Source: Thermoplasmata archaeon
GTDB lineage: Archaea; Thermoplasmatota; Thermoplasmata; Lutacidiplasmatales; UBA184
NCBI GenBank assembly: GCA_021791335.1
Contig: JAJYWS010000005.1
Coordinates: 1-55,161, forward strand
Direction: 5' to 3'
Length of the DNA stretch: 55,161 nt
In this document: positions 1 to 55,161 of the stretch, in pieces
How the letters are laid out: every line of letters starts with the position of its first letter
Position numbering within the stretch: position 1 is the first letter of the stretch
The notes under the pieces: model-generated
What the model was told of the DNA's origin: nothing
What the model saw: the letters and a program-made list of their open reading frames with translations, nothing else
Databases searched by the model: none
Program-made: the position numbers and the translations under genes

Positions 1-23
1 GGCCGGACCCGGGCAGGCAAAGG

Positions 24-30
24 TCTTAAG
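24..30 (+). promoter_or_regulatory. TATA-like box (TCTTAAG) for the OB-fold gene
   Basis: It is an isolated A/T-rich heptamer in GC-rich DNA. Its 3' edge lies 27 nt upstream of ATG 57. Confidence 0.4.
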
Positions 31-56
31 TTGCCGTGCGGCCACCCCCCAACGCT

Positions 57-344
57 ATGGGCGACATCGCGAGCATCCGCGCCAACCAGAACGCCACCTT
101 CACCGCCTCGATCACGGCCATCTCGACGCCCCGGGAGGTCACCACCTCGCGCGGCACCTCGTCGGTGGCGGACGCGACGCTTCAGGATGCGACCGGCACG
201 ACGACCCTCACCCTCTGGGGCGATGACATCGCGAAGTACAAGGTCGGCATGAAGATCCAGATCACCGACGGCTGGGTGAAGGACTTCAAGGGCAAGCTCC
301 AGGTCTCGATGGGCCGGTCCGGCAAGATCACGGTCCTTCCGTAG
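57..344 (+). CDS. Small OB-fold nucleic-acid-binding protein (SSB/RPA-like)
   Basis: It lies in ORF 36..344. The stretch ..TLQDATGTTTLTLWGDDIAKYKVGMKIQITDGWVKDFKGKLQVS.. looks like a single OB fold. I moved the start to ATG 57 because of the TATA spacing; GTG 36 is the alternative. Confidence 0.6.
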   Translation: MGDIASIRANQNATFTASITAISTPREVTTSRGTSSVADATLQDATGTTTLTLWGDDIAKYKVGMKIQITDGWVKDFKGKLQVSMGRSGKITVLP

Positions 345-350
345 GCTGCC

Positions 351-355
351 TTTTT
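351..355 (+). terminator. Oligo-T tract (TTTTT) 7 nt after the OB-fold gene stop
   Basis: Archaeal terminators are oligo-T runs, and T5 runs are rare in this GC-rich window. TAG is at 342-344 and the T5 tract at 351-355. Confidence 0.35.
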
Positions 356-408
356 CCTCGGCCCCTGCGACCGTCGCCTTGCCCGTCGAAGGGACGGAGC
401 CCCTCCCG

Positions 409-1581
409 TCAGCGTGACGGGGTCTCTTCCCCCGTCGCCCCGAACGCCGGGAGCAGATCCTCCCCCAAGGGGAGGTTCGCCGGCGGGACGTACTCCGACA
501 GCGGGCGCCCATTGATGTGGACCACCCGCCGGGCCACTCCAGCGCAGTAGCCGCAGTCCCGGCAGGAGATGGCCCGGCAGTCGGTGGCCGCGATCCGGCG
601 GAGGAACCCCTTCGGGAACGCCCGGTTGTCGATCGTCATCGACTCGAGCGGGTCGAGGGCAGCCCTCAAGGGCCGCACGATCTCCGGACGGACGCCCTCC
701 TGATCCAGGCGCAGCAGCGCCGCCCGGGGGCCCCGGTTCTGGACGTAGCTCAGGATGTCGAGGAGGTTGCCGGGGTACTGCCGGGCGGTGTACGCCTGGA
801 CGACCCGGCGGAGCCACGCGGTCGTCTGGTTGCGGCCCGAGATCTTGAAGCGGTGGACCCCGATCTCCTCGTAGACCTCCAACTCCTCCGGCCGGACGAA
901 GATCCCGGCGATCATCTGCGCCGGGTCCCGGGCAACCTCGAGTCCGCACTGGAGGAGCGGGAATTCGAACCACGGGGGCGCGGCGGTGTCGGTCTGGGAG
1001 GCCAGGGAACTGGTGTTGAGATGGTGGAACCGGAACGGGCAGTCGTGGATGCAGGTCTGGTTGACCAGCACCTCGACCCGGGCGCCGGCTTCGGCGAGGC
1101 CGCGCAGCAGAGGGAAGTCCCGGTTGGCCTCCTCGATGACCAAGGTATCGGCCCCCCGACGGAGGAAGTACTCCCCCTGGGCCACGGTGCGGATCCGGGC
1201 GAACGTCGAGACGCTGATCCGGGTATAGGGGTACTCCCGGTGGATCCACTCGATGAGGGCCGGGATCGCGACCACGAACCCGTCCACGCCGATCTCGACG
1301 AGCCGGGCGACCTCCGCCTTCAGCCGGGCGAGGAATCCGGGGGAGTACTCCCGGAGGCCGAGATCGGAGGTATTGAAGGTCGCATAGAACTCCCGGCCCC
1401 CGGCATGGACCTCCGCCAGATGGGCCCGGAACTGGGCCTCGGTGATCGGGGGCAGGATGTGCGGCGGTCGCCCCCCGCCGACCAGGGTGCGCGGGAAGTT
1501 CCCGAAGAAGGCGGCGATGGGGAACTCCCGGGTCGAGGCGATCAGCTCGGGATCGAAATTGGAGGCGACGACCAGTTCCAT
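409..1581 (-). CDS. Peptidase U32 family protein (RlhA/TrhP/UbiU-like TIM barrel) with a C-terminal Cys cluster
   Basis: This is the C-terminal 390 aa of ORF 409..3294, starting MELVVASNFDPELI. A U32-like core is present (..VDGFVVAIPALIEWIHREYPYTRISVSTFARI.., ..VNQTCIHDCPFRFHH..). The C-terminus carries CRAISCRDCGYC (Cx4Cx2Cx2C). The upstream 570 aa of the ORF is Arg/Pro/Gly junk. Confidence 0.7.
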   Translation of the reverse strand: MELVVASNFDPELIASTREFPIAAFFGNFPRTLVGGGRPPHILPPITEAQFRAHLAEVHAGGREFYATFNTSDLGLREYSPGFLARLKAEVARLVEIGVDGFVVAIPALIEWIHREYPYTRISVSTFARIRTVAQGEYFLRRGADTLVIEEANRDFPLLRGLAEAGARVEVLVNQTCIHDCPFRFHHLNTSSLASQTDTAAPPWFEFPLLQCGLEVARDPAQMIAGIFVRPEELEVYEEIGVHRFKISGRNQTTAWLRRVVQAYTARQYPGNLLDILSYVQNRGPRAALLRLDQEGVRPEIVRPLRAALDPLESMTIDNRAFPKGFLRRIAATDCRAISCRDCGYCAGVARRVVHINGRPLSEYVPPANLPLGEDLLPAFGATGEETPSR

Positions 1582-1667
1582 CGGGTCGGAACCCTGCCGG
1601 CTCGGGTAATGCCGGTCCCTGACCGGTAAGGCTCGCACCCCAAGACGGCGGCGGTCCTGTCGGGACC

Positions 1668-2009
1668 ATGACCGGCGATGCCGCCGCCCGTGAGCCCTCG
1701 GTCGAAAGCTACCGCCGACTGATCGAGCGCTTGGACCGGGCCCTCCTCGAGCTGTACGCGGCCCGGGCCCGGACGGTGACGCGGCTCTGGGAGTACAAGC
1801 GCCGGCACGGGCTTCCCCTGCACGATCCCGGTCAGGAGCGGCGGGTCGTCGCCCGGTCCGCGGAGTGGGCGCGGGAACTCGGCGTGGCGCCGGCGGAGGC
1901 GGAGGCCCTGATCCGTGAGGTGATGGCCCGCTCGGCCCCCCGGCCGGCCACGTCCGCCGAACCGATCGATGAGGCGATCCCGACCGCGCCCCCGCTGGTC
2001 GCCCACTGA
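1668..2009 (+). CDS. Stand-alone AroQ-type chorismate mutase
   Basis: The 113-aa protein has a CM_2-like helix pattern: YRRLIERLDRALLELYAARARTVTRLWEYKRRHGLPLHDPGQERRVV. Confidence 0.75.
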   Translation: MTGDAAAREPSVESYRRLIERLDRALLELYAARARTVTRLWEYKRRHGLPLHDPGQERRVVARSAEWARELGVAPAEAEALIREVMARSAPRPATSAEPIDEAIPTAPPLVAH

Positions 2010-2103
2010 GGGATGGATCCGGCCCGGATGGAAGGCACGACGTGCGGCGCCGGCCCGGCCACGCCCCAAACGGTGATACCCTCAAGCGCTCCTCCCGGAG
2101 CCG

Positions 2104-2853
2104 ATGGCGCGGCGCCGGACCGATCGGGCCCCGGAGCGGCGGCCCCGGTCCCGCTCGGCCCCCGGCGGAGCGAACCCTTCCGGGCTTCTCCAGATGACCG
2201 CCCGGATCGAACCGGACCCCAGTTGGGTGCGGCGGCTCGCCCGCGCCCACGGCCTCACGGTCCGGATGCGGGCCTGCCAGCCGATCCTGCCGGGGGGTCG
2301 CCGGTCGGTCCACCTGCTGGAGCTGAGCGGCGCCCCCGACGAGGTGGACCGGGCCCTGGCCTCGCTGCCCGCCGATCCGGAGGTCCTGCGGGTCACCGAA
2401 GCCCCCCGGGGCCCGTCCGACCCCGCCGTCGTGCGGATCGAAGCGACCACGAACCCACGCTGCCGGATCCTCTTCACGGCCGGGCTCCTGTGCCGGAGCT
2501 GCCGATTCCTGGAGGCCCCCGGCGCCGGGCCCGACTCGTGGGAGGTCATCGGTCCCCGCTCGACCTCGACTCCGGCCGAACGTCAGGCCCGCGAACAGGC
2601 CCTGACGCGCGACGGGGCGGTCCTGCGGAGCCTGCGCTCCTGGACCACCCGTCCCGGGCTCACGCCCCGGCAACGGACGGCCCTGGAGGTCGCCCGCCGG
2701 CTCGGCTACTTCGGGGTGCCGCGCCGTGCCGACCTGGCGGCGGTCGCGAAGGAACTCGGGGTGAGCCGATCCAGCGCGGCCGAGCTCCTCCACCGCGGGG
2801 TCTCCCGGATCCTCGCCGAGGCGTTCGACTCGGCCCCGCCGCTCCACCGCTGA
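2104..2853 (+). CDS. HTH_10 (Bat-type) DNA-binding regulator
   Basis: The C-terminus LTPRQRTALEVARRLGYFGVPRRADLAAVAKELGVSRSSAAELLHRG matches the archaeal HTH_10 pattern. A weak TATA (TGATAC, 2074-2079) lies 25 nt upstream of ATG 2104. ATG 2194 (MTARIEP) is an alternative start. Confidence 0.65.
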   Translation: MARRRTDRAPERRPRSRSAPGGANPSGLLQMTARIEPDPSWVRRLARAHGLTVRMRACQPILPGGRRSVHLLELSGAPDEVDRALASLPADPEVLRVTEAPRGPSDPAVVRIEATTNPRCRILFTAGLLCRSCRFLEAPGAGPDSWEVIGPRSTSTPAERQAREQALTRDGAVLRSLRSWTTRPGLTPRQRTALEVARRLGYFGVPRRADLAAVAKELGVSRSSAAELLHRGVSRILAEAFDSAPPLHR

Positions 2854-2881
2854 GGGTCGCCGGACCCGGGAGCGGTCCCGG

Positions 2882-4021
2882 ATGATCCACGGACGCCAGC
2901 CCCGGCTGGTCTTCTGGGAGACGACCCGAAGCTGTCCGCTCCGCTGCCGCCACTGCCGGGCCGGCGCCCGGGCGGCCCCGGCCCCCGGGGAGCTCTCGAC
3001 CGCCGAGGGGTTCGCGGTACTGGAGTCGATCGCCCGGTGGGAGGTCCCGCGGCCGGTCCTGGTCTTGACCGGTGGGGATCTCCTCGCCCGGCCGGACCAC
3101 CCGGAGCTCGTCGCCCGGGCCCGCTCGCTCGGGCTCAGCGTCGCCGTGGCCCCCGCCGTCTCCGACCGTCTCACCCCGAAGCTGATCGGTCGGTGGGCCG
3201 ACCTCGGGGTCTCGGCGCTCTCCTTCAGCCTCGACGGGGCCACCCCCGGCTCCCACGATGCGCATCGGGGCGTGCCGGGGACCTTCCGGGCCACCTTTCA
3301 GGCGATCGCCGAGGCCCAGGCCGCGGGGCTGCGCGTCCAGGTCAACACGACCGTGCTGCCGGATCGGCGGGAGGAGTTGGGCGCCCTCTGCGCCCTCCTG
3401 AAGCTCCACCGGGTGCCGGTCTGGGAGCTCTTCTTCCTGGTCCGGACGGGCCGGGCCGCGACCCTCCCCGAGATCTCCCCCGCGGAGTACGGCGCGGTCG
3501 CCCACCTGCTCTACGATGCCTCGCGCTACGGCCTCCTCGTCCGCGCGGTCGAGGGTCCGTGGCTCCGGCGGGTCCATCACGAGCGGGAGGCCGGCGCCGC
3601 CCCGCCCCGCGATGGGGGCTACCCGGTGATGGCCGCTCGGCTGCGCCGACGCCTGGGGCCGCCGACCCACCCCTCCTCGATCGCTCCGGTCGGCACCCTC
3701 GATGGCGACGGGATCGTCTTCGTCGGCCATGACGGCACGATCACCCCGGGCGGTCTCCTGGACCTTCCCATCGGCTCCGTACGCACGGACGATCTGCGGG
3801 CCGTCTACCAAGGGCACCCCCTCGTGCAGGCGATCCGGGCGCGCCGGTTCTCGGGAGCGTGCGGCCGGTGCCCGGCCCGTAGCTACTGCGGCGGCAGCCG
3901 GGCCCGGGCCTGGGCGGAGACCGGCGATCCCTTGGGCAGCGATCCGGCCTGCCCCTGGGCCCCTGAGCTCGGGCCGGCTCCGCCCGGGGTCGCTGCGGCC
4001 GGGGAGGTCCCGCCGGGATGA
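2882..4021 (+). CDS. Radical SAM/SPASM protein, AhbD/NirJ-like
   Basis: A CxxxCxxC motif (CPLRCRHC) sits near the N-terminus. A C-terminal Cys-rich SPASM-like region is present (ACGRCPARSYCGG...DPACPW). The protein is 379 aa long. Confidence 0.8.
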   Translation: MIHGRQPRLVFWETTRSCPLRCRHCRAGARAAPAPGELSTAEGFAVLESIARWEVPRPVLVLTGGDLLARPDHPELVARARSLGLSVAVAPAVSDRLTPKLIGRWADLGVSALSFSLDGATPGSHDAHRGVPGTFRATFQAIAEAQAAGLRVQVNTTVLPDRREELGALCALLKLHRVPVWELFFLVRTGRAATLPEISPAEYGAVAHLLYDASRYGLLVRAVEGPWLRRVHHEREAGAAPPRDGGYPVMAARLRRRLGPPTHPSSIAPVGTLDGDGIVFVGHDGTITPGGLLDLPIGSVRTDDLRAVYQGHPLVQAIRARRFSGACGRCPARSYCGGSRARAWAETGDPLGSDPACPWAPELGPAPPGVAAAGEVPPG

Positions 4022-4506
4022 ACGGCCTGGAGATCGCGGTGCTCTACGTGCACCTCTTCGCGGCCGTCCTCTTCGTCGGGGGCTCGTTCTTCTTCTGGCT
4101 GATCCTCGAGCCGGTCACCTACACCCTCACCCGGGACGAATCGGAGCGGACGGCCCTGGTCGCCCGGGTCGCCCGGCGGTTCGGCCAGTTCACGAACCCG
4201 CTCCTGATCCTCCTCGTGGCGACCGGGATCTACAACGCGACGTGGTACCTTCCGTCCCTCTCGGCGCTCACCATGACGCCCGGGGGGGAACTCCTCCTCA
4301 CCAAGGGGCTCGTCGTGGCCGTGCTGATCGCGCTGATCTACCTTCACGGCGCCTACTACGGGCCGAAGATCGTCCGGCTCGCCCGGGAACGCCGCTACGA
4401 CGAGCTCCGGGCGCTGCGGCGGCGGAGCCGAGCGGTATCGATGATCAACCTCGCCCTCATGCTGGCCGTCCTCCTGCTGGCGGTCCTGCTCCAGTCGTAT
4501 CCGTGA
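4018..4506 (+). CDS. CopD/HemJ-like four-TM membrane protein
   Basis: The start overlaps the radical SAM stop (ATGA). There are four predicted TM helices. A conserved-looking His lies in TM1 (YVHLFAAVLFVGG) and another in TM4 (IYLHGAYYG). Confidence 0.6.
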   Translation: MNGLEIAVLYVHLFAAVLFVGGSFFFWLILEPVTYTLTRDESERTALVARVARRFGQFTNPLLILLVATGIYNATWYLPSLSALTMTPGGELLLTKGLVVAVLIALIYLHGAYYGPKIVRLARERRYDELRALRRRSRAVSMINLALMLAVLLLAVLLQSYP

Positions 4507-4520
4507 GGCACCGGGATCGG

Positions 4521-5519
4521 ATGCGGCCGGCCGACGATCGTCCGGGGATCCTCCTCGTGGCGCTGGGCGCGCCCGACACGCTCGACGAGGTTCCGGAGTT
4601 CCTCTCGGCGATCCGGGGGGGCCGGCCGACGCCGCCCGCCCTCGTCGGGGAGTTTGTCGAACGGTACCGGGAGATCGGCGGCGGCTCGCCCCTCAACCGG
4701 ATCGGCCGGACCGTGGCCCGCCGGCTGGAGGCGCGGATGGAGCTCGGGGGGCGGTCGGTCGTCTGCCGGTACGGGACCCTCCACGGCGCCTCGTCCGTGG
4801 AGCAGGGGTATGACGATCTCCTCGGGGCCGGCGCGACCCGCGTCGTCGTCCTCCCCTGGACGCCGTTCTACACCCCCTGGGGCGTCGGCCGGTACCTCGC
4901 GCGGGTCCGGGCGCTCCGACGCCGCCGGTCGGATCTTCGGCCGGTGGGCTACTTCACCGGCTGGCACTCCGCGCCCGGCCTCGCCCGGGCCTGGGCCCGG
5001 CGGATCGCGGCGGCCTCCGACAGCCTGGCCGACCGCTACGGTGAGCCGCCGACCCTGCTCTTCTCGGCCCACAGCCTGCCCGACCGCCCTGACGATCCGC
5101 CCCGGCCGTACACGAACCAGATCGATGCGCTGCGGGCCGGGATCGAGCAGGCGCTAGCCCCGCACCGGGCGATGCTGGCCTACCAGAGCGTCGGTCGGGC
5201 CGAGGGCCCCTGGTTGGGGCCCGCCGTGGAAGCGGAGGCGGATCGGCTGCTTCGATCGACCACCGCGCCGGTGCTGCTCGCCCCGATCGGGTTCCTGGCC
5301 GACAACCTGGAGATCCTCTACGATCTCGACCGGGCCCTCCGGCGCCGCGTCGGCGAGCGGGCCGAACGGCTATACCGGGTGCCGTCCTTCAACGCCGACG
5401 ACGACCTGGTCGCGACCCTGATGGAGGTCCTCGGGCCGGTGATCCCTGCCCTCCGGGGCCCGACGGGGTCCGCCGCCGCGGGCCGGCCGCAACCGGGGGC
5501 CGGCGCCGACCGGTGGTGA
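4521..5519 (+). CDS. hemH: Ferrochelatase (HemH/CpfC family)
   Basis: This is the C-terminal 332 aa of ORF 3702..5519. Motifs are GILLVALGAPDTLDEVPEFL, FSAHSLP and FLADNLEILYDLD. GTG 4503, overlapping the upstream stop, is an alternative start. Confidence 0.8.
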   Translation: MRPADDRPGILLVALGAPDTLDEVPEFLSAIRGGRPTPPALVGEFVERYREIGGGSPLNRIGRTVARRLEARMELGGRSVVCRYGTLHGASSVEQGYDDLLGAGATRVVVLPWTPFYTPWGVGRYLARVRALRRRRSDLRPVGYFTGWHSAPGLARAWARRIAAASDSLADRYGEPPTLLFSAHSLPDRPDDPPRPYTNQIDALRAGIEQALAPHRAMLAYQSVGRAEGPWLGPAVEAEADRLLRSTTAPVLLAPIGFLADNLEILYDLDRALRRRVGERAERLYRVPSFNADDDLVATLMEVLGPVIPALRGPTGSAAAGRPQPGAGADRW

Positions 5520-5571
5520 ACCGTGGGCGCGGGCGGTCGCCCGGTGGTCCGACCCGGGCGTGAGGGCGGCC

Positions 5572-5925
5572 TCACCCCGGGTCCGGTCCGGTTGGGTCGG
5601 GAAGCGGCTCGACGATCAGCCGGAGCTCCCGAACGTCCACCTCGGCCGGTGCCCAGGGCCGTCGGTACCGGAAGCGGATCGTAAAATGCCCGGCCCGGTC
5701 CGCCTCGAACCGGAACCGTTGGGTGCCGCCCCGTCCCGGACGGACCGGGAGCTCGGGATCGTAGCGGTCGGCCCGCAGGTCGATCCCCTCCGGAAGCGGG
5801 TCCAACTCCCAACGGAACCCGGTCGACGGGCGGGCGGGCCAGCCCACGTCGATCGGCTCCCCCACCCGGGCCCTTCGGACGACCGGGAGGCCTTCGGAGC
5901 CGCCCCCCTCCGGGGGATCGTTCAT
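5572..5925 (-). CDS. Chagasin-like cysteine-protease inhibitor (I42 family)
   Basis: The 117-aa protein contains ..ARPSTGFRWELD.. (NPTTGYxW-like) and ..RFRFEADRAGHFTIRFRYRRPWAP... No signal peptide is evident. Its ATG overlaps the purT stop (ATGA). Confidence 0.65.
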   Translation of the reverse strand: MNDPPEGGGSEGLPVVRRARVGEPIDVGWPARPSTGFRWELDPLPEGIDLRADRYDPELPVRPGRGGTQRFRFEADRAGHFTIRFRYRRPWAPAEVDVRELRLIVEPLPDPTGPDPG

Positions 5926-7172
5926 CGGGGGCGGGGCGGCACCGGCGGGTAGGCGATCTTCGCCTCGACGGCGTGGGCGGCCGCGGCGGCCTTCCGACGG
6001 GCCTCCGGCAGGGTGGCTCCCCGGGCGACCGCGACGCCCAGCCGCCGGTCCGGGTACGCCTCGGGCTTTCCGAACAGGTAGAGCCGGACCCCCGGCTCCG
6101 TGAGGGCCTCGGAGAGCCCGCCGAGTTCGGGCGCCGGAGCCGAACGGTCGGCCAGGATGACGTGCGCCGCCGCCGGTGTGGTCGGTTCCGGTCCTCGGTA
6201 GGGGAGCCCGAGGATCGCCCGGGCGTGGAGGGCGAATTCGCTGTTCCACTGGCTGCCGAGCGTGACGAGGCCGGTGTCGTGGGGCCTCGGCGAGACCTCG
6301 CTGAAGTAGACCCGGTCCCCGGCGACGAAGCACTCGACGCCGAAGAGGCCGAACCCGCCCAGGCTGTCGGTGATCCGCCGGGCCACCCGGTCGAGCTCCG
6401 CCTCGACGGGCGCGGGAAACCGTTCGGGCTGCCAGCTCTCGTGGTAGAGGGTCCCCGGCCGGGCGTGGGCGATCGGCGCCAGGACCGTGGTCTCCCGTCG
6501 GCCCCCGGGCGCGTAGTGCCGGAGGGTCAGCATCGTGACTTCCCGGTCGAACCGGAGGAACTCCTCGACCATGACCCGGGGGTCGGGGACCCGGCCGTGC
6601 TCGCTCGCCTCGATGTAGGCGCGGTCGACCTGCTCCGGCCGGTCGACCCGGGTCATGCCGTGACCCGAGCTCGACATCATCGACTTGAAGAGGCAGGGAA
6701 AGCCGATCGCCCGGGCGGCGGCCCGCGCCTCGTCGAGGGAGGCGGCGACCTGGAACCGGCTGGTCGGCACCCGGGCGAGGTCGACGGCCCGGCGGCGGAG
6801 CCGTTCCCGGTCCATCGTGAGCCGGGTCGCCTCGGCGTTCGGGATCACCGTCCAGCCGTCCGATTCGAGCCTCAGCAGCTCCTCGGTGGCCACCTGCTCG
6901 ATCTCGGGCACGATGAGCTCCGGCGCCTCCCGCTCGACGACCGCCCGGAGCTCGGCCGGGTCGGTCATGGGGATCACGTGGTGCCGGTGGGCGACCTGCA
7001 TCGCGGGGGCATTCGGGTAGCGGTCGACCGCGATCACCTCGGCGCCGAGCCGCATCGCCTCCAGCGCGATCTCCCGGCCCAGCTCCCCGCTGCCGAGGAG
7101 CAGGAGCCGGGGGGCGGTCCCGACCACCGGGCTCCCGATCCGGTCCCGGTAGGCCACATTGGGGTCCGGCAT
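5922..7172 (-). CDS. purT: Formate-dependent phosphoribosylglycinamide formyltransferase (GAR transformylase 2)
   Basis: The 416-aa protein has LLLLGSGELGREIALEAMRLG, an ATP-grasp core, and SPRPHDTG. It starts at ATG 7172; the upstream part of ORF 5922..7784 is rejected. Confidence 0.85.
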   Translation of the reverse strand: MPDPNVAYRDRIGSPVVGTAPRLLLLGSGELGREIALEAMRLGAEVIAVDRYPNAPAMQVAHRHHVIPMTDPAELRAVVEREAPELIVPEIEQVATEELLRLESDGWTVIPNAEATRLTMDRERLRRRAVDLARVPTSRFQVAASLDEARAAARAIGFPCLFKSMMSSSGHGMTRVDRPEQVDRAYIEASEHGRVPDPRVMVEEFLRFDREVTMLTLRHYAPGGRRETTVLAPIAHARPGTLYHESWQPERFPAPVEAELDRVARRITDSLGGFGLFGVECFVAGDRVYFSEVSPRPHDTGLVTLGSQWNSEFALHARAILGLPYRGPEPTTPAAAHVILADRSAPAPELGGLSEALTEPGVRLYLFGKPEAYPDRRLGVAVARGATLPEARRKAAAAAHAVEAKIAYPPVPPRPR

Positions 7173-7198
7173 CGGGCCGGGCCCAGGGCCGGGGGGAG

Positions 7199-7204
7199 AA
7201 TAAC
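7199..7204 (-). promoter_or_regulatory. TATA-like box (GTTATT on the minus strand) for purT
   Basis: It lies 27 nt upstream of ATG 7172, between the Tmk-like gene stop and purT. Confidence 0.35.
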
Positions 7205-7219
7205 GGGAGCGCCCGCCGT

Positions 7220-7906
7220 TCACCGCGGGGCGTAGAGCCGGGCGACGGCGGTCCGGACGTCGGCGTCGACCGCGTCGGGGTCCCGGTCGGCGTTGACCCG
7301 GACGAAGCCGTACTCCTTCGCCATCCAGTCGAACTCGGTCTGGAGCAGCCGCTGGAAGGCGAAGAAGCTCTCGAACCGGTCCCGGGAGATCGAAAGATCC
7401 ATCCCGGACTCCCAGTAGTCGAGCGATCCGTACCGGGCGATCGCCCGATGGAGGAGGATCTCGGGCCGGGCGTCGAGGAAGACGGTGAGGTGGGGGACCA
7501 GGGCGAACGAGTAGAGCTTGCGGGCCCACTCCCGGGTCGCGCCCCGGACCACCGCCCGGGCCATCAGGGTGTAGATGTACCGGTCGGCGAGCACGGCGCT
7601 CCCGGCCACCAGCGAGGGGAGGATCTTGTTCTCGAGCTGGTCGGCGAAGTCGGCGGCGTAGAGGATCGACATCGTCGTCGGGCTCAGGGTGTGGCCCTGC
7701 TTCGCCCGGTCGATCTCCGCACCGACCAGGCGGGAGCGCCGCAGGCCGGTGTCGACCACCGGATGCCCCTCGATCTCGAGCCACTCCTTGAGCCGGGCGA
7801 CCTCGGTCGTCCGGCCCGAGCCGTCGGCCCCCTCGATGACGATGAGCCGCCCCTGGATCGGGCCGTCGGTGGCCCGGGGAAGCCGGGTGCCGTAGGTCTC
7901 AGCCAT
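7220..7906 (-). CDS. dTMP-kinase-like P-loop protein with a degenerate Walker A (GADGSGRTT)
   Basis: The 228-aa protein has a Tmk-like layout (..LYAADFADQLE.., ..ADRYIYT..). The invariant P-loop Lys is replaced by Arg. It overlaps the upstream paralogue by 8 nt. Confidence 0.7.
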   Translation of the reverse strand: MAETYGTRLPRATDGPIQGRLIVIEGADGSGRTTEVARLKEWLEIEGHPVVDTGLRRSRLVGAEIDRAKQGHTLSPTTMSILYAADFADQLENKILPSLVAGSAVLADRYIYTLMARAVVRGATREWARKLYSFALVPHLTVFLDARPEILLHRAIARYGSLDYWESGMDLSISRDRFESFFAFQRLLQTEFDWMAKEYGFVRVNADRDPDAVDADVRTAVARLYAPR

Positions 7907-8606
7907 GGACGAGCGCCTCCGCGGTGGGGAAGTCGACGAGGAGCGGTCGGACCTCCTGACGGACCGACGCGACGACCTCCTCGACGCTCCGGTCGGCCCG
8001 GATCGTCACGAAGCCGTCCCGGGGCGCGAGCCGGTCGTACTCCCGCTTGAGCCGGGTCTGGAAGAGCCGGAAGCTCTCGAGCAGGCTCTCCGAGAGCCCC
8101 AGGTCCATGCCGGCCTCCCAGGTGTTGATCTTTTCGCGCGCGGCGAGCTTCCTCGCGATCGAGGTCGCGACGGGGACCCGGAAGTAGAGCACCCGGTCCG
8201 GCCGCGGGGCGAAGGCGTAGAGGTTGCGGACCCACCGGGGATCGCAGCCCCGGGCGGCGTCCCGGGCGAAGGCGGTGTAGGCGTAGCGGTCGCAGACGAC
8301 CAGATAGCCGGCCCGGAGCGGCGGGGCGATGTGCCGCTCGAAGCGGTCGGCGAAGTCGGCCGCATGGAGCAGCGAGAAGGTCGTCGCCGTCAGCAGGTTC
8401 TGCTTCTTGCCCCGCCGGATCGCGTCGGAGACCAGTTCCGACGAGTTCCACTCGGTGAAGAAGACCCGGTAGCCGAGCGCGCCGAGCCACTTGACCAGGA
8501 GCCGGGCCTGCGTCGACTTCCCGCTCCCGTCGAGCCCTTCGAAGGCGATGATCCGGCCCGGGTACCCGTGGCCCCCCGGCGGAGGCGTCCGACGGTCAGC
8601 GGGCAT
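7899..8606 (-). CDS. dTMP-kinase-like P-loop protein with a canonical Walker A (GLDGSGKST)
   Basis: The 235-aa protein is Tmk-like (..LLHAADFADRFE.., ..CDRYAYT..). It overlaps the ppx stop by 11 nt. Confidence 0.7.
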   Translation of the reverse strand: MPADRRTPPPGGHGYPGRIIAFEGLDGSGKSTQARLLVKWLGALGYRVFFTEWNSSELVSDAIRRGKKQNLLTATTFSLLHAADFADRFERHIAPPLRAGYLVVCDRYAYTAFARDAARGCDPRWVRNLYAFAPRPDRVLYFRVPVATSIARKLAAREKINTWEAGMDLGLSESLLESFRLFQTRLKREYDRLAPRDGFVTIRADRSVEEVVASVRQEVRPLLVDFPTAEALVHG

Positions 8607-10131
8607 CGACCTCCGCGCCCAGCCCGAACCGGTCGTCGAGCGGCCGGACCACCTTTTCGAGGAGCCGCTCCCGGCCGGCGGCCCCGAACCGGGGGGGCAG
8701 GTGGAGCGAGAGCCGCCGTCCGCCCCGGACCGGGGTCGCCCGGACCCCCAGATCGGTGAGCGTCGCCGCGACCCGCACGAGGGTGCCGAGAAGGCCGGCC
8801 GTTTTAAGGCTAGTTCCGTCCAGCAGCGGCCGCCACTCCCGCCGGACCCCCTCCGGCAGGTCGTCTTCCCGGGCCATGACCGCGAGCGCGGCGAGGCCGA
8901 TCGACCGGTGGGAGAGCCCGAGGTGGGGGAGGTGGCGCAGCAGGTAGGAGGAGTGCCGCTCCTGCCGCCAGTCGTCGACGACCCGGCCGAGGTCGTGGAG
9001 GACGGCGGCGGTCGCGAGCGCCATCCGCTCCTCGTCGCCCCACCCGCGCCGCCGGGCGACGGCGTCGTAGAGCCGCTCGGCGAGCGCCCGGACCTTGAAG
9101 TGCCGGGGCACCAGCGGTCCGAAGGTCATCCCGATCGAGTCGAGCGACCGGTCGAGCAGCGTGTCGGCGGAAGCGGGGACGGGGATCCGGGCGAACTCGA
9201 CGAGCAGCCCCTCCCGGATCCCGTGCCCGCTCACCAGGATCCGGTCGAGCCCCGTCCAGTCGAGGAGGCATCGGAACGTCTCGAGGCCGGCCGGGAGGAC
9301 CTCGGCCCGGGACCGGCCGATGCCCGGGAGCGCCCGGCGCCGCTCGGCGGCCATGGGGTGGAGGATCTCGCCGAGCGCCTCGAGATCGCTGCGGTGGAGC
9401 TCGAATCCGTGGGCCTGGGGCAGCGGGTACCCCCTCAGCTGGACGACGGCCCGGGCGAGCGCCCGGCCGGTGCCCCCGACCGCGATCAGCCGCCGGGCGC
9501 CGCGCAGACGCCGGACGGTCTCGAGCCGCGCCTCGACCTCGTCGGCGAGCCGCCGACGCTCCTTGGGCAGCGGCGGATCGTGCTCGAAGAAGCGGTCGGA
9601 GAGCCGCTGGGCCCCGAGCGGCAGCGAGACCGCCTCCCCGAACCGCCCGCCGCGGACCCGGACCAACTGGAGCGATCCGCCGCCCAGATCGGCGATGAGG
9701 TCGCGGTCGAGCGGCCAGGCGGCGGCGACCCCGAGATAGCCGTAGTACGCCTCCTCCGACCCCGAGAGCACCCGCAGCCGGAGGCCGGTCCGGCGCCGGA
9801 CCGCCTTCCGGAACCGGTCTTGGTTCGGCGCGTCCCGGACCGCGCTGGTCGCGACGGCCCGGACCGGCGGGTTCCCGAGCTCCTTCAGGTCCCGGGCGAA
9901 CCGGTCGAGCGCCTGGAGCCCCCGGTCGACCGCCCCCGGGCTCAAGCTGCCGTCGTCGGCGACCTGCCGGCCGAGCCTCGGGACCTCCTTCGCCCGGAAG
10001 ACGACCCTGAACCCGCCGTGGGCCCCGACCTCGTAGACGGCGAGCCGGGCCGTGTGGGAGCCGACGTCGATCACGGCCGCACGGCCGACCCGGATCCGCC
10101 GGACCGACCGGGGCGATCTCCCTCCGGTCAC
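8596..10131 (-). CDS. ppx: Exopolyphosphatase (Ppx/GppA family) with a C-terminal HD domain
   Basis: Motifs are AVIDVGSHTARL, IADLGGGSLQL and AAVLHDLGR. The protein is 511 aa long. Confidence 0.85.
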   Translation of the reverse strand: MTGGRSPRSVRRIRVGRAAVIDVGSHTARLAVYEVGAHGGFRVVFRAKEVPRLGRQVADDGSLSPGAVDRGLQALDRFARDLKELGNPPVRAVATSAVRDAPNQDRFRKAVRRRTGLRLRVLSGSEEAYYGYLGVAAAWPLDRDLIADLGGGSLQLVRVRGGRFGEAVSLPLGAQRLSDRFFEHDPPLPKERRRLADEVEARLETVRRLRGARRLIAVGGTGRALARAVVQLRGYPLPQAHGFELHRSDLEALGEILHPMAAERRRALPGIGRSRAEVLPAGLETFRCLLDWTGLDRILVSGHGIREGLLVEFARIPVPASADTLLDRSLDSIGMTFGPLVPRHFKVRALAERLYDAVARRRGWGDEERMALATAAVLHDLGRVVDDWRQERHSSYLLRHLPHLGLSHRSIGLAALAVMAREDDLPEGVRREWRPLLDGTSLKTAGLLGTLVRVAATLTDLGVRATPVRGGRRLSLHLPPRFGAAGRERLLEKVVRPLDDRFGLGAEVDAR

Positions 10132-10155
10132 CGGCTCCCGGAGGCGGTCCGGCGG

Positions 10156-10160
10156 ATAAA
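10156..10160 (-). promoter_or_regulatory. TATA-like box (GTTTATC on the minus strand) for the ppx operon
   Basis: It lies 25 nt upstream of ppx ATG 10131. Confidence 0.4.
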
Positions 10161-10197
10161 CCCGGCCGCCGCGGCCGGTCGGCGCCCGGGCGAGCGG

Positions 10198-10203
10198 TTG
10201 ATA
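10198..10203 (+). promoter_or_regulatory. TATA-like box (TTGATA) for trmI
   Basis: It lies 24 nt upstream of ATG 10227. It overlaps the ORF-track ATG at 10203, which argues against that start. Confidence 0.35.
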
Positions 10204-10226
10204 TGGAGCGCCGCGGTCGGTCGGGC

Positions 10227-11006
10227 ATGGCGAGCGGTCCCCGTCCGTTCCGGGAGGGGGAGTGGGTCCTGCTGGACGGCGAGGGGGTCGATCCGATCCT
10301 GGCCCCGGTGCGCGCCGGGACCCAGACGATCGACCGCTCGACCTCGATCGACCTCACCGGGCTCATCGGCGCGCTCCCGGGGACCCGCTTCGCCTGGCTC
10401 GGGGTCGCCTACACCGCCGTGCGGCCCAGCCTCGCCGACCGGCTCGCCCGGCTCAAGCGGGGCGCGCAGATCGTCACCGGGAAGGACGCGGCCCAGATCG
10501 TCTTCCGGGCCGGGATCGGCCCGGGTGCGTCGGTCGCGGAGGCGGGATCGGGCAGCGGGGCCCTGACCCTGGCGCTCGCCCACGCCGTCGGTCCGATGGG
10601 CACGGTCGTCTCCTACGACCGCCGGCCCGACTTTCTCCGGGCGGCCCGGGCCAACGTCGCGGCCGCCGGCTGGGCGGAGCGCGTCCGGTTCGTCGAACGC
10701 GACGTGGTCGCCGACGGCCTCGACACCGAGGGGCTCGATGCGGTGATCCTCGACCTCCCGGAGCCCTGGCAGGTCGTCGCGGCGGCCCGGTCCGCGCTCG
10801 TTCCGGGGGGCTATCTCGTCACCTACAGCCCGACCTACAACCAGCTCGAACGGTCGGTCCGGGAGATGCGGTCGGCCGGCTTCGGCCCGGTCGACGCCGA
10901 GGAGGTCCTGGTCCGGGCCCTCCACGTCGGGGAGGGCGGCACCCGGCCCGACTTCGAGATGCTCGGCCACACCGGCTTCCTCGGTTTCGGGCGGCGGAGG
11001 CGGTAG
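10227..11006 (+). CDS. trmI: tRNA (adenine-N1)-methyltransferase (TrmI/Gcd14 family)
   Basis: A SAM motif is present (VAEAGSGSGALTLAL), followed by ..AVILDLPEPWQVV... The start was chosen by TATA spacing; 10203 is the alternative. Confidence 0.8.
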   Translation: MASGPRPFREGEWVLLDGEGVDPILAPVRAGTQTIDRSTSIDLTGLIGALPGTRFAWLGVAYTAVRPSLADRLARLKRGAQIVTGKDAAQIVFRAGIGPGASVAEAGSGSGALTLALAHAVGPMGTVVSYDRRPDFLRAARANVAAAGWAERVRFVERDVVADGLDTEGLDAVILDLPEPWQVVAAARSALVPGGYLVTYSPTYNQLERSVREMRSAGFGPVDAEEVLVRALHVGEGGTRPDFEMLGHTGFLGFGRRRR

Positions 11007-11768
11007 ATGGTCGACGCCTCGCTGTCCCTCGGGGCGGTCGTCGGGGTGCTGCTCTCGGGGGGGTTCGTCTACTACGAGGTCGGCCGGTTCGCGACCCCCC
11101 AGGTGGAGGAGACCCGGTTCAACGAGCGCCGGGCGATCTTCGCCTATACGGGCGGGTTGTTCGTCGGGGTCCCGCTGGCGATCTTCCTCCTCCTCTTCCT
11201 GACGTCGACGGGGAACGGCGCCTGGCCGGGCGCGATCCTCTTCCTCGGCCTCCTCCTGGCGGTCGGGGAGGGGGCCGAGTGGGGGCTCCTGCGGAGCCGC
11301 TACTTCGGCACCGGGCCGGCCGGCCCGTTCTACGCGCTCGCGTTCCGGGCCGGGGTCGCGGCGATCCTCATCCTCGCGATCATGGCCCAGGTGCTGGGCG
11401 CCCCGACGCTGAGCGCCCCCGCGATCGGCCTCGCCCTCGGCCAGTCGCTGGCCCTCCTCGCCTTCGGCGCGATGGGCGCATTGATGAGCCTGCCCGGCCG
11501 CTACCGCTCCGACCGACGGGCGACGCCGATCCTCTCGGTCGCGCTGGGGGGGTTCGGCTACCTGCTGATCGCCTTCCCCACCTTCAGCGGGCCGGCGGTG
11601 GGCGCCGCGGCCCTGGGGGTGGGCATCGTCGGCGCGGGCTACCTCTACCTGCAGCAGCGACCGCTCCTCGCGACGATCCCGCCGCCGTCGGGCCCGGCCG
11701 CCCGGCCGGGGGTCGGCGCCCCCGGTTCCCGGTACGGGCGGACCGAGCCGCCGCCGCGGCGGCCGTAG
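11007..11768 (+). CDS. Polytopic membrane protein, function unknown
   Basis: The ATG directly abuts the trmI stop. There are about 7 hydrophobic segments, and the composition is protein-like rather than shadow-ORF-like. Confidence 0.5.
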   Translation: MVDASLSLGAVVGVLLSGGFVYYEVGRFATPQVEETRFNERRAIFAYTGGLFVGVPLAIFLLLFLTSTGNGAWPGAILFLGLLLAVGEGAEWGLLRSRYFGTGPAGPFYALAFRAGVAAILILAIMAQVLGAPTLSAPAIGLALGQSLALLAFGAMGALMSLPGRYRSDRRATPILSVALGGFGYLLIAFPTFSGPAVGAAALGVGIVGAGYLYLQQRPLLATIPPPSGPAARPGVGAPGSRYGRTEPPPRRP

Positions 11769-11805
11769 CCGGGGGTCGGCCCCCCCGCGCGCCGTTCCAT
11801 ACCTT

Positions 11806-11812
11806 CTTATTT
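11806..11812 (+). promoter_or_regulatory. TATA-like box (CTTATTT)
   Basis: It lies 23 nt upstream of ATG 11835. Confidence 0.35.
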
Positions 11813-11834
11813 GCCGGGTCATCCCGCCTACCGT

Positions 11835-12260
11835 ATGTCGGCCGGTCCCTCGCCGAGGAAGTGGAGCCGTCGGTGGGAGGAGGGGCTCCGGACGTACCGG
11901 GCGCTCGTCGCCGACTTCATCCTCGCCGTCGGCATCTTCCTGACGGTCCTGGTGGTCGGCTACTTCACCCCCCTCTCGACCGTCGGGCCGTTCCCGGCGA
12001 TCAACGCGGTGACCGCGACGCCGACGACGAACTACAACCTCCTCTTCGCGGTCCTCGGACCGATCCTCGTCATCATCGGCGGGTACATGGCCGGGGCGTA
12101 CTACTTCGCCCGGCTCCAGTTCGAGCACCTCATGCGGACCCGCAGCAAGGCCGAGTTCCTCCGCAACATCCCCGAGCTGGAGGAGGCGCTCGCCGAGCTC
12201 ACCCCCGCGGATGAGCTCCGCTACGCCCAGCGGCTCGGGGAGCTCCGCATCCGGCGCTGA
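11835..12260 (+). CDS. Two-TM membrane protein with a helical C-terminal tail, function unknown
   Basis: It lies in ORF 11811..12260. I moved the start to ATG 11835 because the TTG at 11811 sits inside the TATA box. Confidence 0.5.
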   Translation: MSAGPSPRKWSRRWEEGLRTYRALVADFILAVGIFLTVLVVGYFTPLSTVGPFPAINAVTATPTTNYNLLFAVLGPILVIIGGYMAGAYYFARLQFEHLMRTRSKAEFLRNIPELEEALAELTPADELRYAQRLGELRIRR

Positions 12261-12281
12261 CGCGAGGGCCGGGCCCCGCGA

Positions 12282-12289
12282 TTTAAGTA
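12282..12289 (+). promoter_or_regulatory. TATA-like box (TTTAAGTA)
   Basis: It lies 22 nt upstream of GTG 12311. Confidence 0.4.
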
Positions 12290-12310
12290 TTCCGCGCCCC
12301 TCGACGGGAG

Positions 12311-13210
12311 GTGGCCGCCGCGCCCCCTGCCGCCCCGAAGGAGGAGATCCTCTACCGGAGGCTCCGCAAGCCCGAGGAGTTCCGGCAGGTGGAGGAGCTC
12401 CAGCGGAAGATCTGGGGGCACCGCGACGAGCCCACCCTCTCCCCCGGGCTCCAGCGGGCGGTCCAGGACAACGGCGGGATCGTGATCGGCGCCTTCGTCG
12501 ACATCTACCTGGTCGGGTTCACCTTCGGCTTCATCGGGTGGGACGGCCAGACGCTCTACCACTACTCCCACCTGACCGGGGTCCGGCCCGAGTACCAGCA
12601 TCACGGCGTCGGGTTCCGGCTGAAGCTCGCCCAGCGCGACGAGGTGGTCGCCTCGGGGCTCCCCCAGATCCGGTGGAACTTCGATCCGCTGCAGAGCCGC
12701 AACGCGAACCTGGCGCTCCGCAAGCTCGGCGCCCGGCCGGACCGCTACATGGTCCATTACTACGGCCAGATCTCCGACCGGGTCCACGAGGGGCAGGAGA
12801 CCGACCGGCTGCGGGCGGTCTGGACCCTCGAGGAGCCCCGGGTGGTCGAGCGGATCGGCGGCCGCCGGCCCTCCCGGGAGGAGGAGCTCACCCGCTGGGA
12901 GCAGGCGAAGCCGCTCCTCGAGACCGAGGAGGGGCCGAGCGGACTCCGCCGGCCGGTCGCGGTCGAGGAGCCGTCGGGCCGGGGGGAGGCGGTGCTCGAG
13001 ATCCCGTTCGACCTCGCGGTCCTCCAGGAGCACGACCCGGAGTCGGTCCGGCGCTGGCGGCATGCCGTCCGCGACGCGTTCCGGGCCGCCTTCGACCTCG
13101 GGTGGACGGTCGACGACTTCGCCGTCGTCCGCAAGGAGCACGAGCGCCGGGCGGGCTACATCCTCCGCCCCCCCGCGCCGACGGCGTTGGTTCCGCCCAA
13201 CGGGAATTGA
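12311..13210 (+). CDS. GNAT-superfamily acetyltransferase-like protein (COG3375-type)
   Basis: Motifs are ..GGIVIGAFVD..LVGFTFGF..YSHLTGVRPEYQHHGVGFRLKLAQR.. and ..WNFDPLQSRNANLALRKLGA... It uses a GTG start. Confidence 0.6.
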   Translation: MAAAPPAAPKEEILYRRLRKPEEFRQVEELQRKIWGHRDEPTLSPGLQRAVQDNGGIVIGAFVDIYLVGFTFGFIGWDGQTLYHYSHLTGVRPEYQHHGVGFRLKLAQRDEVVASGLPQIRWNFDPLQSRNANLALRKLGARPDRYMVHYYGQISDRVHEGQETDRLRAVWTLEEPRVVERIGGRRPSREEELTRWEQAKPLLETEEGPSGLRRPVAVEEPSGRGEAVLEIPFDLAVLQEHDPESVRRWRHAVRDAFRAAFDLGWTVDDFAVVRKEHERRAGYILRPPAPTALVPPNGN

Positions 13211-13276
13211 CCGAAGGTTTATCATCCCACCCGCGGCTCTCGGGGTCCAGGGGGCGGTCTCCCCGGGAACGAAACC

Positions 13277-13921
13277 ATGTCCTTCATCGACAATTTGGGA
13301 ATCGAGCTCGATGCGCTGATCCTGGTCACGGCGGTGCTGTTCTACACCGCGATCTGGTCGTGGTACCTGGGCCGGGAGAACCGCGCCGCGGTGGAGGGCC
13401 AGTTGCGGGGCGGCTCCTGGATGCTCGGCGCGCTCGGGGGCTTCCTGCTGCTCCTCGGGCTCTGGGGGGAGTTCACCTGGCCCCTGCCGGCGGCCTACAA
13501 CATGCTGTTCTACGACCCGACGGTCCTGATCGGGCTCGTCCTCCTCGGCTTCTTCGGCGCGATCCGCTTCGGGCTGCCGACGCACTACGTCGGGGTCTTC
13601 GCCTTCGTTTCGGGCTGGGGGGTCATCTACTACGGCCTGCGCGCCTACCAGCTCGGCCTGACGACCGAACCGTTCGACATGATGGGCATGTTCGTCGCGT
13701 TCGGATCGATGGCCGTGCTCGCGCTCCCCGTGACCCTCTACCTGGACCTCTACGTCCTGAACCGCCTCAACCTGGGGTCGAAGGGGACGTCGACCCCGGC
13801 GTATCCGATGGCCTGGAACCTCCTCATCGGCCTCTTCCTCCTCGTGGCGGTCGTCGCCGGGGTCGCTTCGATCCTGATGGGCTTCAACACCGTCTGGAGC
13901 CACCTCGCCTCCCCGCCCTGA
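13277..13921 (+). CDS. Integral membrane protein (DUF981-like)
   Basis: The 214-aa protein has about 6 TM segments and ..AAYNMLFYDPTVL... The family assignment is from memory only. Confidence 0.5.
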   Translation: MSFIDNLGIELDALILVTAVLFYTAIWSWYLGRENRAAVEGQLRGGSWMLGALGGFLLLLGLWGEFTWPLPAAYNMLFYDPTVLIGLVLLGFFGAIRFGLPTHYVGVFAFVSGWGVIYYGLRAYQLGLTTEPFDMMGMFVAFGSMAVLALPVTLYLDLYVLNRLNLGSKGTSTPAYPMAWNLLIGLFLLVAVVAGVASILMGFNTVWSHLASPP

Positions 13922-13983
13922 TCGAACGCCGCGGGGCCGGGCCCCCCGCAAAAGAGCATAACCCCGGCCCGGGTACCTAGGGC

Positions 13984-14910
13984 ATGGCGCCGGACCGCCC
14001 CGCGCTGCCCCGGACCCTCCGGGCCGGGATCCTGCTGCTCGTCGGCGTCGGGGTCGCCGTCGGCCTGGCCGCCGCCTTCCTGCGCTCCCCGGCGAGCCCG
14101 GGCGCCGGGCCGGCCCCCTCGCCGTCGACGACCCTCCTCCTGAGCCCGCTCCTCATCGGCGCCGGGATCGTCGGGGTCTGCCTCGCCGCGCTCGTCTTCT
14201 TCCTCGTCTACCAGTTCCGGCAGGGCCGCTCGCCGTTTCCGGCCCAGGTGGTCGTCGGCTTCATCCTGGTCCTGCTCCTCCTGGTCGGCTTCGTCGCGTT
14301 GAGCCACCTCTTCACCGGCACGACCGCGCCGTCCGGCAACTCGACCGCCCCGGCCTCCTCGAACCAGACCGGGAGCTCCCCGACCAACACGACCCACGGC
14401 ATCCTGACCGGACCGGGCGGTTCGATCCAGACGCTCGGGCTCACGATCCCCGTCTGGCTGTTGGGGGTGCTCGCGGCGATCGCGGCGATCGCCGTGGGCT
14501 ATGTGGCGTTGCCGTGGGTGACCTCGCTGCGGAGCCGCGCCCAGGGGGAGGCGGACCCCGCCCGGGGCCCGAGCCGGACCGAGCTCCGCCGGATCCTGTC
14601 CCGCTCCCTGGCGGAGATCACCGAGACGCCGGCCGATCCCCGCCCGGCGATCATCGAACTGTACGGCCGGCTCCTCGGCCTGCTCGGACCGATGGTGGGC
14701 GGGGTCGACTTCGACACCCCCACGGAGATCCAGCTTCGGCACCTCACCCGACTCGGCGTGGGGGCGGCGACCGCCGAGTCGCTGACCCGGCTCTTCGAGA
14801 TCGCCCGGTACTCCTCCCAGCCGCTCGGCGCCGACGACCGGGAGCGGGCCCGGGTCGCGATCGCGGAGGCGATGCACGAGTTGGACCGGGCCGGGGCGGT
14901 GCCGGGATGA
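13984..14910 (+). CDS. Membrane protein with a C-terminal DUF4129-like domain
   Basis: It has N-terminal TM helices and a Ser/Thr/Asn-rich loop. The C-terminus ..TPTEIQLRHLTRLGVGAATAESLTRLFEIARYSSQPLGADDRERA.. fits the DUF4129 pattern. Confidence 0.6.
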   Translation: MAPDRPALPRTLRAGILLLVGVGVAVGLAAAFLRSPASPGAGPAPSPSTTLLLSPLLIGAGIVGVCLAALVFFLVYQFRQGRSPFPAQVVVGFILVLLLLVGFVALSHLFTGTTAPSGNSTAPASSNQTGSSPTNTTHGILTGPGGSIQTLGLTIPVWLLGVLAAIAAIAVGYVALPWVTSLRSRAQGEADPARGPSRTELRRILSRSLAEITETPADPRPAIIELYGRLLGLLGPMVGGVDFDTPTEIQLRHLTRLGVGAATAESLTRLFEIARYSSQPLGADDRERARVAIAEAMHELDRAGAVPG

Positions 14911-15314
14911 ACTGGACCGGGGGGGCGATGGTCGGCGTCGCCGCCGCCCTCGCGGCGCTCGCCGTGGATCTGGGCGCCCATGCCGCGGCGGCCGGCGCGG
15001 CGGGCGCAGGGGCCATCGCCCTGGCCACCGTCGGCATCCTGCTCCTCGCCGATGCCCCACCGACCGTCCCGGGGTCGGCCGGCGGGTTGAATCTCCGGGC
15101 CTCCGACCGGTTCTACCACCGCGACGCGTTCCACCTGACTCCGCTCGGCCGGGAGCGGATCCTCTCGACCCTCGACCGGCTCGACCGGCGCGCGGGCCGG
15201 CCGGGCGCCGCCGATCCTTCCGGCGACCGGCTCGAGACCCTGCGCCGACTTCCCCCGGACCGGTTCCGGGAGTACGTGCGCGGCCGGATCGAAGCGTTGG
15301 AAGACGGATCGTGA
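14907..15314 (+). CDS. Small membrane protein (135 aa), function unknown
   Basis: The ATG overlaps the upstream stop (ATGA), and the stop overlaps the downstream GTG (GTGA). It has a hydrophobic N-terminal half. Confidence 0.45.
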   Translation: MNWTGGAMVGVAAALAALAVDLGAHAAAAGAAGAGAIALATVGILLLADAPPTVPGSAGGLNLRASDRFYHRDAFHLTPLGRERILSTLDRLDRRAGRPGAADPSGDRLETLRRLPPDRFREYVRGRIEALEDGS

Positions 15315-16612
15315 GCGCCCTCCGGTCGACGCGCCCGGACGGCTGGTCGTTCCGGGCGGTGTGGCTGTTCGCGGGGGGCGGGATCCTGGCCGCCGCGGCC
15401 GTGGCCCTGGGCGATCCGACGCCGCTCTTCGCGGCGGTCCCGCTCCTGGTCGCCCCGCTGGTCGTCGCCCTGCTCCTGCCGCCCGAGGCGCCCAAGGTTC
15501 GGGCCGCCTGGACGACCGATCGGGCCGGGGCCGAGCCGACGCTTAGGCTGGATTGGAGCCCCGATCCCGGGATCGATCCGGACGACCTCCGCTGGGTGCT
15601 TCCCGAGCCGAGGCCGGGACGTTGGAGTCCCGACCGGTCCGCCGAACCGTCGGGACCGGGGTGGAGCGCCCGCTTCCGGGTTCGACTCGGAACGCCGACG
15701 GTGGCGGAGGTGCCGCTGCCCGAATTCGCCTGGGAGGATCCGATCGGGCTCTACCATCGGGCGGCGACGGTCGAGGGGGCAGCGCTGGTCGTCGAGTGGT
15801 ACCCCCCGACGTTCGCGCGGTCCGGCAATCTCCGATTGCACCGGACGGTCCCGCGGCCGGGCGAGGTCCGCTCCCGGGCCGTCGGTCCGTCGGGGGAGTT
15901 CTACGGCCTCCGGGAGGCCGGCCCCCGGGACGGCCCGCGGCAGATCAACTGGCGGGCGACGGCCCGGCTCGGCCGGCCGGTGGCCAACGACTACGCGGTC
16001 GACCGCACGGGGGATGTGGTCCTGCTGCTGGATCTCCGCTCGACGCCCCTCGGACCCGACGGGGACGCCCAGGTGGCGTCGGTCCTCCGGGCCGGGGCGC
16101 TCGCGCTGACCGACCTCTTCCTGCGGGATCGCGCCCGGGTCGCGGTCGCGCTCTACCGGGAGTTCCTGGAGGCGACGCCGCTCGCCGCCGGTCGCCACCA
16201 GAGGTTCCGGATCCGGGAGCGGCTGATCGCCCCCGTCCCCCGGGGGCCCGACGGCCCCGATGAGCGGTGTGCGGTCTCGATGCGCCGGCACTACCCGGGC
16301 GGGGTGACCACGATCCTCCTGACCCCGCTCGCGTCACCGGATCCCCGGCCGCTGGTCCTCCACCTGAGGCGCCGGGGGTTTCCGGTGATCCTCCTGAGCC
16401 CCTCGCCGATGGCGCTCGAGCATGACCGGGCCGGACTCTCGGACGCCGCGCTCGACCTGGCCGACCGGCTCGACCGGCTCGCCCGGCGGGAGACGGTCGC
16501 CGCGCTCTGGGCGGAGGCGCCGACCATCGACTGGGACCGGTTCGACTCCCTGGAGCCGCTGCTGGAGTTCCTCCGCCGACCGGGGCTCCGCGGCCCCCGG
16601 AGGGTCGGATGA
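15311..16612 (+). CDS. DUF58 family protein (vWA-like partner of MoxR ATPases)
   Basis: The motif ..PRQINWRATARLGRPVANDY.. is present, with N-terminal TM helices. The protein is 433 aa long. Confidence 0.75.
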   Translation: MSALRSTRPDGWSFRAVWLFAGGGILAAAAVALGDPTPLFAAVPLLVAPLVVALLLPPEAPKVRAAWTTDRAGAEPTLRLDWSPDPGIDPDDLRWVLPEPRPGRWSPDRSAEPSGPGWSARFRVRLGTPTVAEVPLPEFAWEDPIGLYHRAATVEGAALVVEWYPPTFARSGNLRLHRTVPRPGEVRSRAVGPSGEFYGLREAGPRDGPRQINWRATARLGRPVANDYAVDRTGDVVLLLDLRSTPLGPDGDAQVASVLRAGALALTDLFLRDRARVAVALYREFLEATPLAAGRHQRFRIRERLIAPVPRGPDGPDERCAVSMRRHYPGGVTTILLTPLASPDPRPLVLHLRRRGFPVILLSPSPMALEHDRAGLSDAALDLADRLDRLARRETVAALWAEAPTIDWDRFDSLEPLLEFLRRPGLRGPRRVG

Positions 16613-17124
16613 AGCTCGTGCGGATCCCGATGAACCTGCTCGCGGGGACCGCCCTCCTCGCCGCGGTCCTCGGGGGGGCCACGCTGCTGGGGCGGTTTTC
16701 CCCGGTTTGGGAGATCGCGGGGGTCGCCGCCGGTCTCGCGGCCGCGCTGGCCGCCCAGCTCCACCCCGTGGGCCGGGCCACCGAGCTTCCCCTCATCCTC
16801 TGGATGCTGACCGTCGGAGGGGTGGCGGTCGTCCTGCCGGCGACCCTCCCGGGGGAGGCGGCCGCCGGGGCGTGCGGGATCGCCCTGCTCGGCGGGCTGC
16901 TCCTCTCGAGAGCCGCCTCGCGGCGGGAGCTTCGACGGGCGGGGGTCTTCCTCGGCCTCCCGGCGCTCGTGGTCGCGCTGGCCCTCTTCCTCTCCACGAC
17001 CACGGTCGGGGGGCTGGACCGGATCGGCTGGAGCGCGCTGCTGGTCGTCGCGGCCGTCGCGGCCGCGCTGTACTTCTGGCGGATCCCCGGGCGCCGGCCC
17101 GGGCCCTCGCAGACAAGCTCATAG
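16609..17124 (+). CDS. Membrane protein (171 aa), function unknown
   Basis: It is ATGA-coupled to the DUF58 gene and has about 5 hydrophobic segments. Confidence 0.45.
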   Translation: MKLVRIPMNLLAGTALLAAVLGGATLLGRFSPVWEIAGVAAGLAAALAAQLHPVGRATELPLILWMLTVGGVAVVLPATLPGEAAAGACGIALLGGLLLSRAASRRELRRAGVFLGLPALVVALALFLSTTTVGGLDRIGWSALLVVAAVAAALYFWRIPGRRPGPSQTSS

Positions 17125-17375
17125 TCGGATCGGGACTGGGGGGGAGGATGCGGCCCAACGCCGCATCCGAATGCCGACGAAGGGTCCCTCCCGACCCGAC
17201 GCGGACGGGTCGTCCGCAGGGGATGAATCGAGGACAACCCCGGTGTCCGACACCCCCGGCCGGGGTCAGACCGCGGAGAGGGCAGAGCCTGCGGTGAGGC
17301 GGACTCGTTACGGCCGGGGAATACCCGGGCGCTAGGGCTCCGGCCCGGAGCCCCAGGGGGGGCCCCGTATCCTGC
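17125..17375. other. Hairpin-rich non-coding spacer (candidate ncRNA or regulatory RNA, identity unknown)
   Basis: No credible ORF is present on either strand. Perfect hairpins lie at 17146-17168 (9 bp), 17201-17217 (7 bp), 17314-17328 (5 bp) and 17335-17353 (7 bp). Confidence 0.2.
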
Positions 17376-17381
17376 TTTATC
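17376..17381 (+). promoter_or_regulatory. TATA-like box (TTTATC) for the MoxR gene
   Basis: It lies 22 nt upstream of ATG 17403. Confidence 0.4.
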
Positions 17382-17402
17382 CACCGGCGGTTTGGGGAGC
17401 CG

Positions 17403-18359
17403 ATGGTCGACGCGGTCGGGCTCAAGGAACGGCTCGAGGAGGTCCGGACGGCGGTGCATACCGCCGTGGTCGGACGGGAGGCGATCGTCGACCAGGTGCT
17501 GCTCGGGTTGCTCTCCGACGGGCACCTCCTGCTCGAGGACCTTCCGGGTCTCGGCAAGACCCTCATCGCCCGGTCGTTTGCCGGGGCGCTCGGCCTCGAG
17601 TTCCAGCGGATCCAGTTCACGGCCGACCTCCTCCCCCACGATCTCACCGGCGGCGAGGTGATGGACCCCCAGAAGGGGGGGTTCACCTTCCGGCCCGGCC
17701 CGCTGTTCACGCAGCTCCTGCTCGCCGACGAGATCAACCGGGCGCCCCCGAAGGTCCAGTCGGCGCTCCTCGAGGCGATGCAGGAGTACCAGATCACGAG
17801 CGAGCGGGAGAGCCGCCCGCTCGCCCGCCCGTTCCTGGTCCTCGCGACCGAGAATCCGCTCGAACTCGAAGGGACCTATCCGCTCCCGGAGGCCCAGGTC
17901 GACCGGTTCCTCCTCCGGCTGAGGGTCGGCTATCCGACGGCCGAGGAGGAACGGGCGATCCTCGCCCGCCGACGGGCCCGTCGGCAGGATACCTGGGAGG
18001 TCGGCCCGGTCCTCGGCCCCGGCGAGTTCCGGCGGCTCCAGGGGGCGGTGGAGGAGGTCGAGCTCGACGCGTCGGTGGAAGGCTACATCGTCGATCTGGT
18101 CCGGGCGACCCGGCAGGATCCGAGGGCCGAGGTCGGCGCCTCACCCCGGGGTTCGCTCGCGCTCCAGAAGGTGGCCCGGGCCCGGGCCCTGCTCGAGGGG
18201 CGCGGCTTCGTGCTGCCGGACGATGTGAAACGGCTCGCCGGCCCGGCGCTGGCCCACCGGATCGTCGTCAAGGCCGAACCGTGGATCCGCGGGATCCGGG
18301 CCGAGGCGATCGTCGACCAGTGCCTCGCCCAGACCCCGGTGCCGAAGGCCCGGAGCTGA
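17403..18359 (+). CDS. MoxR-family AAA+ ATPase
   Basis: Walker A is LEDLPGLGKT and Walker B/sensor is LLADEINRAPPKVQSALLEAMQE. The protein is 318 aa long. Confidence 0.9.
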   Translation: MVDAVGLKERLEEVRTAVHTAVVGREAIVDQVLLGLLSDGHLLLEDLPGLGKTLIARSFAGALGLEFQRIQFTADLLPHDLTGGEVMDPQKGGFTFRPGPLFTQLLLADEINRAPPKVQSALLEAMQEYQITSERESRPLARPFLVLATENPLELEGTYPLPEAQVDRFLLRLRVGYPTAEEERAILARRRARRQDTWEVGPVLGPGEFRRLQGAVEEVELDASVEGYIVDLVRATRQDPRAEVGASPRGSLALQKVARARALLEGRGFVLPDDVKRLAGPALAHRIVVKAEPWIRGIRAEAIVDQCLAQTPVPKARS

Positions 18360-18402
18360 GGGGCCGGGGCCGCCCGGCCGGACCGTTGGGCCGCCCGAAG
18401 CG

Positions 18403-18408
18403 TTTAGA
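18403..18408 (+). promoter_or_regulatory. TATA-like box (TTTAGA)
   Basis: It lies 25 nt upstream of ATG 18433. Confidence 0.4.
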
Positions 18409-18432
18409 GCGAAGGGGGGCTCGACCCTGCAT

Positions 18433-19383
18433 ATGACCGCCCTCCCCTCGATCGTCATCGCCGATCCGATCGACCCCGCCGCCGTCGAGCTGCTCCGGCA
18501 GGGGCCCTGCCGCGTCGTCGACGCCTCGGCCGGACCCGACGCGCTCGCCGATGCGCTGTCGGAGGCCTGGGGCCTCGTCGTCCGCAGCCGGACCAAGGTG
18601 ACCGCCGATTTGATCGCCCGGGCCCCGAAGCTCTCGATCATCGCCCGGGCGGGGGTCGGGGTCGACAACGTCGATCTTCCGGCGGCCGGGGCCCGGGGGA
18701 TCCGCGTCGTCAACGCGCCCGGGGCGGCGACCCAGAGCGTGGTCGAACTTTCGGTCGCGCTCTACATTCTGCTCATCCGCGGCCTCCAGGGCTCGATCGA
18801 CTCGACCCGGGGCGGCCGGTGGGACCGCTCGACCCACGGACGGGAGCTTGCGGGCAAGACGGTGGGCTTCGTGGGGTACGGGCGGATCGCCCGGGCGGTC
18901 GCGGCCGCGCTGGTCCCCTTCCGCATCGTCCCCCGGGCCTACGACCCGCTGCTGTCGAAGGCCCCCGATTCGACAACGCTGATGGGGCTCGACGAGGTGC
19001 TTTCGGGCAGCGACATCGTGAGCGTCCACGCCGCCCTGACGCCGGAGAACCGTCATCTCATCGATGCCGCCGCGATCGCGAAGATGCGCCGGGGCAGCTA
19101 CCTGGTCAACGTCGCCCGCGGCGCGCTGGTCGACGAGACCGCGCTGCTCCACGCCCTCGACTCCGGCCACCTGGGCGGCGCCGCCCTGGACGTCTTCGAG
19201 ACCGAGCCGCCCTCCCGGACCGAGCTGCTCCGGCACCCCCGCTTCATCCCCACCCCGCACATCGGCGCGGCGACCGTCGAGGGGCAGGCGCGGGCCGGCC
19301 GGGATGTGGTCGATGAGCTTTTGCGGGCGCTCCGCGGTGAGCCGCTGATGTCGCAGGTGCCTACGCCGGGAGCCCGCCCATGA
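18433..19383 (+). CDS. serA: D-3-phosphoglycerate dehydrogenase / D-2-hydroxyacid dehydrogenase
   Basis: Motifs are GFVGYGRIARAV, NVARGALVDE, LDVFETEP and TPHIGA. Confidence 0.8.
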   Translation: MTALPSIVIADPIDPAAVELLRQGPCRVVDASAGPDALADALSEAWGLVVRSRTKVTADLIARAPKLSIIARAGVGVDNVDLPAAGARGIRVVNAPGAATQSVVELSVALYILLIRGLQGSIDSTRGGRWDRSTHGRELAGKTVGFVGYGRIARAVAAALVPFRIVPRAYDPLLSKAPDSTTLMGLDEVLSGSDIVSVHAALTPENRHLIDAAAIAKMRRGSYLVNVARGALVDETALLHALDSGHLGGAALDVFETEPPSRTELLRHPRFIPTPHIGAATVEGQARAGRDVVDELLRALRGEPLMSQVPTPGARP

Positions 19384-20516
19384 CGTTCGACCCCGAGACC
19401 GCGACCTTTCTCATCGCCGGTCCGGTCCGGATCCATCCCCGGATCCTCCGGGTCATGTCGATGCCGTCCCTCAACCACCGGGGCGACTATTTCCACGGGG
19501 TGGTCCAGGAGATCAAGGAGCTTTTGCCCGTGCTCTTCGGGACCCGGGGCGCCCAGGTGGTCCTCACCGGCAGCGGGACCGCCGGCCTCGAGGCGATGTA
19601 TTCGAGCCTCGTCCCGCGCCAGGGCCGGGTGCTGGTCCTCTCCAACGGGAACTTCGGGGAGCGGACCCAGGAGATCGTCCGGCGGTTCGCCGCCGAGGTG
19701 ACGGTCGTCTCCGCGCCGTGGGGCCAGCGCTGGTCGGTCGACGCCGCCCGGGCCGAGCTCGAGAAGGGGGATGTCGTCGCCGTCTGCGCCGTCCACAACG
19801 AGACCAGCGCCGGGGTCGCGAACGACCTGGGCGCCCTGGCCCCCGCGGTCCGGCGCTCCGGCGCGCTCTTCCTGGTCGACGGGATCAGCTCGCTCGCCGG
19901 CCTTCCGCTGCCGATCGAGGCGTGGGGGATCGACGCGGTCGTCGCCGGGAGCCAGAAGGGGCTCGGCGCTCCGGCGGGCCTCTCGATGGTCCACCTCTCG
20001 GAGCGGGCGGTCGCCGCCCTGCACCCCGGATCGTACTACCTCGACCTGGGCGCCCACCTGAAGTCGCTGCGGGACAACGACACCCCGTGGACTCCGGCGG
20101 TGCCGCTCTTCCTCGCCTTGCGGGAGGCCCTGCAGTTGCTCCGGGAAGAGGGTCTCGAGGCCCGACTCGAACGGACCCACCGGCTGGCCGAAGCGAGCCG
20201 GGCGGCCGCCGAGGCGCTGGGGCTCAAGCTCCTGCCCTCACCGGCCCAGGCCTCCGACACCGTCACCGCGCTCCACAACCCCGAGGGATTCACCGACGCG
20301 ACCTTCCGCAAGCTCCTCGAGCGGGAGTACAACGTGCTCCTCCAGGGCGGGCAGGGCAGCCTCAAGGGCAAGATCTTCCGGATCGGCCACATGGGCTTCG
20401 CCGACTGGCCGGACCTGCTCGTCACCTTTGCGGCGATGGAGCGGATCCTGACCAAGGCCGGCCGGGCGCCGGCCCGGGGATCGGCGCTGTCGGCGATCGT
20501 CGACCGGATGCCCTGA
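19380..20516 (+). CDS. Class V aminotransferase (phosphoserine / serine-glyoxylate type)
   Basis: It is ATGA-coupled to serA. A PLP-Lys region is present (..VAGSQKGLGAPAG..). The protein is 378 aa long. Confidence 0.8.
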   Translation: MTFDPETATFLIAGPVRIHPRILRVMSMPSLNHRGDYFHGVVQEIKELLPVLFGTRGAQVVLTGSGTAGLEAMYSSLVPRQGRVLVLSNGNFGERTQEIVRRFAAEVTVVSAPWGQRWSVDAARAELEKGDVVAVCAVHNETSAGVANDLGALAPAVRRSGALFLVDGISSLAGLPLPIEAWGIDAVVAGSQKGLGAPAGLSMVHLSERAVAALHPGSYYLDLGAHLKSLRDNDTPWTPAVPLFLALREALQLLREEGLEARLERTHRLAEASRAAAEALGLKLLPSPAQASDTVTALHNPEGFTDATFRKLLEREYNVLLQGGQGSLKGKIFRIGHMGFADWPDLLVTFAAMERILTKAGRAPARGSALSAIVDRMP

Positions 20517-20531
20517 GCCGGTCGATCGCCC

Positions 20532-20975
20532 TCAGATATCGACGATCACCCGGGCGCGTCCGCGCGCGGGGTCGAATTCGAGCCGGTGGAAGGTGATCGC
20601 CTTCACCTCCACCTTGGCCGGGTGCCGGGCCGGGTCGAACGGTTCCCCGAAGAGCCGGGCGTCGACCGACGGGGGCGGTCCCGGGGCGAAGGTGAGCTCG
20701 ATCCGGCGGGCGAGGAACCCCTCGACCTGCTGGCAAACCAGGAGCTCGCCGAGGAATCCGACCACGAGCCCGGGCAGGTCGGCCGCCTCGGCCCGGACGC
20801 ATCGCTCCTCCCGGTCCCGGACCGTCCGCCGGTCGGTGATGAGCGCGTAGAGGCCGAGCCCGAGCCCCTCGAGCAGCACCTCCGGGCGCCGTCCCCGGGC
20901 CCAGATCCCCACATCGGCGGTCGTCGGGAACTGGCCGTAGCGCCGTCGACGTAGCGGTCGAGCGCCGGGCGGCAT
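20532..20975 (-). CDS. Archease
   Basis: Motifs are ..YGQFPTTADVGIWARG.. and a C-terminal ..VKAITFHRLEF... The protein is 147 aa long. Confidence 0.75.
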   Translation of the reverse strand: MPPGARPLRRRRYGQFPTTADVGIWARGRRPEVLLEGLGLGLYALITDRRTVRDREERCVRAEAADLPGLVVGFLGELLVCQQVEGFLARRIELTFAPGPPPSVDARLFGEPFDPARHPAKVEVKAITFHRLEFDPARGRARVIVDI

Positions 20976-20995
20976 GCCGGTCCAGGCCGACGGAG

Positions 20996-21001
20996 CTTAA
21001 G
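20996..21001. promoter_or_regulatory. Palindromic TATA-like element CTTAAG shared by divergent archease and GT2 genes
   Basis: It lies 21 nt from archease ATG 20975 and 27 nt from GT2 ATG 21028. Confidence 0.4.
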
Positions 21002-21027
21002 GAGAAGTGGGAGCTTCCAACCCACTC

Positions 21028-21816
21028 ATGCGGGCGACCCTCGTCGTGCCGACGCTCAACGAGGCCGAGTCGATCGGCCCCGTCCTGCGAAGCTTCCGCA
21101 CGGCCGCCGTCGAGGCGAACCGGGGGATCTGGGCCTCCGACCCGATCGACTGGGAGATCCTGGTCGTCGACGGGGCGTCGACCGACGGGACCGGCGACCG
21201 TGCCCGGGCCGAGGGGGCCCGGGTGATCGTCGAGCGCCAAAAGGGGTATGGCCGGGCCTACCAGACCGGCTTTGCCGCCGCCCGCGGCGACTACATCGCC
21301 ACGTCGGACGGGGACGCCACCTACCCGGTCGAGACGATTCCGGCCCTCCTGCGCCGGCTGGTCGACGAGCGGTACGACTTCCTCAGCGGCAACCGGCTCG
21401 CCTACCTCGACCGGCGGGCGATGACGACCGAGCACCGGATCGGGAACCGGATGCTGAACCTCTTTCTCCACGTCGCCTACCACCACTACCTGGCCGCGGC
21501 CGAGGGCGGCCGGCTCGAGGACAGCCAGAGCGGCTTCTGGATCTTCCGGCGGTCGATCCTCGAGCAGATCCACCCCCGGGAGGACGGCATGGCGTTCAGC
21601 GAGGAGCTCAAGATCGAGGTCCTGCTCCAAGGGCTCCGGTTCGTCGAGGTGCCGATCCGCTACGGCGAGCGCTGGGGCCGGCCGAAGCTCTCGAGCTGGC
21701 GGGACGGCTTCGGCAACATGCTCTTCCTCTACCGCAAGCGGATCGCCATCGCCCAGGCCGAGCGGGAGCGCCGGCTCGCCCATGCGGCCGACACCGGCCG
21801 GACCCGGCCGGGATAG
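21028..21816 (+). CDS. Family 2 glycosyltransferase (dolichyl-phosphate sugar synthase-like)
   Basis: Motifs are LVVPTLNEAESI, LVVDGASTDGT and SDGDATYP. I chose ATG 21028 from TATA spacing; GTG 21007 is the alternative. Confidence 0.8.
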   Translation: MRATLVVPTLNEAESIGPVLRSFRTAAVEANRGIWASDPIDWEILVVDGASTDGTGDRARAEGARVIVERQKGYGRAYQTGFAAARGDYIATSDGDATYPVETIPALLRRLVDERYDFLSGNRLAYLDRRAMTTEHRIGNRMLNLFLHVAYHHYLAAAEGGRLEDSQSGFWIFRRSILEQIHPREDGMAFSEELKIEVLLQGLRFVEVPIRYGERWGRPKLSSWRDGFGNMLFLYRKRIAIAQAERERRLAHAADTGRTRPG

Positions 21817-21926
21817 TCCCCGCGGTCGGCGCCGACGCCGGAGGGCCGATCCCGGTCGGGGACGCCCCGACCTGTCCCGAACGCAACGGCTATGCGCCCC
21901 CCCGGCGTTCTTCCGGTCGGAGGGCC

Positions 21927-24422
21927 GTGCAGGTCACCCGACTCACCCTCGTCTGCGTAGGGGTCTTGGTGCTGGTGCTCGCCGCCCTGCCGCTCCCGGC
22001 CCCCGGCCCGATCACGTCGGGGGGGCTTGCGGTCCCGGCCCCGGGGAGGGCCCCCTCGGTCCCGACCGGATCGGGTTGGTCCCCGGCCAGCCATCGGCCG
22101 TCGCCGGGGATCGGCCCCTACCACCTCACGACCCGGCCCCGGCAGGGCTCCTCCTGTGCGCTGACCAGCGGCCCGGGGTGGCTCGCCTACGATTCGGCCG
22201 ACCAGTCCCTCTGGGTGGCCACCCCGCCGGACTGCGTGGACATCATCTCGAACGGTCTCTCCAACGTGAGCCAGGTGGCCGTAGGTTCCGACCCGTTCGG
22301 TGTCGCCGTCGACGCGGCGGCCCATGAGGTCTTCGTCACCAACACCGGCTCCGACAACGTCACGGTCCTGAACGACACCTCGCAAGCCACCGTGGCCTCC
22401 ATCCCCGTCGGGTCGAGCCCGCTCGGGATCGCCTACGACAATGCCACCGACCAACTCTATGTGGCCGACTCCGGAGCCTCCGAACTCTCGGTCATCTCGG
22501 TGGCGAAGCTCGGGGTGGTGGCCAACATCTCGGTGGGCCTCGATCCCACCGGCGTGGCCGTCGATCCCGGCACGGGCCGGGTCTTCGTGGCGAACAACGG
22601 CTCGGGCAACGTGAGCGTGATCAACGCCACCTCCCACGCGGTGGTCGCCTCGCTCCCCGCGGGCACCGGACCGGTCGGCGTGGCCATCGCCGAACCTTCG
22701 GGGCTCGCCTTCGTCTCCAACTTTGGCTCGAGCAACGTCACGGTCATCAACGCCACCCCCGCGCGCGTGGTCGCCACGATTCCGATCGTCGGTCCCGGGA
22801 TCCAACCCCAGGGCATGGCCTTCGACCCCGGCTCGGATCAGGTGTGGATCGGGGCGGGCTACTTCTATGCGGTCGTGCTCAACGTCACGTCCCTGAGCGT
22901 CGGGGGGTATGTGGCCACCGACCCGTCGGGGGTGGCGTATGATTCCACCAACGGGGAGGTCTGCGGGACCAACACCGGGAACATGAGCCTCTTCTGCGTG
23001 ACCTCCGCGACGTCGCCGTCGACCCTCCAGTTCACCGCAACCGGCCTGCCCGCCGGAACCCCCTGGACCGTGACCCTGGCGAACGGATCGGCCCGGTCCA
23101 ACGCCTCCCAGATCGACTTCGGGGTGGTGCCCGGGCTGTTCGGCTACGGTTCGGTCTCGACCTCCTTCGAGGTGACGACCCCCGGTCCCTACTTCGCGAC
23201 GCCGGCCGGCGGGACCGTATCGATCTCGCCGCAGCAGTCGTCGGTCGAGGTCAATGTGACCTTCAGCTCGACCGCCGGGTACTATCCGGTCACGTTCACG
23301 GAGTCGGGCCTTCCGGGGGGGACGGATTGGGGCGTGACGCTCAACGGCTCGGTCCAGCACACGCCCACCGCAAGCCTGAGCTTCTACGAGCGGAATGCGA
23401 CGGGGCTGGCCTTCCAGGTGCTCGCTCCCCCCGGCGACCGGGCCGCCCCCTCCCGCGGTGCGGTGACCGTGGATGGCGGACCGGTCGCGGTCTCGATCAA
23501 CTTCTCGCTCCCGACCTACCCCCTCGAGTTCCGCGCCGGCGGCTTCCCGTCGAACTCGACCTCCTGGTATGTCTGGGTCAACAACGATCTCGTCTCCTTC
23601 GAGGGCCCCGTCGGGGAGCTCTTCGTCCCGAACGGAACCTACAACTTCTCGGTGCTGAGGGCGGGGCCGTATGTGCCGGATCCGAGCTCCGGTACGGTGG
23701 GGGTATCGGGAGGGGGCGTCGTCGTGCCCATCGAATTTGCGCTCGCGGGGCCCCCGGAGTATCCGGTCACCTTCGTCGAGTCCGGCCTCCCCAATTCGAC
23801 CCTTTGGGGCATCGAGCTCGGGACGGGGCTCTTCACGACCCTCCAGGGGTCGCTCCAGATCGCCTTGGCCAACGGCACCGACTCCTATACGGTCGTGCCG
23901 ATCCTGAACTTCACCTCCTCGCCCACCCAGGGCACCCTGACGGTCGACGGCGGACCAAAGTCCCTGGCGGTCCGCTTCACCCCGACCCCGTCCGCGGCCC
24001 TCAGCGTGGCGATCCAGCAGATGCCGGTCTCCACGAGCTGCCTCGCCGGCGAGTGGGTCTGGAGTTTCGCCCTATCCGCCCAGGCGTCCGGGGGGGCGGC
24101 TCCGTACGAATTCAACTGGTCCCTCCCGACCGGAACCGCCGATGGGCCGCTCGCCGTGACCACCCTTGAGGCCGGCGCCTCCACGGCTCCGGGGTCCGCC
24201 CTGCCCTCGGCGACCGTCCGGGTCACGGTGGTGGATGCGAACGGGCACTCGACCATGGATCAGGTGCTCGTCGCCGCCGGGGCCCCGCCGATCTGCCCCT
24301 CGACGTCGTCGATTTCGGGGGGCACTCCGGTCTGGGTCTGGACCGCGATGGTCGCCGCGGTGGGCGTGGCCCTCGGCACCAGTCTTGCGGCGGTCTGGAT
24401 CGCCCGGCGACGGAGTCGGTGA
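21927..24422 (+). CDS. Large surface protein: signal peptide, YVTN-type beta-propeller repeats, four GLPxGTxW modules, C-terminal TM anchor
   Basis: The N-terminus is hydrophobic. Repeated ..V(A/T)N.GS.NV(S/T)VI(N).. blades occur. The module motif repeats four times (ATGLPAGTPWTVTL, ESGLPGGTDWGVTL, AGGFPSNSTSWYVWV, ESGLPNSTLWGIEL). The C-terminus is VWVWTAMVAAVGVALGTSLAAVWIARRRSR. There are many N-x-S/T sequons. Confidence 0.75.
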   Translation: MQVTRLTLVCVGVLVLVLAALPLPAPGPITSGGLAVPAPGRAPSVPTGSGWSPASHRPSPGIGPYHLTTRPRQGSSCALTSGPGWLAYDSADQSLWVATPPDCVDIISNGLSNVSQVAVGSDPFGVAVDAAAHEVFVTNTGSDNVTVLNDTSQATVASIPVGSSPLGIAYDNATDQLYVADSGASELSVISVAKLGVVANISVGLDPTGVAVDPGTGRVFVANNGSGNVSVINATSHAVVASLPAGTGPVGVAIAEPSGLAFVSNFGSSNVTVINATPARVVATIPIVGPGIQPQGMAFDPGSDQVWIGAGYFYAVVLNVTSLSVGGYVATDPSGVAYDSTNGEVCGTNTGNMSLFCVTSATSPSTLQFTATGLPAGTPWTVTLANGSARSNASQIDFGVVPGLFGYGSVSTSFEVTTPGPYFATPAGGTVSISPQQSSVEVNVTFSSTAGYYPVTFTESGLPGGTDWGVTLNGSVQHTPTASLSFYERNATGLAFQVLAPPGDRAAPSRGAVTVDGGPVAVSINFSLPTYPLEFRAGGFPSNSTSWYVWVNNDLVSFEGPVGELFVPNGTYNFSVLRAGPYVPDPSSGTVGVSGGGVVVPIEFALAGPPEYPVTFVESGLPNSTLWGIELGTGLFTTLQGSLQIALANGTDSYTVVPILNFTSSPTQGTLTVDGGPKSLAVRFTPTPSAALSVAIQQMPVSTSCLAGEWVWSFALSAQASGGAAPYEFNWSLPTGTADGPLAVTTLEAGASTAPGSALPSATVRVTVVDANGHSTMDQVLVAAGAPPICPSTSSISGGTPVWVWTAMVAAVGVALGTSLAAVWIARRRSR

Positions 24423-24561
24423 GACCCGGACCGCCGGCCCATCCCCTCGGAAGGGCCGATCGCCCGCGGTCGCATCGGGGATCGGGCCTAAGCGGTCCGC
24501 TCCGGTATTCCCCCGGGGGGTCGAGGAGAGGGCGACCTTCGTCCGGAAGGGTGCCGGATCT

Positions 24562-24714
24562 CTACTGGGTCTTGCCGGAGCGTTCCTTCGACTTGACCCG
24601 GAGGCCGTGGTAGCCGCACTTGCGGCACTGCACCGCCCTCGGCGAGTTGCGGGCCGAGCAGTTCATGCAGATCTTCTTGTTGAGCAGCCGCTCAACGGCC
24701 TCGGGAAACGGCAT
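24562..24714 (-). CDS. rpl40e: 50S ribosomal protein L40e
   Basis: This gene is not in the ORF track (50 aa). My manual translation gives [50 protein letters not shown], with the CxxC...CxxC zinc ribbon typical of L40e. Confidence 0.85.
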
Positions 24715-24742
24715 GGACGCGCGGCGTGCGACTTCGGCCCCC

Positions 24743-24748
24743 TATAAA
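24743..24748 (-). promoter_or_regulatory. TATA box (TTTATA on the minus strand) for rpl40e
   Basis: It lies 29 nt upstream of ATG 24714. Confidence 0.45.
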
Positions 24749-24804
24749 GCGTGTTCCCGCCCGGCCGGAGAAGCCGCTTTGCGCTCGCGCGGCCTCAGCG
24801 GCCC

Positions 24805-25425
24805 ATGCCCGACCCCGATGCCCTTGGCCCGGAGGCGGTCCACCGGGCCCGGGAGGCGATCCGGGAGGCGCTCGGGTTCACCCGGGGCCGCCCGCTCGAC
24901 CGGGGCCTGCCGGCGACCTGGCAGGAGCCCCGGGGGGTGTTCGTCACCCTGCGGCGCTACCCGTCGGCCGAGCTGCGGGGCTGCATCGGGTTCCCCCGCC
25001 CCACGCGGCCGCTGATCGAGGCCCTTAGGGAGGCGGCCGTCGCCGCGGCGCTCGACGATCCCCGGTTCCCCCCGATCCGTCCCCACGAACTCGGCCGGCT
25101 GACCGTCGAGGTGTCGATCCTGACCGTTCCGGAACCGATCACCGGCCCCACGCCCGAGGCGCGGCTCGCCCAGGTCCGGGTGGGCGTGGACGGCCTCATC
25201 CTCGAGCGGGAGCACCGGTCGGGCCTGCTCCTTCCCCAGGTGGCCGTCGAGCAGCGCTGGAGCCCGGAGGCGTTCCTCAGGGGCGTCTCGGAGAAGGCGG
25301 GATTCGCCCCCACCGCCTGGGCCGACCCCGAAACGAGGCTCTACCGATTCCAGGCGCAGGTCGCCTCCGAGCGCTCCCCCGAAGGGGAGGTCACGGTCGC
25401 CGCTCGGGCGCCGGCCCGACCTTGA
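24805..25425 (+). CDS. AMMECR1 domain protein
   Basis: The motif ..GVFVTLRRYPSAELRGCIGFP.. is present. The start is ATG 24805 inside ORF 24751..25425. Confidence 0.8.
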   Translation: MPDPDALGPEAVHRAREAIREALGFTRGRPLDRGLPATWQEPRGVFVTLRRYPSAELRGCIGFPRPTRPLIEALREAAVAAALDDPRFPPIRPHELGRLTVEVSILTVPEPITGPTPEARLAQVRVGVDGLILEREHRSGLLLPQVAVEQRWSPEAFLRGVSEKAGFAPTAWADPETRLYRFQAQVASERSPEGEVTVAARAPARP

Positions 25426-28372
25426 CCAGCCGGGCCGACCACTCGAAACCGTCCTCCGACCACCGTTGAACTCCCGGCCCGTCGGGCAGCGGTCGGTCCT
25501 CGAACTCCAGCCGATCGACCAAAAGGTCGGCGACGACCCGGTCCCGGGCGAGCTCGACCGCCTCCCGGGTCGGCGGGTCGACCGCGAGCGTGAGGTCGAT
25601 CCGGTCGGTGTAGTCGAGCCGGGCCGCCTTGCGGGCCTGCTGGAGGCGCCGAAGCAGCTCGCGCAGCAGCCCTTCCCGGGCGAGCTCCGCGGTCGGCCGG
25701 CGGGGCAGCGCGGCGACGACCCGGTCCTGCTCCCGGCGGATGACCCATTCGGTCTCCGACCAGCCGGACGTGGCGGCGCCCCAGCGGACGGTGCGGACGT
25801 TGAGCTCCTCGGCGAGCAGCCGGTCGGCCTCGTCGCCGAGGGGGGCCCAGCCGGCCGGCCGCGCCGAGGCGTAGGCGAGTTCGGCGAGCGGGATCCGGGC
25901 CTTGACCTCGGCGCGCTGCCGGAGGACCCGGCCCTGCTCCACCTCGGCCCGCAACTCGGCCATCGCCGTCTCGAGCTCGGTCGTCCGGGGAGCGAAGGGG
26001 ACCGGCCAGCGGCCGAGGTGGACCGACGTGTCGGCCGTGGTCCAGCCGGTCCGGGCCACCTCCTGGTGGAGCCACTCGGCGGTGAACGGCAGGAACGGGG
26101 CCAAAAGATGGGCGAGCCCGTCGAGGACCGCGCCGAGGGTCGCGAAGGCGTCGGTCCGGTCGGGGGTGTCCTCCTCCGCCCAGAACCTCGGCCGGGACCG
26201 GCGCAGATACCAGTTGGACAGGTCGTCGACGAAGCCCTGGATCGGCGCCACCGCCGGCCGCGGATCGCCGCTCTCGAGCGCGCGATCCACCGCCTCGCGG
26301 GTCGCCTCCCATCGGGAGAGGATCCACCGGTCGAGGGCGCCGGTCGGATGCGGGGGCCGCCCGTCCCAGCCGGGGCCCCCGGCCCGGGAGTTCTGGAGGT
26401 AGAAGGCGGCGACGTTGAGGAGCGTGCGGAGGAACCGGACCCCGGTCGACTGGACGATCCCGGGCGAGATCCGCATCGGCTCGGTAAAGTCGACCGCGAC
26501 GAACGTCCACCGGAGGGCATCGCCGCCGACCTGGGCGAGCAGCTCGAGGGGGTCGACGGCGTTCCCCTTCGACTTCGACATCTTCCGGCCGTTCTCGTCG
26601 AGGACCATGCCGTTGACGAGGACCCGCCGGTACGCCGGCCGGTCGAAGAGCGCGGTCGCCAGGACGTGCATCGTGTAGAACCAGCCCCGGGTCTGGTCGA
26701 GCCCCTCGCAGATGAAGTCGAGGGGCGCCTGGGGGTCGAAGCGGCCGGACTCGAACGGGTAGTGGTACTGGGCGAACGGCGCGCAGCCGGAGTCGTACCA
26801 GGTGTCGACGGTGTACGGCTCCCGCCGGGTGGCGTCCTGGCAGGTGGCGCACCGCACGCGGAGCCGGTCGACGCCGACCCGGTGGGGGTCGAAGTCGGGC
26901 GGCAGCGGCCCGCCGATCCGTTCGGCCAGCTCGGCGAAGCTGCCGATGCAGGTGGTGTGGCCCTGCGGGCAGACCCAGAGGGGGAGCGGGGTCCCCCAGT
27001 AGCGGTTGCGCGAGAGCGCCCAGTCCTTCGCGTCGGTGAGGAAGTTGCCGAACCGGCCGTCGCGCAGGTACGCCGGGATCCAGTCGACCGTCTGGTTGTG
27101 GGCGACGAGCCGGTCGGTCAGCCGCCGGGTGCGGAGGAACCAGGAGTCGATGGCGCGGTAGAGGAGCGGGGTGTCGCACCGCCAGCAGAACGGGTAGGTG
27201 TGCCGGATCGTTCCCTTCGCGTAGAGGAGCCCCCGGGCCTCCAGATCCGCCGTCAGGATCGGGTCGGCGGTCTTGAAGAACTTGCCCCGGACCGGCGGTA
27301 CCCGGTCGGTGAACCGGCCCCGGCTGTCGAGCGGATCGAAGCTCCCGACGTGGGCCGCCTCGCCGATCCGCTGATCCTCCGGTCCGAAGCTCGGGGAGGT
27401 GTGGACGAGGCCGGTCCCCTCCCCGGCGGTCACGCTGTCGTCGGTGACGACCCGGTAGCGCCCCGGCCCCGGACCGGCGAAGTCGAAGGGGGGCCGGTAC
27501 TCCCGGCCGGCGAGGTCGGAGCCCCGGCACCGCTCGATGACCCGGTCCCGGGGGAGGCCGTAGCGTTCGAGCGCCTCCTCGGCGAGGACCAGCTCCTCCC
27601 CGTCGTCCCCCGTGACCGTCACGTAGATGAGGTCGGACCGGGCCGCCACCAGCAGGTTCGCGGGGAGGGTCCAGGGCGTCGTCGTCCAGACCAGCAGGCT
27701 CCGGCGGGGACCGTGGGTCGGGAGCAGCGGGAAGCGGACGGTGACCGACGGGTCGGTCGCCTCCCGGTACCCCTGGGCGACCTCGTGGGAGCTCAACGGG
27801 GTCTCGCACCGGGGGCAGTAGGGCAGGACGTAGTGGCCCTTCTCCAGCAATTGCCGGTCGAAGAGCGTCTTGAGCGACCACCAGACGCTCTCGATGTAGG
27901 CCGGCTGCATGGTGAAGTAGGCGTGGTCGTAGTCGAGCCAGTAGCCGATGCGCCGGCTCATCTCGACGAACAGCCCCGCCGCGGTCGTCGCCTCGGTCCG
28001 GCAGGCGTCGGAGAACCGGCCGACGCCGTACGTCTCGATCTCGAGCTTGGATTTGAGGCCGATCTGCTTCTCCACCATGAGCTCGACCGGGAGCCCGTGG
28101 CAGTCCCAGCCGGCCATCGACGAGAGGATCCGGAACCCCTTCGCGCGCCGGTACCTCAGCTGGAGGTCCTTGAGGATCCGTTGGACCACATGGCCCATGT
28201 GCGGAGTGCCGTTCGCCGTCGGCGGACCCTCGGTGAACCGGAAGATGGGCGCGCCCGGTCGGTCGGCGAGCGCCCGGGGGATGACGCGGGTCGTCTCCCA
28301 GTACCGGCTCACCTGGGCCTCGATCTCGCGCAGCGAGATCGGGCGGGAGCCGGAAGCCTCGGGCGCGGCCAC
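25391..28372 (-). CDS. ileS: Isoleucyl-tRNA synthetase
   Basis: Motifs are PTANGTPHMGH (HIGH-type) and KMSKSKGN. I moved the start to GTG 28372 because the TATA-like box is only 11 nt from the ORF-track TTG at 28384. Confidence 0.9.
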   Translation of the reverse strand: MAAPEASGSRPISLREIEAQVSRYWETTRVIPRALADRPGAPIFRFTEGPPTANGTPHMGHVVQRILKDLQLRYRRAKGFRILSSMAGWDCHGLPVELMVEKQIGLKSKLEIETYGVGRFSDACRTEATTAAGLFVEMSRRIGYWLDYDHAYFTMQPAYIESVWWSLKTLFDRQLLEKGHYVLPYCPRCETPLSSHEVAQGYREATDPSVTVRFPLLPTHGPRRSLLVWTTTPWTLPANLLVAARSDLIYVTVTGDDGEELVLAEEALERYGLPRDRVIERCRGSDLAGREYRPPFDFAGPGPGRYRVVTDDSVTAGEGTGLVHTSPSFGPEDQRIGEAAHVGSFDPLDSRGRFTDRVPPVRGKFFKTADPILTADLEARGLLYAKGTIRHTYPFCWRCDTPLLYRAIDSWFLRTRRLTDRLVAHNQTVDWIPAYLRDGRFGNFLTDAKDWALSRNRYWGTPLPLWVCPQGHTTCIGSFAELAERIGGPLPPDFDPHRVGVDRLRVRCATCQDATRREPYTVDTWYDSGCAPFAQYHYPFESGRFDPQAPLDFICEGLDQTRGWFYTMHVLATALFDRPAYRRVLVNGMVLDENGRKMSKSKGNAVDPLELLAQVGGDALRWTFVAVDFTEPMRISPGIVQSTGVRFLRTLLNVAAFYLQNSRAGGPGWDGRPPHPTGALDRWILSRWEATREAVDRALESGDPRPAVAPIQGFVDDLSNWYLRRSRPRFWAEEDTPDRTDAFATLGAVLDGLAHLLAPFLPFTAEWLHQEVARTGWTTADTSVHLGRWPVPFAPRTTELETAMAELRAEVEQGRVLRQRAEVKARIPLAELAYASARPAGWAPLGDEADRLLAEELNVRTVRWGAATSGWSETEWVIRREQDRVVAALPRRPTAELAREGLLRELLRRLQQARKAARLDYTDRIDLTLAVDPPTREAVELARDRVVADLLVDRLEFEDRPLPDGPGVQRWSEDGFEWSARLVKVGPAPERRP

Positions 28373-28394
28373 GTCGGTCTCCAAAGGCCGGATC

Positions 28395-28400
28395 AGATAA
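28395..28400 (-). promoter_or_regulatory. TATA-like box (TTATCT on the minus strand) for ileS
   Basis: It lies 23 nt upstream of GTG 28372. Confidence 0.35.
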
Positions 28401-28417
28401 CGGCGACGACCGGCGCG

Positions 28418-29236
28418 CTAGCGGGTCATCCCGTAGGGCGGGGGGGAGACCGAGGAGGGGCCGACCCGGCTCGACGGGTGGGCGCGGAGGATCCGGCCGT
28501 CGTAGCGGTCGATCCGGCAATCGGCGCCGACCGTGATCGTGTCGGCCTTGAGATAGCCCACGTGGACCCCCTCCAGCTCGGCCGACCGGGCGTCGATCCG
28601 GAGGACCGAGAGCCCGGCCTCCCCGCGGCCGAGCACCTGACGCGCCAGGTGCCGGAGCGGGGTCGGCATCCACGACTGCATCGGCACCGCCTCCCGGGTG
28701 ATCCGGACCGTGTCGGCCGTGAGGTGCTCAAGGGTCGACGGGCCCCGGAGGGTGGCGTCGAAAAGGGTCACCGAGAGGTCGCCCCGGAGCTGGAGCGCGC
28801 CCCGGAGGACGAGCGTGTGGGCCTCGATCCGGGGGGCGTCGAGGAGGCCGGTCACCGAGAGTCCCCGGTCGACCCGGACGGGTCCCGCGAACTGGGCGAG
28901 GCCGTCGATCTCCGCCTCCCCGGCGTGGAACTCCGCGTCGCCCCGGTAGCTGCCCCGGAGCCTCAGCCGCCCGGAGATCTCGGTCGGTCCGTGGACCTCC
29001 AGGAGCCCGTGCGCCTCGATCTGCTCGGCCGTCAGGCGGCCCCCGATGGTGACCCGGTCCGAGATCTCGGCGACGCCGATCTCGGCATCCCCCACGATCC
29101 GGGCGGCCCCCTGGAGCCGCCAGGCCGACGCGGTCAGGGTCGCGTAGCGGACCACGCCGCGGTCCCGGAGGAACTTCGACCGGTCGGTCGGAGCTGGGGA
29201 GGGGCCGGGCACGGCCGACGAGGAGGCCGCGCTCAT
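28418..29236 (-). CDS. Bactofilin-like beta-helix repeat protein (tentative)
   Basis: This is the C-terminal 272 aa of ORF 28418..29683. Short repeats such as ..IVGDAEIGVAEISDRVTIGGRLTAEQIEAHGLLEVHGPTEISGRLRLRG.. resemble polymer-forming DUF583 windings. The ATG overlaps the upstream stop (ATGA). Confidence 0.45.
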   Translation of the reverse strand: MSAASSSAVPGPSPAPTDRSKFLRDRGVVRYATLTASAWRLQGAARIVGDAEIGVAEISDRVTIGGRLTAEQIEAHGLLEVHGPTEISGRLRLRGSYRGDAEFHAGEAEIDGLAQFAGPVRVDRGLSVTGLLDAPRIEAHTLVLRGALQLRGDLSVTLFDATLRGPSTLEHLTADTVRITREAVPMQSWMPTPLRHLARQVLGRGEAGLSVLRIDARSAELEGVHVGYLKADTITVGADCRIDRYDGRILRAHPSSRVGPSSVSPPPYGMTR

Positions 29237-29670
29237 GGCCGCCCGCCGTCCGAGGCGCCGAGGAGCCTCCGATGCTCCTGCATGATGCAGCGGTCCTCCA
29301 CGACGACCCGGCCGGCCGCCCGCCCCCGGGCCGCGGCGGCCGGGTGGGCGACCCCGAGCTGCATCCAGATGCCGAGCACCTCGGGGCGCTCGAGCGCCTC
29401 GGCGACGACCGGTTCGACCTGGTCGCTGCGCCGGAAGATGTCGACCAGATCGACGCGGGTCGTCGGCGGGATGGCGGTGAGGGAGGGGTAGGACGTCTCC
29501 CCGAGGATCTCGGCGGCCATCGGGTTCACGGGGATCACCCGGAAGCCGTTCGACTGGAGGTAGCGGGCCACCTGGTTCGAATCCCGGTCGGCCTTGTCCG
29601 AAAGGCCGACGACCGCGACCGTGCGGCTGCGCTGCAGGAGCTCTCGGAGCTGGGCGTCGTCGGTCGGCAT
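29233..29670 (-). CDS. CoA-binding domain protein (YccU-like)
   Basis: The motif TVAVVGLSDKADRDSNQVARYLQSNGFRVIPVNP is present. The protein is 145 aa long. Confidence 0.8.
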   Translation of the reverse strand: MPTDDAQLRELLQRSRTVAVVGLSDKADRDSNQVARYLQSNGFRVIPVNPMAAEILGETSYPSLTAIPPTTRVDLVDIFRRSDQVEPVVAEALERPEVLGIWMQLGVAHPAAAARGRAAGRVVVEDRCIMQEHRRLLGASDGGRP

Positions 29671-29692
29671 GGCGGCGCGCCACCCCCTCCCG

Positions 29693-30556
29693 TTACAAGA
29701 CGGTAGCGGGGGGTCCGGCCGGTCGGCCGGGCGTGGGCGGCCCCGACCAGGGACTCTTAAGGTAGAGGAGGAACCCGATCAGCACCCCGATCAGGATGAG
29801 ACCGTAGTGGAGGCCCAGGGCGGCCGGCGCGTCCAGCAGGGAGTAGAAGGCGATCGCGTCGGTCGCCCCGTGCAGGACCGCGACGACCACGAGGTTCCCT
29901 CCCGAGGCCCGGACCGCCCCGGCGAAGGCCAGGCCGAGGAAGAACAGGGTCGGGAAGATCAGCGGGGCCGCCACGGTGTAGGTCGAGGCGTAGTAGAGAT
30001 GGACGAGGGCGAAGAGGGCGCTCGAGCCGATCGCCGGGGCGAGCCACCGCTCGCTCCGGCCGAGCCAGTAGCCGAAGATCCAGCCGCGGAACAGCACCTC
30101 CTCGAAGGCGCCGGCCACGAAGGAGAAGCCGATGTAGAACCAGGGGTTGCTCGCCGCGGCCACCAGCTCGGGATTCGGCTGGTTGAGCAGGCCCAGCGCC
30201 GAGGGGTCGACCGCCTGGTAGACCGCGGCCAGGACGACCGTCACCCCGAGGGCCAGGAGGGAGAGCAGCCCGTACCATCGGAGCCCCTCCCCGATCGCCC
30301 GGCGCATCCCCGTGCGGTACCGCCTCAGGGGGGCGCCGCCGACCAGGAGGGCGAAGACCAGGACCGGCAGCAGGTAGACGACCGCCACGTCCCCGAGCAG
30401 ACCGCCGTAGACGACCCGGGCGGCCGGCAGCAGTTCCGGGACGAAGTACTGGGAGTAGATCGCCACGACCGTGACGGCGGTGGCGATGAGGTAGTTGCGG
30501 AGCCCCCCCGGGCGGCCCCGGCCGGGGGCCGGATCCCCGGTCTGGGCCCCGGCCAT
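29693..30556 (-). CDS. CPBP-family intramembrane glutamic endopeptidase (CAAX protease/Abi)
   Basis: Motifs are GAFEEVLFRGW, FALVHLYY and LHGATDAIAF. The protein is polytopic. Confidence 0.8.
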   Translation of the reverse strand: MAGAQTGDPAPGRGRPGGLRNYLIATAVTVVAIYSQYFVPELLPAARVVYGGLLGDVAVVYLLPVLVFALLVGGAPLRRYRTGMRRAIGEGLRWYGLLSLLALGVTVVLAAVYQAVDPSALGLLNQPNPELVAAASNPWFYIGFSFVAGAFEEVLFRGWIFGYWLGRSERWLAPAIGSSALFALVHLYYASTYTVAAPLIFPTLFFLGLAFAGAVRASGGNLVVVAVLHGATDAIAFYSLLDAPAALGLHYGLILIGVLIGFLLYLKSPWSGPPTPGRPAGPPATVL

Positions 30557-30580
30557 CGCAGCCCCGGGACCCCGGGCGGC

Positions 30581-30587
30581 TACATAT
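30581..30587. promoter_or_regulatory. Shared TATA-like element (TACATAT) between divergent CPBP and ETF genes
   Basis: It lies 25 nt from CPBP ATG 30556 and 23 nt from ETF GTG 30610. Confidence 0.4.
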
Positions 30588-30609
30588 CCGTGACCGCGGT
30601 CGGGCGGTC

Positions 30610-32451
30610 GTGCCGCCAGTGGAGTTCCGGGTCCTGGGCAAGGTCGTCCCCCGCAGCGATGAGAGCGACTTCGATCCCGTCACCCTGAGGCTCCGCCGGG
30701 AGGGGGTCCCCCAGTTCCTGAACCCGCTCGACCAGCGGGCGCTGCGGATCGCGCTGGATCTCCGGGCGCCGGCCGAACCGGTCCGGCTGCTCTCGCTCGG
30801 CCCGCCGGGGGTGGCCCCGGTCCTGGCCGAGAGCTACGCCCTGGGGGTCGACGAGATCGACCTCCTGTCCGATCCCGCGTTCGCGGGCTCCGACACGCTG
30901 GCCACGGCTCGGCTCATCGCCCGCGCGGTCGGCCGCGCCCCCGCCTCCACGATCCTCGTGACCGGCGAGCGGAGCACCGATAGCGAGACCGGGCAGGTGC
31001 CGGCCCAGATCGCCGAGATCCTCGGCTGGCCGCTCTTCAGCGGGGCCCGGGAGATCCGCCGGCCGCCCGACGGCGATCGGTGGGAGATCACGACCGATTC
31101 GGAGCCGGGGTGGAGCCGGTACCGGGCCGCGCCGCCGTTCGTCGTCAGTGTCGGGGAAAAGGTCGCCCCGCTCCGCAAGGCGGCCCCCGAGGAGATCGAG
31201 GCCGCCCGCCGACGGCCCGTCCCCGTCCACTCGGCCGAGGCGCTCGGCGTGGACCCTGCGACGGTGGGGGCCCGAGGGTCACCGACCCGGGTGCGGTGGT
31301 GGCGGCCCGACGCCCCCCGGCGGAGCCCCGTGGTGCTTGCCGAGGGGCCGCTCGAGGAGCGGATCGGCCGGGCCGCGGCGATTCTCCGGTCCCGATGGGA
31401 ACGATCGGGGGCCGGGGCCCCGGCCGGGTCGCCCGGCGCCCCCCTCCGGCTCACGGGTCCCATGGCGGTCCTGGTCACCGACGAGGACGGCCACCCCGAC
31501 CCCGAGGCCATCGCGATGCTTTCCGCGCTGCGGGCGCGGGCGCCCCGGGTCGAGATCCGGGCGCTCTGGGTCGGAGCGACGCCCTCGACCGCGGAGGAAG
31601 AACGGCTCCGCCGGGCCGGCGCCGATCGGGCCGACCACTGGCCGGTGCCGGACGGGATCTGGGATGCGGCCGGGGTCGCCGAAGCGCTGGCCGGCCTCTT
31701 CCGCTCCTCCGGGCCGTTCCTCGGGGGGCTTTTCGTCTCCCACCCCTTCGGCCGAGCGGTCGCGGGCCGGCTGGCGGCGCGGCTCGGATGCGGCCTGACG
31801 GGGGACGCCGTCGGCCTGGCCGAGGAGGAGGGTGCGCCGGTCTGGATCAAGCCGGCGTCGGGCGGCTCGGCGAGCGCGGGGATCGCCGCGAGCGGCCTCC
31901 CCCACCTGGCCACGGTCCGGCCCGGGGCGTTCGAGGACGCGGGCCGTCGCCCCGATCCGGGGCCGATCGACTGGTCGAATCACGCCGCCCTTTCCACCGA
32001 GGGCCGGTATGCCCGGGTCGCGGCGGACCGGACGCCGGATCCGGCGCTCTCCCGTCTGCGGCGGGCGGAGGTCGTGGTCGTGGTCGGCCGGGGCTCGGGG
32101 GGCCCGGAGCGCTGGACCCGGATCGCGCCGATCCTGGAGCGTTGGGGGGCCGCCTGGGGGGCGACCCGGAAGGTGGTCGACGCCGAGCGGTTGCCGAAGG
32201 GGCGCCAGATCGGACTCACGGGCGTCTCGATCGCCCCGCGGCTTGCGGTGCTGCTCGGGGTCGGGGGGTCATCGAACCATCTGATCGGACTCCGTCGGGC
32301 CGGCACCCTGCTCGCCGTCAATTCGGATCCGGCGGCCCCGGTCTTCGCGGGGGTCGATGTGGGGATCGTCGCGCCGATCGAGGAGGTCCTCCCCCTCCTG
32401 CCCGGGGCGTTCGGGTTCCTCGGGGGAGCCTCTCGGTCCCCGGAGCCGTAG
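30610..32451 (+). CDS. Fused electron transfer flavoprotein, EtfB-like N-terminal half and EtfA-like C-terminal half
   Basis: The N-terminal half has ..AFAGSDTLATARLIA..TGERSTDSETGQVPAQIAEILGWP.. (EtfB-like). The C-terminal half has ..VVVGRGSGGPE..GATRKVVDAERLPKGRQIGLTGVSIAPRLAVLLGVGGSSNHLIGL..LLAVNSDPAAPVF.. (EtfA-like). It is a single 613-aa ORF. Confidence 0.75.
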   Translation: MPPVEFRVLGKVVPRSDESDFDPVTLRLRREGVPQFLNPLDQRALRIALDLRAPAEPVRLLSLGPPGVAPVLAESYALGVDEIDLLSDPAFAGSDTLATARLIARAVGRAPASTILVTGERSTDSETGQVPAQIAEILGWPLFSGAREIRRPPDGDRWEITTDSEPGWSRYRAAPPFVVSVGEKVAPLRKAAPEEIEAARRRPVPVHSAEALGVDPATVGARGSPTRVRWWRPDAPRRSPVVLAEGPLEERIGRAAAILRSRWERSGAGAPAGSPGAPLRLTGPMAVLVTDEDGHPDPEAIAMLSALRARAPRVEIRALWVGATPSTAEEERLRRAGADRADHWPVPDGIWDAAGVAEALAGLFRSSGPFLGGLFVSHPFGRAVAGRLAARLGCGLTGDAVGLAEEEGAPVWIKPASGGSASAGIAASGLPHLATVRPGAFEDAGRRPDPGPIDWSNHAALSTEGRYARVAADRTPDPALSRLRRAEVVVVVGRGSGGPERWTRIAPILERWGAAWGATRKVVDAERLPKGRQIGLTGVSIAPRLAVLLGVGGSSNHLIGLRRAGTLLAVNSDPAAPVFAGVDVGIVAPIEEVLPLLPGAFGFLGGASRSPEP

Positions 32452-32459
32452 CGCCGGCC

Positions 32460-32687
32460 TCAGCGCCGCCGGACCGTCCGCAGCGTCTGCTCGGCCGCCC
32501 GGATGCACGCAAAGAGGTCATCGGCGGTGGCGCGGACGCTCGCGGCGGTCGGCCCGCTCCACCGGAGTTCCAGTGTCGATCCGATCCGTTCGGCCCGGAC
32601 CTGCGGCGGGTGGTCGGTGGCGATCGCCCGGGCCACCTGATCGGCCATCCGGGCGTCGGGGTACTCCCGGCGGGCGGTGACCGTCAC
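32460..32687 (-). CDS. pcc1: KEOPS subunit Pcc1-like protein
   Basis: The 75-aa protein follows the Pcc1/CTAG layout: ..ADQVARAIATDHP..GSTLELRWSGPTAASVRATADDLFACIRAAEQTL... Its GTG start overlaps the upstream stop (GTGA). Confidence 0.55.
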   Translation of the reverse strand: MTVTARREYPDARMADQVARAIATDHPPQVRAERIGSTLELRWSGPTAASVRATADDLFACIRAAEQTLRTVRRR

Positions 32688-33682
32688 TTCGACCGGCGGG
32701 ACGGCTTTCGGGGGGTCGGGCGGGATCGGTCACCCCCTGGGGCGGACGCCCCGGGACCCCGTTCGAGTGCGCCCGGCACGACGGGGGCGGTGGTGGTGCG
32801 GCGGGCGACCTCGGCCGCCGCCCGCTCGGCCAGGTAGTGCATCACCGACGGCCAGATCTTCCCGTCCGGCCGTTGCTTGTTCTCGAAGTTGTTCTCGCCG
32901 AGGAACCGTTCGAAGGCGGTGCGGGAGGCGGCGTCCCAGCTCCCGCTGCGCGGCCCATGGTAGTAGCCGAGGACTCCGAGATCGTGTTGGAGGGCCACCG
33001 CGACCTCGCCCTCGATGGGCCGGGCCGTCGCCGGATCCTCCCGGTCCAGCAGGGTGAGATCGTAGAGGCGGAAGATCCGGCGCAGCTCCTCGATCGGGGA
33101 CGGGTGGTCGTCGACCCGCAGATCCACCCAGCGATCGCTGCCCTCGTCATAGCCGCCCTTCTCGCGGACGATCAGCATCGCCGCCGACTGCATCCCCCGG
33201 CGGTCGCCGCCCTCGCGCTGGCCGGCGGCGAGGGCCGAGAGCAGCCGCTCGGGAAGATCCCCGGGGGTCGTCTCGTAGGCGCGGGCCATCGCTTCGACGA
33301 CCGCCGGCGCGAAGAGGATGTTCCCCTGGCAGGTGAAGCCGGAGCCCACCACATGGCCGGCCCACTCCATGCAGGCCGTGCCGGTGTGGGCGGCCGCCCC
33401 CCCGCGGGCATCGACGACGCCGAGCTGGCGGTGATCGCGTCGATCGTCGCTCGCGACCAGGGTGCGGACGACCTCCTCGGCCGACCGGCCTTCCCGGAGG
33501 AGATCGAGCCCCCGGGGCCCGTAGGTCACGTTGGCATACGCCTGCGTCGCGAGCGCGCCGACCTTGGCGGCCGCCCAGGGGACGACCGCGCCGACCGAGA
33601 TGAACTTCGACTGGACCGCCACGCCCCAGGTACCTCGGTCGGGGTCGTGGGCGACGATCGAGAAGGTGCCGAATCGGACCAT
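32684..33682 (-). CDS. DUF1028 (Ntn-hydrolase-like) protein with a C-terminal peptidoglycan-binding-like repeat
   Basis: It starts MVRFGTFSIVAHDP. The C-terminus is ..VAVALQHDLGVLGYYHGPRSGSWDAASRTAFERFLGENNF... The upstream part of ORF 32684..34162 is rejected. Confidence 0.75.
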   Translation of the reverse strand: MVRFGTFSIVAHDPDRGTWGVAVQSKFISVGAVVPWAAAKVGALATQAYANVTYGPRGLDLLREGRSAEEVVRTLVASDDRRDHRQLGVVDARGGAAAHTGTACMEWAGHVVGSGFTCQGNILFAPAVVEAMARAYETTPGDLPERLLSALAAGQREGGDRRGMQSAAMLIVREKGGYDEGSDRWVDLRVDDHPSPIEELRRIFRLYDLTLLDREDPATARPIEGEVAVALQHDLGVLGYYHGPRSGSWDAASRTAFERFLGENNFENKQRPDGKIWPSVMHYLAERAAAEVARRTTTAPVVPGALERGPGASAPGGDRSRPTPRKPSRRSK

Positions 33683-33705
33683 GCCGGCGCAACCGATCGC
33701 GCCGT

Positions 33706-34059
33706 TTAATGGCTCCGTTTCGGCCCCGGAAGGAGCCGGGGCGGCGGCCGGGGGGCCCCCGTGGGGTCCAGGAGATCGCCCAGCACCGCCTCGACCTCCG
33801 CATCGGCTTCGGCGGTCCGCCCCTGGGTGCGCAGCCGGGCCGCCCGGTAAAGCCGCGACCGGGCGTCGCCGGTCGATCCGCCGGCCCGGTCCTCGAGGTC
33901 GAGGAGCCTCAGGGCCAGCCGTTGGCGGTTCGTCCCCCGGTCCTCTTCGGGGTCGGGGGATGTCGAATCGGGGGTGCGGGGCACGTAGGCCACGAGCCCC
34001 CGGGGCCAGTCGCGCACCTCGCCCTCGCCCCGACGGATCGCGGGGCGCTTCTCCGCCAT
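33706..34059 (-). CDS. Hypothetical protein (117 aa)
   Basis: Its ATG lies 2 nt after the upstream stop, within a co-directional operon. It has no recognisable motif and a charged, helical-looking C-terminal half. Confidence 0.4.
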   Translation of the reverse strand: MAEKRPAIRRGEGEVRDWPRGLVAYVPRTPDSTSPDPEEDRGTNRQRLALRLLDLEDRAGGSTGDARSRLYRAARLRTQGRTAEADAEVEAVLGDLLDPTGAPRPPPRLLPGPKRSH

Positions 34060-34061
34060 CG

Positions 34062-34676
34062 CTACGCCGGCCCGGGGGGCGGCTTCGTCGCGGGGGCGGA
34101 CGGGAGCGGCACCTGCGTGCGGACCGCCGCCCACAGGGCGTCGATGGGTGCGTAGAAGGCATCGGTCGCGCCGTGGGCCTGGAGCTCGACGCGGGCCGGT
34201 CCGATCGGGCCGGCCGCGGCGCCCAGGTCGACTCCGTGGCCCGCTGCCCATTGGACGGTGCCCTCGGCCAAGGCGAGCTGGAACTCGGCCTCCCGACGGT
34301 CCTTGCGGCGACCCCGCTCTTCGGGGGTCGCGGCGGCGTCGGGATCCCACGCCGGCGGCTGGGGGGCCGGGATCTCGACCCTCAGCGACCGGAACGGCTC
34401 GGGGATCGTCGGCCAACGCGGCTCGTGGAACCGGACGGCGAGTTGATCGAGGTGGGTCTGCGTGGTCGGGTAGTCGCCTTGGGCAAAGGCGGCCTCGGCC
34501 TTCAGGAGGGGGGTGGTGAGGTCGGGGTGCGGACTCCCCTTCCAGAGGTCGAGCCGCAAGGCGACCCGGAACGGGGCGAGCCGCCGCACCAGCTTCCGCT
34601 CGACCGGATCGGACCGCGCGGTCGGCAGGACGGGGACCTCGGCGGGCGCCGGGGGTTTGTTCGGGGCACCGGGCAT
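34062..34676 (-). CDS. Hypothetical protein (204 aa)
   Basis: The composition is balanced. A GAGAGG Shine-Dalgarno-like element precedes the ATG, 16 nt after the GGR stop. It has no recognisable domain. Confidence 0.5.
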   Translation of the reverse strand: MPGAPNKPPAPAEVPVLPTARSDPVERKLVRRLAPFRVALRLDLWKGSPHPDLTTPLLKAEAAFAQGDYPTTQTHLDQLAVRFHEPRWPTIPEPFRSLRVEIPAPQPPAWDPDAAATPEERGRRKDRREAEFQLALAEGTVQWAAGHGVDLGAAAGPIGPARVELQAHGATDAFYAPIDALWAAVRTQVPLPSAPATKPPPGPA

Positions 34677-34692
34677 GGGCCTCTCGGGTCGG

Positions 34693-35883
34693 TCAGAGGA
34701 CCGACTCGAACTCCTTGGTGATCTCGGGGTACTTGTCGTGGACCGCCTTGAGGATGTTGTGGACGGTCAGCTTCTGCAGCCGGACATCGGCGAGCGCATC
34801 GATCACCTTGTCGAAGGTCGCGTCGGAGAGGGTGCAGAGCTTCTCCTTCGCGAGCCAGTTGCGGAAGAGCTTCTCCTCCAGCTTGGCCCGCCAGCCCTTC
34901 TCATACTTCTGGAAGAACTCCTTCGTCGGGGTGCCGAGGCGGACCGCCTCGGCCGCGACCTCGCCGCAGATCTTCCCGGCGATGCAGCCGTTGGCGATCC
35001 CCCCGCCCGTCAGCGGGTCGATCATCCGGGCGGCGTCCCCGACCAGCATGAGCCCGTCGGTGACGGTCTGGTTGAGGGGCTTCGAGATCGAGACCCCGCC
35101 GCCGACCATGTCGATCTTCTTCCCCTTCGCGTAGGCCGGGTGGGCGGCGATCCACCGGTCGAGGTAGCTCTTCGCCTCGGCCATCCCGTGGATCTTGGAC
35201 AGCTGGACCCCGATGCCGACGTTGGCGAGTCCGTGGTCCTTCGGGAACACCCAGACATAGCCCCCGGGCGCCACCTCCCCGAGGTAGAAGTCGCAGTATC
35301 GGACATCGCAGTCGACCCCGGTCATGCGGTACTGCAGGCAGGAGTCCATGTCCCGGAGCGCGAGGTTGGTCGGGATCCCTCCCCAGCGTCCCACCTGGCT
35401 TTCGAATCCGTCCGCGCCGACCACGACCGAGGCCCGGATCTCGATCGGTTCGCCGAACTGCTTCGCCCGGGCCCCGACGATGCGGCCGTTCTCCCGGATC
35501 AGGCCGGTGGCCGCCGTTTTGAGCTGGATGTCGACGCCGGCGTTGCCGGCGTCGATCGCGAGCGCCTTGTCGAAGCCGTCGCGCTCCACCACATAGCCGA
35601 CCTCGTTGCCGGCGTGCTTCTCGTTGATCTCGAAGACCTTCTCGGAGGGCGAGTAGATCCGGGCCCCCTCGACCTCGAGGTTGATCCACTTGCCGGGGGT
35701 GATGCCGACCTCGGAGAGCCAGCTCTTGCTCATCCCTTCGCCGCAGCGGACCGGGCTTCCGATCTCCTGCCGCTTCTCGATCATCAGGACCCGGGCGCCG
35801 CTCTTGGCCGCCCATTTGGCGGTCATGCTGCCCGCGGGGCCGGCGCCGATCACCAGGACATCCGTGCTGAGATCCTTCGCCAT
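34693..35883 (-). CDS. Digeranylgeranylglycerophospholipid reductase (geranylgeranyl reductase family)
   Basis: Motifs are VIGAGPAGS, VRCGEG, PGGYVWVFP and VGDAARMIDPLTGGGI. The protein is 396 aa long. Confidence 0.9.
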   Translation of the reverse strand: MAKDLSTDVLVIGAGPAGSMTAKWAAKSGARVLMIEKRQEIGSPVRCGEGMSKSWLSEVGITPGKWINLEVEGARIYSPSEKVFEINEKHAGNEVGYVVERDGFDKALAIDAGNAGVDIQLKTAATGLIRENGRIVGARAKQFGEPIEIRASVVVGADGFESQVGRWGGIPTNLALRDMDSCLQYRMTGVDCDVRYCDFYLGEVAPGGYVWVFPKDHGLANVGIGVQLSKIHGMAEAKSYLDRWIAAHPAYAKGKKIDMVGGGVSISKPLNQTVTDGLMLVGDAARMIDPLTGGGIANGCIAGKICGEVAAEAVRLGTPTKEFFQKYEKGWRAKLEEKLFRNWLAKEKLCTLSDATFDKVIDALADVRLQKLTVHNILKAVHDKYPEITKEFESVL

Positions 35884-35896
35884 GGTTCCCTCGAAA

Positions 35897-36091
35897 TCAG
35901 CCGATCTCGATCGCGCCCACCGGGCAGGCCTTCACGCAGATCTCGCACCGGGTGCAGATCTTCTCGTCGAAGGTGATCCGGGTCTCGTCCAGGTAGATGC
36001 AGTTGAGCGGGCAGACCCCGACGCAGGCCCCGCAGTAGATGCACAGTTGTCCGCTGGACTCGATGTGGAGACTACGCTTGTTCGGAGTCAC
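35897..36091 (-). CDS. 2x[4Fe-4S] ferredoxin
   Basis: Motifs are CIYCGACVGVCP and CTRCEICVKACP. I prefer the GTG 36091 start (64 aa); the ORF-track ATG 36163 adds an Arg/Ser/Pro-rich extension. Confidence 0.75.
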   Translation of the reverse strand: MTPNKRSLHIESSGQLCIYCGACVGVCPLNCIYLDETRITFDEKICTRCEICVKACPVGAIEIG

Positions 36092-36201
36092 CGCCGACCT
36101 CGGTTCGGGAGCAGAGGCCCGGGTCTTAACGCTATCGTGACAGAGCGCGGAGCGCGGTCCCATCGCCCTCCGGCACCGGGGCCGGGGGGGTCGAAGGCGC
36201 C

Positions 36202-36207
36202 ATATAT
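36202..36207 (+). promoter_or_regulatory. TATA-like box (ATATAT)
   Basis: It lies 25 nt upstream of ATG 36232. Confidence 0.4.
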
Positions 36208-36231
36208 CGAAGCGTCCCGTCTTGGGGAGAG

Positions 36232-37521
36232 ATGGCTCCCCGCACGGAGGTCACCCCCCGCGCCGGATCCCCGGAGCCCCGCGTCGAGCGGGGCGTCCGA
36301 TCCGTCCGCCCCGCGGCCCGTCGGTTCCTGGCCCGGTATCTGCCCCCCGTCCGGTGCACCTGGCTCGCCCTGGTCGCCCTGGCGATCGGTTCGCTCCTGG
36401 ACCTGGGGGGGCTGGGGGTCGGCTCCCTGGTCGTGCTCCCGGTCGTGGCGGTCGCCACCGATCTCGCCTGGTCGCGGATCCGGTTCGAACGGCTCCGGTT
36501 TCCCGACGCGGCCCTGGTGACCGGCCTTCTCCTCGCGCTCCTCTTTCCCCCCACGGTTTCCCTCGCGGCCGCCGGTGCCTGCGTCCTGGCGGCCACCTCG
36601 CTCCGGCACGCGCTCCGGTTCCGCGGTCATCCGTGGTTCAACCCGGCCGCCCTGGGGGTCGTCCTGGGCGCGCTCGTCTTCGGGATCTCGCCGGCCTGGT
36701 GGGTCGGGGTGAGCCCGACCGGGGAGATCGCCCTCGTCGTGATCGGGGTGCTGCTCGCGCTGCGGAGCCCCTCGACCTGGCGGGTTCCGGCCACCTTCTT
36801 CCTGGTCTACGGTGTCGTGGCGGGGCTGGTCCATTTCCTCTTCGGCGGGATCCTCTCGGGGGAGCTGCTGCTGCTCTACACCTTCGACTCGGTCGCCCTC
36901 TTCTTCGGATTCTTCATGGTGGTCGAGCCCCGGACCGCGCCCTCCGACCCGGCGCTGCAGCCGATGTACGCCGGGACGGTGGCCGTGGCCTCGGTCCTGC
37001 TCTCGCTGGTGATGCCGAGCCTCGGCATCCTGGTCGCGCTCCTCTTCGGGAACCTGATCGCGATCGGCCTCCGGCAGGCCGCACCGGACCGCACCGCGGC
37101 GGTCTCGGCCTCCCGCCGGCCCGGCCGCCGGGCGGTGCCGCCCCCCGTCCGCTGGTCGGTGCCCCGGCGGATCGGGGCGACCCTGCTCACCTTCCTGATC
37201 GTGGGGGCGGTCGCGCTCTCCCTCCCGGCCGCGACGGTCACCGCACCGCTGGTCTCGGCGCCGCCGGGCGTCGGCCCGACGACGCCCTCCAGCGGCTGCC
37301 AGACCGACAACCCCTCGATCCCCGCCGCCACCCTTTCGATGCTCCACCAACGGCTCGGCCCCTCGGTGATCCTGAGCTACAATCCGAACACCGGCGCGGT
37401 GGTGTTCTACGATCCGGTGAACCACGTCACCGTGTCCGAGTTCGATCTCTACGAGGACTTCGGCTACGCCGAGTTCAACGGGGACGACTACGCGGTCCAG
37501 GGCTGCGCGCCCCCGGGCTGA
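36232..37521 (+). CDS. Orphan RnfD/NqrB-like polytopic membrane protein with a C-terminal soluble domain
   Basis: Motifs are ..RGHPWFNPAALGVVLG.. and ..FMVVEPRTAPSD... No other Rnf/Nqr subunits are nearby. The roughly 90-aa C-terminal domain carries 2 Cys. Confidence 0.6.
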   Translation: MAPRTEVTPRAGSPEPRVERGVRSVRPAARRFLARYLPPVRCTWLALVALAIGSLLDLGGLGVGSLVVLPVVAVATDLAWSRIRFERLRFPDAALVTGLLLALLFPPTVSLAAAGACVLAATSLRHALRFRGHPWFNPAALGVVLGALVFGISPAWWVGVSPTGEIALVVIGVLLALRSPSTWRVPATFFLVYGVVAGLVHFLFGGILSGELLLLYTFDSVALFFGFFMVVEPRTAPSDPALQPMYAGTVAVASVLLSLVMPSLGILVALLFGNLIAIGLRQAAPDRTAAVSASRRPGRRAVPPPVRWSVPRRIGATLLTFLIVGAVALSLPAATVTAPLVSAPPGVGPTTPSSGCQTDNPSIPAATLSMLHQRLGPSVILSYNPNTGAVVFYDPVNHVTVSEFDLYEDFGYAEFNGDDYAVQGCAPPG

Positions 37522-37541
37522 GACGGCCGGAGCTCCGGTCG

Positions 37542-38504
37542 TCAGGCGTGGGGGGTCGGCGGATGCGCCGCGGTCCCGCGCTCGGCGAGGTACCGCTCGA
37601 CATCGAGGGCCGCCATGCACCCCAGGCCGGCGGCGGTGATCGCCTGGCGGTAGCGGTGGTCGTGGACATCGCCGGCCGCAAAGATGCCCTCGACATTGGT
37701 CCGGGTCTGCTCCCGGGTCCGAAGATACCCCTTCTCATCGAGGTCGAGCAGGCCCCGGAAGACCTCGGTCGCCGGGACATGGCCGATCGCGACGAACAGT
37801 CCCTGGACCTGGAGCGTGGTCTCGGCCCCGGTCGCGAGGTGACGGAGCCGCACCCCCTCGACGGACTGCTCCCCGAGGACCTCCGCGACCTCCTCCTCGA
37901 AGCGGAAGGCGATCTTCGGGTTCGAGCGGGCCCGTTCCTGCATGATCCGGCTCGCCCGCAGCTCGCGCCGCCGGTGGACGACGGTCACGCGGGAGGCGAA
38001 GTTGGTCAAGAAGAGGGCCTCCTCCATCGCGGAGTCGCCCCCGCCGACCAGGACCAGCTCCTTGCCCTTGAAGAAGAATCCGTCGCAGGTGGCGCAGGCC
38101 GAGACCCCGTGGCCCCGCAGCCGCTCCTCGGACGGGAGGCCCAGCCAGCGCGCGTTGGCGCCGGTCGCGACGATCACCGCGTCGGCCCTCAGCCGGTGGT
38201 CCGGGCCGGCCTCGAGAAGGAACGGTCGCCCGCGGGCGTCGAGCCGGGTGAGCTGGGCATCGATGAACCGGGTGCCAAACCGGGCCGCCTGGCGGCGCAT
38301 CCGGTCGACAAGTTCGGGCCCCTGGATCCCGTCGGGAAAGCCGGGGAAGTTCTCGACCTCGGTCGTGATCATGAGCTGGCCGCCGGCCGGGACGCCCGAG
38401 ATCACGACCGGCCGAAGCTCGGCCCGGGCGCAGTACAGGGCGGCGGTCAATCCCGCCGGACCGCTGCCGACGATCGCCACGGGGGTCGAAACCTCGGAGG
38501 GCAT
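37542..38504 (-). CDS. trxB: Thioredoxin reductase
   Basis: Motifs are VGSGPAG, the redox pair CATC ([10 protein letters not shown]), [10 protein letters not shown] and HRRRELRA. Confidence 0.9.
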
Positions 38505-38524
38505 GGTCCCGGCCAGTTCGGAGG

Positions 38525-38532
38525 TATTTAAA
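38525..38532 (-). promoter_or_regulatory. TATA box (TTTAAATA on the minus strand) for trxB
   Basis: It lies 21 nt upstream of ATG 38504. Confidence 0.45.
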
Positions 38533-38571
38533 CCACCTTCTTGCCGCCTCCCGGGGCCGGACCGCCCCTCC

Positions 38572-39111
38572 CTACGGGGAGGGCCGGTCGGCCGGTGCGG
38601 GCGGCAGGATCAACCGGTCCCCGCCGTCCGCCCGCGCGTACGACCGGTGGTAGAAGAGCAGCGGCGCGGCGTCGGTCCCCTCCCGGGCGGCGAGGACCTC
38701 CCCGACGTAGAGCCGATGATCGGCGAGCGGGATCGTCTGGAGGGTCCGGCACTCGATCCAGCCGAGGGCGCCCTCGAGGAGCGCCGCCCCGGTCACTCCG
38801 CGACGGATCGGGACCCCCCGGAACTTCTCCGCCGCGCCGACCCGACGGGCGAACCCCTCGCTCAGTTCCCGCTGCCGGGCGGCGAGGAAGCTGACGGCAA
38901 AGTGGCCGGACGCGTCCAGGAGCGGTACCGTGTCGGCGTCCCGGGCCAGGCTCACGAGCAGCGTCGGGGGGTCCAACGAGATCGAGAGCAGCGCGTTGAC
39001 GGTCATGCCCCCGTCCTGTTCCCCGGACCGGGCGGTCACGACGCTCACCCCCGTCGGCCAGCGGGCCATGAGGCGGCGGAACCCATCGGCGTCGGCTTTC
39101 GGGGCGCTCAC
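38572..39111 (-). CDS. Flavin reductase-like (FMN-binding split barrel) protein
   Basis: The motif is ..[39 protein letters not shown]... GTG 39111 overlaps the permease stop (GTGA). ATG 39069 is an alternative start. Confidence 0.75.
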
Positions 39112-40216
39112 TCGTCCCTCCAGCGGAAGAGGACGATGGCGAGCACGAAGACGACGACCGACGCGGCCAGGATGACGAGGAGGTCGAGGCCGGCCGCCGT
39201 TAGGTTGCCGAAGAGCATCACCTGGTTCATCCCGTCGATGACGTAGTAGAGCGGGAGCACCCGGGCGACCAGCTGGAGCGCCGGCGGGAACTCGGAGACC
39301 GGAAAGAAGGTCCCGGTGAGGAACATCATCGGGAAGGTGATGATGTTGCCGATCACGGCCGCCGTCTCGGGGGTCCGCGCCGCGGAGCCGGCGACCATGC
39401 CGAGCGCCACGAAGAAGAACGGACCGAGGACGAGGAACGGCAGGATCTCCAGCGAGACCGTCACATGCGCGCCGAAGACCCCGAGCCCGATCCCGAGCAT
39501 GATCGCCGCCGAGAGGAAGGTGAGGAGGATGTACCAGAGGATCCGGGAGGTCAGCCACTCGGCCCGGGTGAGGGGGGTGAGGCTCAGCTGCCGGAACAGC
39601 CCCTCCTTCCGGTACGAGCTGGTCACGTCGACCATCGAGAACATCGGGCTCGTCAGGATCGAGAAACCGATGAGCCCGGGGATCAGGTAGTCGATGTAGG
39701 TGTAGACGTTGCTCCCCACATTCTGATTGGCGATCGAGATCAGCTGGCAGTCCTTGAGCGGCGGGCAGGCGATGGCGAGGTTGAAGGCGTTCGCGACGCC
39801 CTGGACCGCGCCCAGCGCGATCCCGGCCGAACTCGCCGCCTGCGGGTTGGTGAAGAGCGTCACGTGGACCGGTACGCCGTGGCTGTAGTTCGAGGCAAAA
39901 CCCGCCGGCACGACCAGACCGACCGCGTAGCCGTTCTGGCCCAGGTAGGTGGAGAGGTTGCCGACGGAGGCCGGCACGAGTTGGATGCGCACGGCGCTCG
40001 TGTTGTTGAGGGCGCTCAGGAACGCCTGGCTCGCCGGCGACTGGTGGTCGAAGTTCTGGGTGTAGATCGTGACCGGCCCCGCGCTCCCCCCGCTGAAGAT
40101 GAGCCCGAAGAGGAGGATCAGGATCAGCGGGAAGACGAGCGCGAAGAACAACGCGACCGGGTTGCGGAGGTAGCCCCGGGCCGTGATCTTGAGGTCGGCG
40201 GCGATCCGGCGGCCGT

Positions 40217-40220
<4 letters not shown>
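39108..40220 (-). CDS. ABC-2 type transporter permease
   Basis: The 370-aa protein has a large first external loop followed by 5-6 TM helices. It is ATGA-coupled to the ATPase gene. Confidence 0.8.
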
Positions 40221-41149
<929 letters not shown>

Positions 41150-41170
41150 GGATGCCCCTCTGGTGCGGCC

Positions 41171-41176
41171 CTATTT
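41171..41176 (-). promoter_or_regulatory. TATA-like box (AAATAG on the minus strand) for the ABC operon
   Basis: It lies 22 nt upstream of ATG 41149. Confidence 0.35.
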
Positions 41177-41183
41177 GGGCCTT

Positions 41184-43355
41184 TCAACCCCCGGGCGGTG
41201 CCGGGAGGGGGAATCGTCCGGTCCCTCCCGGCTCCAGGCGGTGCTCCCGCCCGGCCGCACCGAGGCTGAGGGGTCCGGGCCCGGACCAGTCCACCCGCAG
41301 CTCGCCCGGGCTCCAGTCGATCCGGACCCGGCCGGCGCCCACCCGGAGACCCTCCAGGGTGGCGGACGTCCAGGAGGCCGGGAACGACGGGTCGATCGTG
41401 AGCCGGGGTCCCGCCCCCTCGCGCCGGAGCCCCCAGAGCCGCTCGAAGAGGATCGTCAGGAAGGGGGCGATGCTGAAGCCGAGGAGGAAGCAGGAGTTGA
41501 ACGGCTCCGGCCGGTCGCCGCGGTAGCACTCGTGGGCGTAGCCGCCCTCGGCCGCGAACCGGTCGGCGATCGTCCTAAGGGCCTGGAGGCCGCGGTCAAC
41601 GTCACCGGCCGCGAAGGCGGCATCGGCGAGCCAGGCGGTGGCGAGGGTCCAGACCTGCCCCTGATGGTAGACCGCGGGGGCATACGTGGGATCGGTCGAG
41701 GCGAGGGAGCGGACCCCCCAGGGGGTGAGCAGGTCCGGCCGGGCCGCCCGCTCGACCATCCGACGGGCCGCGGGTCCGCGGAGGAGGCCGGCGCTGACCG
41801 CCCGGAGCGCGTTCGGACGGAGCGTCCGGACCGGGTGGCCGGCCCGGAGGCTGTCGGCCAGATACGCCTCCTCCGGCCATCGATACTCCTGTCGGATGGT
41901 CTCGGCGATCCGCTCGAGCTCCGAAGCCGGGATCCGGTCCGGTGAGGCGCCTGGGGCCATCCGGCCCAGGGCGCCCAGGGCCTGGTGCCAGAGGACCTGG
42001 ATGTCGATCGCCTGATCCCGGCGATCCGCCGAATCCCAGATCGTCGTGTCCGGCTGGTCGATCCCGAAGCGGACCCGGGCGACCGCCGAGGTCGCCGCGA
42101 TCAGGTCCTCCACCTCATGGCCGTGGGTCAAGAGCCCGTTCGAGGGGTCCTGGCGGGCGCGCGCCCAGCCGAGGATGCCCTCCAACGCCCGGGCCCAGCC
42201 GTCCGGGACGGTCGGTTCCCCCGAATGGCGCAGGAACTGCTCGACCAGGCCGGGGTAATAGAGGGGGGTGTCGGCGGTCCCGTAGAGCAGGACCGGTCCG
42301 GTCGAGATCTGCATCGGCAGGCTCCCCGTACGGGCGCCGAGCATCGGGAGGTCCCGGCTCGGCTGGAACCGGAAGACCGTGTCGAGCGACGCCCGCACCT
42401 GCTCGAAGTCGCCCATCCACAGGACCGCGGGGATCATCTCGGCGAGATCGCGGCACCAGAGCGACGCATACCAAGGGTAACCGGCCACCAGGCCGGCGAG
42501 CCCCCCGTCCGGCAGGGAATAGAGGGCCCGGAGGGAGCGCCGGGCCTGATCGTAGGCGGTCTCGAGCCAGGGCGCGTCCGCCCACCGCATCCGGGGCGTC
42601 CCGTGCGCCCAGGAGGACCAGAACCGCTCGGAGGCCGACACCGCGCTCCCGGGATCGTCGAGGAGGGGGCGAAGATTCTCCTCCTGACGGCCGAGATCCG
42701 CCGTCCGGCCGCCGCCGATCCAGTACCGGATCTCCACGGGCATCCCGGGATCGACCCAGAGCTGGTGCTCGGTTCCCACCTCGGAGATCGGCCCCTGGTA
42801 ATGCCCGCCGATCCAGGAGGCCCGGTTGAGGTAGCGACGGGCGGGGGCCGGCCGGGTCGCCTCGTAGAGCCCGAACCCGTGTTGGCGCACGAACAGTCCG
42901 TCGGTCCGGGTCTGCGCAGTGAACCGGCCCGGGCGGATCCCTTCCACCATCACCGGGATGAGGTACGGAGCGAACGCGCTCTCCACCCCGATCGCCCGCC
43001 CCGGGCCGGTGGTCGAGAGGTGGATCGTCCGGAGGACGCCCGGCGGATCGGCTACCGCCACGACCCGCTGGGCGACCGAGAGATCGGGAAACTCGGAGAG
43101 CCGGTGCCGGCCGGTCGCCTGATGCGGCTCCCAGCCGAACTCCGTCGCCCCCTCGCCCAACCGTTGCTGGTGCCCCTCGTCCCGGAACGAGAGGCTCCAG
43201 GGCCCGGTGAGCCGGAGGTGCCGGGCGTAGACCCCGCCCCAGTCGCTCACCGCCCCCCGGCTCTCCTGGAGGAGGGTGAGGTCTCCGGAGCCATCGAGCA
43301 GGGCGGCCGACCGCCCCGAGGCGAGGAGGTGGGGGTGGTCCCGGTCGACCGTCAC
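41184..43355 (-). CDS. Amylo-alpha-1,6-glucosidase / glycogen-debranching-enzyme-like (GDE_C) protein
   Basis: Motifs are ..LVAGYPWYASLWCRDL.. and ..YHQGQVWTLATAW... GTG 43355 overlaps the upstream stop (GTGA). The protein is 723 aa long. Confidence 0.7.
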   Translation of the reverse strand: MTVDRDHPHLLASGRSAALLDGSGDLTLLQESRGAVSDWGGVYARHLRLTGPWSLSFRDEGHQQRLGEGATEFGWEPHQATGRHRLSEFPDLSVAQRVVAVADPPGVLRTIHLSTTGPGRAIGVESAFAPYLIPVMVEGIRPGRFTAQTRTDGLFVRQHGFGLYEATRPAPARRYLNRASWIGGHYQGPISEVGTEHQLWVDPGMPVEIRYWIGGGRTADLGRQEENLRPLLDDPGSAVSASERFWSSWAHGTPRMRWADAPWLETAYDQARRSLRALYSLPDGGLAGLVAGYPWYASLWCRDLAEMIPAVLWMGDFEQVRASLDTVFRFQPSRDLPMLGARTGSLPMQISTGPVLLYGTADTPLYYPGLVEQFLRHSGEPTVPDGWARALEGILGWARARQDPSNGLLTHGHEVEDLIAATSAVARVRFGIDQPDTTIWDSADRRDQAIDIQVLWHQALGALGRMAPGASPDRIPASELERIAETIRQEYRWPEEAYLADSLRAGHPVRTLRPNALRAVSAGLLRGPAARRMVERAARPDLLTPWGVRSLASTDPTYAPAVYHQGQVWTLATAWLADAAFAAGDVDRGLQALRTIADRFAAEGGYAHECYRGDRPEPFNSCFLLGFSIAPFLTILFERLWGLRREGAGPRLTIDPSFPASWTSATLEGLRVGAGRVRIDWSPGELRVDWSGPGPLSLGAAGREHRLEPGGTGRFPLPAPPGG

Positions 43356-43852
43356 GCGCCTCCTCCCGGGCCGGCCGGCGGCGGCTCTCGCAGCCTCCCT
43401 TGGAACTCCACCCAGACGAGAGGGGGGATCGCCACGCTGGCGAGTTCGAGCCGGATCTGGACCGGTCGATCGTCCGGGGGATCGACACCCTCGAGCCTCC
43501 ACTGGATCGCCTCTCCCGGCCGCCAGACCAGGGGGGTCGACGGCGTCACCTCGGCGACCGTCCGCCACGACGTCCCCTCCCCGGGCCGGAACCGGATGCG
43601 CTCCGGCGGCACGGCGGTGCCGTTGCACCGGACCGCCACGCCCCCGAACGCGCCGTCCCGCAACGGGGGGTTGAGGAGCTCGAACTCGAGGCCGGCCGCG
43701 CCCCGGACCACCCCCGAGGGCGCGACCACCGACTGCTCGAGCAGTTCGCCGATCTCGGCCAGTGACTCCACGGCGGCCAGCCCGAACTCCCGCTCGATCC
43801 GATAGCCTTCGCGGACCAGGAGGACGAGACCGGACCAGGCTCCGCGCGGCAC
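43352..43852 (-). CDS. Hypothetical protein (166 aa) coupled to the GDE-like gene
   Basis: I chose GTG 43852 because ATAAAG (43876-43881, minus strand) lies 24 nt upstream. The sequence looks beta-rich (..FELLNPPLRDGAFGGVAVRCNGTAV..). Confidence 0.4.
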   Translation of the reverse strand: MPRGAWSGLVLLVREGYRIEREFGLAAVESLAEIGELLEQSVVAPSGVVRGAAGLEFELLNPPLRDGAFGGVAVRCNGTAVPPERIRFRPGEGTSWRTVAEVTPSTPLVWRPGEAIQWRLEGVDPPDDRPVQIRLELASVAIPPLVWVEFQGRLREPPPAGPGGGA

Positions 43853-44027
43853 CGAACCGGGAGACCGGGGCGCGACTTTATCCTTCCCGTCCGGGCGCCG
43901 GGACCGGGGCCGGTTTCGTGGCCCCCGGGCCGCTTTGCGCCGGCCGCAAACGCTCCGGCCATCCGAGATTTCATATCGGCCGAGCCCTCGACCGTTCGCC
44001 GGTCGGGACCGTCCGACGGCGGGATCG

Positions 44028-44954
44028 ATGAGCCGAACGCTGAACGAGGCGCTGCACCGACGTCCGCTCCTCTTCGAACCGGTGCCCCCGATGGCCCGGA
44101 CCTCCCCGGCGCGATCGGCCGAGCAGATCGAGGCGGTGGCCCGGCTGGTCGCCGAGGTCCCCCGGATCGACGCGATCAACCTCCCCGAACTGGTGGATGA
44201 GAACCACGATGGGCGGCCGTACTACCGCACCGTCGATCCCCGGGTCTACGGCCGGGCCCTCGGGGAGCGGACCGGCCGGCCGATCCTGGTCAACAAGGTC
44301 GTCGCCCACCTGGACGGGCCGGACGCCCTGAAGGCGTGGGTCGAGGAGACCGTCGCCTACGGCATCCGCCACGCCGTCCTGGTCGGGGGATCGAGCCGGT
44401 ACATCCCGTACCCGGGCCCGACGGTCGCCGAGGCCAACCGGGTCTGCGCCCCGGCGTTCGCGCGCCATGGGGGCGGGATCGGCAACATCGCGATCCCGCA
44501 GCGGCAGGGGGAGCCGTACCGGATGCTCAGCAAGACCCGGGGCGGGGCCTCCTTCTTCACGACGCAGCTCGTCTTCGGCGCCGGCCCGATCGTCGAGATG
44601 GTGGCCGAGTACGGCCGGCTCTGCCTCCAGGCGATGCTCCGGCCCTCGGCCGTCCTGGTGAGCCTGGCGCCGATCGCCGACGAGATGGACGCCGAGTTCG
44701 TCCGATGGCTCGGCGCCGACATCCCGCTCGCCGCGGAGCGGGAGATCCTCGCCGGCGAGGAGGCCGGTGCCGGGGAGCGCAGCGTCCGGCACGCCCTCGC
44801 CGTCTGGGATGACCTGCGAGCCGGGCTGGAATCCGCGGAGTGCGAGGTCCCGTTGGGGGTCAACGTCGAGCAGATCTCGGTCCGTCACCTGGCGACCGCC
44901 CGTCGGATGGTCGAGGCGTTCGCCGATCGCCTGGGCCCGGCGCCGCCGCCGTAG
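44028..44954 (+). CDS. Methylenetetrahydrofolate reductase-like protein
   Basis: The motifs ..LLFEPVPP.. and ..FFTTQLVFG.. resemble the MTHFR TIM barrel. The start is ATG 44028 within ORF 43935..44954. Confidence 0.5.
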   Translation: MSRTLNEALHRRPLLFEPVPPMARTSPARSAEQIEAVARLVAEVPRIDAINLPELVDENHDGRPYYRTVDPRVYGRALGERTGRPILVNKVVAHLDGPDALKAWVEETVAYGIRHAVLVGGSSRYIPYPGPTVAEANRVCAPAFARHGGGIGNIAIPQRQGEPYRMLSKTRGGASFFTTQLVFGAGPIVEMVAEYGRLCLQAMLRPSAVLVSLAPIADEMDAEFVRWLGADIPLAAEREILAGEEAGAGERSVRHALAVWDDLRAGLESAECEVPLGVNVEQISVRHLATARRMVEAFADRLGPAPPP

Positions 44955-44969
44955 CGCCGCCGGTCGGGG

Positions 44970-45938
44970 TCAGCCGATGCCGGCCCAGCGGAGCAGCAGC
45001 GTGGTGGCCGCCGCCAGGGTCGCCGCGGTCAGGGGGCCGGTCCCCCATTCGATCAGGATGTGGCGGACGACGCCCCAGCGGATCCTCGAGCGGTGCCGTC
45101 CGTACCCGACGCCCAGGAGCGCCCCCATGAGGGCCTGGTTGACCGACGTGTAGAAGCCGGTGAGGATGACCCCGAACAGGACGGTCGACTGGGCGAGCTG
45201 GGCGCTCGCCGCCATCGGCGGGTCCAGGTCGACCACCTCGTGGGACAACCGGTCGATCAGTCGATCCCCGAAGAAGAAGGCGCCGAGCCCCATGCCGAGG
45301 CCCCCGACCAGGGCCGCCGCGGTGGCGGTCGACACCCCGCCGAGGAGCAGCGCGCCGGTCGCATTGGAGACGTCGTTCGCCCCCAGCAGGAACGAGGTGA
45401 CCGCCCCCAGCCCGACCAGGGCCATGAGGGCGGGCGGGGAGCGCATCAGATGGAGCGCCCGGACCGGCCAGCGCCGGTGCAGGGTCCGGACGAGGAGGTA
45501 GGCGAGGAGCCCCGTGGCGATGGGGGTCAGCGCCCAGATGAGGACGAAGACGCCGACCGTGCCCCATTCGATCGAGGCCCCCGCGGCGAGACCGGTGCCG
45601 ACCGAGGCGAAGATGACGATCTGGCTCACCGAGATCGGGATCCGCAGCACGGTGAAGAGCGAGGTCAACAGGAAGGCGACCCCGATGATCGAGGCCGCCA
45701 GGGGGATCGGCAGGTGGCCGTGGAGCAGGAGGTCGTGCCCGACCGTCCGTTCCACCCGCTCCCCCGCGAGCGCGGCCCCCAGGAAGGTGAGCGGCGCCAT
45801 GATGAGCAGCAGCCGCCGGCGGGAGGCGGCCCCGGCCGCGTCGGCCATCCCCATGCAGGCGCCCGCGTAGTGGGCGCCGAGCGCGAACGCAAAGCCGAAG
45901 GCGAGGAATAGGAGGATCACGGCGCCCAGGGCGATCAT
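44970..45938 (-). CDS. Inorganic phosphate transporter, PiT family
   Basis: The signature GANDVSNATG is present. The 322-aa protein is polytopic. Confidence 0.85.
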   Translation of the reverse strand: MIALGAVILLFLAFGFAFALGAHYAGACMGMADAAGAASRRRLLLIMAPLTFLGAALAGERVERTVGHDLLLHGHLPIPLAASIIGVAFLLTSLFTVLRIPISVSQIVIFASVGTGLAAGASIEWGTVGVFVLIWALTPIATGLLAYLLVRTLHRRWPVRALHLMRSPPALMALVGLGAVTSFLLGANDVSNATGALLLGGVSTATAAALVGGLGMGLGAFFFGDRLIDRLSHEVVDLDPPMAASAQLAQSTVLFGVILTGFYTSVNQALMGALLGVGYGRHRSRIRWGVVRHILIEWGTGPLTAATLAAATTLLLRWAGIG

Positions 45939-45977
45939 GGGTCCCGTCCCGTCTCGGGCATCCTCCGACCGCTCCGA

Positions 45978-46628
45978 TCAGGCGAGCGCCTTGGTGAGCG
46001 CCGAGATCGCGGGGTTGAGGTCCGGCTGTCCGAGGATGAAGATGGTGTCGGTGTAGCAGGACATCGCCTGCACGATGTTGACCCCGGCGGTCGAGAGCAC
46101 GCCCGCCAGGAAGGCGAGCAGCCCCGGGGTCTCCTCCACACTGTCCGGGCTCGTCACGGCGAGTTCGGCGAGCCCCCGGCGGGCGTCGATCACCTGGGCG
46201 TCCCGGAGCCTCCGGGTGACCCGGGGGACCGAATCCTCGTCGACGATGATCACGGTGCCCTGGGAGACCTGGATCACCCGGCACAGGGCGTTGTCGTCCA
46301 GCAGCTCCTCGACGACGTCCCCAAGCGCCTGGAGGACGTCGATCCCCTGGACGACCGTCACCGTCGCGACCTTGGTCCGGGTCTCGATCCGGCTCTTCCG
46401 GAGGACCCGGTGGATGCCCTCCTCCCGGATCCCGGGCCGTCGGGGGGAGGGGTAGCGTCGGCAGGCCGCGATCACCCCGGCGGTCGTCGTCCAGCCCAGA
46501 TCCTCGGCGATGCGGCGGGCCACCGCCGAGTGGTTGGCGATCCCCAGCCGGAGCGCCTCGGCCACCGTCGGATGGCCGTCCAGGTAGTCGCGGACCTGCC
46601 GGGCTACCGATCTCTGCGCGTCGGGCAT
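45978..46628 (-). CDS. HTH plus ACT-domain regulator-like protein
   Basis: The N-terminus has ..LGIANHSAVARRIAEDLG.. (HTH-like). The C-terminus has ..GLLAFLAGVLSTAGVNIVQAMSCYTDTIFIL.. (ACT-like). Confidence 0.6.
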   Translation of the reverse strand: MPDAQRSVARQVRDYLDGHPTVAEALRLGIANHSAVARRIAEDLGWTTTAGVIAACRRYPSPRRPGIREEGIHRVLRKSRIETRTKVATVTVVQGIDVLQALGDVVEELLDDNALCRVIQVSQGTVIIVDEDSVPRVTRRLRDAQVIDARRGLAELAVTSPDSVEETPGLLAFLAGVLSTAGVNIVQAMSCYTDTIFILGQPDLNPAISALTKALA

Positions 46629-46652
46629 GGTTGCCTAAATTTGGACAACATA

Positions 46653-46706
46653 GGTCGATTTCGTCCTAAGATGGTCAAACCCTACATATAGGTGCCGGTC
46701 GATTCC
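46653..46706. promoter_or_regulatory. Direct repeat GGTCGATT(T/C)C x2 in the AT-rich divergent control region
   Basis: The copies lie at 46653-46662 and 46697-46706, 9/10 identical and 44 nt apart. They flank ACATATAGG (46684-46692). Confidence 0.3.
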
Positions 46707-46728
46707 TCCTTCGGCTTCGCTTCATCGC

Positions 46729-47988
46729 ATGACGGACAAGGTAGTGCTGGCGTACTCCGGCGGACTCGACACCTCGGTCGCGATTCCCTGGCTCAAGGAG
46801 CGGGGCCTCGACGTGGTGGCCGTCACGGTCGACGTCGGCCAGCCCGGGGACCTCCAGGCCCACCGGCAGAAAGCGCTGCGCATCGGGGCGAGCGACGCCG
46901 TGGTGGTCGATGCCCGGGCCGAGTATGCCGAGGGCTACATTGCCCGGGCGCTCCGGGCCAACGCGATGTACGAGGGGATCTACCCCCTGAGCACCGCCCT
47001 CGCCCGCCCGCTCATCGGCAAGACCCTGGTCGACGTCGCCCGGAAGGTCGGCGCGCGGAAGATCGCCCACGGCTGCACCGGCAAGGGCAACGACCAGGTC
47101 CGGTTCGATCTCTGCACCACCAGCCTGGCGCCCGAGCTCGAGGTCCTCGCTCCGGCCCGGGTCTGGAAGATGACCCGGGAGGAGGAGATCGCCTACGCCG
47201 AGGCCCGGGGGGTCCCCGTGCCGGTCGGCCGCCGCTCCCCCTACTCCACCGATGAGAACCTCTGGGGCCGCTCGGTCGAATGCGGGATCCTCGAGGACCC
47301 CGCGGTCGAGCCTCCCGAGGAAGCGTACGGCTGGACGCGGGCGCCCGAGCGGGCGCCCGACACGCCGGTGTACGTCACCCTCGGCTTCGACCGGGGCCTG
47401 CCGATCTCGATCGACGGGCAGGCGACCGAACTGCCCGCGCTGGTGCCGATGCTCAACCGGCTCGCCGGGGACCACGGTGTCGGCCGGATCGACCACATCG
47501 AGAGCCGGGTCGTCGGGATCAAGTCCCGGGAGGTCTACGAGTGCCCGGCCGCCCTCACGCTCATCCAGGCCCACCAGGCCCTCGAGGCCCTGGTCCTGCC
47601 GAGGGACCTGCTCGACTTCAAGCGGTCGGTCGAGCAGCGGTATGCCCAGCTCATCTACGACGGCCTCTGGTTCACCCCGCTTCGGGAAGCCCTCGACGCC
47701 TTCGTCGCCTCCACCCAGTCCCGGGTCACGGGCGAGGTCGTCCTCAAGCTGTACAAGGGCAGCTCCCGGGTGGTCGGCCGCCGGTCGGCCTACGCGCTCT
47801 ACCAGCACGAACTCGCCACCTACGCGGAGGGGGACCGGTTCCGCAACGAGATGGCGGAGGGGTTCATCTACGTCTGGGGGCTTCCGGCCCGGACCTGGGC
47901 CTCCCTCGAGGAGCGCACCCCCCCGGCCCCGGTGCCTGGGGGGCCCCTGGCCTCCCCGCCGGCGAACGTCCGAACGGCTGTGGATTGA
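46729..47988 (+). CDS. argG: Argininosuccinate synthase
   Basis: Motifs are VLAYSGGLDTS and ..GCTGKGNDQVRF... The protein is 419 aa long. Confidence 0.95.
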   Translation: MTDKVVLAYSGGLDTSVAIPWLKERGLDVVAVTVDVGQPGDLQAHRQKALRIGASDAVVVDARAEYAEGYIARALRANAMYEGIYPLSTALARPLIGKTLVDVARKVGARKIAHGCTGKGNDQVRFDLCTTSLAPELEVLAPARVWKMTREEEIAYAEARGVPVPVGRRSPYSTDENLWGRSVECGILEDPAVEPPEEAYGWTRAPERAPDTPVYVTLGFDRGLPISIDGQATELPALVPMLNRLAGDHGVGRIDHIESRVVGIKSREVYECPAALTLIQAHQALEALVLPRDLLDFKRSVEQRYAQLIYDGLWFTPLREALDAFVASTQSRVTGEVVLKLYKGSSRVVGRRSAYALYQHELATYAEGDRFRNEMAEGFIYVWGLPARTWASLEERTPPAPVPGGPLASPPANVRTAVD

Positions 47989-49424
47989 TGGCGGCATCGG
48001 CGAGGATTCCCCAGATGGCCCCCCCTTCCCAGGCCCCCCGGTACGTCCGGACCCCGACCGCCGGCTTCCTCCGATCGCTGGACGTCGACCGGCCGCTCGC
48101 CCGGGTCGACCTGGCGGGCTCGATCGTCCACACCGAGATGCTCGAGCGGATCGGGCTCCTGACCGCCGCCGAACGGGCGACGCTCGTCGAGGGGCTGAGG
48201 ACGGTCGCCCGGGAGATCCGGGACGGACAGTTCCCCTGGCGCCCCGAACTGGAGGATGTCCACACGAACGTGGAGGTCCGGCTGGGCGAGCTGGTCGGAC
48301 CGGTCGCCGGCAAGCTGCACACGGGCCGGAGCCGCAACGATCAGGTGGCCCTCGATGAGCGGCTGTACCTGCGCGCGGCGATCGCCGAGGTGGCCCACCC
48401 CCTGCTCCGGCTGCAGGAGATCCTGCGCCGCCGGGCCCGGGCCGAGGCCAAGAGCCCGATGCCGGGCTACACCCACCTCCAACGGGCCCAGCCGATCACC
48501 CTCGGCCACCACCTCCTCGCCCATTACTTCAGGTTCGACCGGGACCTCGATCGGCTCTACGCGACCGCGGCCCGGGCCAACGTGAGCCCCCTCGGGGCCG
48601 GCGCGCTCGCCGGCTCGACGCTGCCCCTCGATCCGGCGTACGTCGCCGGGCGGCTGGGATTCGACCGGGCCTTCGAGAACTCCCTCGACGCGGTCAGCGA
48701 CCGCGATGCGTTCGTGGAGCTGCTCTTCGACCTGGCGCTCCTCGCGGTCCACCTGAGTGCCCTCGGCGAGGAGCTGGTCCTCTGGGCGTCCACGGAGTTT
48801 GGCTTCGTCCGGCCCACCGACGCCCTCGGCGGCGGCTCCAGCCTGATGCCGCAGAAGCAGAACCCGGACGTTCCCGAGCTGGTCCGGGGGAAGGCGGGGC
48901 GGATCGTCGGCCACCTGGTCGGGCTGCTCACCACCCTCAAGGGGCTCCCGCTCGCCTACGACCGGGACCTCCAGGAGGACAAGGCGCCGGTCCTCGACGC
49001 GGTACGGGAGGTCGCGACGACCGTCCAGGCCCTCGCGGAGGTCATGGACCGGATCGAATTCGATGCCGAGCGCATGGCCACGGCCGCCGACGATCCCCGG
49101 CTCCTCGCGACCGACCAGGCCGAACGGCTGGTCCGTAGCGGGGTACCGTTCCGGGAGGCCCACGAGTCGGTCGGTGCCCACCTCGCCCAAGGGGGGGACC
49201 CCCGGGAACTCCCCGCGGCGTACCGGGGGCGGGCCGGCACCGGTAGCCTCGACGCGCGCTCGGCCGCCCAGCGGCGCACCTCGCCCGGCGGCCCCGGCGG
49301 CGCCGCGCTGGAGGCCCAGCTTCAGTTGGCCGACGCCCGGTACGGGCTGCGGTCCGAATCCCTCTCCTCGATCGACCGGTCGAACGGTCGGATCGATGAG
49401 CTCTTGGAGGAACGAACGAAATGA
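47988..49424 (+). CDS. argH: Argininosuccinate lyase
   Basis: Motifs are GSSLMPQKQNPD and HTGRSRNDQV. The ATG overlaps the argG stop by 1 nt (TGATG). The upstream part of ORF 47280..49424 is rejected. Confidence 0.9.
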   Translation: MAASARIPQMAPPSQAPRYVRTPTAGFLRSLDVDRPLARVDLAGSIVHTEMLERIGLLTAAERATLVEGLRTVAREIRDGQFPWRPELEDVHTNVEVRLGELVGPVAGKLHTGRSRNDQVALDERLYLRAAIAEVAHPLLRLQEILRRRARAEAKSPMPGYTHLQRAQPITLGHHLLAHYFRFDRDLDRLYATAARANVSPLGAGALAGSTLPLDPAYVAGRLGFDRAFENSLDAVSDRDAFVELLFDLALLAVHLSALGEELVLWASTEFGFVRPTDALGGGSSLMPQKQNPDVPELVRGKAGRIVGHLVGLLTTLKGLPLAYDRDLQEDKAPVLDAVREVATTVQALAEVMDRIEFDAERMATAADDPRLLATDQAERLVRSGVPFREAHESVGAHLAQGGDPRELPAAYRGRAGTGSLDARSAAQRRTSPGGPGGAALEAQLQLADARYGLRSESLSSIDRSNGRIDELLEERTK

Positions 49425-49582
49425 CGCAGTGCCCGACCTGCGATGCGGGAGTGACGCCGAACGCCCTGATTGTGGGGGAGATCTTCGCCTGCCCCGACTG
49501 CGGTACCGAACTGGAGGTCCTGGGAACGGCCCCGTTCTCGGTCCAGTGCGCGCCGAAGGAAGCCGAGGACTGGGGTGAGTAA
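49421..49582 (+). CDS. lysW: Amino-group carrier protein LysW
   Basis: This gene is not in the ORF track (53 aa). My manual translation gives MTQCPTCDAGVTPNALIVGEIFACPDCGTELEVLGTAPFSVQCAPKEAEDWGE, with a zinc ribbon and a C-terminal EDWGE tail. It is ATGA-coupled to argH. Confidence 0.85.
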   Translation: MTQCPTCDAGVTPNALIVGEIFACPDCGTELEVLGTAPFSVQCAPKEAEDWGE

Positions 49583-50426
49583 CGGGTTTCGGCTCGGACT
49601 CTTCTACACCATCGTACGGCCCGAGGAGAAGGCGCTCCTCGCCGCGGCGGAGCGCCGCTCCCTCGCCATGGTCCGGCTCTCGGACGACGAGATGGTGTTC
49701 GGGTTCGAGCGGGGTTCCCTCGATGTCGACGGCATCCTGAACCGCTCGGTCAGCCACAGCCGGGCGCTCTACGCCGCCCACTACTTCGAGCACTACGGTA
49801 TCCCCGCGATCAACCTCCCCGACGTGCTGGAGCGGGCCGGGGACAAGATCCTCGCCTCGCTGCGGCTGAGCGCCCGGGGCATCCCGACGCCCCGGACGGT
49901 GGTGGCGCTGACCGGCGAGTCGGCGCTCAAGGCGCTCGACGAGATCGGCTATCCGGCGGTCCTCAAGCCCCCCGTGGGCTCCTGGGGCCGGCTGATGGCC
50001 AAGGTGACCGACCGGGAGTCGGCCGAGCAGATCCTCGAGCACAAGGGGGCCCTGAGTTCCCCCGTCCATTCGATCTTCTACGTCCAGGAGTACATCCCCA
50101 AGCCCGACCGGGACCTCCGGGTCTTCGTCGTCGGGGACCGGGTCGTGGGGGCGATGCTGCGCCGATCCGAGTCGTGGCGGACCAACGCCGCGCGCGGCGC
50201 CTCGACCGAGCCGCTCCCGGTCACCCCGGAGCTGGCCGAACTCTCGCTCCGGGCCGCCGACGCGATGGGCGGGGGCGTCCTCGCGGTCGACCTCATGGAG
50301 TCGCCCCGGGGGCTGGTCGTCCACGAGGTCAATCCGACCCCCGAGTTCAAGGCGCTTCAGGCGGCGACCGGGGTCGACATCGCCGACACGATCCTCGACT
50401 ATGCCCTCCAGCGATGGCGCCGATGA
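49575..50426 (+). CDS. lysX: LysW ligase (LysX/ArgX, RimK-type ATP-grasp)
   Basis: The GTG start overlaps the last 8 nt of lysW. Motifs include ..YPAVLKPPVGSWGRLM.. and ..LAVDLMESPRGLVVHEVN... Confidence 0.85.
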   Translation: MSNGFRLGLFYTIVRPEEKALLAAAERRSLAMVRLSDDEMVFGFERGSLDVDGILNRSVSHSRALYAAHYFEHYGIPAINLPDVLERAGDKILASLRLSARGIPTPRTVVALTGESALKALDEIGYPAVLKPPVGSWGRLMAKVTDRESAEQILEHKGALSSPVHSIFYVQEYIPKPDRDLRVFVVGDRVVGAMLRRSESWRTNAARGASTEPLPVTPELAELSLRAADAMGGGVLAVDLMESPRGLVVHEVNPTPEFKALQAATGVDIADTILDYALQRWRR

Positions 50427-51451
50427 AGGTCTCGATCGTCGGCGGCTCGGGCTACGTGGGCGGAGAGCTCCTGAGGCTCCTCCTGCGGCACCCCGAGGTG
50501 GAGATCGACCGGGTCGTCTCCCAGTCGATGGCGGGTAAGCCCGTCGGCCGGGCCCATCCGAACCTTCGGAAGGCCACGGCGCTCACCTTCAGTCCGCCGG
50601 ACGCCTGGCGGCCGGTGGACGTCACCTTCGTCGCGAGCGCCCACGGGGGCTCGATGGGCGTCACGCCGAAGCTGCTCGACGCCGGGGGGAAGGTCATCGA
50701 TCTGACCGCGGACTTCCGGCTCAAGGACCCGGCGCTCTATCCGGCCTACTACCATACGGACCACCCCCGGCCCGACCTCCTCGGCCAAGCGGTCTACGGC
50801 CTCCCCGAGCGGCATCGGTCGGAGATCCGCCGCGCGCAACTCATCGCCAACCCGGGCTGCATGGCCGCCGCCTCGATCCTGGCGCTGACGCCGCTGGTCG
50901 CGGCCGGCCTGGTGGATCCCCAGCGGCCGGTCGTGGTCGACGCAAAGAGCGGCTCGAGCGCGAGCGGCCGCGACGGAGGTCCGGCGGCGCTCCACCCCGA
51001 ACGGTCGGGCGTCATGCGGCTCTACGCCCCGGCGGGGCACCGGCACACCGCCGAGATCGAGCAGGAGACCGGGCTCCCGATCGCCCTCTCCTGCCACGGG
51101 GTCGAGGCGGTCCGCGGCGTCCTCGCGACGGTCCACGCGACCGCCCGGGCGCCGGTCGACGAGAAGGGACTCTGGCGGGCCTTCCGGGCCGTCTACGCGG
51201 AGGAGCCGTTCGTCCGGATCGTCCACGATGCGGAAGGCCTCTACCGGGAACCGGAGCCGAAGCTCCTCGCCGGCACCAACTACTGCGACGTCGGATTCGC
51301 GACCGACCCGCACGCGGGCCGGATCGTCGCCGTCGGGGCCCTCGACAACCTCATGAAGGGCGCGGCGGGCAACGCGGTCCAATGCCTCAACATCCTCGGC
51401 GGCTGGCGAGAGACGACCGGCCTCGATTTCCTCGGGCTCCACCCGGTCTGA
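50423..51451 (+). CDS. lysY: LysW-bound gamma-glutamyl/aminoadipyl phosphate reductase (LysY/ArgC)
   Basis: Motifs are VGGSGYVGGELLRLL and the active-site NPGCMAAA. It is ATGA-coupled to lysX. ATG 50414 is an alternative start. Confidence 0.9.
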   Translation: MKVSIVGGSGYVGGELLRLLLRHPEVEIDRVVSQSMAGKPVGRAHPNLRKATALTFSPPDAWRPVDVTFVASAHGGSMGVTPKLLDAGGKVIDLTADFRLKDPALYPAYYHTDHPRPDLLGQAVYGLPERHRSEIRRAQLIANPGCMAAASILALTPLVAAGLVDPQRPVVVDAKSGSSASGRDGGPAALHPERSGVMRLYAPAGHRHTAEIEQETGLPIALSCHGVEAVRGVLATVHATARAPVDEKGLWRAFRAVYAEEPFVRIVHDAEGLYREPEPKLLAGTNYCDVGFATDPHAGRIVAVGALDNLMKGAAGNAVQCLNILGGWRETTGLDFLGLHPV

Positions 51452-51464
51452 GGCGCATGGACCG

Positions 51465-52259
51465 ATGACGCTGGTGGTCAAGATCGGTGGGGCGGCGGGC
51501 AACGCCGTCGCCCCGGTGCTCGCGGACCTCGCGGGCCGTTCGGGGGCCGTCCTGGTCCACGGAGGCTCGGAGGAGGTCGACCGGCTGGGGGAGGCGCTCG
51601 GGGTGCCCTCGAAGTACTACACCTCCCCGAGCGGGGCGACCTCCCGCTACACCGACCCGGCCCGCCGGGAGGTGGTCCTGCTGGCCCTGACGGGGCGGGT
51701 GAACCCGCGCATCGTCGCCGAGCTCCACCGGCTCGGGGCCCGGCCCGTGGGGCTGAGCGGTCTCGACGGGCCGCTCCTTATGGGTCCCCGGAAGGAAGGC
51801 GCCCGATCGGTGGTCGACGGCAAGATCCTGCGGGTGAAGGACGACTGGTCCGGTACCGTCGCCCGGGTCGACGACCGTCTCCTCCGGCTCCTCCTCGACC
51901 ACGGCTACACCCCGGTGGTCTCGCCCCCGGCGATCACCCCCGAGGGCGAGGTGATCAACGTCGACAGCGACCGGGCCGCGGCGGCGGTCGCGGGCGCGCT
52001 CGGGGCCGAGGCGCTGCTCCTCCTCACCAACGTTCCCGGTCTGCTCCGGGACGTCGCGGACCCTTCGAGCCGGGTCGCCCGGATCCCGAAGGCCGAGATC
52101 GAGGGGTACCTTCCGGTCGCCGGCGGACGGATGCGCAAGAAGCTCGTGGCCGCCCAGGAAGCCCTCGCCAAGGGGGTGGGCCGGGTCGTGATCGCCTCCT
52201 CGGCCGTCGACCGGCCGATCGCCCGCGCGCTCGACGGCGAGGGGACGGTGATCGAGTGA
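51465..52259 (+). CDS. lysZ: LysW-bound amino-acid kinase (LysZ/ArgB)
   Basis: It has the amino-acid kinase fold, with VVKIGGAAG and ..INVDSDRAAAAVA... Confidence 0.85.
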   Translation: MTLVVKIGGAAGNAVAPVLADLAGRSGAVLVHGGSEEVDRLGEALGVPSKYYTSPSGATSRYTDPARREVVLLALTGRVNPRIVAELHRLGARPVGLSGLDGPLLMGPRKEGARSVVDGKILRVKDDWSGTVARVDDRLLRLLLDHGYTPVVSPPAITPEGEVINVDSDRAAAAVAGALGAEALLLLTNVPGLLRDVADPSSRVARIPKAEIEGYLPVAGGRMRKKLVAAQEALAKGVGRVVIASSAVDRPIARALDGEGTVIE

Positions 52260-53407
52260 GCGACCGGAGCCCGGGCGAGTTCGCCGGCGCCCCCCGTCAC
52301 GCCCTCGAGATCGTCCGGGGCGAGGGCGCCCACCTCTGGGATTCCGCCGGACGCCGATACCTCGACCTGGGGGCCTCCCACGGGACCGCGAACGTGGGTC
52401 ACGCCAACCCGGAGGTGGTCGCGGCGCTCGCCCGGCAGGCCCGCGAGCTGCTCCAACTCGCCGGGTCGTTTGCCTCCCCGGTCCGGACCGAGTTCATCCG
52501 CGCCCTGACGGCGACCTTGCCGGCGCCCCTCGACCGGGTCTTCCTCTCGAACTCCGGCACCGAGTCGGTGGAGGCGGCGATCAAGTTCGCCCGGTCCGCC
52601 ACGGGCCGGCCGCGGATCGTCGCCGCGATGCGGGGGTTCCACGGCCGCACCCTGGGCGCGCTCAGCGCCACCTGGCGGCCGGAGTTCCGGGCGCCGTTCG
52701 AGCCGCTGGTCCCCGAATTCGCCCACGTCCCGTTCAACGACGCGGCCGCGCTGGCGGCCGCGGTCGACGACCGGACCGCGGCCGTGCTGCTCGAACCGGT
52801 CCAGGGCGAAGGCGGGGTCCACCCGGCCGCCGAGGGGTACCTGCGGGACGCCCGGGCCATCGCCTCGGCCCATGGGGCGCTCCTCATCCTGGACGAGGTC
52901 CAGACCGGCCTCGGCCGGACCGGACGGTTCTGGGCGCTCGAGCGCTCGGGGATCGTGCCCGACATCGTGACCGCCGCGAAGTCGCTCGCCGGCGGGGTGC
53001 CGATCGGGGCGACGGTCACGACCGGGGCGGTCGAGTCGGCGTTCCGGGGGAGCCACCAGTCGACCTTCGGCGGGAACCCTTTGGCCTGCGCGGCGGGGAT
53101 CGCCGCTCTGGAGTACGCCCGGCGGGAACGGCTGGCCGAACGGGCCGAGCGGCTCGGCGAGATCGCCCGCCTCCGGCTCGCGGGGCTTCCCGAGTCGGTC
53201 GTCCGGGAGGTCCGGGGGGTCGGCCTCATGATCGGGATTGAGCTCCGGGGCCGGGCCGCCCCCCACCTGGAAGCGCTGCGGTCGCAGGGCTACCTCGCCA
53301 TTTCGGGAGGCGCCAACGTGATCCGGCTCTTGCCGCCGCTCGTCATCTCCGAGGAGGATTGGGTCGGCGCGCTCGGGGCCCTCCGGGAGATCCTGGGCCG
53401 TGGATGA
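52256..53407 (+). CDS. lysJ: Class III aminotransferase (LysJ/ArgD)
   Basis: Motifs are LILDEVQTGLGRTG and TAAKSLAGG. It is GTGA-coupled to lysZ. Confidence 0.9.
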   Translation: MSDRSPGEFAGAPRHALEIVRGEGAHLWDSAGRRYLDLGASHGTANVGHANPEVVAALARQARELLQLAGSFASPVRTEFIRALTATLPAPLDRVFLSNSGTESVEAAIKFARSATGRPRIVAAMRGFHGRTLGALSATWRPEFRAPFEPLVPEFAHVPFNDAAALAAAVDDRTAAVLLEPVQGEGGVHPAAEGYLRDARAIASAHGALLILDEVQTGLGRTGRFWALERSGIVPDIVTAAKSLAGGVPIGATVTTGAVESAFRGSHQSTFGGNPLACAAGIAALEYARRERLAERAERLGEIARLRLAGLPESVVREVRGVGLMIGIELRGRAAPHLEALRSQGYLAISGGANVIRLLPPLVISEEDWVGALGALREILGRG

Positions 53408-54452
53408 GTCGGAGATCCTCCTCGAGCTCCTGAGCGCCTACAGCCCCTCCGGGGCGGAATCGGCCGGGGTCGAGGCGTTTGTCGCCGTCGCCGAGCGGCT
53501 CGGATACGCCGTGCGGATCGACCCGGTCGGCAACGGGATCGCCACCCTCGGGACCGGCGATCCCGAGATCCTCTTCCTCGGGCACATCGACACCGTGGCG
53601 GGGGAGCTTGCGGTTCGGCTCGACAACGGGCGGATCCATGGGCGGGGGGCCTGCGATGCCAAGGGTCCGCTCGCGGCCGCCCTGGCGGCCGGGGCCGGCG
53701 GGGCCTCGGCCGGACGCTGGACGGTGGTGGCGGCCGTGGGCGAGGAGACCGACAGCCGCGGCGCCCGCTACCTCGCCGGCCAACCGGCCCCCGATGCGGT
53801 CATCGCCGGGGAGCCCAACCGCTGGGACGGGGTCGCGATCGGGTACAAGGGGATGCTCCATCGGGTGGGCCGCATCCCCGCGCCCCGACGCCACGGCTCG
53901 GCCCCTGATCCCACCGCCACCGAACGGGCGATCGACTACCTGCGGCAGTTGGAGGCCGCGATCGGTCCCCGGAGCGCCACGGGATTCAGGAACCTGACTT
54001 GGAAGCTGCTGGGGATCCGCCCGGAGCCGGGGACGGATCTCGACACGGTCCGGCTCGACCTGGACCTCCGGCTGCCCCCGGGCGTCTCGGTCGAATCGGT
54101 CGAGGCCCGGCTGCCCCCCCTACCGGAGGGGGGCCGCTGGGAGCCCGACATCGGGATCGAAGCGTGGGAGACCCCGAGGACGACCGCGGTCGTCCGGGCC
54201 CTCGAGCAGGGGATCCGGAGCGTCGGCGGGGTCCCGACCCTCTGGCGGAAGGGCGGGACCTCCGATGTGAACCTGGTCGCGCCCCGCTGGGGGGTTCCGG
54301 CGGCGGTCTACGGGCCCGGCGACCCGCACCTGGACCACACCGCGGAGGAGTCGGTCGACCGGGACGAACTGCGCCGATCGGTGGCCGTGCTCCGAGTGGC
54401 CCGGCCGAAGCTCGCCGCGGAGCTGGCCGCGGCCCGACCTCACTCCTCGTAG
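53400..54452 (+). CDS. lysK: LysW-lysine/ornithine hydrolase (LysK/ArgE, M20 family)
   Basis: Motifs are LFLGHIDTV and GRGACDAKG. The GTG start overlaps the lysJ end by 8 nt. Confidence 0.8.
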   Translation: MDESEILLELLSAYSPSGAESAGVEAFVAVAERLGYAVRIDPVGNGIATLGTGDPEILFLGHIDTVAGELAVRLDNGRIHGRGACDAKGPLAAALAAGAGGASAGRWTVVAAVGEETDSRGARYLAGQPAPDAVIAGEPNRWDGVAIGYKGMLHRVGRIPAPRRHGSAPDPTATERAIDYLRQLEAAIGPRSATGFRNLTWKLLGIRPEPGTDLDTVRLDLDLRLPPGVSVESVEARLPPLPEGGRWEPDIGIEAWETPRTTAVVRALEQGIRSVGGVPTLWRKGGTSDVNLVAPRWGVPAAVYGPGDPHLDHTAEESVDRDELRRSVAVLRVARPKLAAELAAARPHSS

Positions 54453-55161
54453 ATGGGTTGGCGGTGCCGTAGGAAGCCTCCGTGCCGGAGGTCCCGGACC
54501 GCCTCCTGGATCTCGTCGGGGGTGTTCATCACGATGGGGCCGTGCCAGGCGACCGGCTCACCGATGGGACGACCTTCGGCGAGGAGGAACCGCAGCCCGG
54601 AGGGCCCGGCGCGGACCTCGATGGCGTCCCCCGACCCGAAGAGGACCGTCTCCCCGCGGGGGGAGATCGGGGCCGGCTCCGGGGCGAACCGACCGGCGCC
54701 CCCGATCACATGGGCGACCGCCGTGTAGCCCGGCGAGGTCGGCAGCCTCAGGTCGGCCTCCGGGGGCAGGTCGAGGTCGACATAGGTCGGGTCCACCGCG
54801 ATCCCTCGGACCGGTCCTTCGGCTCCGGCGAACCGGCCGGCGACGACCCGGGCCCGGGCGCCGGAGGGCAGTTCGACTTCGGGGATCTCTCCGGAGGTGA
54901 TCCCCTGGTAGCGGGGCGTCGACATCTTCTCCCGGGCCGGCAGGTTGACCCAGAGCTGGAAGCCGTCCAGCCGTCCCTCCGACCGCTCGGGCATCTCCTG
55001 GTGGATGATGCCGCTCCCGGCCCTCATCCACTGGAGGTCGCCCCGGTCGATCACCCCCTCGTGGCCGAGGGTGTCGCCGTGGGCGACCCGGCCCTCCAGC
55101 ATGTAGGTCACCGTCTCGATCCCGCGGTGGGGGTGCCAGGGGAATCCGGCCATGTAGTCGG
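54440..55161 (-). CDS. Pirin family protein (N-terminus lies beyond the window edge)
   Basis: The motif is ..GFPWHPHRGIETVTYMLEG... The reading frame stays open to position 55161, and pirins normally have about 50 more N-terminal residues. Confidence 0.8.
   Translation of the reverse strand, partial: DYMAGFPWHPHRGIETVTYMLEGRVAHGDTLGHEGVIDRGDLQWMRAGSGIIHQEMPERSEGRLDGFQLWVNLPAREKMSTPRYQGITSGEIPEVELPSGARARVVAGRFAGAEGPVRGIAVDPTYVDLDLPPEADLRLPTSPGYTAVAHVIGGAGRFAPEPAPISPRGETVLFGSGDAIEVRAGPSGLRFLLAEGRPIGEPVAWHGPIVMNTPDEIQEAVRDLRHGGFLRHRQPIYEE

Follow-up and report, generated by a model that had tools for sequence, protein, structure and literature searches.

In Firmicutes and Actinobacteria, the coproporphyrin (CPD) pathway to heme runs through HemE, CgoX, CpfC, and ChdC, and homologues of the radical SAM enzyme AhbD in CPD Gram-positive bacteria have already been proposed as anaerobic coproheme decarboxylases (PMC13564367). 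What accepts the electrons of AhbD and CgdH under physiological conditions is acknowledged to be unknown (PMC10114771). Among archaea, hemE and hemH have been known in Thermoplasma and Picrophilus since 2002–2010, and Storbeck et al. (2010) reported these genera to be without hemF/N/G/Y or ahb-nir genes and called their route "unclear" (PMC3004389). HemJ/PgdH2 (PF03653), the membrane-bound, heme-b-containing, O2-independent protoporphyrinogen dehydrogenase, was found in 0 of 89 archaea (Kobayashi et al. 2014). Here we describe an operon from an acid-mine-drainage archaeon (Thermoplasmata) that is very probably a heme-terminal module. The combination of an AhbD-like enzyme with CPD genes is already known from Gram-positive bacteria; the new element is a conserved membrane partner. 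Substrates and activities proposed below are all inferred from the family assignments, motifs, gene order, and neighborhood conservation that we observed.

The window, i.e., the whole stretch of DNA analyzed (~55 kb, 73% GC), carries four tightly packed genes in a row on the forward strand, as the preliminary description had it: an HTH_10-family transcription regulator (2104–2853, 249 aa), a radical SAM enzyme (2882–4021, 379 aa), a small four-helix membrane protein of the CopD superfamily (4018–4506, 162 aa; hereafter CopDl), and a HemH-type ferrochelatase (4521–5519, 332 aa from the ATG at 4521, with its stop codon at 5517–5519). The radical SAM stop and the CopDl start share an ATGA (4018–4021). 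The CopDl stop (TGA, 4504–4506) is followed 14 nt beyond by the first ferrochelatase ATG, and the alternative GTG start at 4503 would produce a GTGA overlap with the CopDl stop; both overlaps had been noted before. Three of the four ORFs show a codon-position GC pattern typical of real genes (GC3 = 0.91–0.94); the codon-position GC filter missed the frames of HTH_10 and the ferrochelatase, yet both have strong Pfam matches. No hemE, ChdC, or CgoX lies within the 55-kb window, and neither the window nor the fetched loci showed a CgoN-like gene.

The radical SAM protein (Pfam Radical_SAM: 63.5 bits) is a member of the TIGR04053 family, the nearest relative of AhbD. Its best full-length NCBIfam match is TIGR04053 (387.6 bits, 7 bits short of the cut-off of 395), followed by AhbD (TIGR04545: 213 bits, also full length), NirJ2 (147 bits), and AhbC (114 bits), which places it outside the peptide-maturase clades. 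The AhbD score against a cut-off of 500 bits rules out AhbD proper; the earlier label of an AhbD-like radical SAM/SPASM protein holds in that AhbD is the second-best family, but its SPASM part needs qualifying. A C-terminal Cys cluster is present (CX2CX5CX20C: C327, C330, C336, and C357), but it is a single auxiliary motif of the AhbD/NirJ type rather than a full 7-Cys SPASM, and Pfam SPASM does not match the protein. Together with the radical SAM motif CPLRCRHC (CX3CX2C: C18/C22/C25), these Cys make seven that are invariant across 19 archaeal and bacterial homologues. Source names of homologues are TIGR04053 or "AdoMet-dependent heme synthase". Identity to bacterial members (Actinomycetota and Thermaerobacter) is 48–53%, and in the two bacterial loci inspected the gene stands alone, with neither heme genes nor CopDl adjacent. 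TIGR04053, a radical SAM/SPASM family whose function is unassigned in NCBIfam, probably comprises the proteins that reviews mention as AhbD homologues in Gram-positive bacteria with the CPD route. On this family evidence, the balance tips toward the window protein being a coproheme decarboxylase.

The ferrochelatase (PF00762: 170 bits; TIGR00109: 131 bits vs. a cut-off of 124.6) is of the CpfC rather than the PpfC type. Among solved relatives, Firmicutes CpfC scores best (103–115 bits, vs. ~55 for the human enzyme), and the window protein keeps all five residues that serve LmCpfC as coproheme-propionate ligands. The equivalents of LmCpfC R29, R45, Y46, S53, Y124, H182, and E263 are conserved in 23 of 23 archaeal homologues, and there is no C-terminal Cys cluster. 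The enzyme is classed with those acting on coproporphyrin, which we regard as its likely substrate. A point against this is that Firmicutes CpfC has an axial Tyr12 where the Thermoplasmata enzymes have Leu.

CopDl scores 47.5 bits against Pfam CopD (PF05425; cut-off 32.1), and its AlphaFold model (pLDDT 88.9) has four long helices (residues 3–37, 41–77, 88–123, and 127–159). The preliminary description placed His residues in the first and fourth of four TM helices. The four helices and H12 in helix 1 stand, but the only other His, H110, ends helix 3, and it is not conserved across the family. Invariant throughout the family are H12, G21, G22, S23, E41, R44, T45, Y77, Y108, and R134, and H12, the GG pair, R44, N73, and K96 are common to true CopC-CopD copper proteins across the superfamily. 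In the model, the predicted cytoplasmic face, on the side of the substrates, carries E41, T45, Y108, and R134, and Y77 lies in the outer leaflet. The protein had also been called CopD/HemJ-like, which is apt as to the CopD family and the small size; membership in the HemJ family is rejected, since none of 22 CopDl family members has a reportable PF03653 match, and an oxidase role can only be inferred. A more distant small CopD/DUF4149 protein does match PF03653 weakly. Weak matches to Sdh_cyt, a cytochrome-b subunit family, occur in 11 of the 22 members, and no solved structural relative of CopDl was found.

We surveyed gene neighborhoods in 80 species-level loci collected with CopDl as the query. 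A TIGR04053 gene adjoins CopDl in 31 loci, in co-directional, convergent, and divergent arrangements, and a ferrochelatase gene is present in 17. About half of the loci (47/80) stand alone, e.g., beside rpS7/rpS12 in Thermoplasmatales, and their context is uninformative on function; many CopDl genes in Thermoplasmatales and Bathyarchaeia have no radical SAM gene within 10 kb. Relatives at 81, 69, and 56% identity, whose flanking genes differ, keep the order radical SAM-CopDl-ferrochelatase. In the window's Thermoplasmata subclade, the radical SAM gene is beside CopDl in 14 of 14 members and the ferrochelatase gene is there too in 13; locus L011 lacks the ferrochelatase but has the pair. The radical SAM/CopDl overlap is of the ATGA type (−4 nt) in ~9 loci, including the window's clade, and the gap is at most ~26 nt in ~14 more. 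Because this adjacency recurs in three archaeal lineages and several orientations, and in a Marsarchaeota locus, the arrangement is not due to chance. The tightest link is between the radical SAM enzyme and CopDl rather than between CopDl and the ferrochelatase, which fits a partner role and consecutive steps equally well.

Eight of the 80 loci lie within hemC-hemD-hemB-ChdC-hemL-hemE clusters, and two of these (L007 and L034) have a confirmed hemA next to them. Between glutamyl-tRNA and heme, coproporphyrinogen oxidation is the one CPD step that these full clusters do not encode, and the radical SAM enzyme and CopDl are their only extra genes. No amino-oxidase-type gene was found in the scanned gaps of the full archaeal clusters, and no CgoX or CgoN gene in or beside any archaeal cluster. 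From the family assignments, these clusters in relatives, and the lack of copper genes nearby, the window's cluster is most likely a terminal heme module of the CPD type and not of the Ahb type. The preliminary reading of ferrochelatase, AhbD-like enzyme, and CopD/HemJ-like protein as a terminal heme cluster is thereby borne out, relatives' copies lying beside hemE, ChdC, and hemA/L/B/C/D. Its term "hybrid" was an overstatement: the route would be the CPD route with O2-independent alternatives, of which AhbD homologues are a known example (PMC13564367).

The HTH_10 regulator has its C-terminal HTH at residues 186–237 (PF04967: 55.7 bits) and, in an alignment of orthologues, four invariant Cys (C58, C120, C130, and C133) in its N-terminal domain. 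Orthologues occupy the same position in loci L001–L004, L010, L011, and L018 and a downstream one in L012; L005 has the triad without this gene, which the Nitrososphaerota loci also lack. The claim of a dedicated regulator therefore survives for the window's own Thermoplasmata lineage, where this 4-Cys protein may control the operon, but not beyond it.

Our best explanation, which we hold tentatively and at a little under even odds, is that the operon encodes the last three CPD-type heme steps with O2-independent enzymes. At the membrane's cytoplasmic face, CopDl would oxidize coproporphyrinogen III to coproporphyrin III and hand six electrons to the quinone pool, possibly via a bound heme b, in a step analogous to that of HemJ/PgdH2, though outside the HemJ family. 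The CpfC-type ferrochelatase would insert Fe2+ to give coproheme. The TIGR04053 enzyme would then turn the propionates of rings A and B into vinyl groups by AhbD-like chemistry, a 5′-deoxyadenosyl radical abstracting hydrogen and the electron leaving via the single auxiliary [4Fe-4S] cluster, and heme b would be formed without O2 or H2O2. Its most conjectural part is the role of CopDl as a coproporphyrinogen oxidase or dehydrogenase, a possibility that we rate at roughly one in three. It makes CopDl a testable candidate for porphyrinogen oxidation and, if true, would fill a step for which an enzyme in these archaea has been missing since 2010.

The same tight pairing, often overlapping or within ~26 nt and kept even without a ferrochelatase, could instead mean that CopDl is the membrane electron acceptor or anchor of the radical SAM enzyme, passing the electron of the auxiliary [4Fe-4S] cluster from each coproheme decarboxylation to the quinone pool, while the oxidation of coproporphyrinogen would fall to an enzyme with its gene elsewhere or to auto-oxidation in air. 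The acceptor gap for AhbD and CgdH and the weak Sdh_cyt matches favor such a role. We nevertheless consider it unlikely, given that bacterial TIGR04053 enzymes occur with no CopDl nearby, that so many CopDl genes are far from any radical SAM gene, and that the oxidation step of otherwise complete archaeal clusters would be left without an enzyme.

It is less probable still that CopDl has no redox role and receives heme or coproheme from the radical SAM enzyme or the ferrochelatase for hand-over to membrane cytochromes. Its small size, membrane location, invariant helix-1 His, conserved patch on the cytoplasmic face, and tight linkage to the pathway's last enzyme would suit this task, but the CopD superfamily offers no precedent, solitary copies are common, and the missing oxidation step stays unfilled.

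BtrN and anSME are radical SAM dehydrogenases that pass a substrate electron to an auxiliary cluster. By analogy, the window's radical SAM enzyme might itself be an O2-independent coproporphyrinogen III dehydrogenase with CopDl as its electron sink, decarboxylation being left to a ChdC encoded elsewhere or in the cluster. The eight full clusters already have ChdC, do not strictly need a second decarboxylase, and lack an oxidase, and the enzyme is of a family distinct from AhbD with one auxiliary cluster. We think this quite improbable, since every one of the nearest characterized relatives (AhbD, NirJ, and AhbC) works on iron-tetrapyrroles, at propionate or acetate side chains, and, according to the CPD literature (PMC13564367), CgoX is already present in bacteria that have TIGR04053. 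It is also common for an O2-dependent enzyme to be paired with an O2-independent isoenzyme, as with HemF/HemN, so that finding ChdC together with an AhbD-like enzyme is unsurprising.

The least probable reading, by a further step, is that CopDl is an ordinary CopD for copper import or resistance, in the operon by accident or supplying copper to heme-copper oxidases: it exceeds the Pfam CopD gathering score and its distant relatives (~70 bits) are CopC-CopD fusions with the same shared residues, but it scores only 34.6 bits with the NCBIfam equivalog for copper CopD (cut-off 195), is half as large as CopD, is repeatedly linked to heme genes, and has neither copper genes in the Pfam-annotated neighborhoods nor a CopC domain in any of 96 fetched locus sequences (1.48 Mb in total).

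Compared with CopD/PcoD/YcnJ (PF05425), CopDl has H12, G21-G22, R44, N73, and K96 in common with the C-terminal module of the CopC-CopD fusions, but is a four-helix module of 162 aa rather than a protein of roughly 300–530 aa, has no CopC partner, and has invariants of its own (E41, T45, Y77, Y108, and R134) in a heme rather than a copper context. It resembles HemJ/PgdH2 as a small multi-helix membrane protein whose first helix carries a conserved His ahead of a Gly-rich segment, and in the proposed transfer of electrons from a porphyrinogen to the membrane; its substrate would, however, be coproporphyrinogen III and not protoporphyrinogen IX. CgoN (YtpQ) of Priestia megaterium, a soluble FAD-dependent, O2-independent coproporphyrinogen oxidase, is unrelated to CopDl, which would fill the same step under anoxic conditions with a quinone acceptor.

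The window's radical SAM enzyme has the seven invariant Cys of bacterial TIGR04053 proteins, whereas linkage to CopDl and a ferrochelatase is seen in archaeal members and the two inspected bacterial genes are solitary. AhbD is its best characterized relative, aligned over the full length, with a CX3CX2C motif, a C-terminal CX2CX5C...C auxiliary motif, and the same predicted substrate (coproheme) and chemistry. The AhbD motif is CX2CX5CX2CX17C, one Cys more than the four in the window protein, and the window gene sits with a HemH-type ferrochelatase gene instead of ahbA/B/C partners. Unlike the bacterial CPD pathway, the archaeal clusters are without CgoX/CgoN, belong to an archaeal host, and have a conserved extra CopD-family membrane protein and a radical SAM enzyme that joins ChdC or, in the window, may replace it. 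Like that pathway, they combine a HemH-type ferrochelatase bearing coproheme-propionate ligands with, in the window's relatives, hemE and ChdC in the same clusters, and would end in oxidation, iron insertion, and, last, decarboxylation.

The four genes at 2104-5519 very probably form a haem-biosynthesis module. All co-directional, they encode an HTH_10 regulator (2104-2853, + strand; PF04967: 55.7 bits, cut-off 23.1, residues 186-237), a radical SAM enzyme (2882-4021, + strand; Pfam Radical_SAM: 63.5 bits), a 162-aa four-helix membrane protein of the CopD family (4018-4506, + strand; Pfam CopD, PF05425: 47.5 bits, gathering score 32.1), which together with its archaeal homologues we call CopDl, and a ferrochelatase (4503 or 4521 to 5519, + strand; PF00762: 170.1 bits, cut-off 27). 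The G+C content of the window is 73%, and real frames were singled out by codon-position GC. The row of genes and its junctions agree with the preliminary description, which needs two small corrections, to the C-terminal Cys cluster of the radical SAM protein and to the second His of the membrane protein; 28 nt separate the HTH_10 gene from the radical SAM gene, the radical SAM stop overlaps the CopDl start in the ATGA at 4018-4021, and the CopDl stop at 4504-4506 forms a GTGA overlap if GTG 4503 is the ferrochelatase start, the first ATG in that frame being 4521, 14 nt past the CopDl stop. The closest homologues come from Thermoplasmata MAGs, and metagenomes of acid mine drainage, tailings, and sediment contain near-identical sequence, all of these runs being DNA.

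The radical SAM protein had been labeled AhbD-like, after the enzyme that ends the siroheme-dependent (Ahb) haem route, and the label holds only in part. AhbD (TIGR04545) is the second-best NCBIfam model and aligns over its full length (213.1 bits, 9-361 on 1-339), but under the 500-bit equivalog cut-off; the best model is TIGR04053 (387.6 bits, positions 5-366 of 366, cut-off 395), and NirJ2, NirJ, and AhbC follow. Membership of a peptide-maturase family, also checked with the NCBIfam HMMs, was rejected: maturase families score ≤82 bits and match the N-terminal core only, against full-length matches to TIGR04053 and AhbD. Thermoplasmata, Nitrososphaerota, Actinomycetota, and Thermaerobacter have homologues at about 50% identity, named TIGR04053 or "AdoMet-dependent heme synthase" in their sources; those at 50-56% bear the TIGR04053 name at NCBI. 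The CX3CX2C motif (C18, C22, C25) and a C-terminal CX2CX5CX20C motif (C327, C330, C336, C357) are invariant in 19 homologues. The expected SPASM-type C-terminal cluster is thus present as a Cys cluster but not as a full SPASM domain, with four conserved Cys instead of seven and no match to SPASM (PF13186) at E ≤ 0.01. The motif belongs to the auxiliary class described for AhbD, AhbC, and NirJ, minus the extra Cys of AhbD: the AhbD motif is CX2CX5CX2CX17C (PMC10114771), and its fourth Cys is replaced by Ser339, a Ser that is invariant among the homologues. No close solved structure was found for the enzyme.

AhbD homologues occur without other Ahb enzymes in Gram-positive bacteria that use the coproporphyrin-dependent (CPD) haem route (HemE, CgoX, CpfC, ChdC), where they may be anaerobic coproheme decarboxylases (PMC13564367). 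TIGR04053 very probably represents these homologues, an equation that rests on reviews; a literature search on TIGR04053 returned nothing, and the two bacterial TIGR04053 loci that we inspected have neither haem genes nor CopDl as neighbors. The neighbors of the radical SAM and CopDl genes in annotated loci include hemE, ChdC, and HemH-type genes, and both the window and the 10-kb surroundings in every annotated locus are free of ahbA/B/C and siroheme genes. Coproheme decarboxylation that uses O2 or H2O2 is already covered by ChdC, and the AhbD-like radical SAM enzyme would, by homology, be the O2-independent isoenzyme. In one Nitrososphaerales MAG (L019 of the relatives' loci fetched for comparison, 9066-9988), the CopDl-adjacent TIGR04053 gene is broken into three ORF pieces by frameshifts or as a pseudogene.

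The ferrochelatase exceeds the cut-off of TIGR00109 (HemH; 131.3 bits vs 124.6), and its best solved relatives are the coproporphyrin ferrochelatases (CpfC) of Firmicutes (Bacillus anthracis, B. subtilis, Listeria, and Staphylococcus; 103-115 bits), human and yeast ferrochelatases reaching only ~47-55 bits. The catalytic H183 and E264 of B. subtilis CpfC correspond to H184 and E264, invariant in 23/23 archaeal homologues. In Listeria CpfC (LmCpfC), the propionates of coproheme are bound by R29 (p7), R45 (p6), Y46 and S53 (p4), and Y124 (p2) (PMC7340540). Transferred by pairwise alignment, these ligands become R32, R48, Y49, S56, and Y125, and they are kept in 22-23 of the 23 archaeal homologues compared. 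When the enzyme was checked for CpfC signatures, all five propionate ligands were present, and the axial Tyr12 of Firmicutes CpfC was absent: it is Leu15 in the window, Leu or Val in 16/16 Thermoplasmata-clade sequences, and Tyr in 7/7 Nitrososphaerota-type sequences of the same alignment. The window ferrochelatase has no C-terminal Cys cluster and so is, by sequence, of the monomeric kind known from Firmicutes, not the [2Fe-2S] kind of Actinobacteria. A Nitrososphaerales locus (L034) carries two ferrochelatase paralogues (8786-9946 and 11655-12737; 422 and 197 bits) that flank its CopDl/radical SAM pair, both with the complete set of CpfC ligand residues.

We scanned for CopDl with an alignment of the family, taking one genome per species, and obtained 80 loci, in which neighbors were counted by local phmmer with the proteins of the window and of the Nitrososphaerota locus L007 as queries. 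A TIGR04053 gene adjoins CopDl in 31 of the 80 loci, in co-directional, convergent, or divergent orientation, and in most co-directional pairs the two genes share 4 nt or are ≤~26 nt apart; a ferrochelatase gene is present in 17/80, and a hemC-hemD-hemB-ChdC-hemL-hemE cluster in 8/80. Seven loci unite hemE, ChdC, and ferrochelatase in one cluster (L007, L032, L034, L036, L045, L077/L084, and L088), and another (L083) has hemE, ChdC, the radical SAM gene, and CopDl, with ferrochelatase not detected. In L007, radical SAM and CopDl genes diverge from ferrochelatase-hemE-hemL-ChdC-hemB-hemD-hemC-hemA. Relatives whose radical SAM proteins are 81%, 69%, and 56% identical to that of the window have the same order radical SAM, CopDl, ferrochelatase, the last of them with different flanking genes and without the HTH_10 gene. 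A neighbor-joining tree places the window in a 14-member Thermoplasmata subclade with the radical SAM gene next door in 14/14 and the ferrochelatase in 13/14, and the radical SAM/CopDl linkage recurs in other subclades and in Marsarchaeota. The conserved core is the radical SAM/CopDl pair, not the triad that includes ferrochelatase. A ChdC search found many Thermoplasmata homologues, none tied to the genome of the window.

CopDl stands alone in 47/80 loci, beside rpS7/rpS12 in Thermoplasmatales. The surroundings of stand-alone genes are uninformative in Nitrososphaeraceae, in Chloroflexota, and on a 2.1-Mb archaeal contig. Two stand-alone CopDl genes have radical SAM genes nearby that are unrelated to TIGR04053. 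Locus L011 (4586-14585), with a CopDl 86% identical to that of the window, has the HTH_10, radical SAM, and CopDl genes without a downstream ferrochelatase. Two or three CopDl paralogues occur in each of several MAGs (L037 and L088 of YP4.bin112; L042/L077; L031/L084; L033/L040/L079), and one MAG holds two complete triads, which reflects either true paralogy or mixed-strain bins. CopDl sequences from MAGs labeled Candidatus Acidoferrum (L030) and Methylomirabilota (L054) group in the tree with Bathyarchaeia and Nitrososphaerota sequences, which likely reflects contaminated bins or horizontal transfer.

Association of the HTH_10 gene with the operon is confined to the lineage of the window (L001-L004, L010, L011, and L018, and downstream in L012). 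The N-terminal region of the regulator, which no Pfam domain covers, contains invariant C58 and C120-x9-C130-x2-C133 in six Thermoplasmata orthologues, and these four Cys suggest a putative metal, iron-sulfur, or haem sensor site. The single-sequence AlphaFold model of the regulator (pLDDT 57) was too poor for a structure search.

Outside the operon, the 55-kb window carries housekeeping or otherwise unrelated genes, and no hemA/L/B/C/D/E, ChdC, CgoX, Ahb, or siroheme gene lies within it. Directly upstream of the operon are two divergent genes, encoding a U32-peptidase-like protein whose C-terminus bears a Cys-rich motif (409-~1640, - strand) and a small type II chorismate mutase (1668-2009, + strand), a synteny shared with L003 and L004. 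Because U32 proteins include O2-independent quinone hydroxylases, a link of the U32-like gene to quinone metabolism is conceivable by analogy. A chagasin-family (I42) peptidase-inhibitor-like ORF (~5572-6050, - strand) is convergent with the ferrochelatase gene and missing at that position in L001 and L003. Two tandem thymidylate-kinase-like genes (7220-7906 and 7899-8606, - strand) overlap by 8 nt and adjoin a Ppx/GppA phosphatase gene (8596-10131, - strand), an arrangement also found in L001-L004. Neighboring genes for a fused ETF beta-alpha protein of 613 aa (30610-32451, + strand), a geranylgeranyl-reductase-like flavoprotein (34693-35883, - strand), and an RnfD/NqrB-like membrane protein (36232-37521, + strand) may constitute an electron-transfer module, and the window further contains purT, MoxR/DUF58, IleRS, ABC transporter, argG/argH, and LysX-type cluster genes.

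The membrane protein had been called CopD/HemJ-like, and the HemJ part of that family label does not stand. Pfam CopD is matched by 22/22 CopDl family members and HemJ/PgdH2 (PF03653) by none, even at E ≤ 10; a distant small relative (P0258) matches PF03653 at E = 0.00096, below the cut-off, and other weak matches of CopDl members are to DUF2269, DUF4149, DUF2214, and Sdh_cyt. The TM1 motif presumably resembles that of HemJ, and a literature search joining HemJ with CopD returned nothing. Thermoplasmata, Nitrososphaerota, and Bathyarchaeia contain homologues that are 155-175 aa long and 55-60% identical. A whole-library profile search yielded only 11 cluster representatives at E ≤ 1e-30, with CopC-CopD fusions at ~70 bits; profile matches of 480-530 aa, entertained as radical SAM-CopDl fusions, proved to be such CopC-CopD copper proteins. 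The AlphaFold model of CopDl (pLDDT 88.9) has four long helices, and loops 32-56 and 112-138 are basic and thus predicted to be cytoplasmic by the positive-inside rule. His residues had been placed in TM1 and TM4: H12 does lie in helix 1, but H110 ends helix 3 in the model. An intramolecular bis-His haem was rejected, since H110 varies across the family (Asn in stand-alone Thermoplasmatales CopDl, Pro in Marsarchaeota) and lies by predicted topology in the opposite leaflet from H12. Foldseek of the model against the PDB gave nothing at E ≤ 0.001; the matches were all generic or de novo four-helix bundles, and neither HemJ nor CopD structures were among them.

The archaeal clusters have genes for all of the CPD route but the oxidation of coproporphyrinogen III, and they contain exactly two extra conserved genes, for the radical SAM enzyme and CopDl. 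No gene for either coproporphyrinogen oxidase, CgoX (HemY-type) or CgoN, was found in the window, the Pfam-annotated loci, or the scanned gaps of haem clusters; the gaps scanned in several clusters were occupied by hemA or by unrelated genes, none of them an amino-oxidase-type CgoX. Storbeck et al. (2010) reported hemE and hemH in Thermoplasma and Picrophilus, with no hemF/N/G/Y and no ahb-nir genes, and called the route unclear (PMC3004389), and Kobayashi et al. (2014) did not find HemJ in archaea. A literature search of our own on haem genes of Thermoplasmat* returned nothing. If the radical SAM enzyme is taken as the decarboxylase, the oxidation step falls most simply to CopDl, which, judged from gene content, is the best current candidate for it. 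More specifically, and tentatively, CopDl could be a membrane coproporphyrinogen III dehydrogenase, and as such a new kind of porphyrinogen dehydrogenase, supplying the step missing since the 2010 survey in Thermoplasmatota, Nitrososphaerota, and Marsarchaeota; we regard this as a possibility rather than a probability. CopDl, the probable CpfC ferrochelatase, and the AhbD-like enzyme may then act as a membrane-bound complex in a fully O2-independent archaeal coproporphyrin route, and the window operon would hold the three terminal haem steps in one unit. The mixed terminal pathway proposed in the preliminary description is largely right in outline and wrong in its family labels.

The main rival makes CopDl the membrane electron sink for the radical SAM enzyme. 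This reading is favored by the adjacency of radical SAM and CopDl genes, which is tighter than that of CopDl and ferrochelatase, and the physiological electron acceptor of AhbD-type enzymes is an acknowledged gap (PMC10114771). Less likely are that CopDl hands haem over and that the radical SAM enzyme itself is the oxidase. A genuine copper function of CopDl is also less likely: CopDl scores 34.6 bits against the 195 of the copper CopD equivalog NF033808 and matches only its C-terminal half (151-292 of ~295 aa), and a check for copper genes found none in Pfam-annotated CopDl neighborhoods and no CopC domain among the ORFs of the window and 95 loci (1.48 Mb in total). CopDl and CopC-CopD copper proteins share H12, G21-G22, R44, N73, and K96; the residues that set the small archaeal family apart are E41, T45, Y77, Y108, and R134, all but Y77 on the predicted cytoplasmic face.

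Archaeal haem synthesis appears in textbooks and recent reviews as the siroheme (Ahb) route. A 2026 review holds that known enzymes now cover all haem-making organisms (PMC13564367). In the loci gathered here, complete clusters of the coproporphyrin type that have no known coproporphyrinogen oxidase are present in many Thermoplasmata and Nitrososphaerota, and of the two conserved extra genes in these clusters, TIGR04053 was previously without functional context and CopDl is annotated everywhere as "copper resistance protein D". If CopDl is the missing oxidase, the gap noted in 2010 for Thermoplasma and Picrophilus would be closed, a classic pathway would gain a new enzyme type, and a widespread mis-annotation would be corrected; if it is an electron sink, it would answer the question of which physiological acceptor takes the electrons from AhbD/HemN-type decarboxylases. 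Both readings are directly testable. Already known are AhbD-like enzymes alongside CPD genes, and hemE/hemH in Thermoplasmatales; new is that, in several archaeal phyla, the radical SAM enzyme and ferrochelatase have a conserved partner from the CopD family. Like HemJ, CopDl belongs broadly among the small helical membrane proteins that bear His, and the proposed dehydrogenase would be non-homologous, at the family level, to HemY/CgoX, HemG, HemJ, and CgoN.

Follow-up and report, generated by a model that had tools for sequence, protein, structure and literature searches.

A ppx-linked operon predicted to encode a heteromeric family-3 polyphosphate kinase in a Thermoplasmata archaeon

Gene organisation of the ppx locus

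The window analysed here is a 55-kb stretch of DNA (~73% GC) from the metagenome-assembled genome (MAG) of a Thermoplasmata archaeon, and the locus within it was read directly from the sequence as ppx followed by two genes for proteins resembling thymidylate kinase (Tmk), which we refer to as cPPK3-like (c) and rPPK3-like (r) (Table 1). An initial annotation had described three minus-strand genes joined by overlaps of 11 and 8 nt behind a single TATA-like box 25 nt upstream of ppx, with a canonical Walker A motif in the first Tmk-like protein and a Lys to Arg change in that of the second. The sequence bears out this layout to the base, and both motifs were located.

Table 1. Features of the ppx-cPPK3-rPPK3 locus (window positions)
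Feature	Positions	Strand	Details
TATA-like box TTTAT	10156-10160	-	25-29 nt 5' of the ppx GTG at 10131; read directly
ppx, exopolyphosphatase, Ppx/GppA family, 511 aa	8596-10131	-	GTG start; Pfam PF02541, 2.7e-52
ppx/cPPK3 overlap, 11 nt	8596-8606	-	Stop TGA 8596-8598; next ATG 8604-8606
cPPK3-like (putative catalytic) subunit, 235 aa	7899-8606	-	Walker A GLDGSGKST at 8511-8537
cPPK3/rPPK3 overlap, 8 nt	7899-7906	-	Stop 7899-7901; next ATG 7904-7906
rPPK3-like subunit, 228 aa	7220-7906	-	Walker A GADGSGRTT at 7805-7831, Arg for Lys
TTATT box, putative downstream operon boundary	7199-7203	-	27-31 nt 5' of the purT ATG (7170-7172)

The ppx product also matched domain III in Pfam (PF21447, 6.3e-07) and scored 271 bits against TIGR03706 (exo_poly_only), under the 307-bit cut-off of that model. 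With its 511 residues it is a long form that includes domain III, whereas the PPX of Sulfolobus acidocaldarius has 411 aa. Public annotation of the contig places the ppx start at the GTG at 10072-10074, which gives a protein of 492 aa, 19 codons shorter. From the sequence we favour the longer version, as the initial annotation had chosen, because both the spacing from the TATA-like box and the orthologues agree with a start at GTG 10131.

Runs of A/T of at least 5 nt are scarce in the window, numbering just 22, and many of them lie 25-31 nt 5' of the start codon that opens a transcription unit. Likewise, at least 15 of the 45 orthologous Thermoplasmata loci have an AT-rich box 26-29 nt 5' of a start codon that is in frame. 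The TTTAT box upstream of ppx is thus likely to be the promoter of a leaderless ppx-cPPK3-rPPK3 transcript. At the first junction, GGAGGT sits immediately before the overlapping cPPK3 ATG, which suggests that ppx and cPPK3 are translationally coupled, and GGAGG is positioned 9 nt 5' of the rPPK3 ATG at the second. An identical 8-nt c/r overlap occurs in another Thermoplasmata locus (L008), and overlapping junctions of 4-22 nt were also found in S. acidocaldarius, Nitrososphaera and other Thermoplasmata loci. The next gene downstream encodes PurT according to the public annotation; its own TATA-like box rules it out as a member of the operon, and the last gene of the operon is therefore rPPK3. 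The three genes are probably co-transcribed as a single leaderless operon, and we regard the arrangement as beyond chance because A/T runs are so scarce yet occur at first-gene starts, because boxes recur in the orthologous loci, and because c lies immediately 5' of r in all 80 related genome loci. Elsewhere in the window a PHO4-type phosphate transporter gene lies 37 kb away, and scanning the window for tRNAs and Rfam families gave no matches.

Assignment of the Tmk-like pair to PPK3

The initial annotation had pointed to a two-protein 'family 3' polyphosphate kinase encoded next to ppx in S. acidocaldarius. This system exists as SaPPK3, formed by Saci_2019 (catalytic) and Saci_2020 (regulatory) and encoded beside ppx saci_2018 (Hofmann et al., J Biol Chem 2026, PMC12995831; preprint 10.1101/2024.08.28.610084). 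The first descriptions of PPK3 date from 2024-2026 and present it as the polyphosphate kinase that had been missing from the Crenarchaeota (PMC12995831). The window locus resembles it in the order ppx, c, r with overlapping junctions, and in the Tmk fold of both subunits. Pairwise identity of the first Tmk-like protein is 46% with Saci_2019 and 54-55% with c subunits of Nitrososphaera and bacteria. It has Walker A (Lys30, codon 8517-8519), DRY (8283-8291), TEWNSS and basic-patch motifs in common with Saci_2019, the patch reading RGKKQ in the window protein. The second is 49-53% identical to r subunits of Nitrososphaera and bacteria and 32% identical to Saci_2020, to which it scores higher than the first protein does.

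Against the PDB, both proteins matched the cPPK3 homologue of S. tokodaii (STK_15430; 2plr/5h70) best, at 186 bits for c and 127.5 bits for r, compared with at most 58 and 68 bits, respectively, for canonical Tmks. With E. coli Tmk as the query, at E <= 1e-10, this S. tokodaii structure was not returned. AlphaFold2 (AF2) monomer models of c and r had pLDDT values of 92.6 and 87.7, and the best fold matches of both were the ST1543 structures (Foldseek TM 0.89-0.94 for c). Superposition of the models on ST1543 gave E-values of 1e-17 to 1e-20, whereas those obtained with canonical Tmks were about 1e-10 to 1e-12. Pairwise scores placed the first protein with Saci_2019 and other c subunits and the second with r subunits including Saci_2020, in clean c and r groups, and Saci_2020 itself scored 105-117 bits when compared with r proteins, that of the window among them, as against 77-86 bits to c proteins.

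We also built a neighbour-joining tree with Kimura distances and 200 bootstraps. In this distance tree, c and r together were separated from canonical Tmks in 180/200 replicates, the c clade was recovered in 189/200, and Thermoplasmata-specific clades were recovered for c (193/200) and r (188/200). A single r clade including Saci_2020 had moderate support (122/200), a value that comes from the distance tree only.

These data bear directly on whether both genes could instead be ordinary thymidylate kinases, tandem duplicates placed by chance beside ppx. Pfam PF02223 matches both proteins, public records call them 'dTMP kinase', that label was also given to the S. tokodaii homologue on deposition, and the first protein scores 100.9 bits against the dTMP-kinase equivalog TIGR00041, over its 83.25-bit cut-off. 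However, the second falls under that cut-off at 80.1 bits, and TIGR00041 evidently fails to separate PPK3 from Tmk. Canonical Tmk (E. coli, PDB 4tmk) shares the P-loop kinase fold, Walker A, DRY/DRH and lid with the window proteins, but identity is ~28%, and it is the product of a single gene, whereas in the window heterologous c and r proteins are paired and linked to ppx. Established structural knowledge, as we take it, has Arg78 and Phe74 of the E. coli enzyme contacting thymine/dTMP. Both window proteins have Phe at the Arg78 position, as do 100% of the c sequences and 92% of the r sequences; Phe74 corresponds to His in c and to Tyr in r, and the conserved Phe...Arg motif of dTMP contacts is absent from the pair. 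Furthermore, the two proteins fall in a clade apart from canonical Tmks, and their c-r pairing and ppx linkage are kept across distant phyla. The characterised orthologue of c, Saci_2019, has no dTMP kinase (dTMPK) activity, which S. acidocaldarius has in the separate Saci_0893 (PMC12995831). We therefore consider a chance pair of ordinary Tmks highly improbable.

PPK2 enzymes, which belong to the P-loop kinases, use polyphosphate (polyP) in a reversible reaction. Neither Tmk-like protein matched the PPK2 profile PF03976 at E <= 0.01, which rules out a PPK2 relationship, and PPK3 and PPK2 share <18% identity and differ in helix arrangement (PMC12995831). An active-plus-inactive architecture analogous to c/r is known in two-domain class II PPK2s, in which the N-terminal domain is inactive (PMC12995831). 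The name 'PPK3' has also been used elsewhere in the literature, as for ppk3 of Ruegeria pomeroyi, for PPK2-family enzymes that have no relevance here. PPK3 genomes are described as having a separate canonical tmk elsewhere and usually neither PPK1 nor PPK2 (PMC12995831); PPK1, PPK2 and a third Tmk were not found in the 55-kb window.

The proposal that the pair is a Sulfolobus-type PPK3 thus holds on the 2plr/5h70 matches, the c/r grouping, the 180/200 split and the synteny with ppx, and a comparison that the initial annotation had suggested, by phylogeny and profiles against Tmk, PPK2 and the Sulfolobus pair, placed the proteins outside canonical Tmks with ppx synteny kept. Its expectation of a host outside the Crenarchaeota was also correct, since the host is a Thermoplasmata archaeon, in contrast to the crenarchaeal host of SaPPK3. 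Judged from sequence comparison, the locus very probably encodes PPX together with a heteromeric family-3 polyphosphate kinase in a three-gene operon; it is a further member of the known PPK3 system and not a new kind of system.

Conservation and distribution of the locus

In 67/80 related loci ppx lies beside the c-r pair on the same strand. The order ppx-c-r also occurs in S. acidocaldarius, Nitrososphaera, a bacterium and another Thermoplasmata genome, and many Thermoplasmata MAGs hold orthologues 73-74% identical to the window proteins with this order kept, whereas in many bacterial PPK3 loci ppx follows the pair or is absent within 5 kb. Among bacteria, an r-type subunit is encoded by at least 561 species-level genomes drawn from many phyla. 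PPK3 operons are predicted in Nitrososphaera, in bacteria (Verrucomicrobiota, Geobacteraceae, Ferroacidibacillus and others) and in other Thermoplasmata and Methanocellaceae MAGs. The published distribution of PPK3 is narrow and patchy, with Nitrososphaera counted among the holders, and the class Thermoplasmata is not named in the main text of that paper (PMC12995831). One match, P0361, appears to be a genuine natural c-linker-r fusion. Two other long matches (P0140 and P0189) were rejected as fusions; each has one truncated domain, and they look like prediction or assembly artefacts.

Linkage to polyphosphate-metabolism genes (PPX, SixA, CHAD, Pst) serves as a mark of PPK3 (PMC12995831), and the window pair has such linkage through ppx. 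Unlike the SaPPK3 locus, the window locus has no SixA gene upstream and no CHAD gene downstream, and both of these companions of most PPK3 operons are absent from the entire window. Most Thermoplasmata PPK3 loci have a convergent gene for a SixA-type phosphatase just downstream, where the window has purT instead; a 95% relative of the window locus (L012) likewise has no SixA within 5 kb. Describing the locus as a complete polyP module, as had been done initially, is slightly generous with regard to SixA and CHAD.

The arginine P-loop of the second subunit

In the window r subunit the Walker A Lys is replaced by Arg32, encoded by CGG at 7811-7813, while DRY (7577-7585), Arg117 and Arg121 are kept. 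We compared these positions across r homologues and found a GR[ST] P-loop in all 120 close and all 88 diverse sequences, spanning Thermoplasmata, Methanocellaceae, Nitrososphaera and several bacterial phyla. The r subunits of S. tokodaii and M. sedula have GR[ST] too, and Saci_2020 was the sole family member examined in which the r P-loop Lys is retained. Conversely, c homologues had GK[ST] in 120/120 sequences and, in the diverse set, in 77/77. The arginine P-loop therefore appears to be a general mark of r subunits, Saci_2020 excepted, which goes beyond the main text of the PPK3 paper, and its strict restriction to r subunits is consistent with its earlier reading as a non-catalytic mark.

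Saci_2020 is the only characterised r subunit, and its inactivity has been explained by loss of the DRX Arg (PMC12995831). Replacement of this Arg in rPPK3 has served as a PPK3 criterion; the window r keeps DRY, an observation that goes beyond the main text of the PPK3 paper. DRY was present in 88/88 diverse r sequences, Nitrososphaera included, and in the Nitrososphaera and bacterial r subunits it accompanies a GxDxSGR[ST] P-loop as in the window. Of the r subunits examined, only the three from Sulfolobaceae had lost the DRX Arg (DGY), and the loss therefore looks like a lineage trait of the Sulfolobaceae and not a family-defining one. Saci_2020 combines a P-loop Lys with DGY and Trp in place of Arg117, whereas the window r has the opposite pattern of a P-loop Arg with DRY intact, and the published rationale for r inactivity is therefore not transferable to it.

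Aside from the Lys to Arg change, the active site of r is fully preserved and strongly constrained: DRY, Arg117, Arg121 and the Gly and Asp residues of the P-loop vary little or not at all among the 88 diverse sequences. In addition, r subunits carry a conserved Arg57 of their own (94% of r sequences) that c subunits are without. Taken with the complete conservation of the P-loop Arg, which looks like selection for function and not decay, this raises an alternative in which the Arg-P-loop subunit is a working ligand site, whether a nucleotide (ATP/ADP) sensor without turnover, a holder of polyP in the former nucleotide pocket, or a second kinase of another substrate. However, P-loop enzymes normally lose phosphoryl transfer when the Walker A Lys is replaced by Arg. 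The α2β2 SaPPK3 is under strong control by ATP and ADP levels, as a ligand site would allow, but Saci_2020 alone has neither dTMPK nor PPK activity, and r subunits appear to be without the c-specific basic patch that has been tied to polyP binding (PMC12995831). At the level of the alignment, the positions that are basic in c subunits only are Lys68, residue 69 (Lys in most c sequences but Gln in the window protein) and Arg91. On balance we rate a working ligand site in r as unlikely.

Proposed function

We predict that cPPK3 transfers phosphate reversibly between ATP/ADP and polyphosphate, and it is taken as the catalytic subunit because the Walker A Lys and the DRY clamp are intact and the basic patch is conserved. 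If it behaves as SaPPK3 does, it would favour polyP + ADP -> ATP and make polyP only when the ATP/ADP ratio is high. The rPPK3 subunit, with the fold of cPPK3 and an Arg in its P-loop, most likely has no ATP turnover of its own and, if the analogy with α2β2 SaPPK3 extends to stoichiometry, would assemble with cPPK3 and raise its activity, while PPX would hydrolyse the polyphosphate polymer.

Because the r active site outside the Sulfolobaceae is otherwise intact, we tentatively raise the possibility that the Lys to Arg Walker A is a universal signature of the PPK3 partner, kept by selection, and that r may be a non-hydrolysing sensor that binds nucleotide or polyP and sets the ATP/ADP-dependent direction of the enzyme, in which case Saci_2020 would be an unrepresentative derived case. 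At the level of the family, loss of the DRX arginine as a rationale for inactivity is confined to the Sulfolobaceae, and the family-wide change is that of the P-loop Lys to Arg. Our findings extend the two-subunit PPK3 to a large group of uncultured Thermoplasmata and to the Methanocellaceae. Nearly all such proteins are annotated as 'dTMP kinase', so the assignment bears on the correction of these annotations and matters for inferring phosphorus and energy storage from metagenomes.

Gene structure of the ppx operon

The operon comprises three minus-strand genes, ppx followed by two thymidylate kinase (Tmk)-like genes whose products we term c and r. Re-reading of the ORFs, overlaps and P-loops confirmed the coordinates and all sequence details of the initial annotation: ppx and c overlap by 11 nt and c and r by 8 nt, with GGAGG(T) motifs ahead of both internal ATGs. 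Using Pfam, the ppx product matched Ppx-GppA at 2.7e-52, with domain III also present, while c and r matched Thymidylate_kin at 1.1e-26 and 2.7e-18, respectively, and both contain a DRY motif.

Coordinates of the operon and of other features in the window
Feature	Position	Strand	Detail
ppx ORF	8596-10131	-	511 aa, GTG start
First Tmk-like ORF (c)	7899-8606	-	235 aa, ATG 8604-8606
Second Tmk-like ORF (r)	7220-7906	-	228 aa, ATG 7904-7906
ppx stop	8596-8598	-	TGA, inside c ORF
c stop	7899-7901	-	inside r ORF
c P-loop	8511-8537	-	GLDGSGKST
r P-loop	7805-7831	-	GADGSGRTT, Arg32 = CGG, 7811-7813
ppx 5' stretch in question	10072-10131	-	
A/T run before ppx	10156-10160		TTTAT
A/T run before purT	7199-7203		TTATT
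Other A/T runs	upstream of 12311, 17403, 36232, 37542(-), 40217(-)		
ETF region, four genes	30610-32451 (+), 34693-35883 (-), 35897-36163 (-), 36232-37521 (+)		
PHO4/PiT-family phosphate transporter and adjoining ACT_7/DUF7523 protein	44970-45938, 45978-46628	-	216 aa (ACT_7/DUF7523)
LysX-type cluster	46729-54452	+	
Stretch without annotation in gene call	47988-49470		inside LysX-type cluster

The window has a GC content of ~73%, and its 55 kb contain just 22 A/T runs of ≥5 nt. In many cases the run precedes the first start codon of a transcription unit by 25–31 nt, the spacing expected for archaeal leaderless transcripts, which suggests that leaderless transcription from a TATA box at about −27 is the norm for this genome. 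One run, TTTAT, ends 25 nt upstream of a ppx GTG at 10131, whereas the public annotation starts ppx at an internal GTG, giving 492 aa. This spacing favours the GTG at 10131, as do the orthologous loci: in at least 15 of the 45 from Thermoplasmata, an AT-rich box lies 26–29 nt upstream of an in-frame GTG/ATG located 20–25 codons before the PPX IDxGS motif. The deposited model therefore probably lacks the first 19 codons. Downstream, purT begins 47 nt after the r gene and has its own box at −31, and the transcription unit is therefore three genes.

The Tmk-like pair belongs to the PPK3 family

The initial annotation had pointed to a Sulfolobus polyphosphate kinase made of two Tmk-like proteins encoded beside ppx, and this system exists. 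Saci_2019 (cPPK3) and Saci_2020 (rPPK3) of Sulfolobus acidocaldarius, both annotated as dTMP kinases and encoded after ppx, make up the family 3 polyphosphate kinase SaPPK3, a reversible α2β2 enzyme with polyP + ADP -> ATP as its preferred direction (Hofmann et al., J Biol Chem 2026, PMC12995831; preprint 10.1101/2024.08.28.610084). Saci_2020 by itself is inactive and boosts Saci_2019 about tenfold, and the only true dTMP kinase of this organism is the unlinked Saci_0893 (PMC12995831). In SaPPK3 an rPPK3 dimer forms the core and is flanked by the cPPK3 subunits. PPK3 as a kind of system is already known and published.

Of all solved structures, both window proteins matched the S. tokodaii cPPK3 homologue ST1543 (2plr/5h70) best, at 186 bits for c and 127.5 bits for r, against ≤58 and ≤68 bits, respectively, for canonical Tmks; ST1543 was not among the matches of an E. 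coli Tmk search at E ≤ 1e-10. Likewise, the AF2 models, which were confident (pLDDT 92.6 for c and 87.7 for r), both superposed best on ST1543 (TM 0.85–0.94, E 1e-17 to 1e-20), compared with E values of about 1e-10 to 1e-12 for canonical Tmks. Neither protein matched the PPK2 profile.

The order ppx, first Tmk-like gene, second Tmk-like gene was found in all four loci compared (S. acidocaldarius, Nitrososphaera, one bacterial and a second Thermoplasmata locus), and pairwise scores among these and the window split c from r proteins cleanly. Window c shares 46% identity with Saci_2019, 55% with Nitrososphaera c and 54% with bacterial c, while window r shares 49% with Nitrososphaera r, 53% with bacterial r and, more weakly, 32% with Saci_2020, which itself scored 105–117 bits to r proteins versus 77–86 bits to c proteins. 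A neighbour-joining tree (200 bootstraps) recovered the c clade in 189/200 replicates, the r clade including Saci_2020 in 122/200, the Thermoplasmata c and r clades in 193/200 and 188/200, and c and r together against canonical Tmks in 180/200. Sequence, fold, orthology, tree and synteny thus bear out, in essence, the earlier reading of a ppx-linked PPK3-type pair, and it is very unlikely that both genes encode ordinary dTMP kinases.

Against TIGR00041, the NCBIfam dTMP-kinase equivalog, the cPPK3-like protein of the window scored 100.9 bits, above the trusted cut-off of 83.25, and automated annotation will thus go on labelling the catalytic subunits of PPK3 'dTMP kinase'.

An arginine P-loop marks the r subunits

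All 120 homologues of window c carry GK[ST], while all 120 close homologues of window r carry GR[ST] together with DR[YF]. Aligning 77 diverse c with 88 diverse r sequences gave Lys at this P-loop position in 100% of c and Arg in 100% of r. Further differences were fixed or nearly so: c Glu52 (TEWNSS), Ser55 and His81 are replaced in r by Gly, Arg and Tyr, respectively, and Lys68, position 69 and Arg91 (c numbering) are basic in c and non-basic in r. DRY, Arg115/117 and Arg119/121 were (nearly) invariant in both. The position of E. coli Tmk Arg78, which according to the structural literature on Tmk contacts the thymine base in canonical Tmks, is Phe in c and r alike.

The published account attributes r inactivity to loss of the DRX arginine (PMC12995831). 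However, among the r subunits compared this loss was confined to three Sulfolobaceae proteins. Saci_2020 has DGY, a P-loop that alone retains Lys (GIMSSGKT) and Trp in place of Arg117, and differs from window r, with its Arg P-loop and DRY, whereas the r subunits of S. tokodaii (EGIEGSGRT) and M. sedula (EGSEGSGRT) combine an Arg P-loop with DGY. Given these two proteins and the wide alignment, Lys-to-Arg substitution is the family-wide mark of r subunits, with the Saci_2020 Lys as the exception. By its residues window r is of the mainstream type, its active site intact apart from the P-loop Lys. Recognition of the Arg P-loop, not DRX loss, as the general r signature is new; the main text of PMC12995831 mentions neither a Walker A Lys-to-Arg change nor Thermoplasmata.

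With a strictly conserved Arg in an otherwise intact site, r might have a functional ligand-binding role, sensing nucleotide or holding polyP, a reading that we consider unlikely, and more or less so according to how strong a form of it is meant.

Distribution and gene neighbourhood

Two r-specific peptide patterns, run against a single genome of each GTDB species, picked out at least 561 confirmed loci. Of the best 80, about 50 are Thermoplasmata MAGs and two are Methanocellaceae, the remainder being Verrucomicrobiota, Bacilli (including Ferroacidibacillus organovorans), Geobacteraceae, KSB1, Zixibacteria, Sumerlaeota, Armatimonadota and Bacteroidota. Within the same 80, the c gene was immediately upstream of r on the same strand in every case, ppx lay on that strand within 5 kb in 67, and in 55 the strand carried ppx>c>r and no further marker gene. 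Among 1.84 billion cluster representatives, 9346 relatives were found at E ≤ 1e-3 and 176 at the stricter E ≤ 1e-30.

Among the homologues, P0361 (460 aa) joins a full c domain, a linker and a full r domain in one polypeptide, its r P-loop further degenerated to GSDYSGHY, and P0436, P0428 and P0405 are likewise c-r single polypeptides. The natural occurrence of such fusions speaks for physical interaction between c and r. A further two long hits, P0140 and P0189, look like truncated artefacts.

In almost all Thermoplasmata loci (L013-L061) a SixA-type histidine phosphatase gene lies convergent just downstream of r, whereas the window's lineage has purT and an Inhibitor_I42 (chagasin-like) gene in its place. 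SixA was also absent within 5 kb of the locus in L012, the 95% relative of the window, and neither SixA nor CHAD nor a third Tmk-like gene was found anywhere in the 55 kb.

Host and other genes of the window

Identical proteins are deposited under GCA_027315645.1 (contig DAHVCE010000003.1), and close homologues bear the name 'Thermoplasmata archaeon'. Archease, geranylgeranyl reductase and the LysX-type cluster are further archaeal markers within the window. On these grounds the host is archaeal, GC-rich and not a member of the Crenarchaeota, as had been guessed from the DNA alone. Near-identical contigs from other samples (L004-L007, about 17900-20687) diverge just past the low-coordinate end of the window, where one has an rve integrase fragment, another a Cas1 gene, and a third an HNH_2 gene plus a CitMHS transporter; this stretch looks like a strain-variable island.

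Besides the polyP operon, the window has a single phosphate-related gene, that of the PHO4/PiT transporter 37 kb away, and the ACT_7/DUF7523 protein encoded beside it may be the transporter's regulator. Argininosuccinate synthase followed by a LysX-type ATP-grasp protein, semialdehyde dehydrogenase, amino-acid kinase, class-III aminotransferase and M20 peptidase look like a LysW-type lysine/arginine biosynthesis cluster. A 613-aa protein with two ETF domains and an ETF-alpha FAD domain looks like a fused EtfB-EtfA. Genes for a geranylgeranyl reductase, a 2x[4Fe-4S] ferredoxin and an RnfD/NqrB-like membrane protein are close by, and the four proteins may make up a module that supplies electrons for lipid saturation.

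Proposed function and family range

Gene structure, orthology, fold, motifs and synteny are shown by the present analysis, and we infer the chemistry, the stoichiometry and the role of r from SaPPK3. In the best-supported reading, PPX would degrade polyP, c would catalyse reversible phosphoryl transfer between ATP/ADP and polyP, and r would bind and activate c without ATP turnover of its own. The main text of the published account gives the range of PPK3 as mainly Sulfolobaceae, Nitrososphaeraceae and a few bacteria (PMC12995831). Relative to it Thermoplasmata and Methanocellaceae are new hosts, and the loci found here are evidence of a family much more widespread than that summary suggests.
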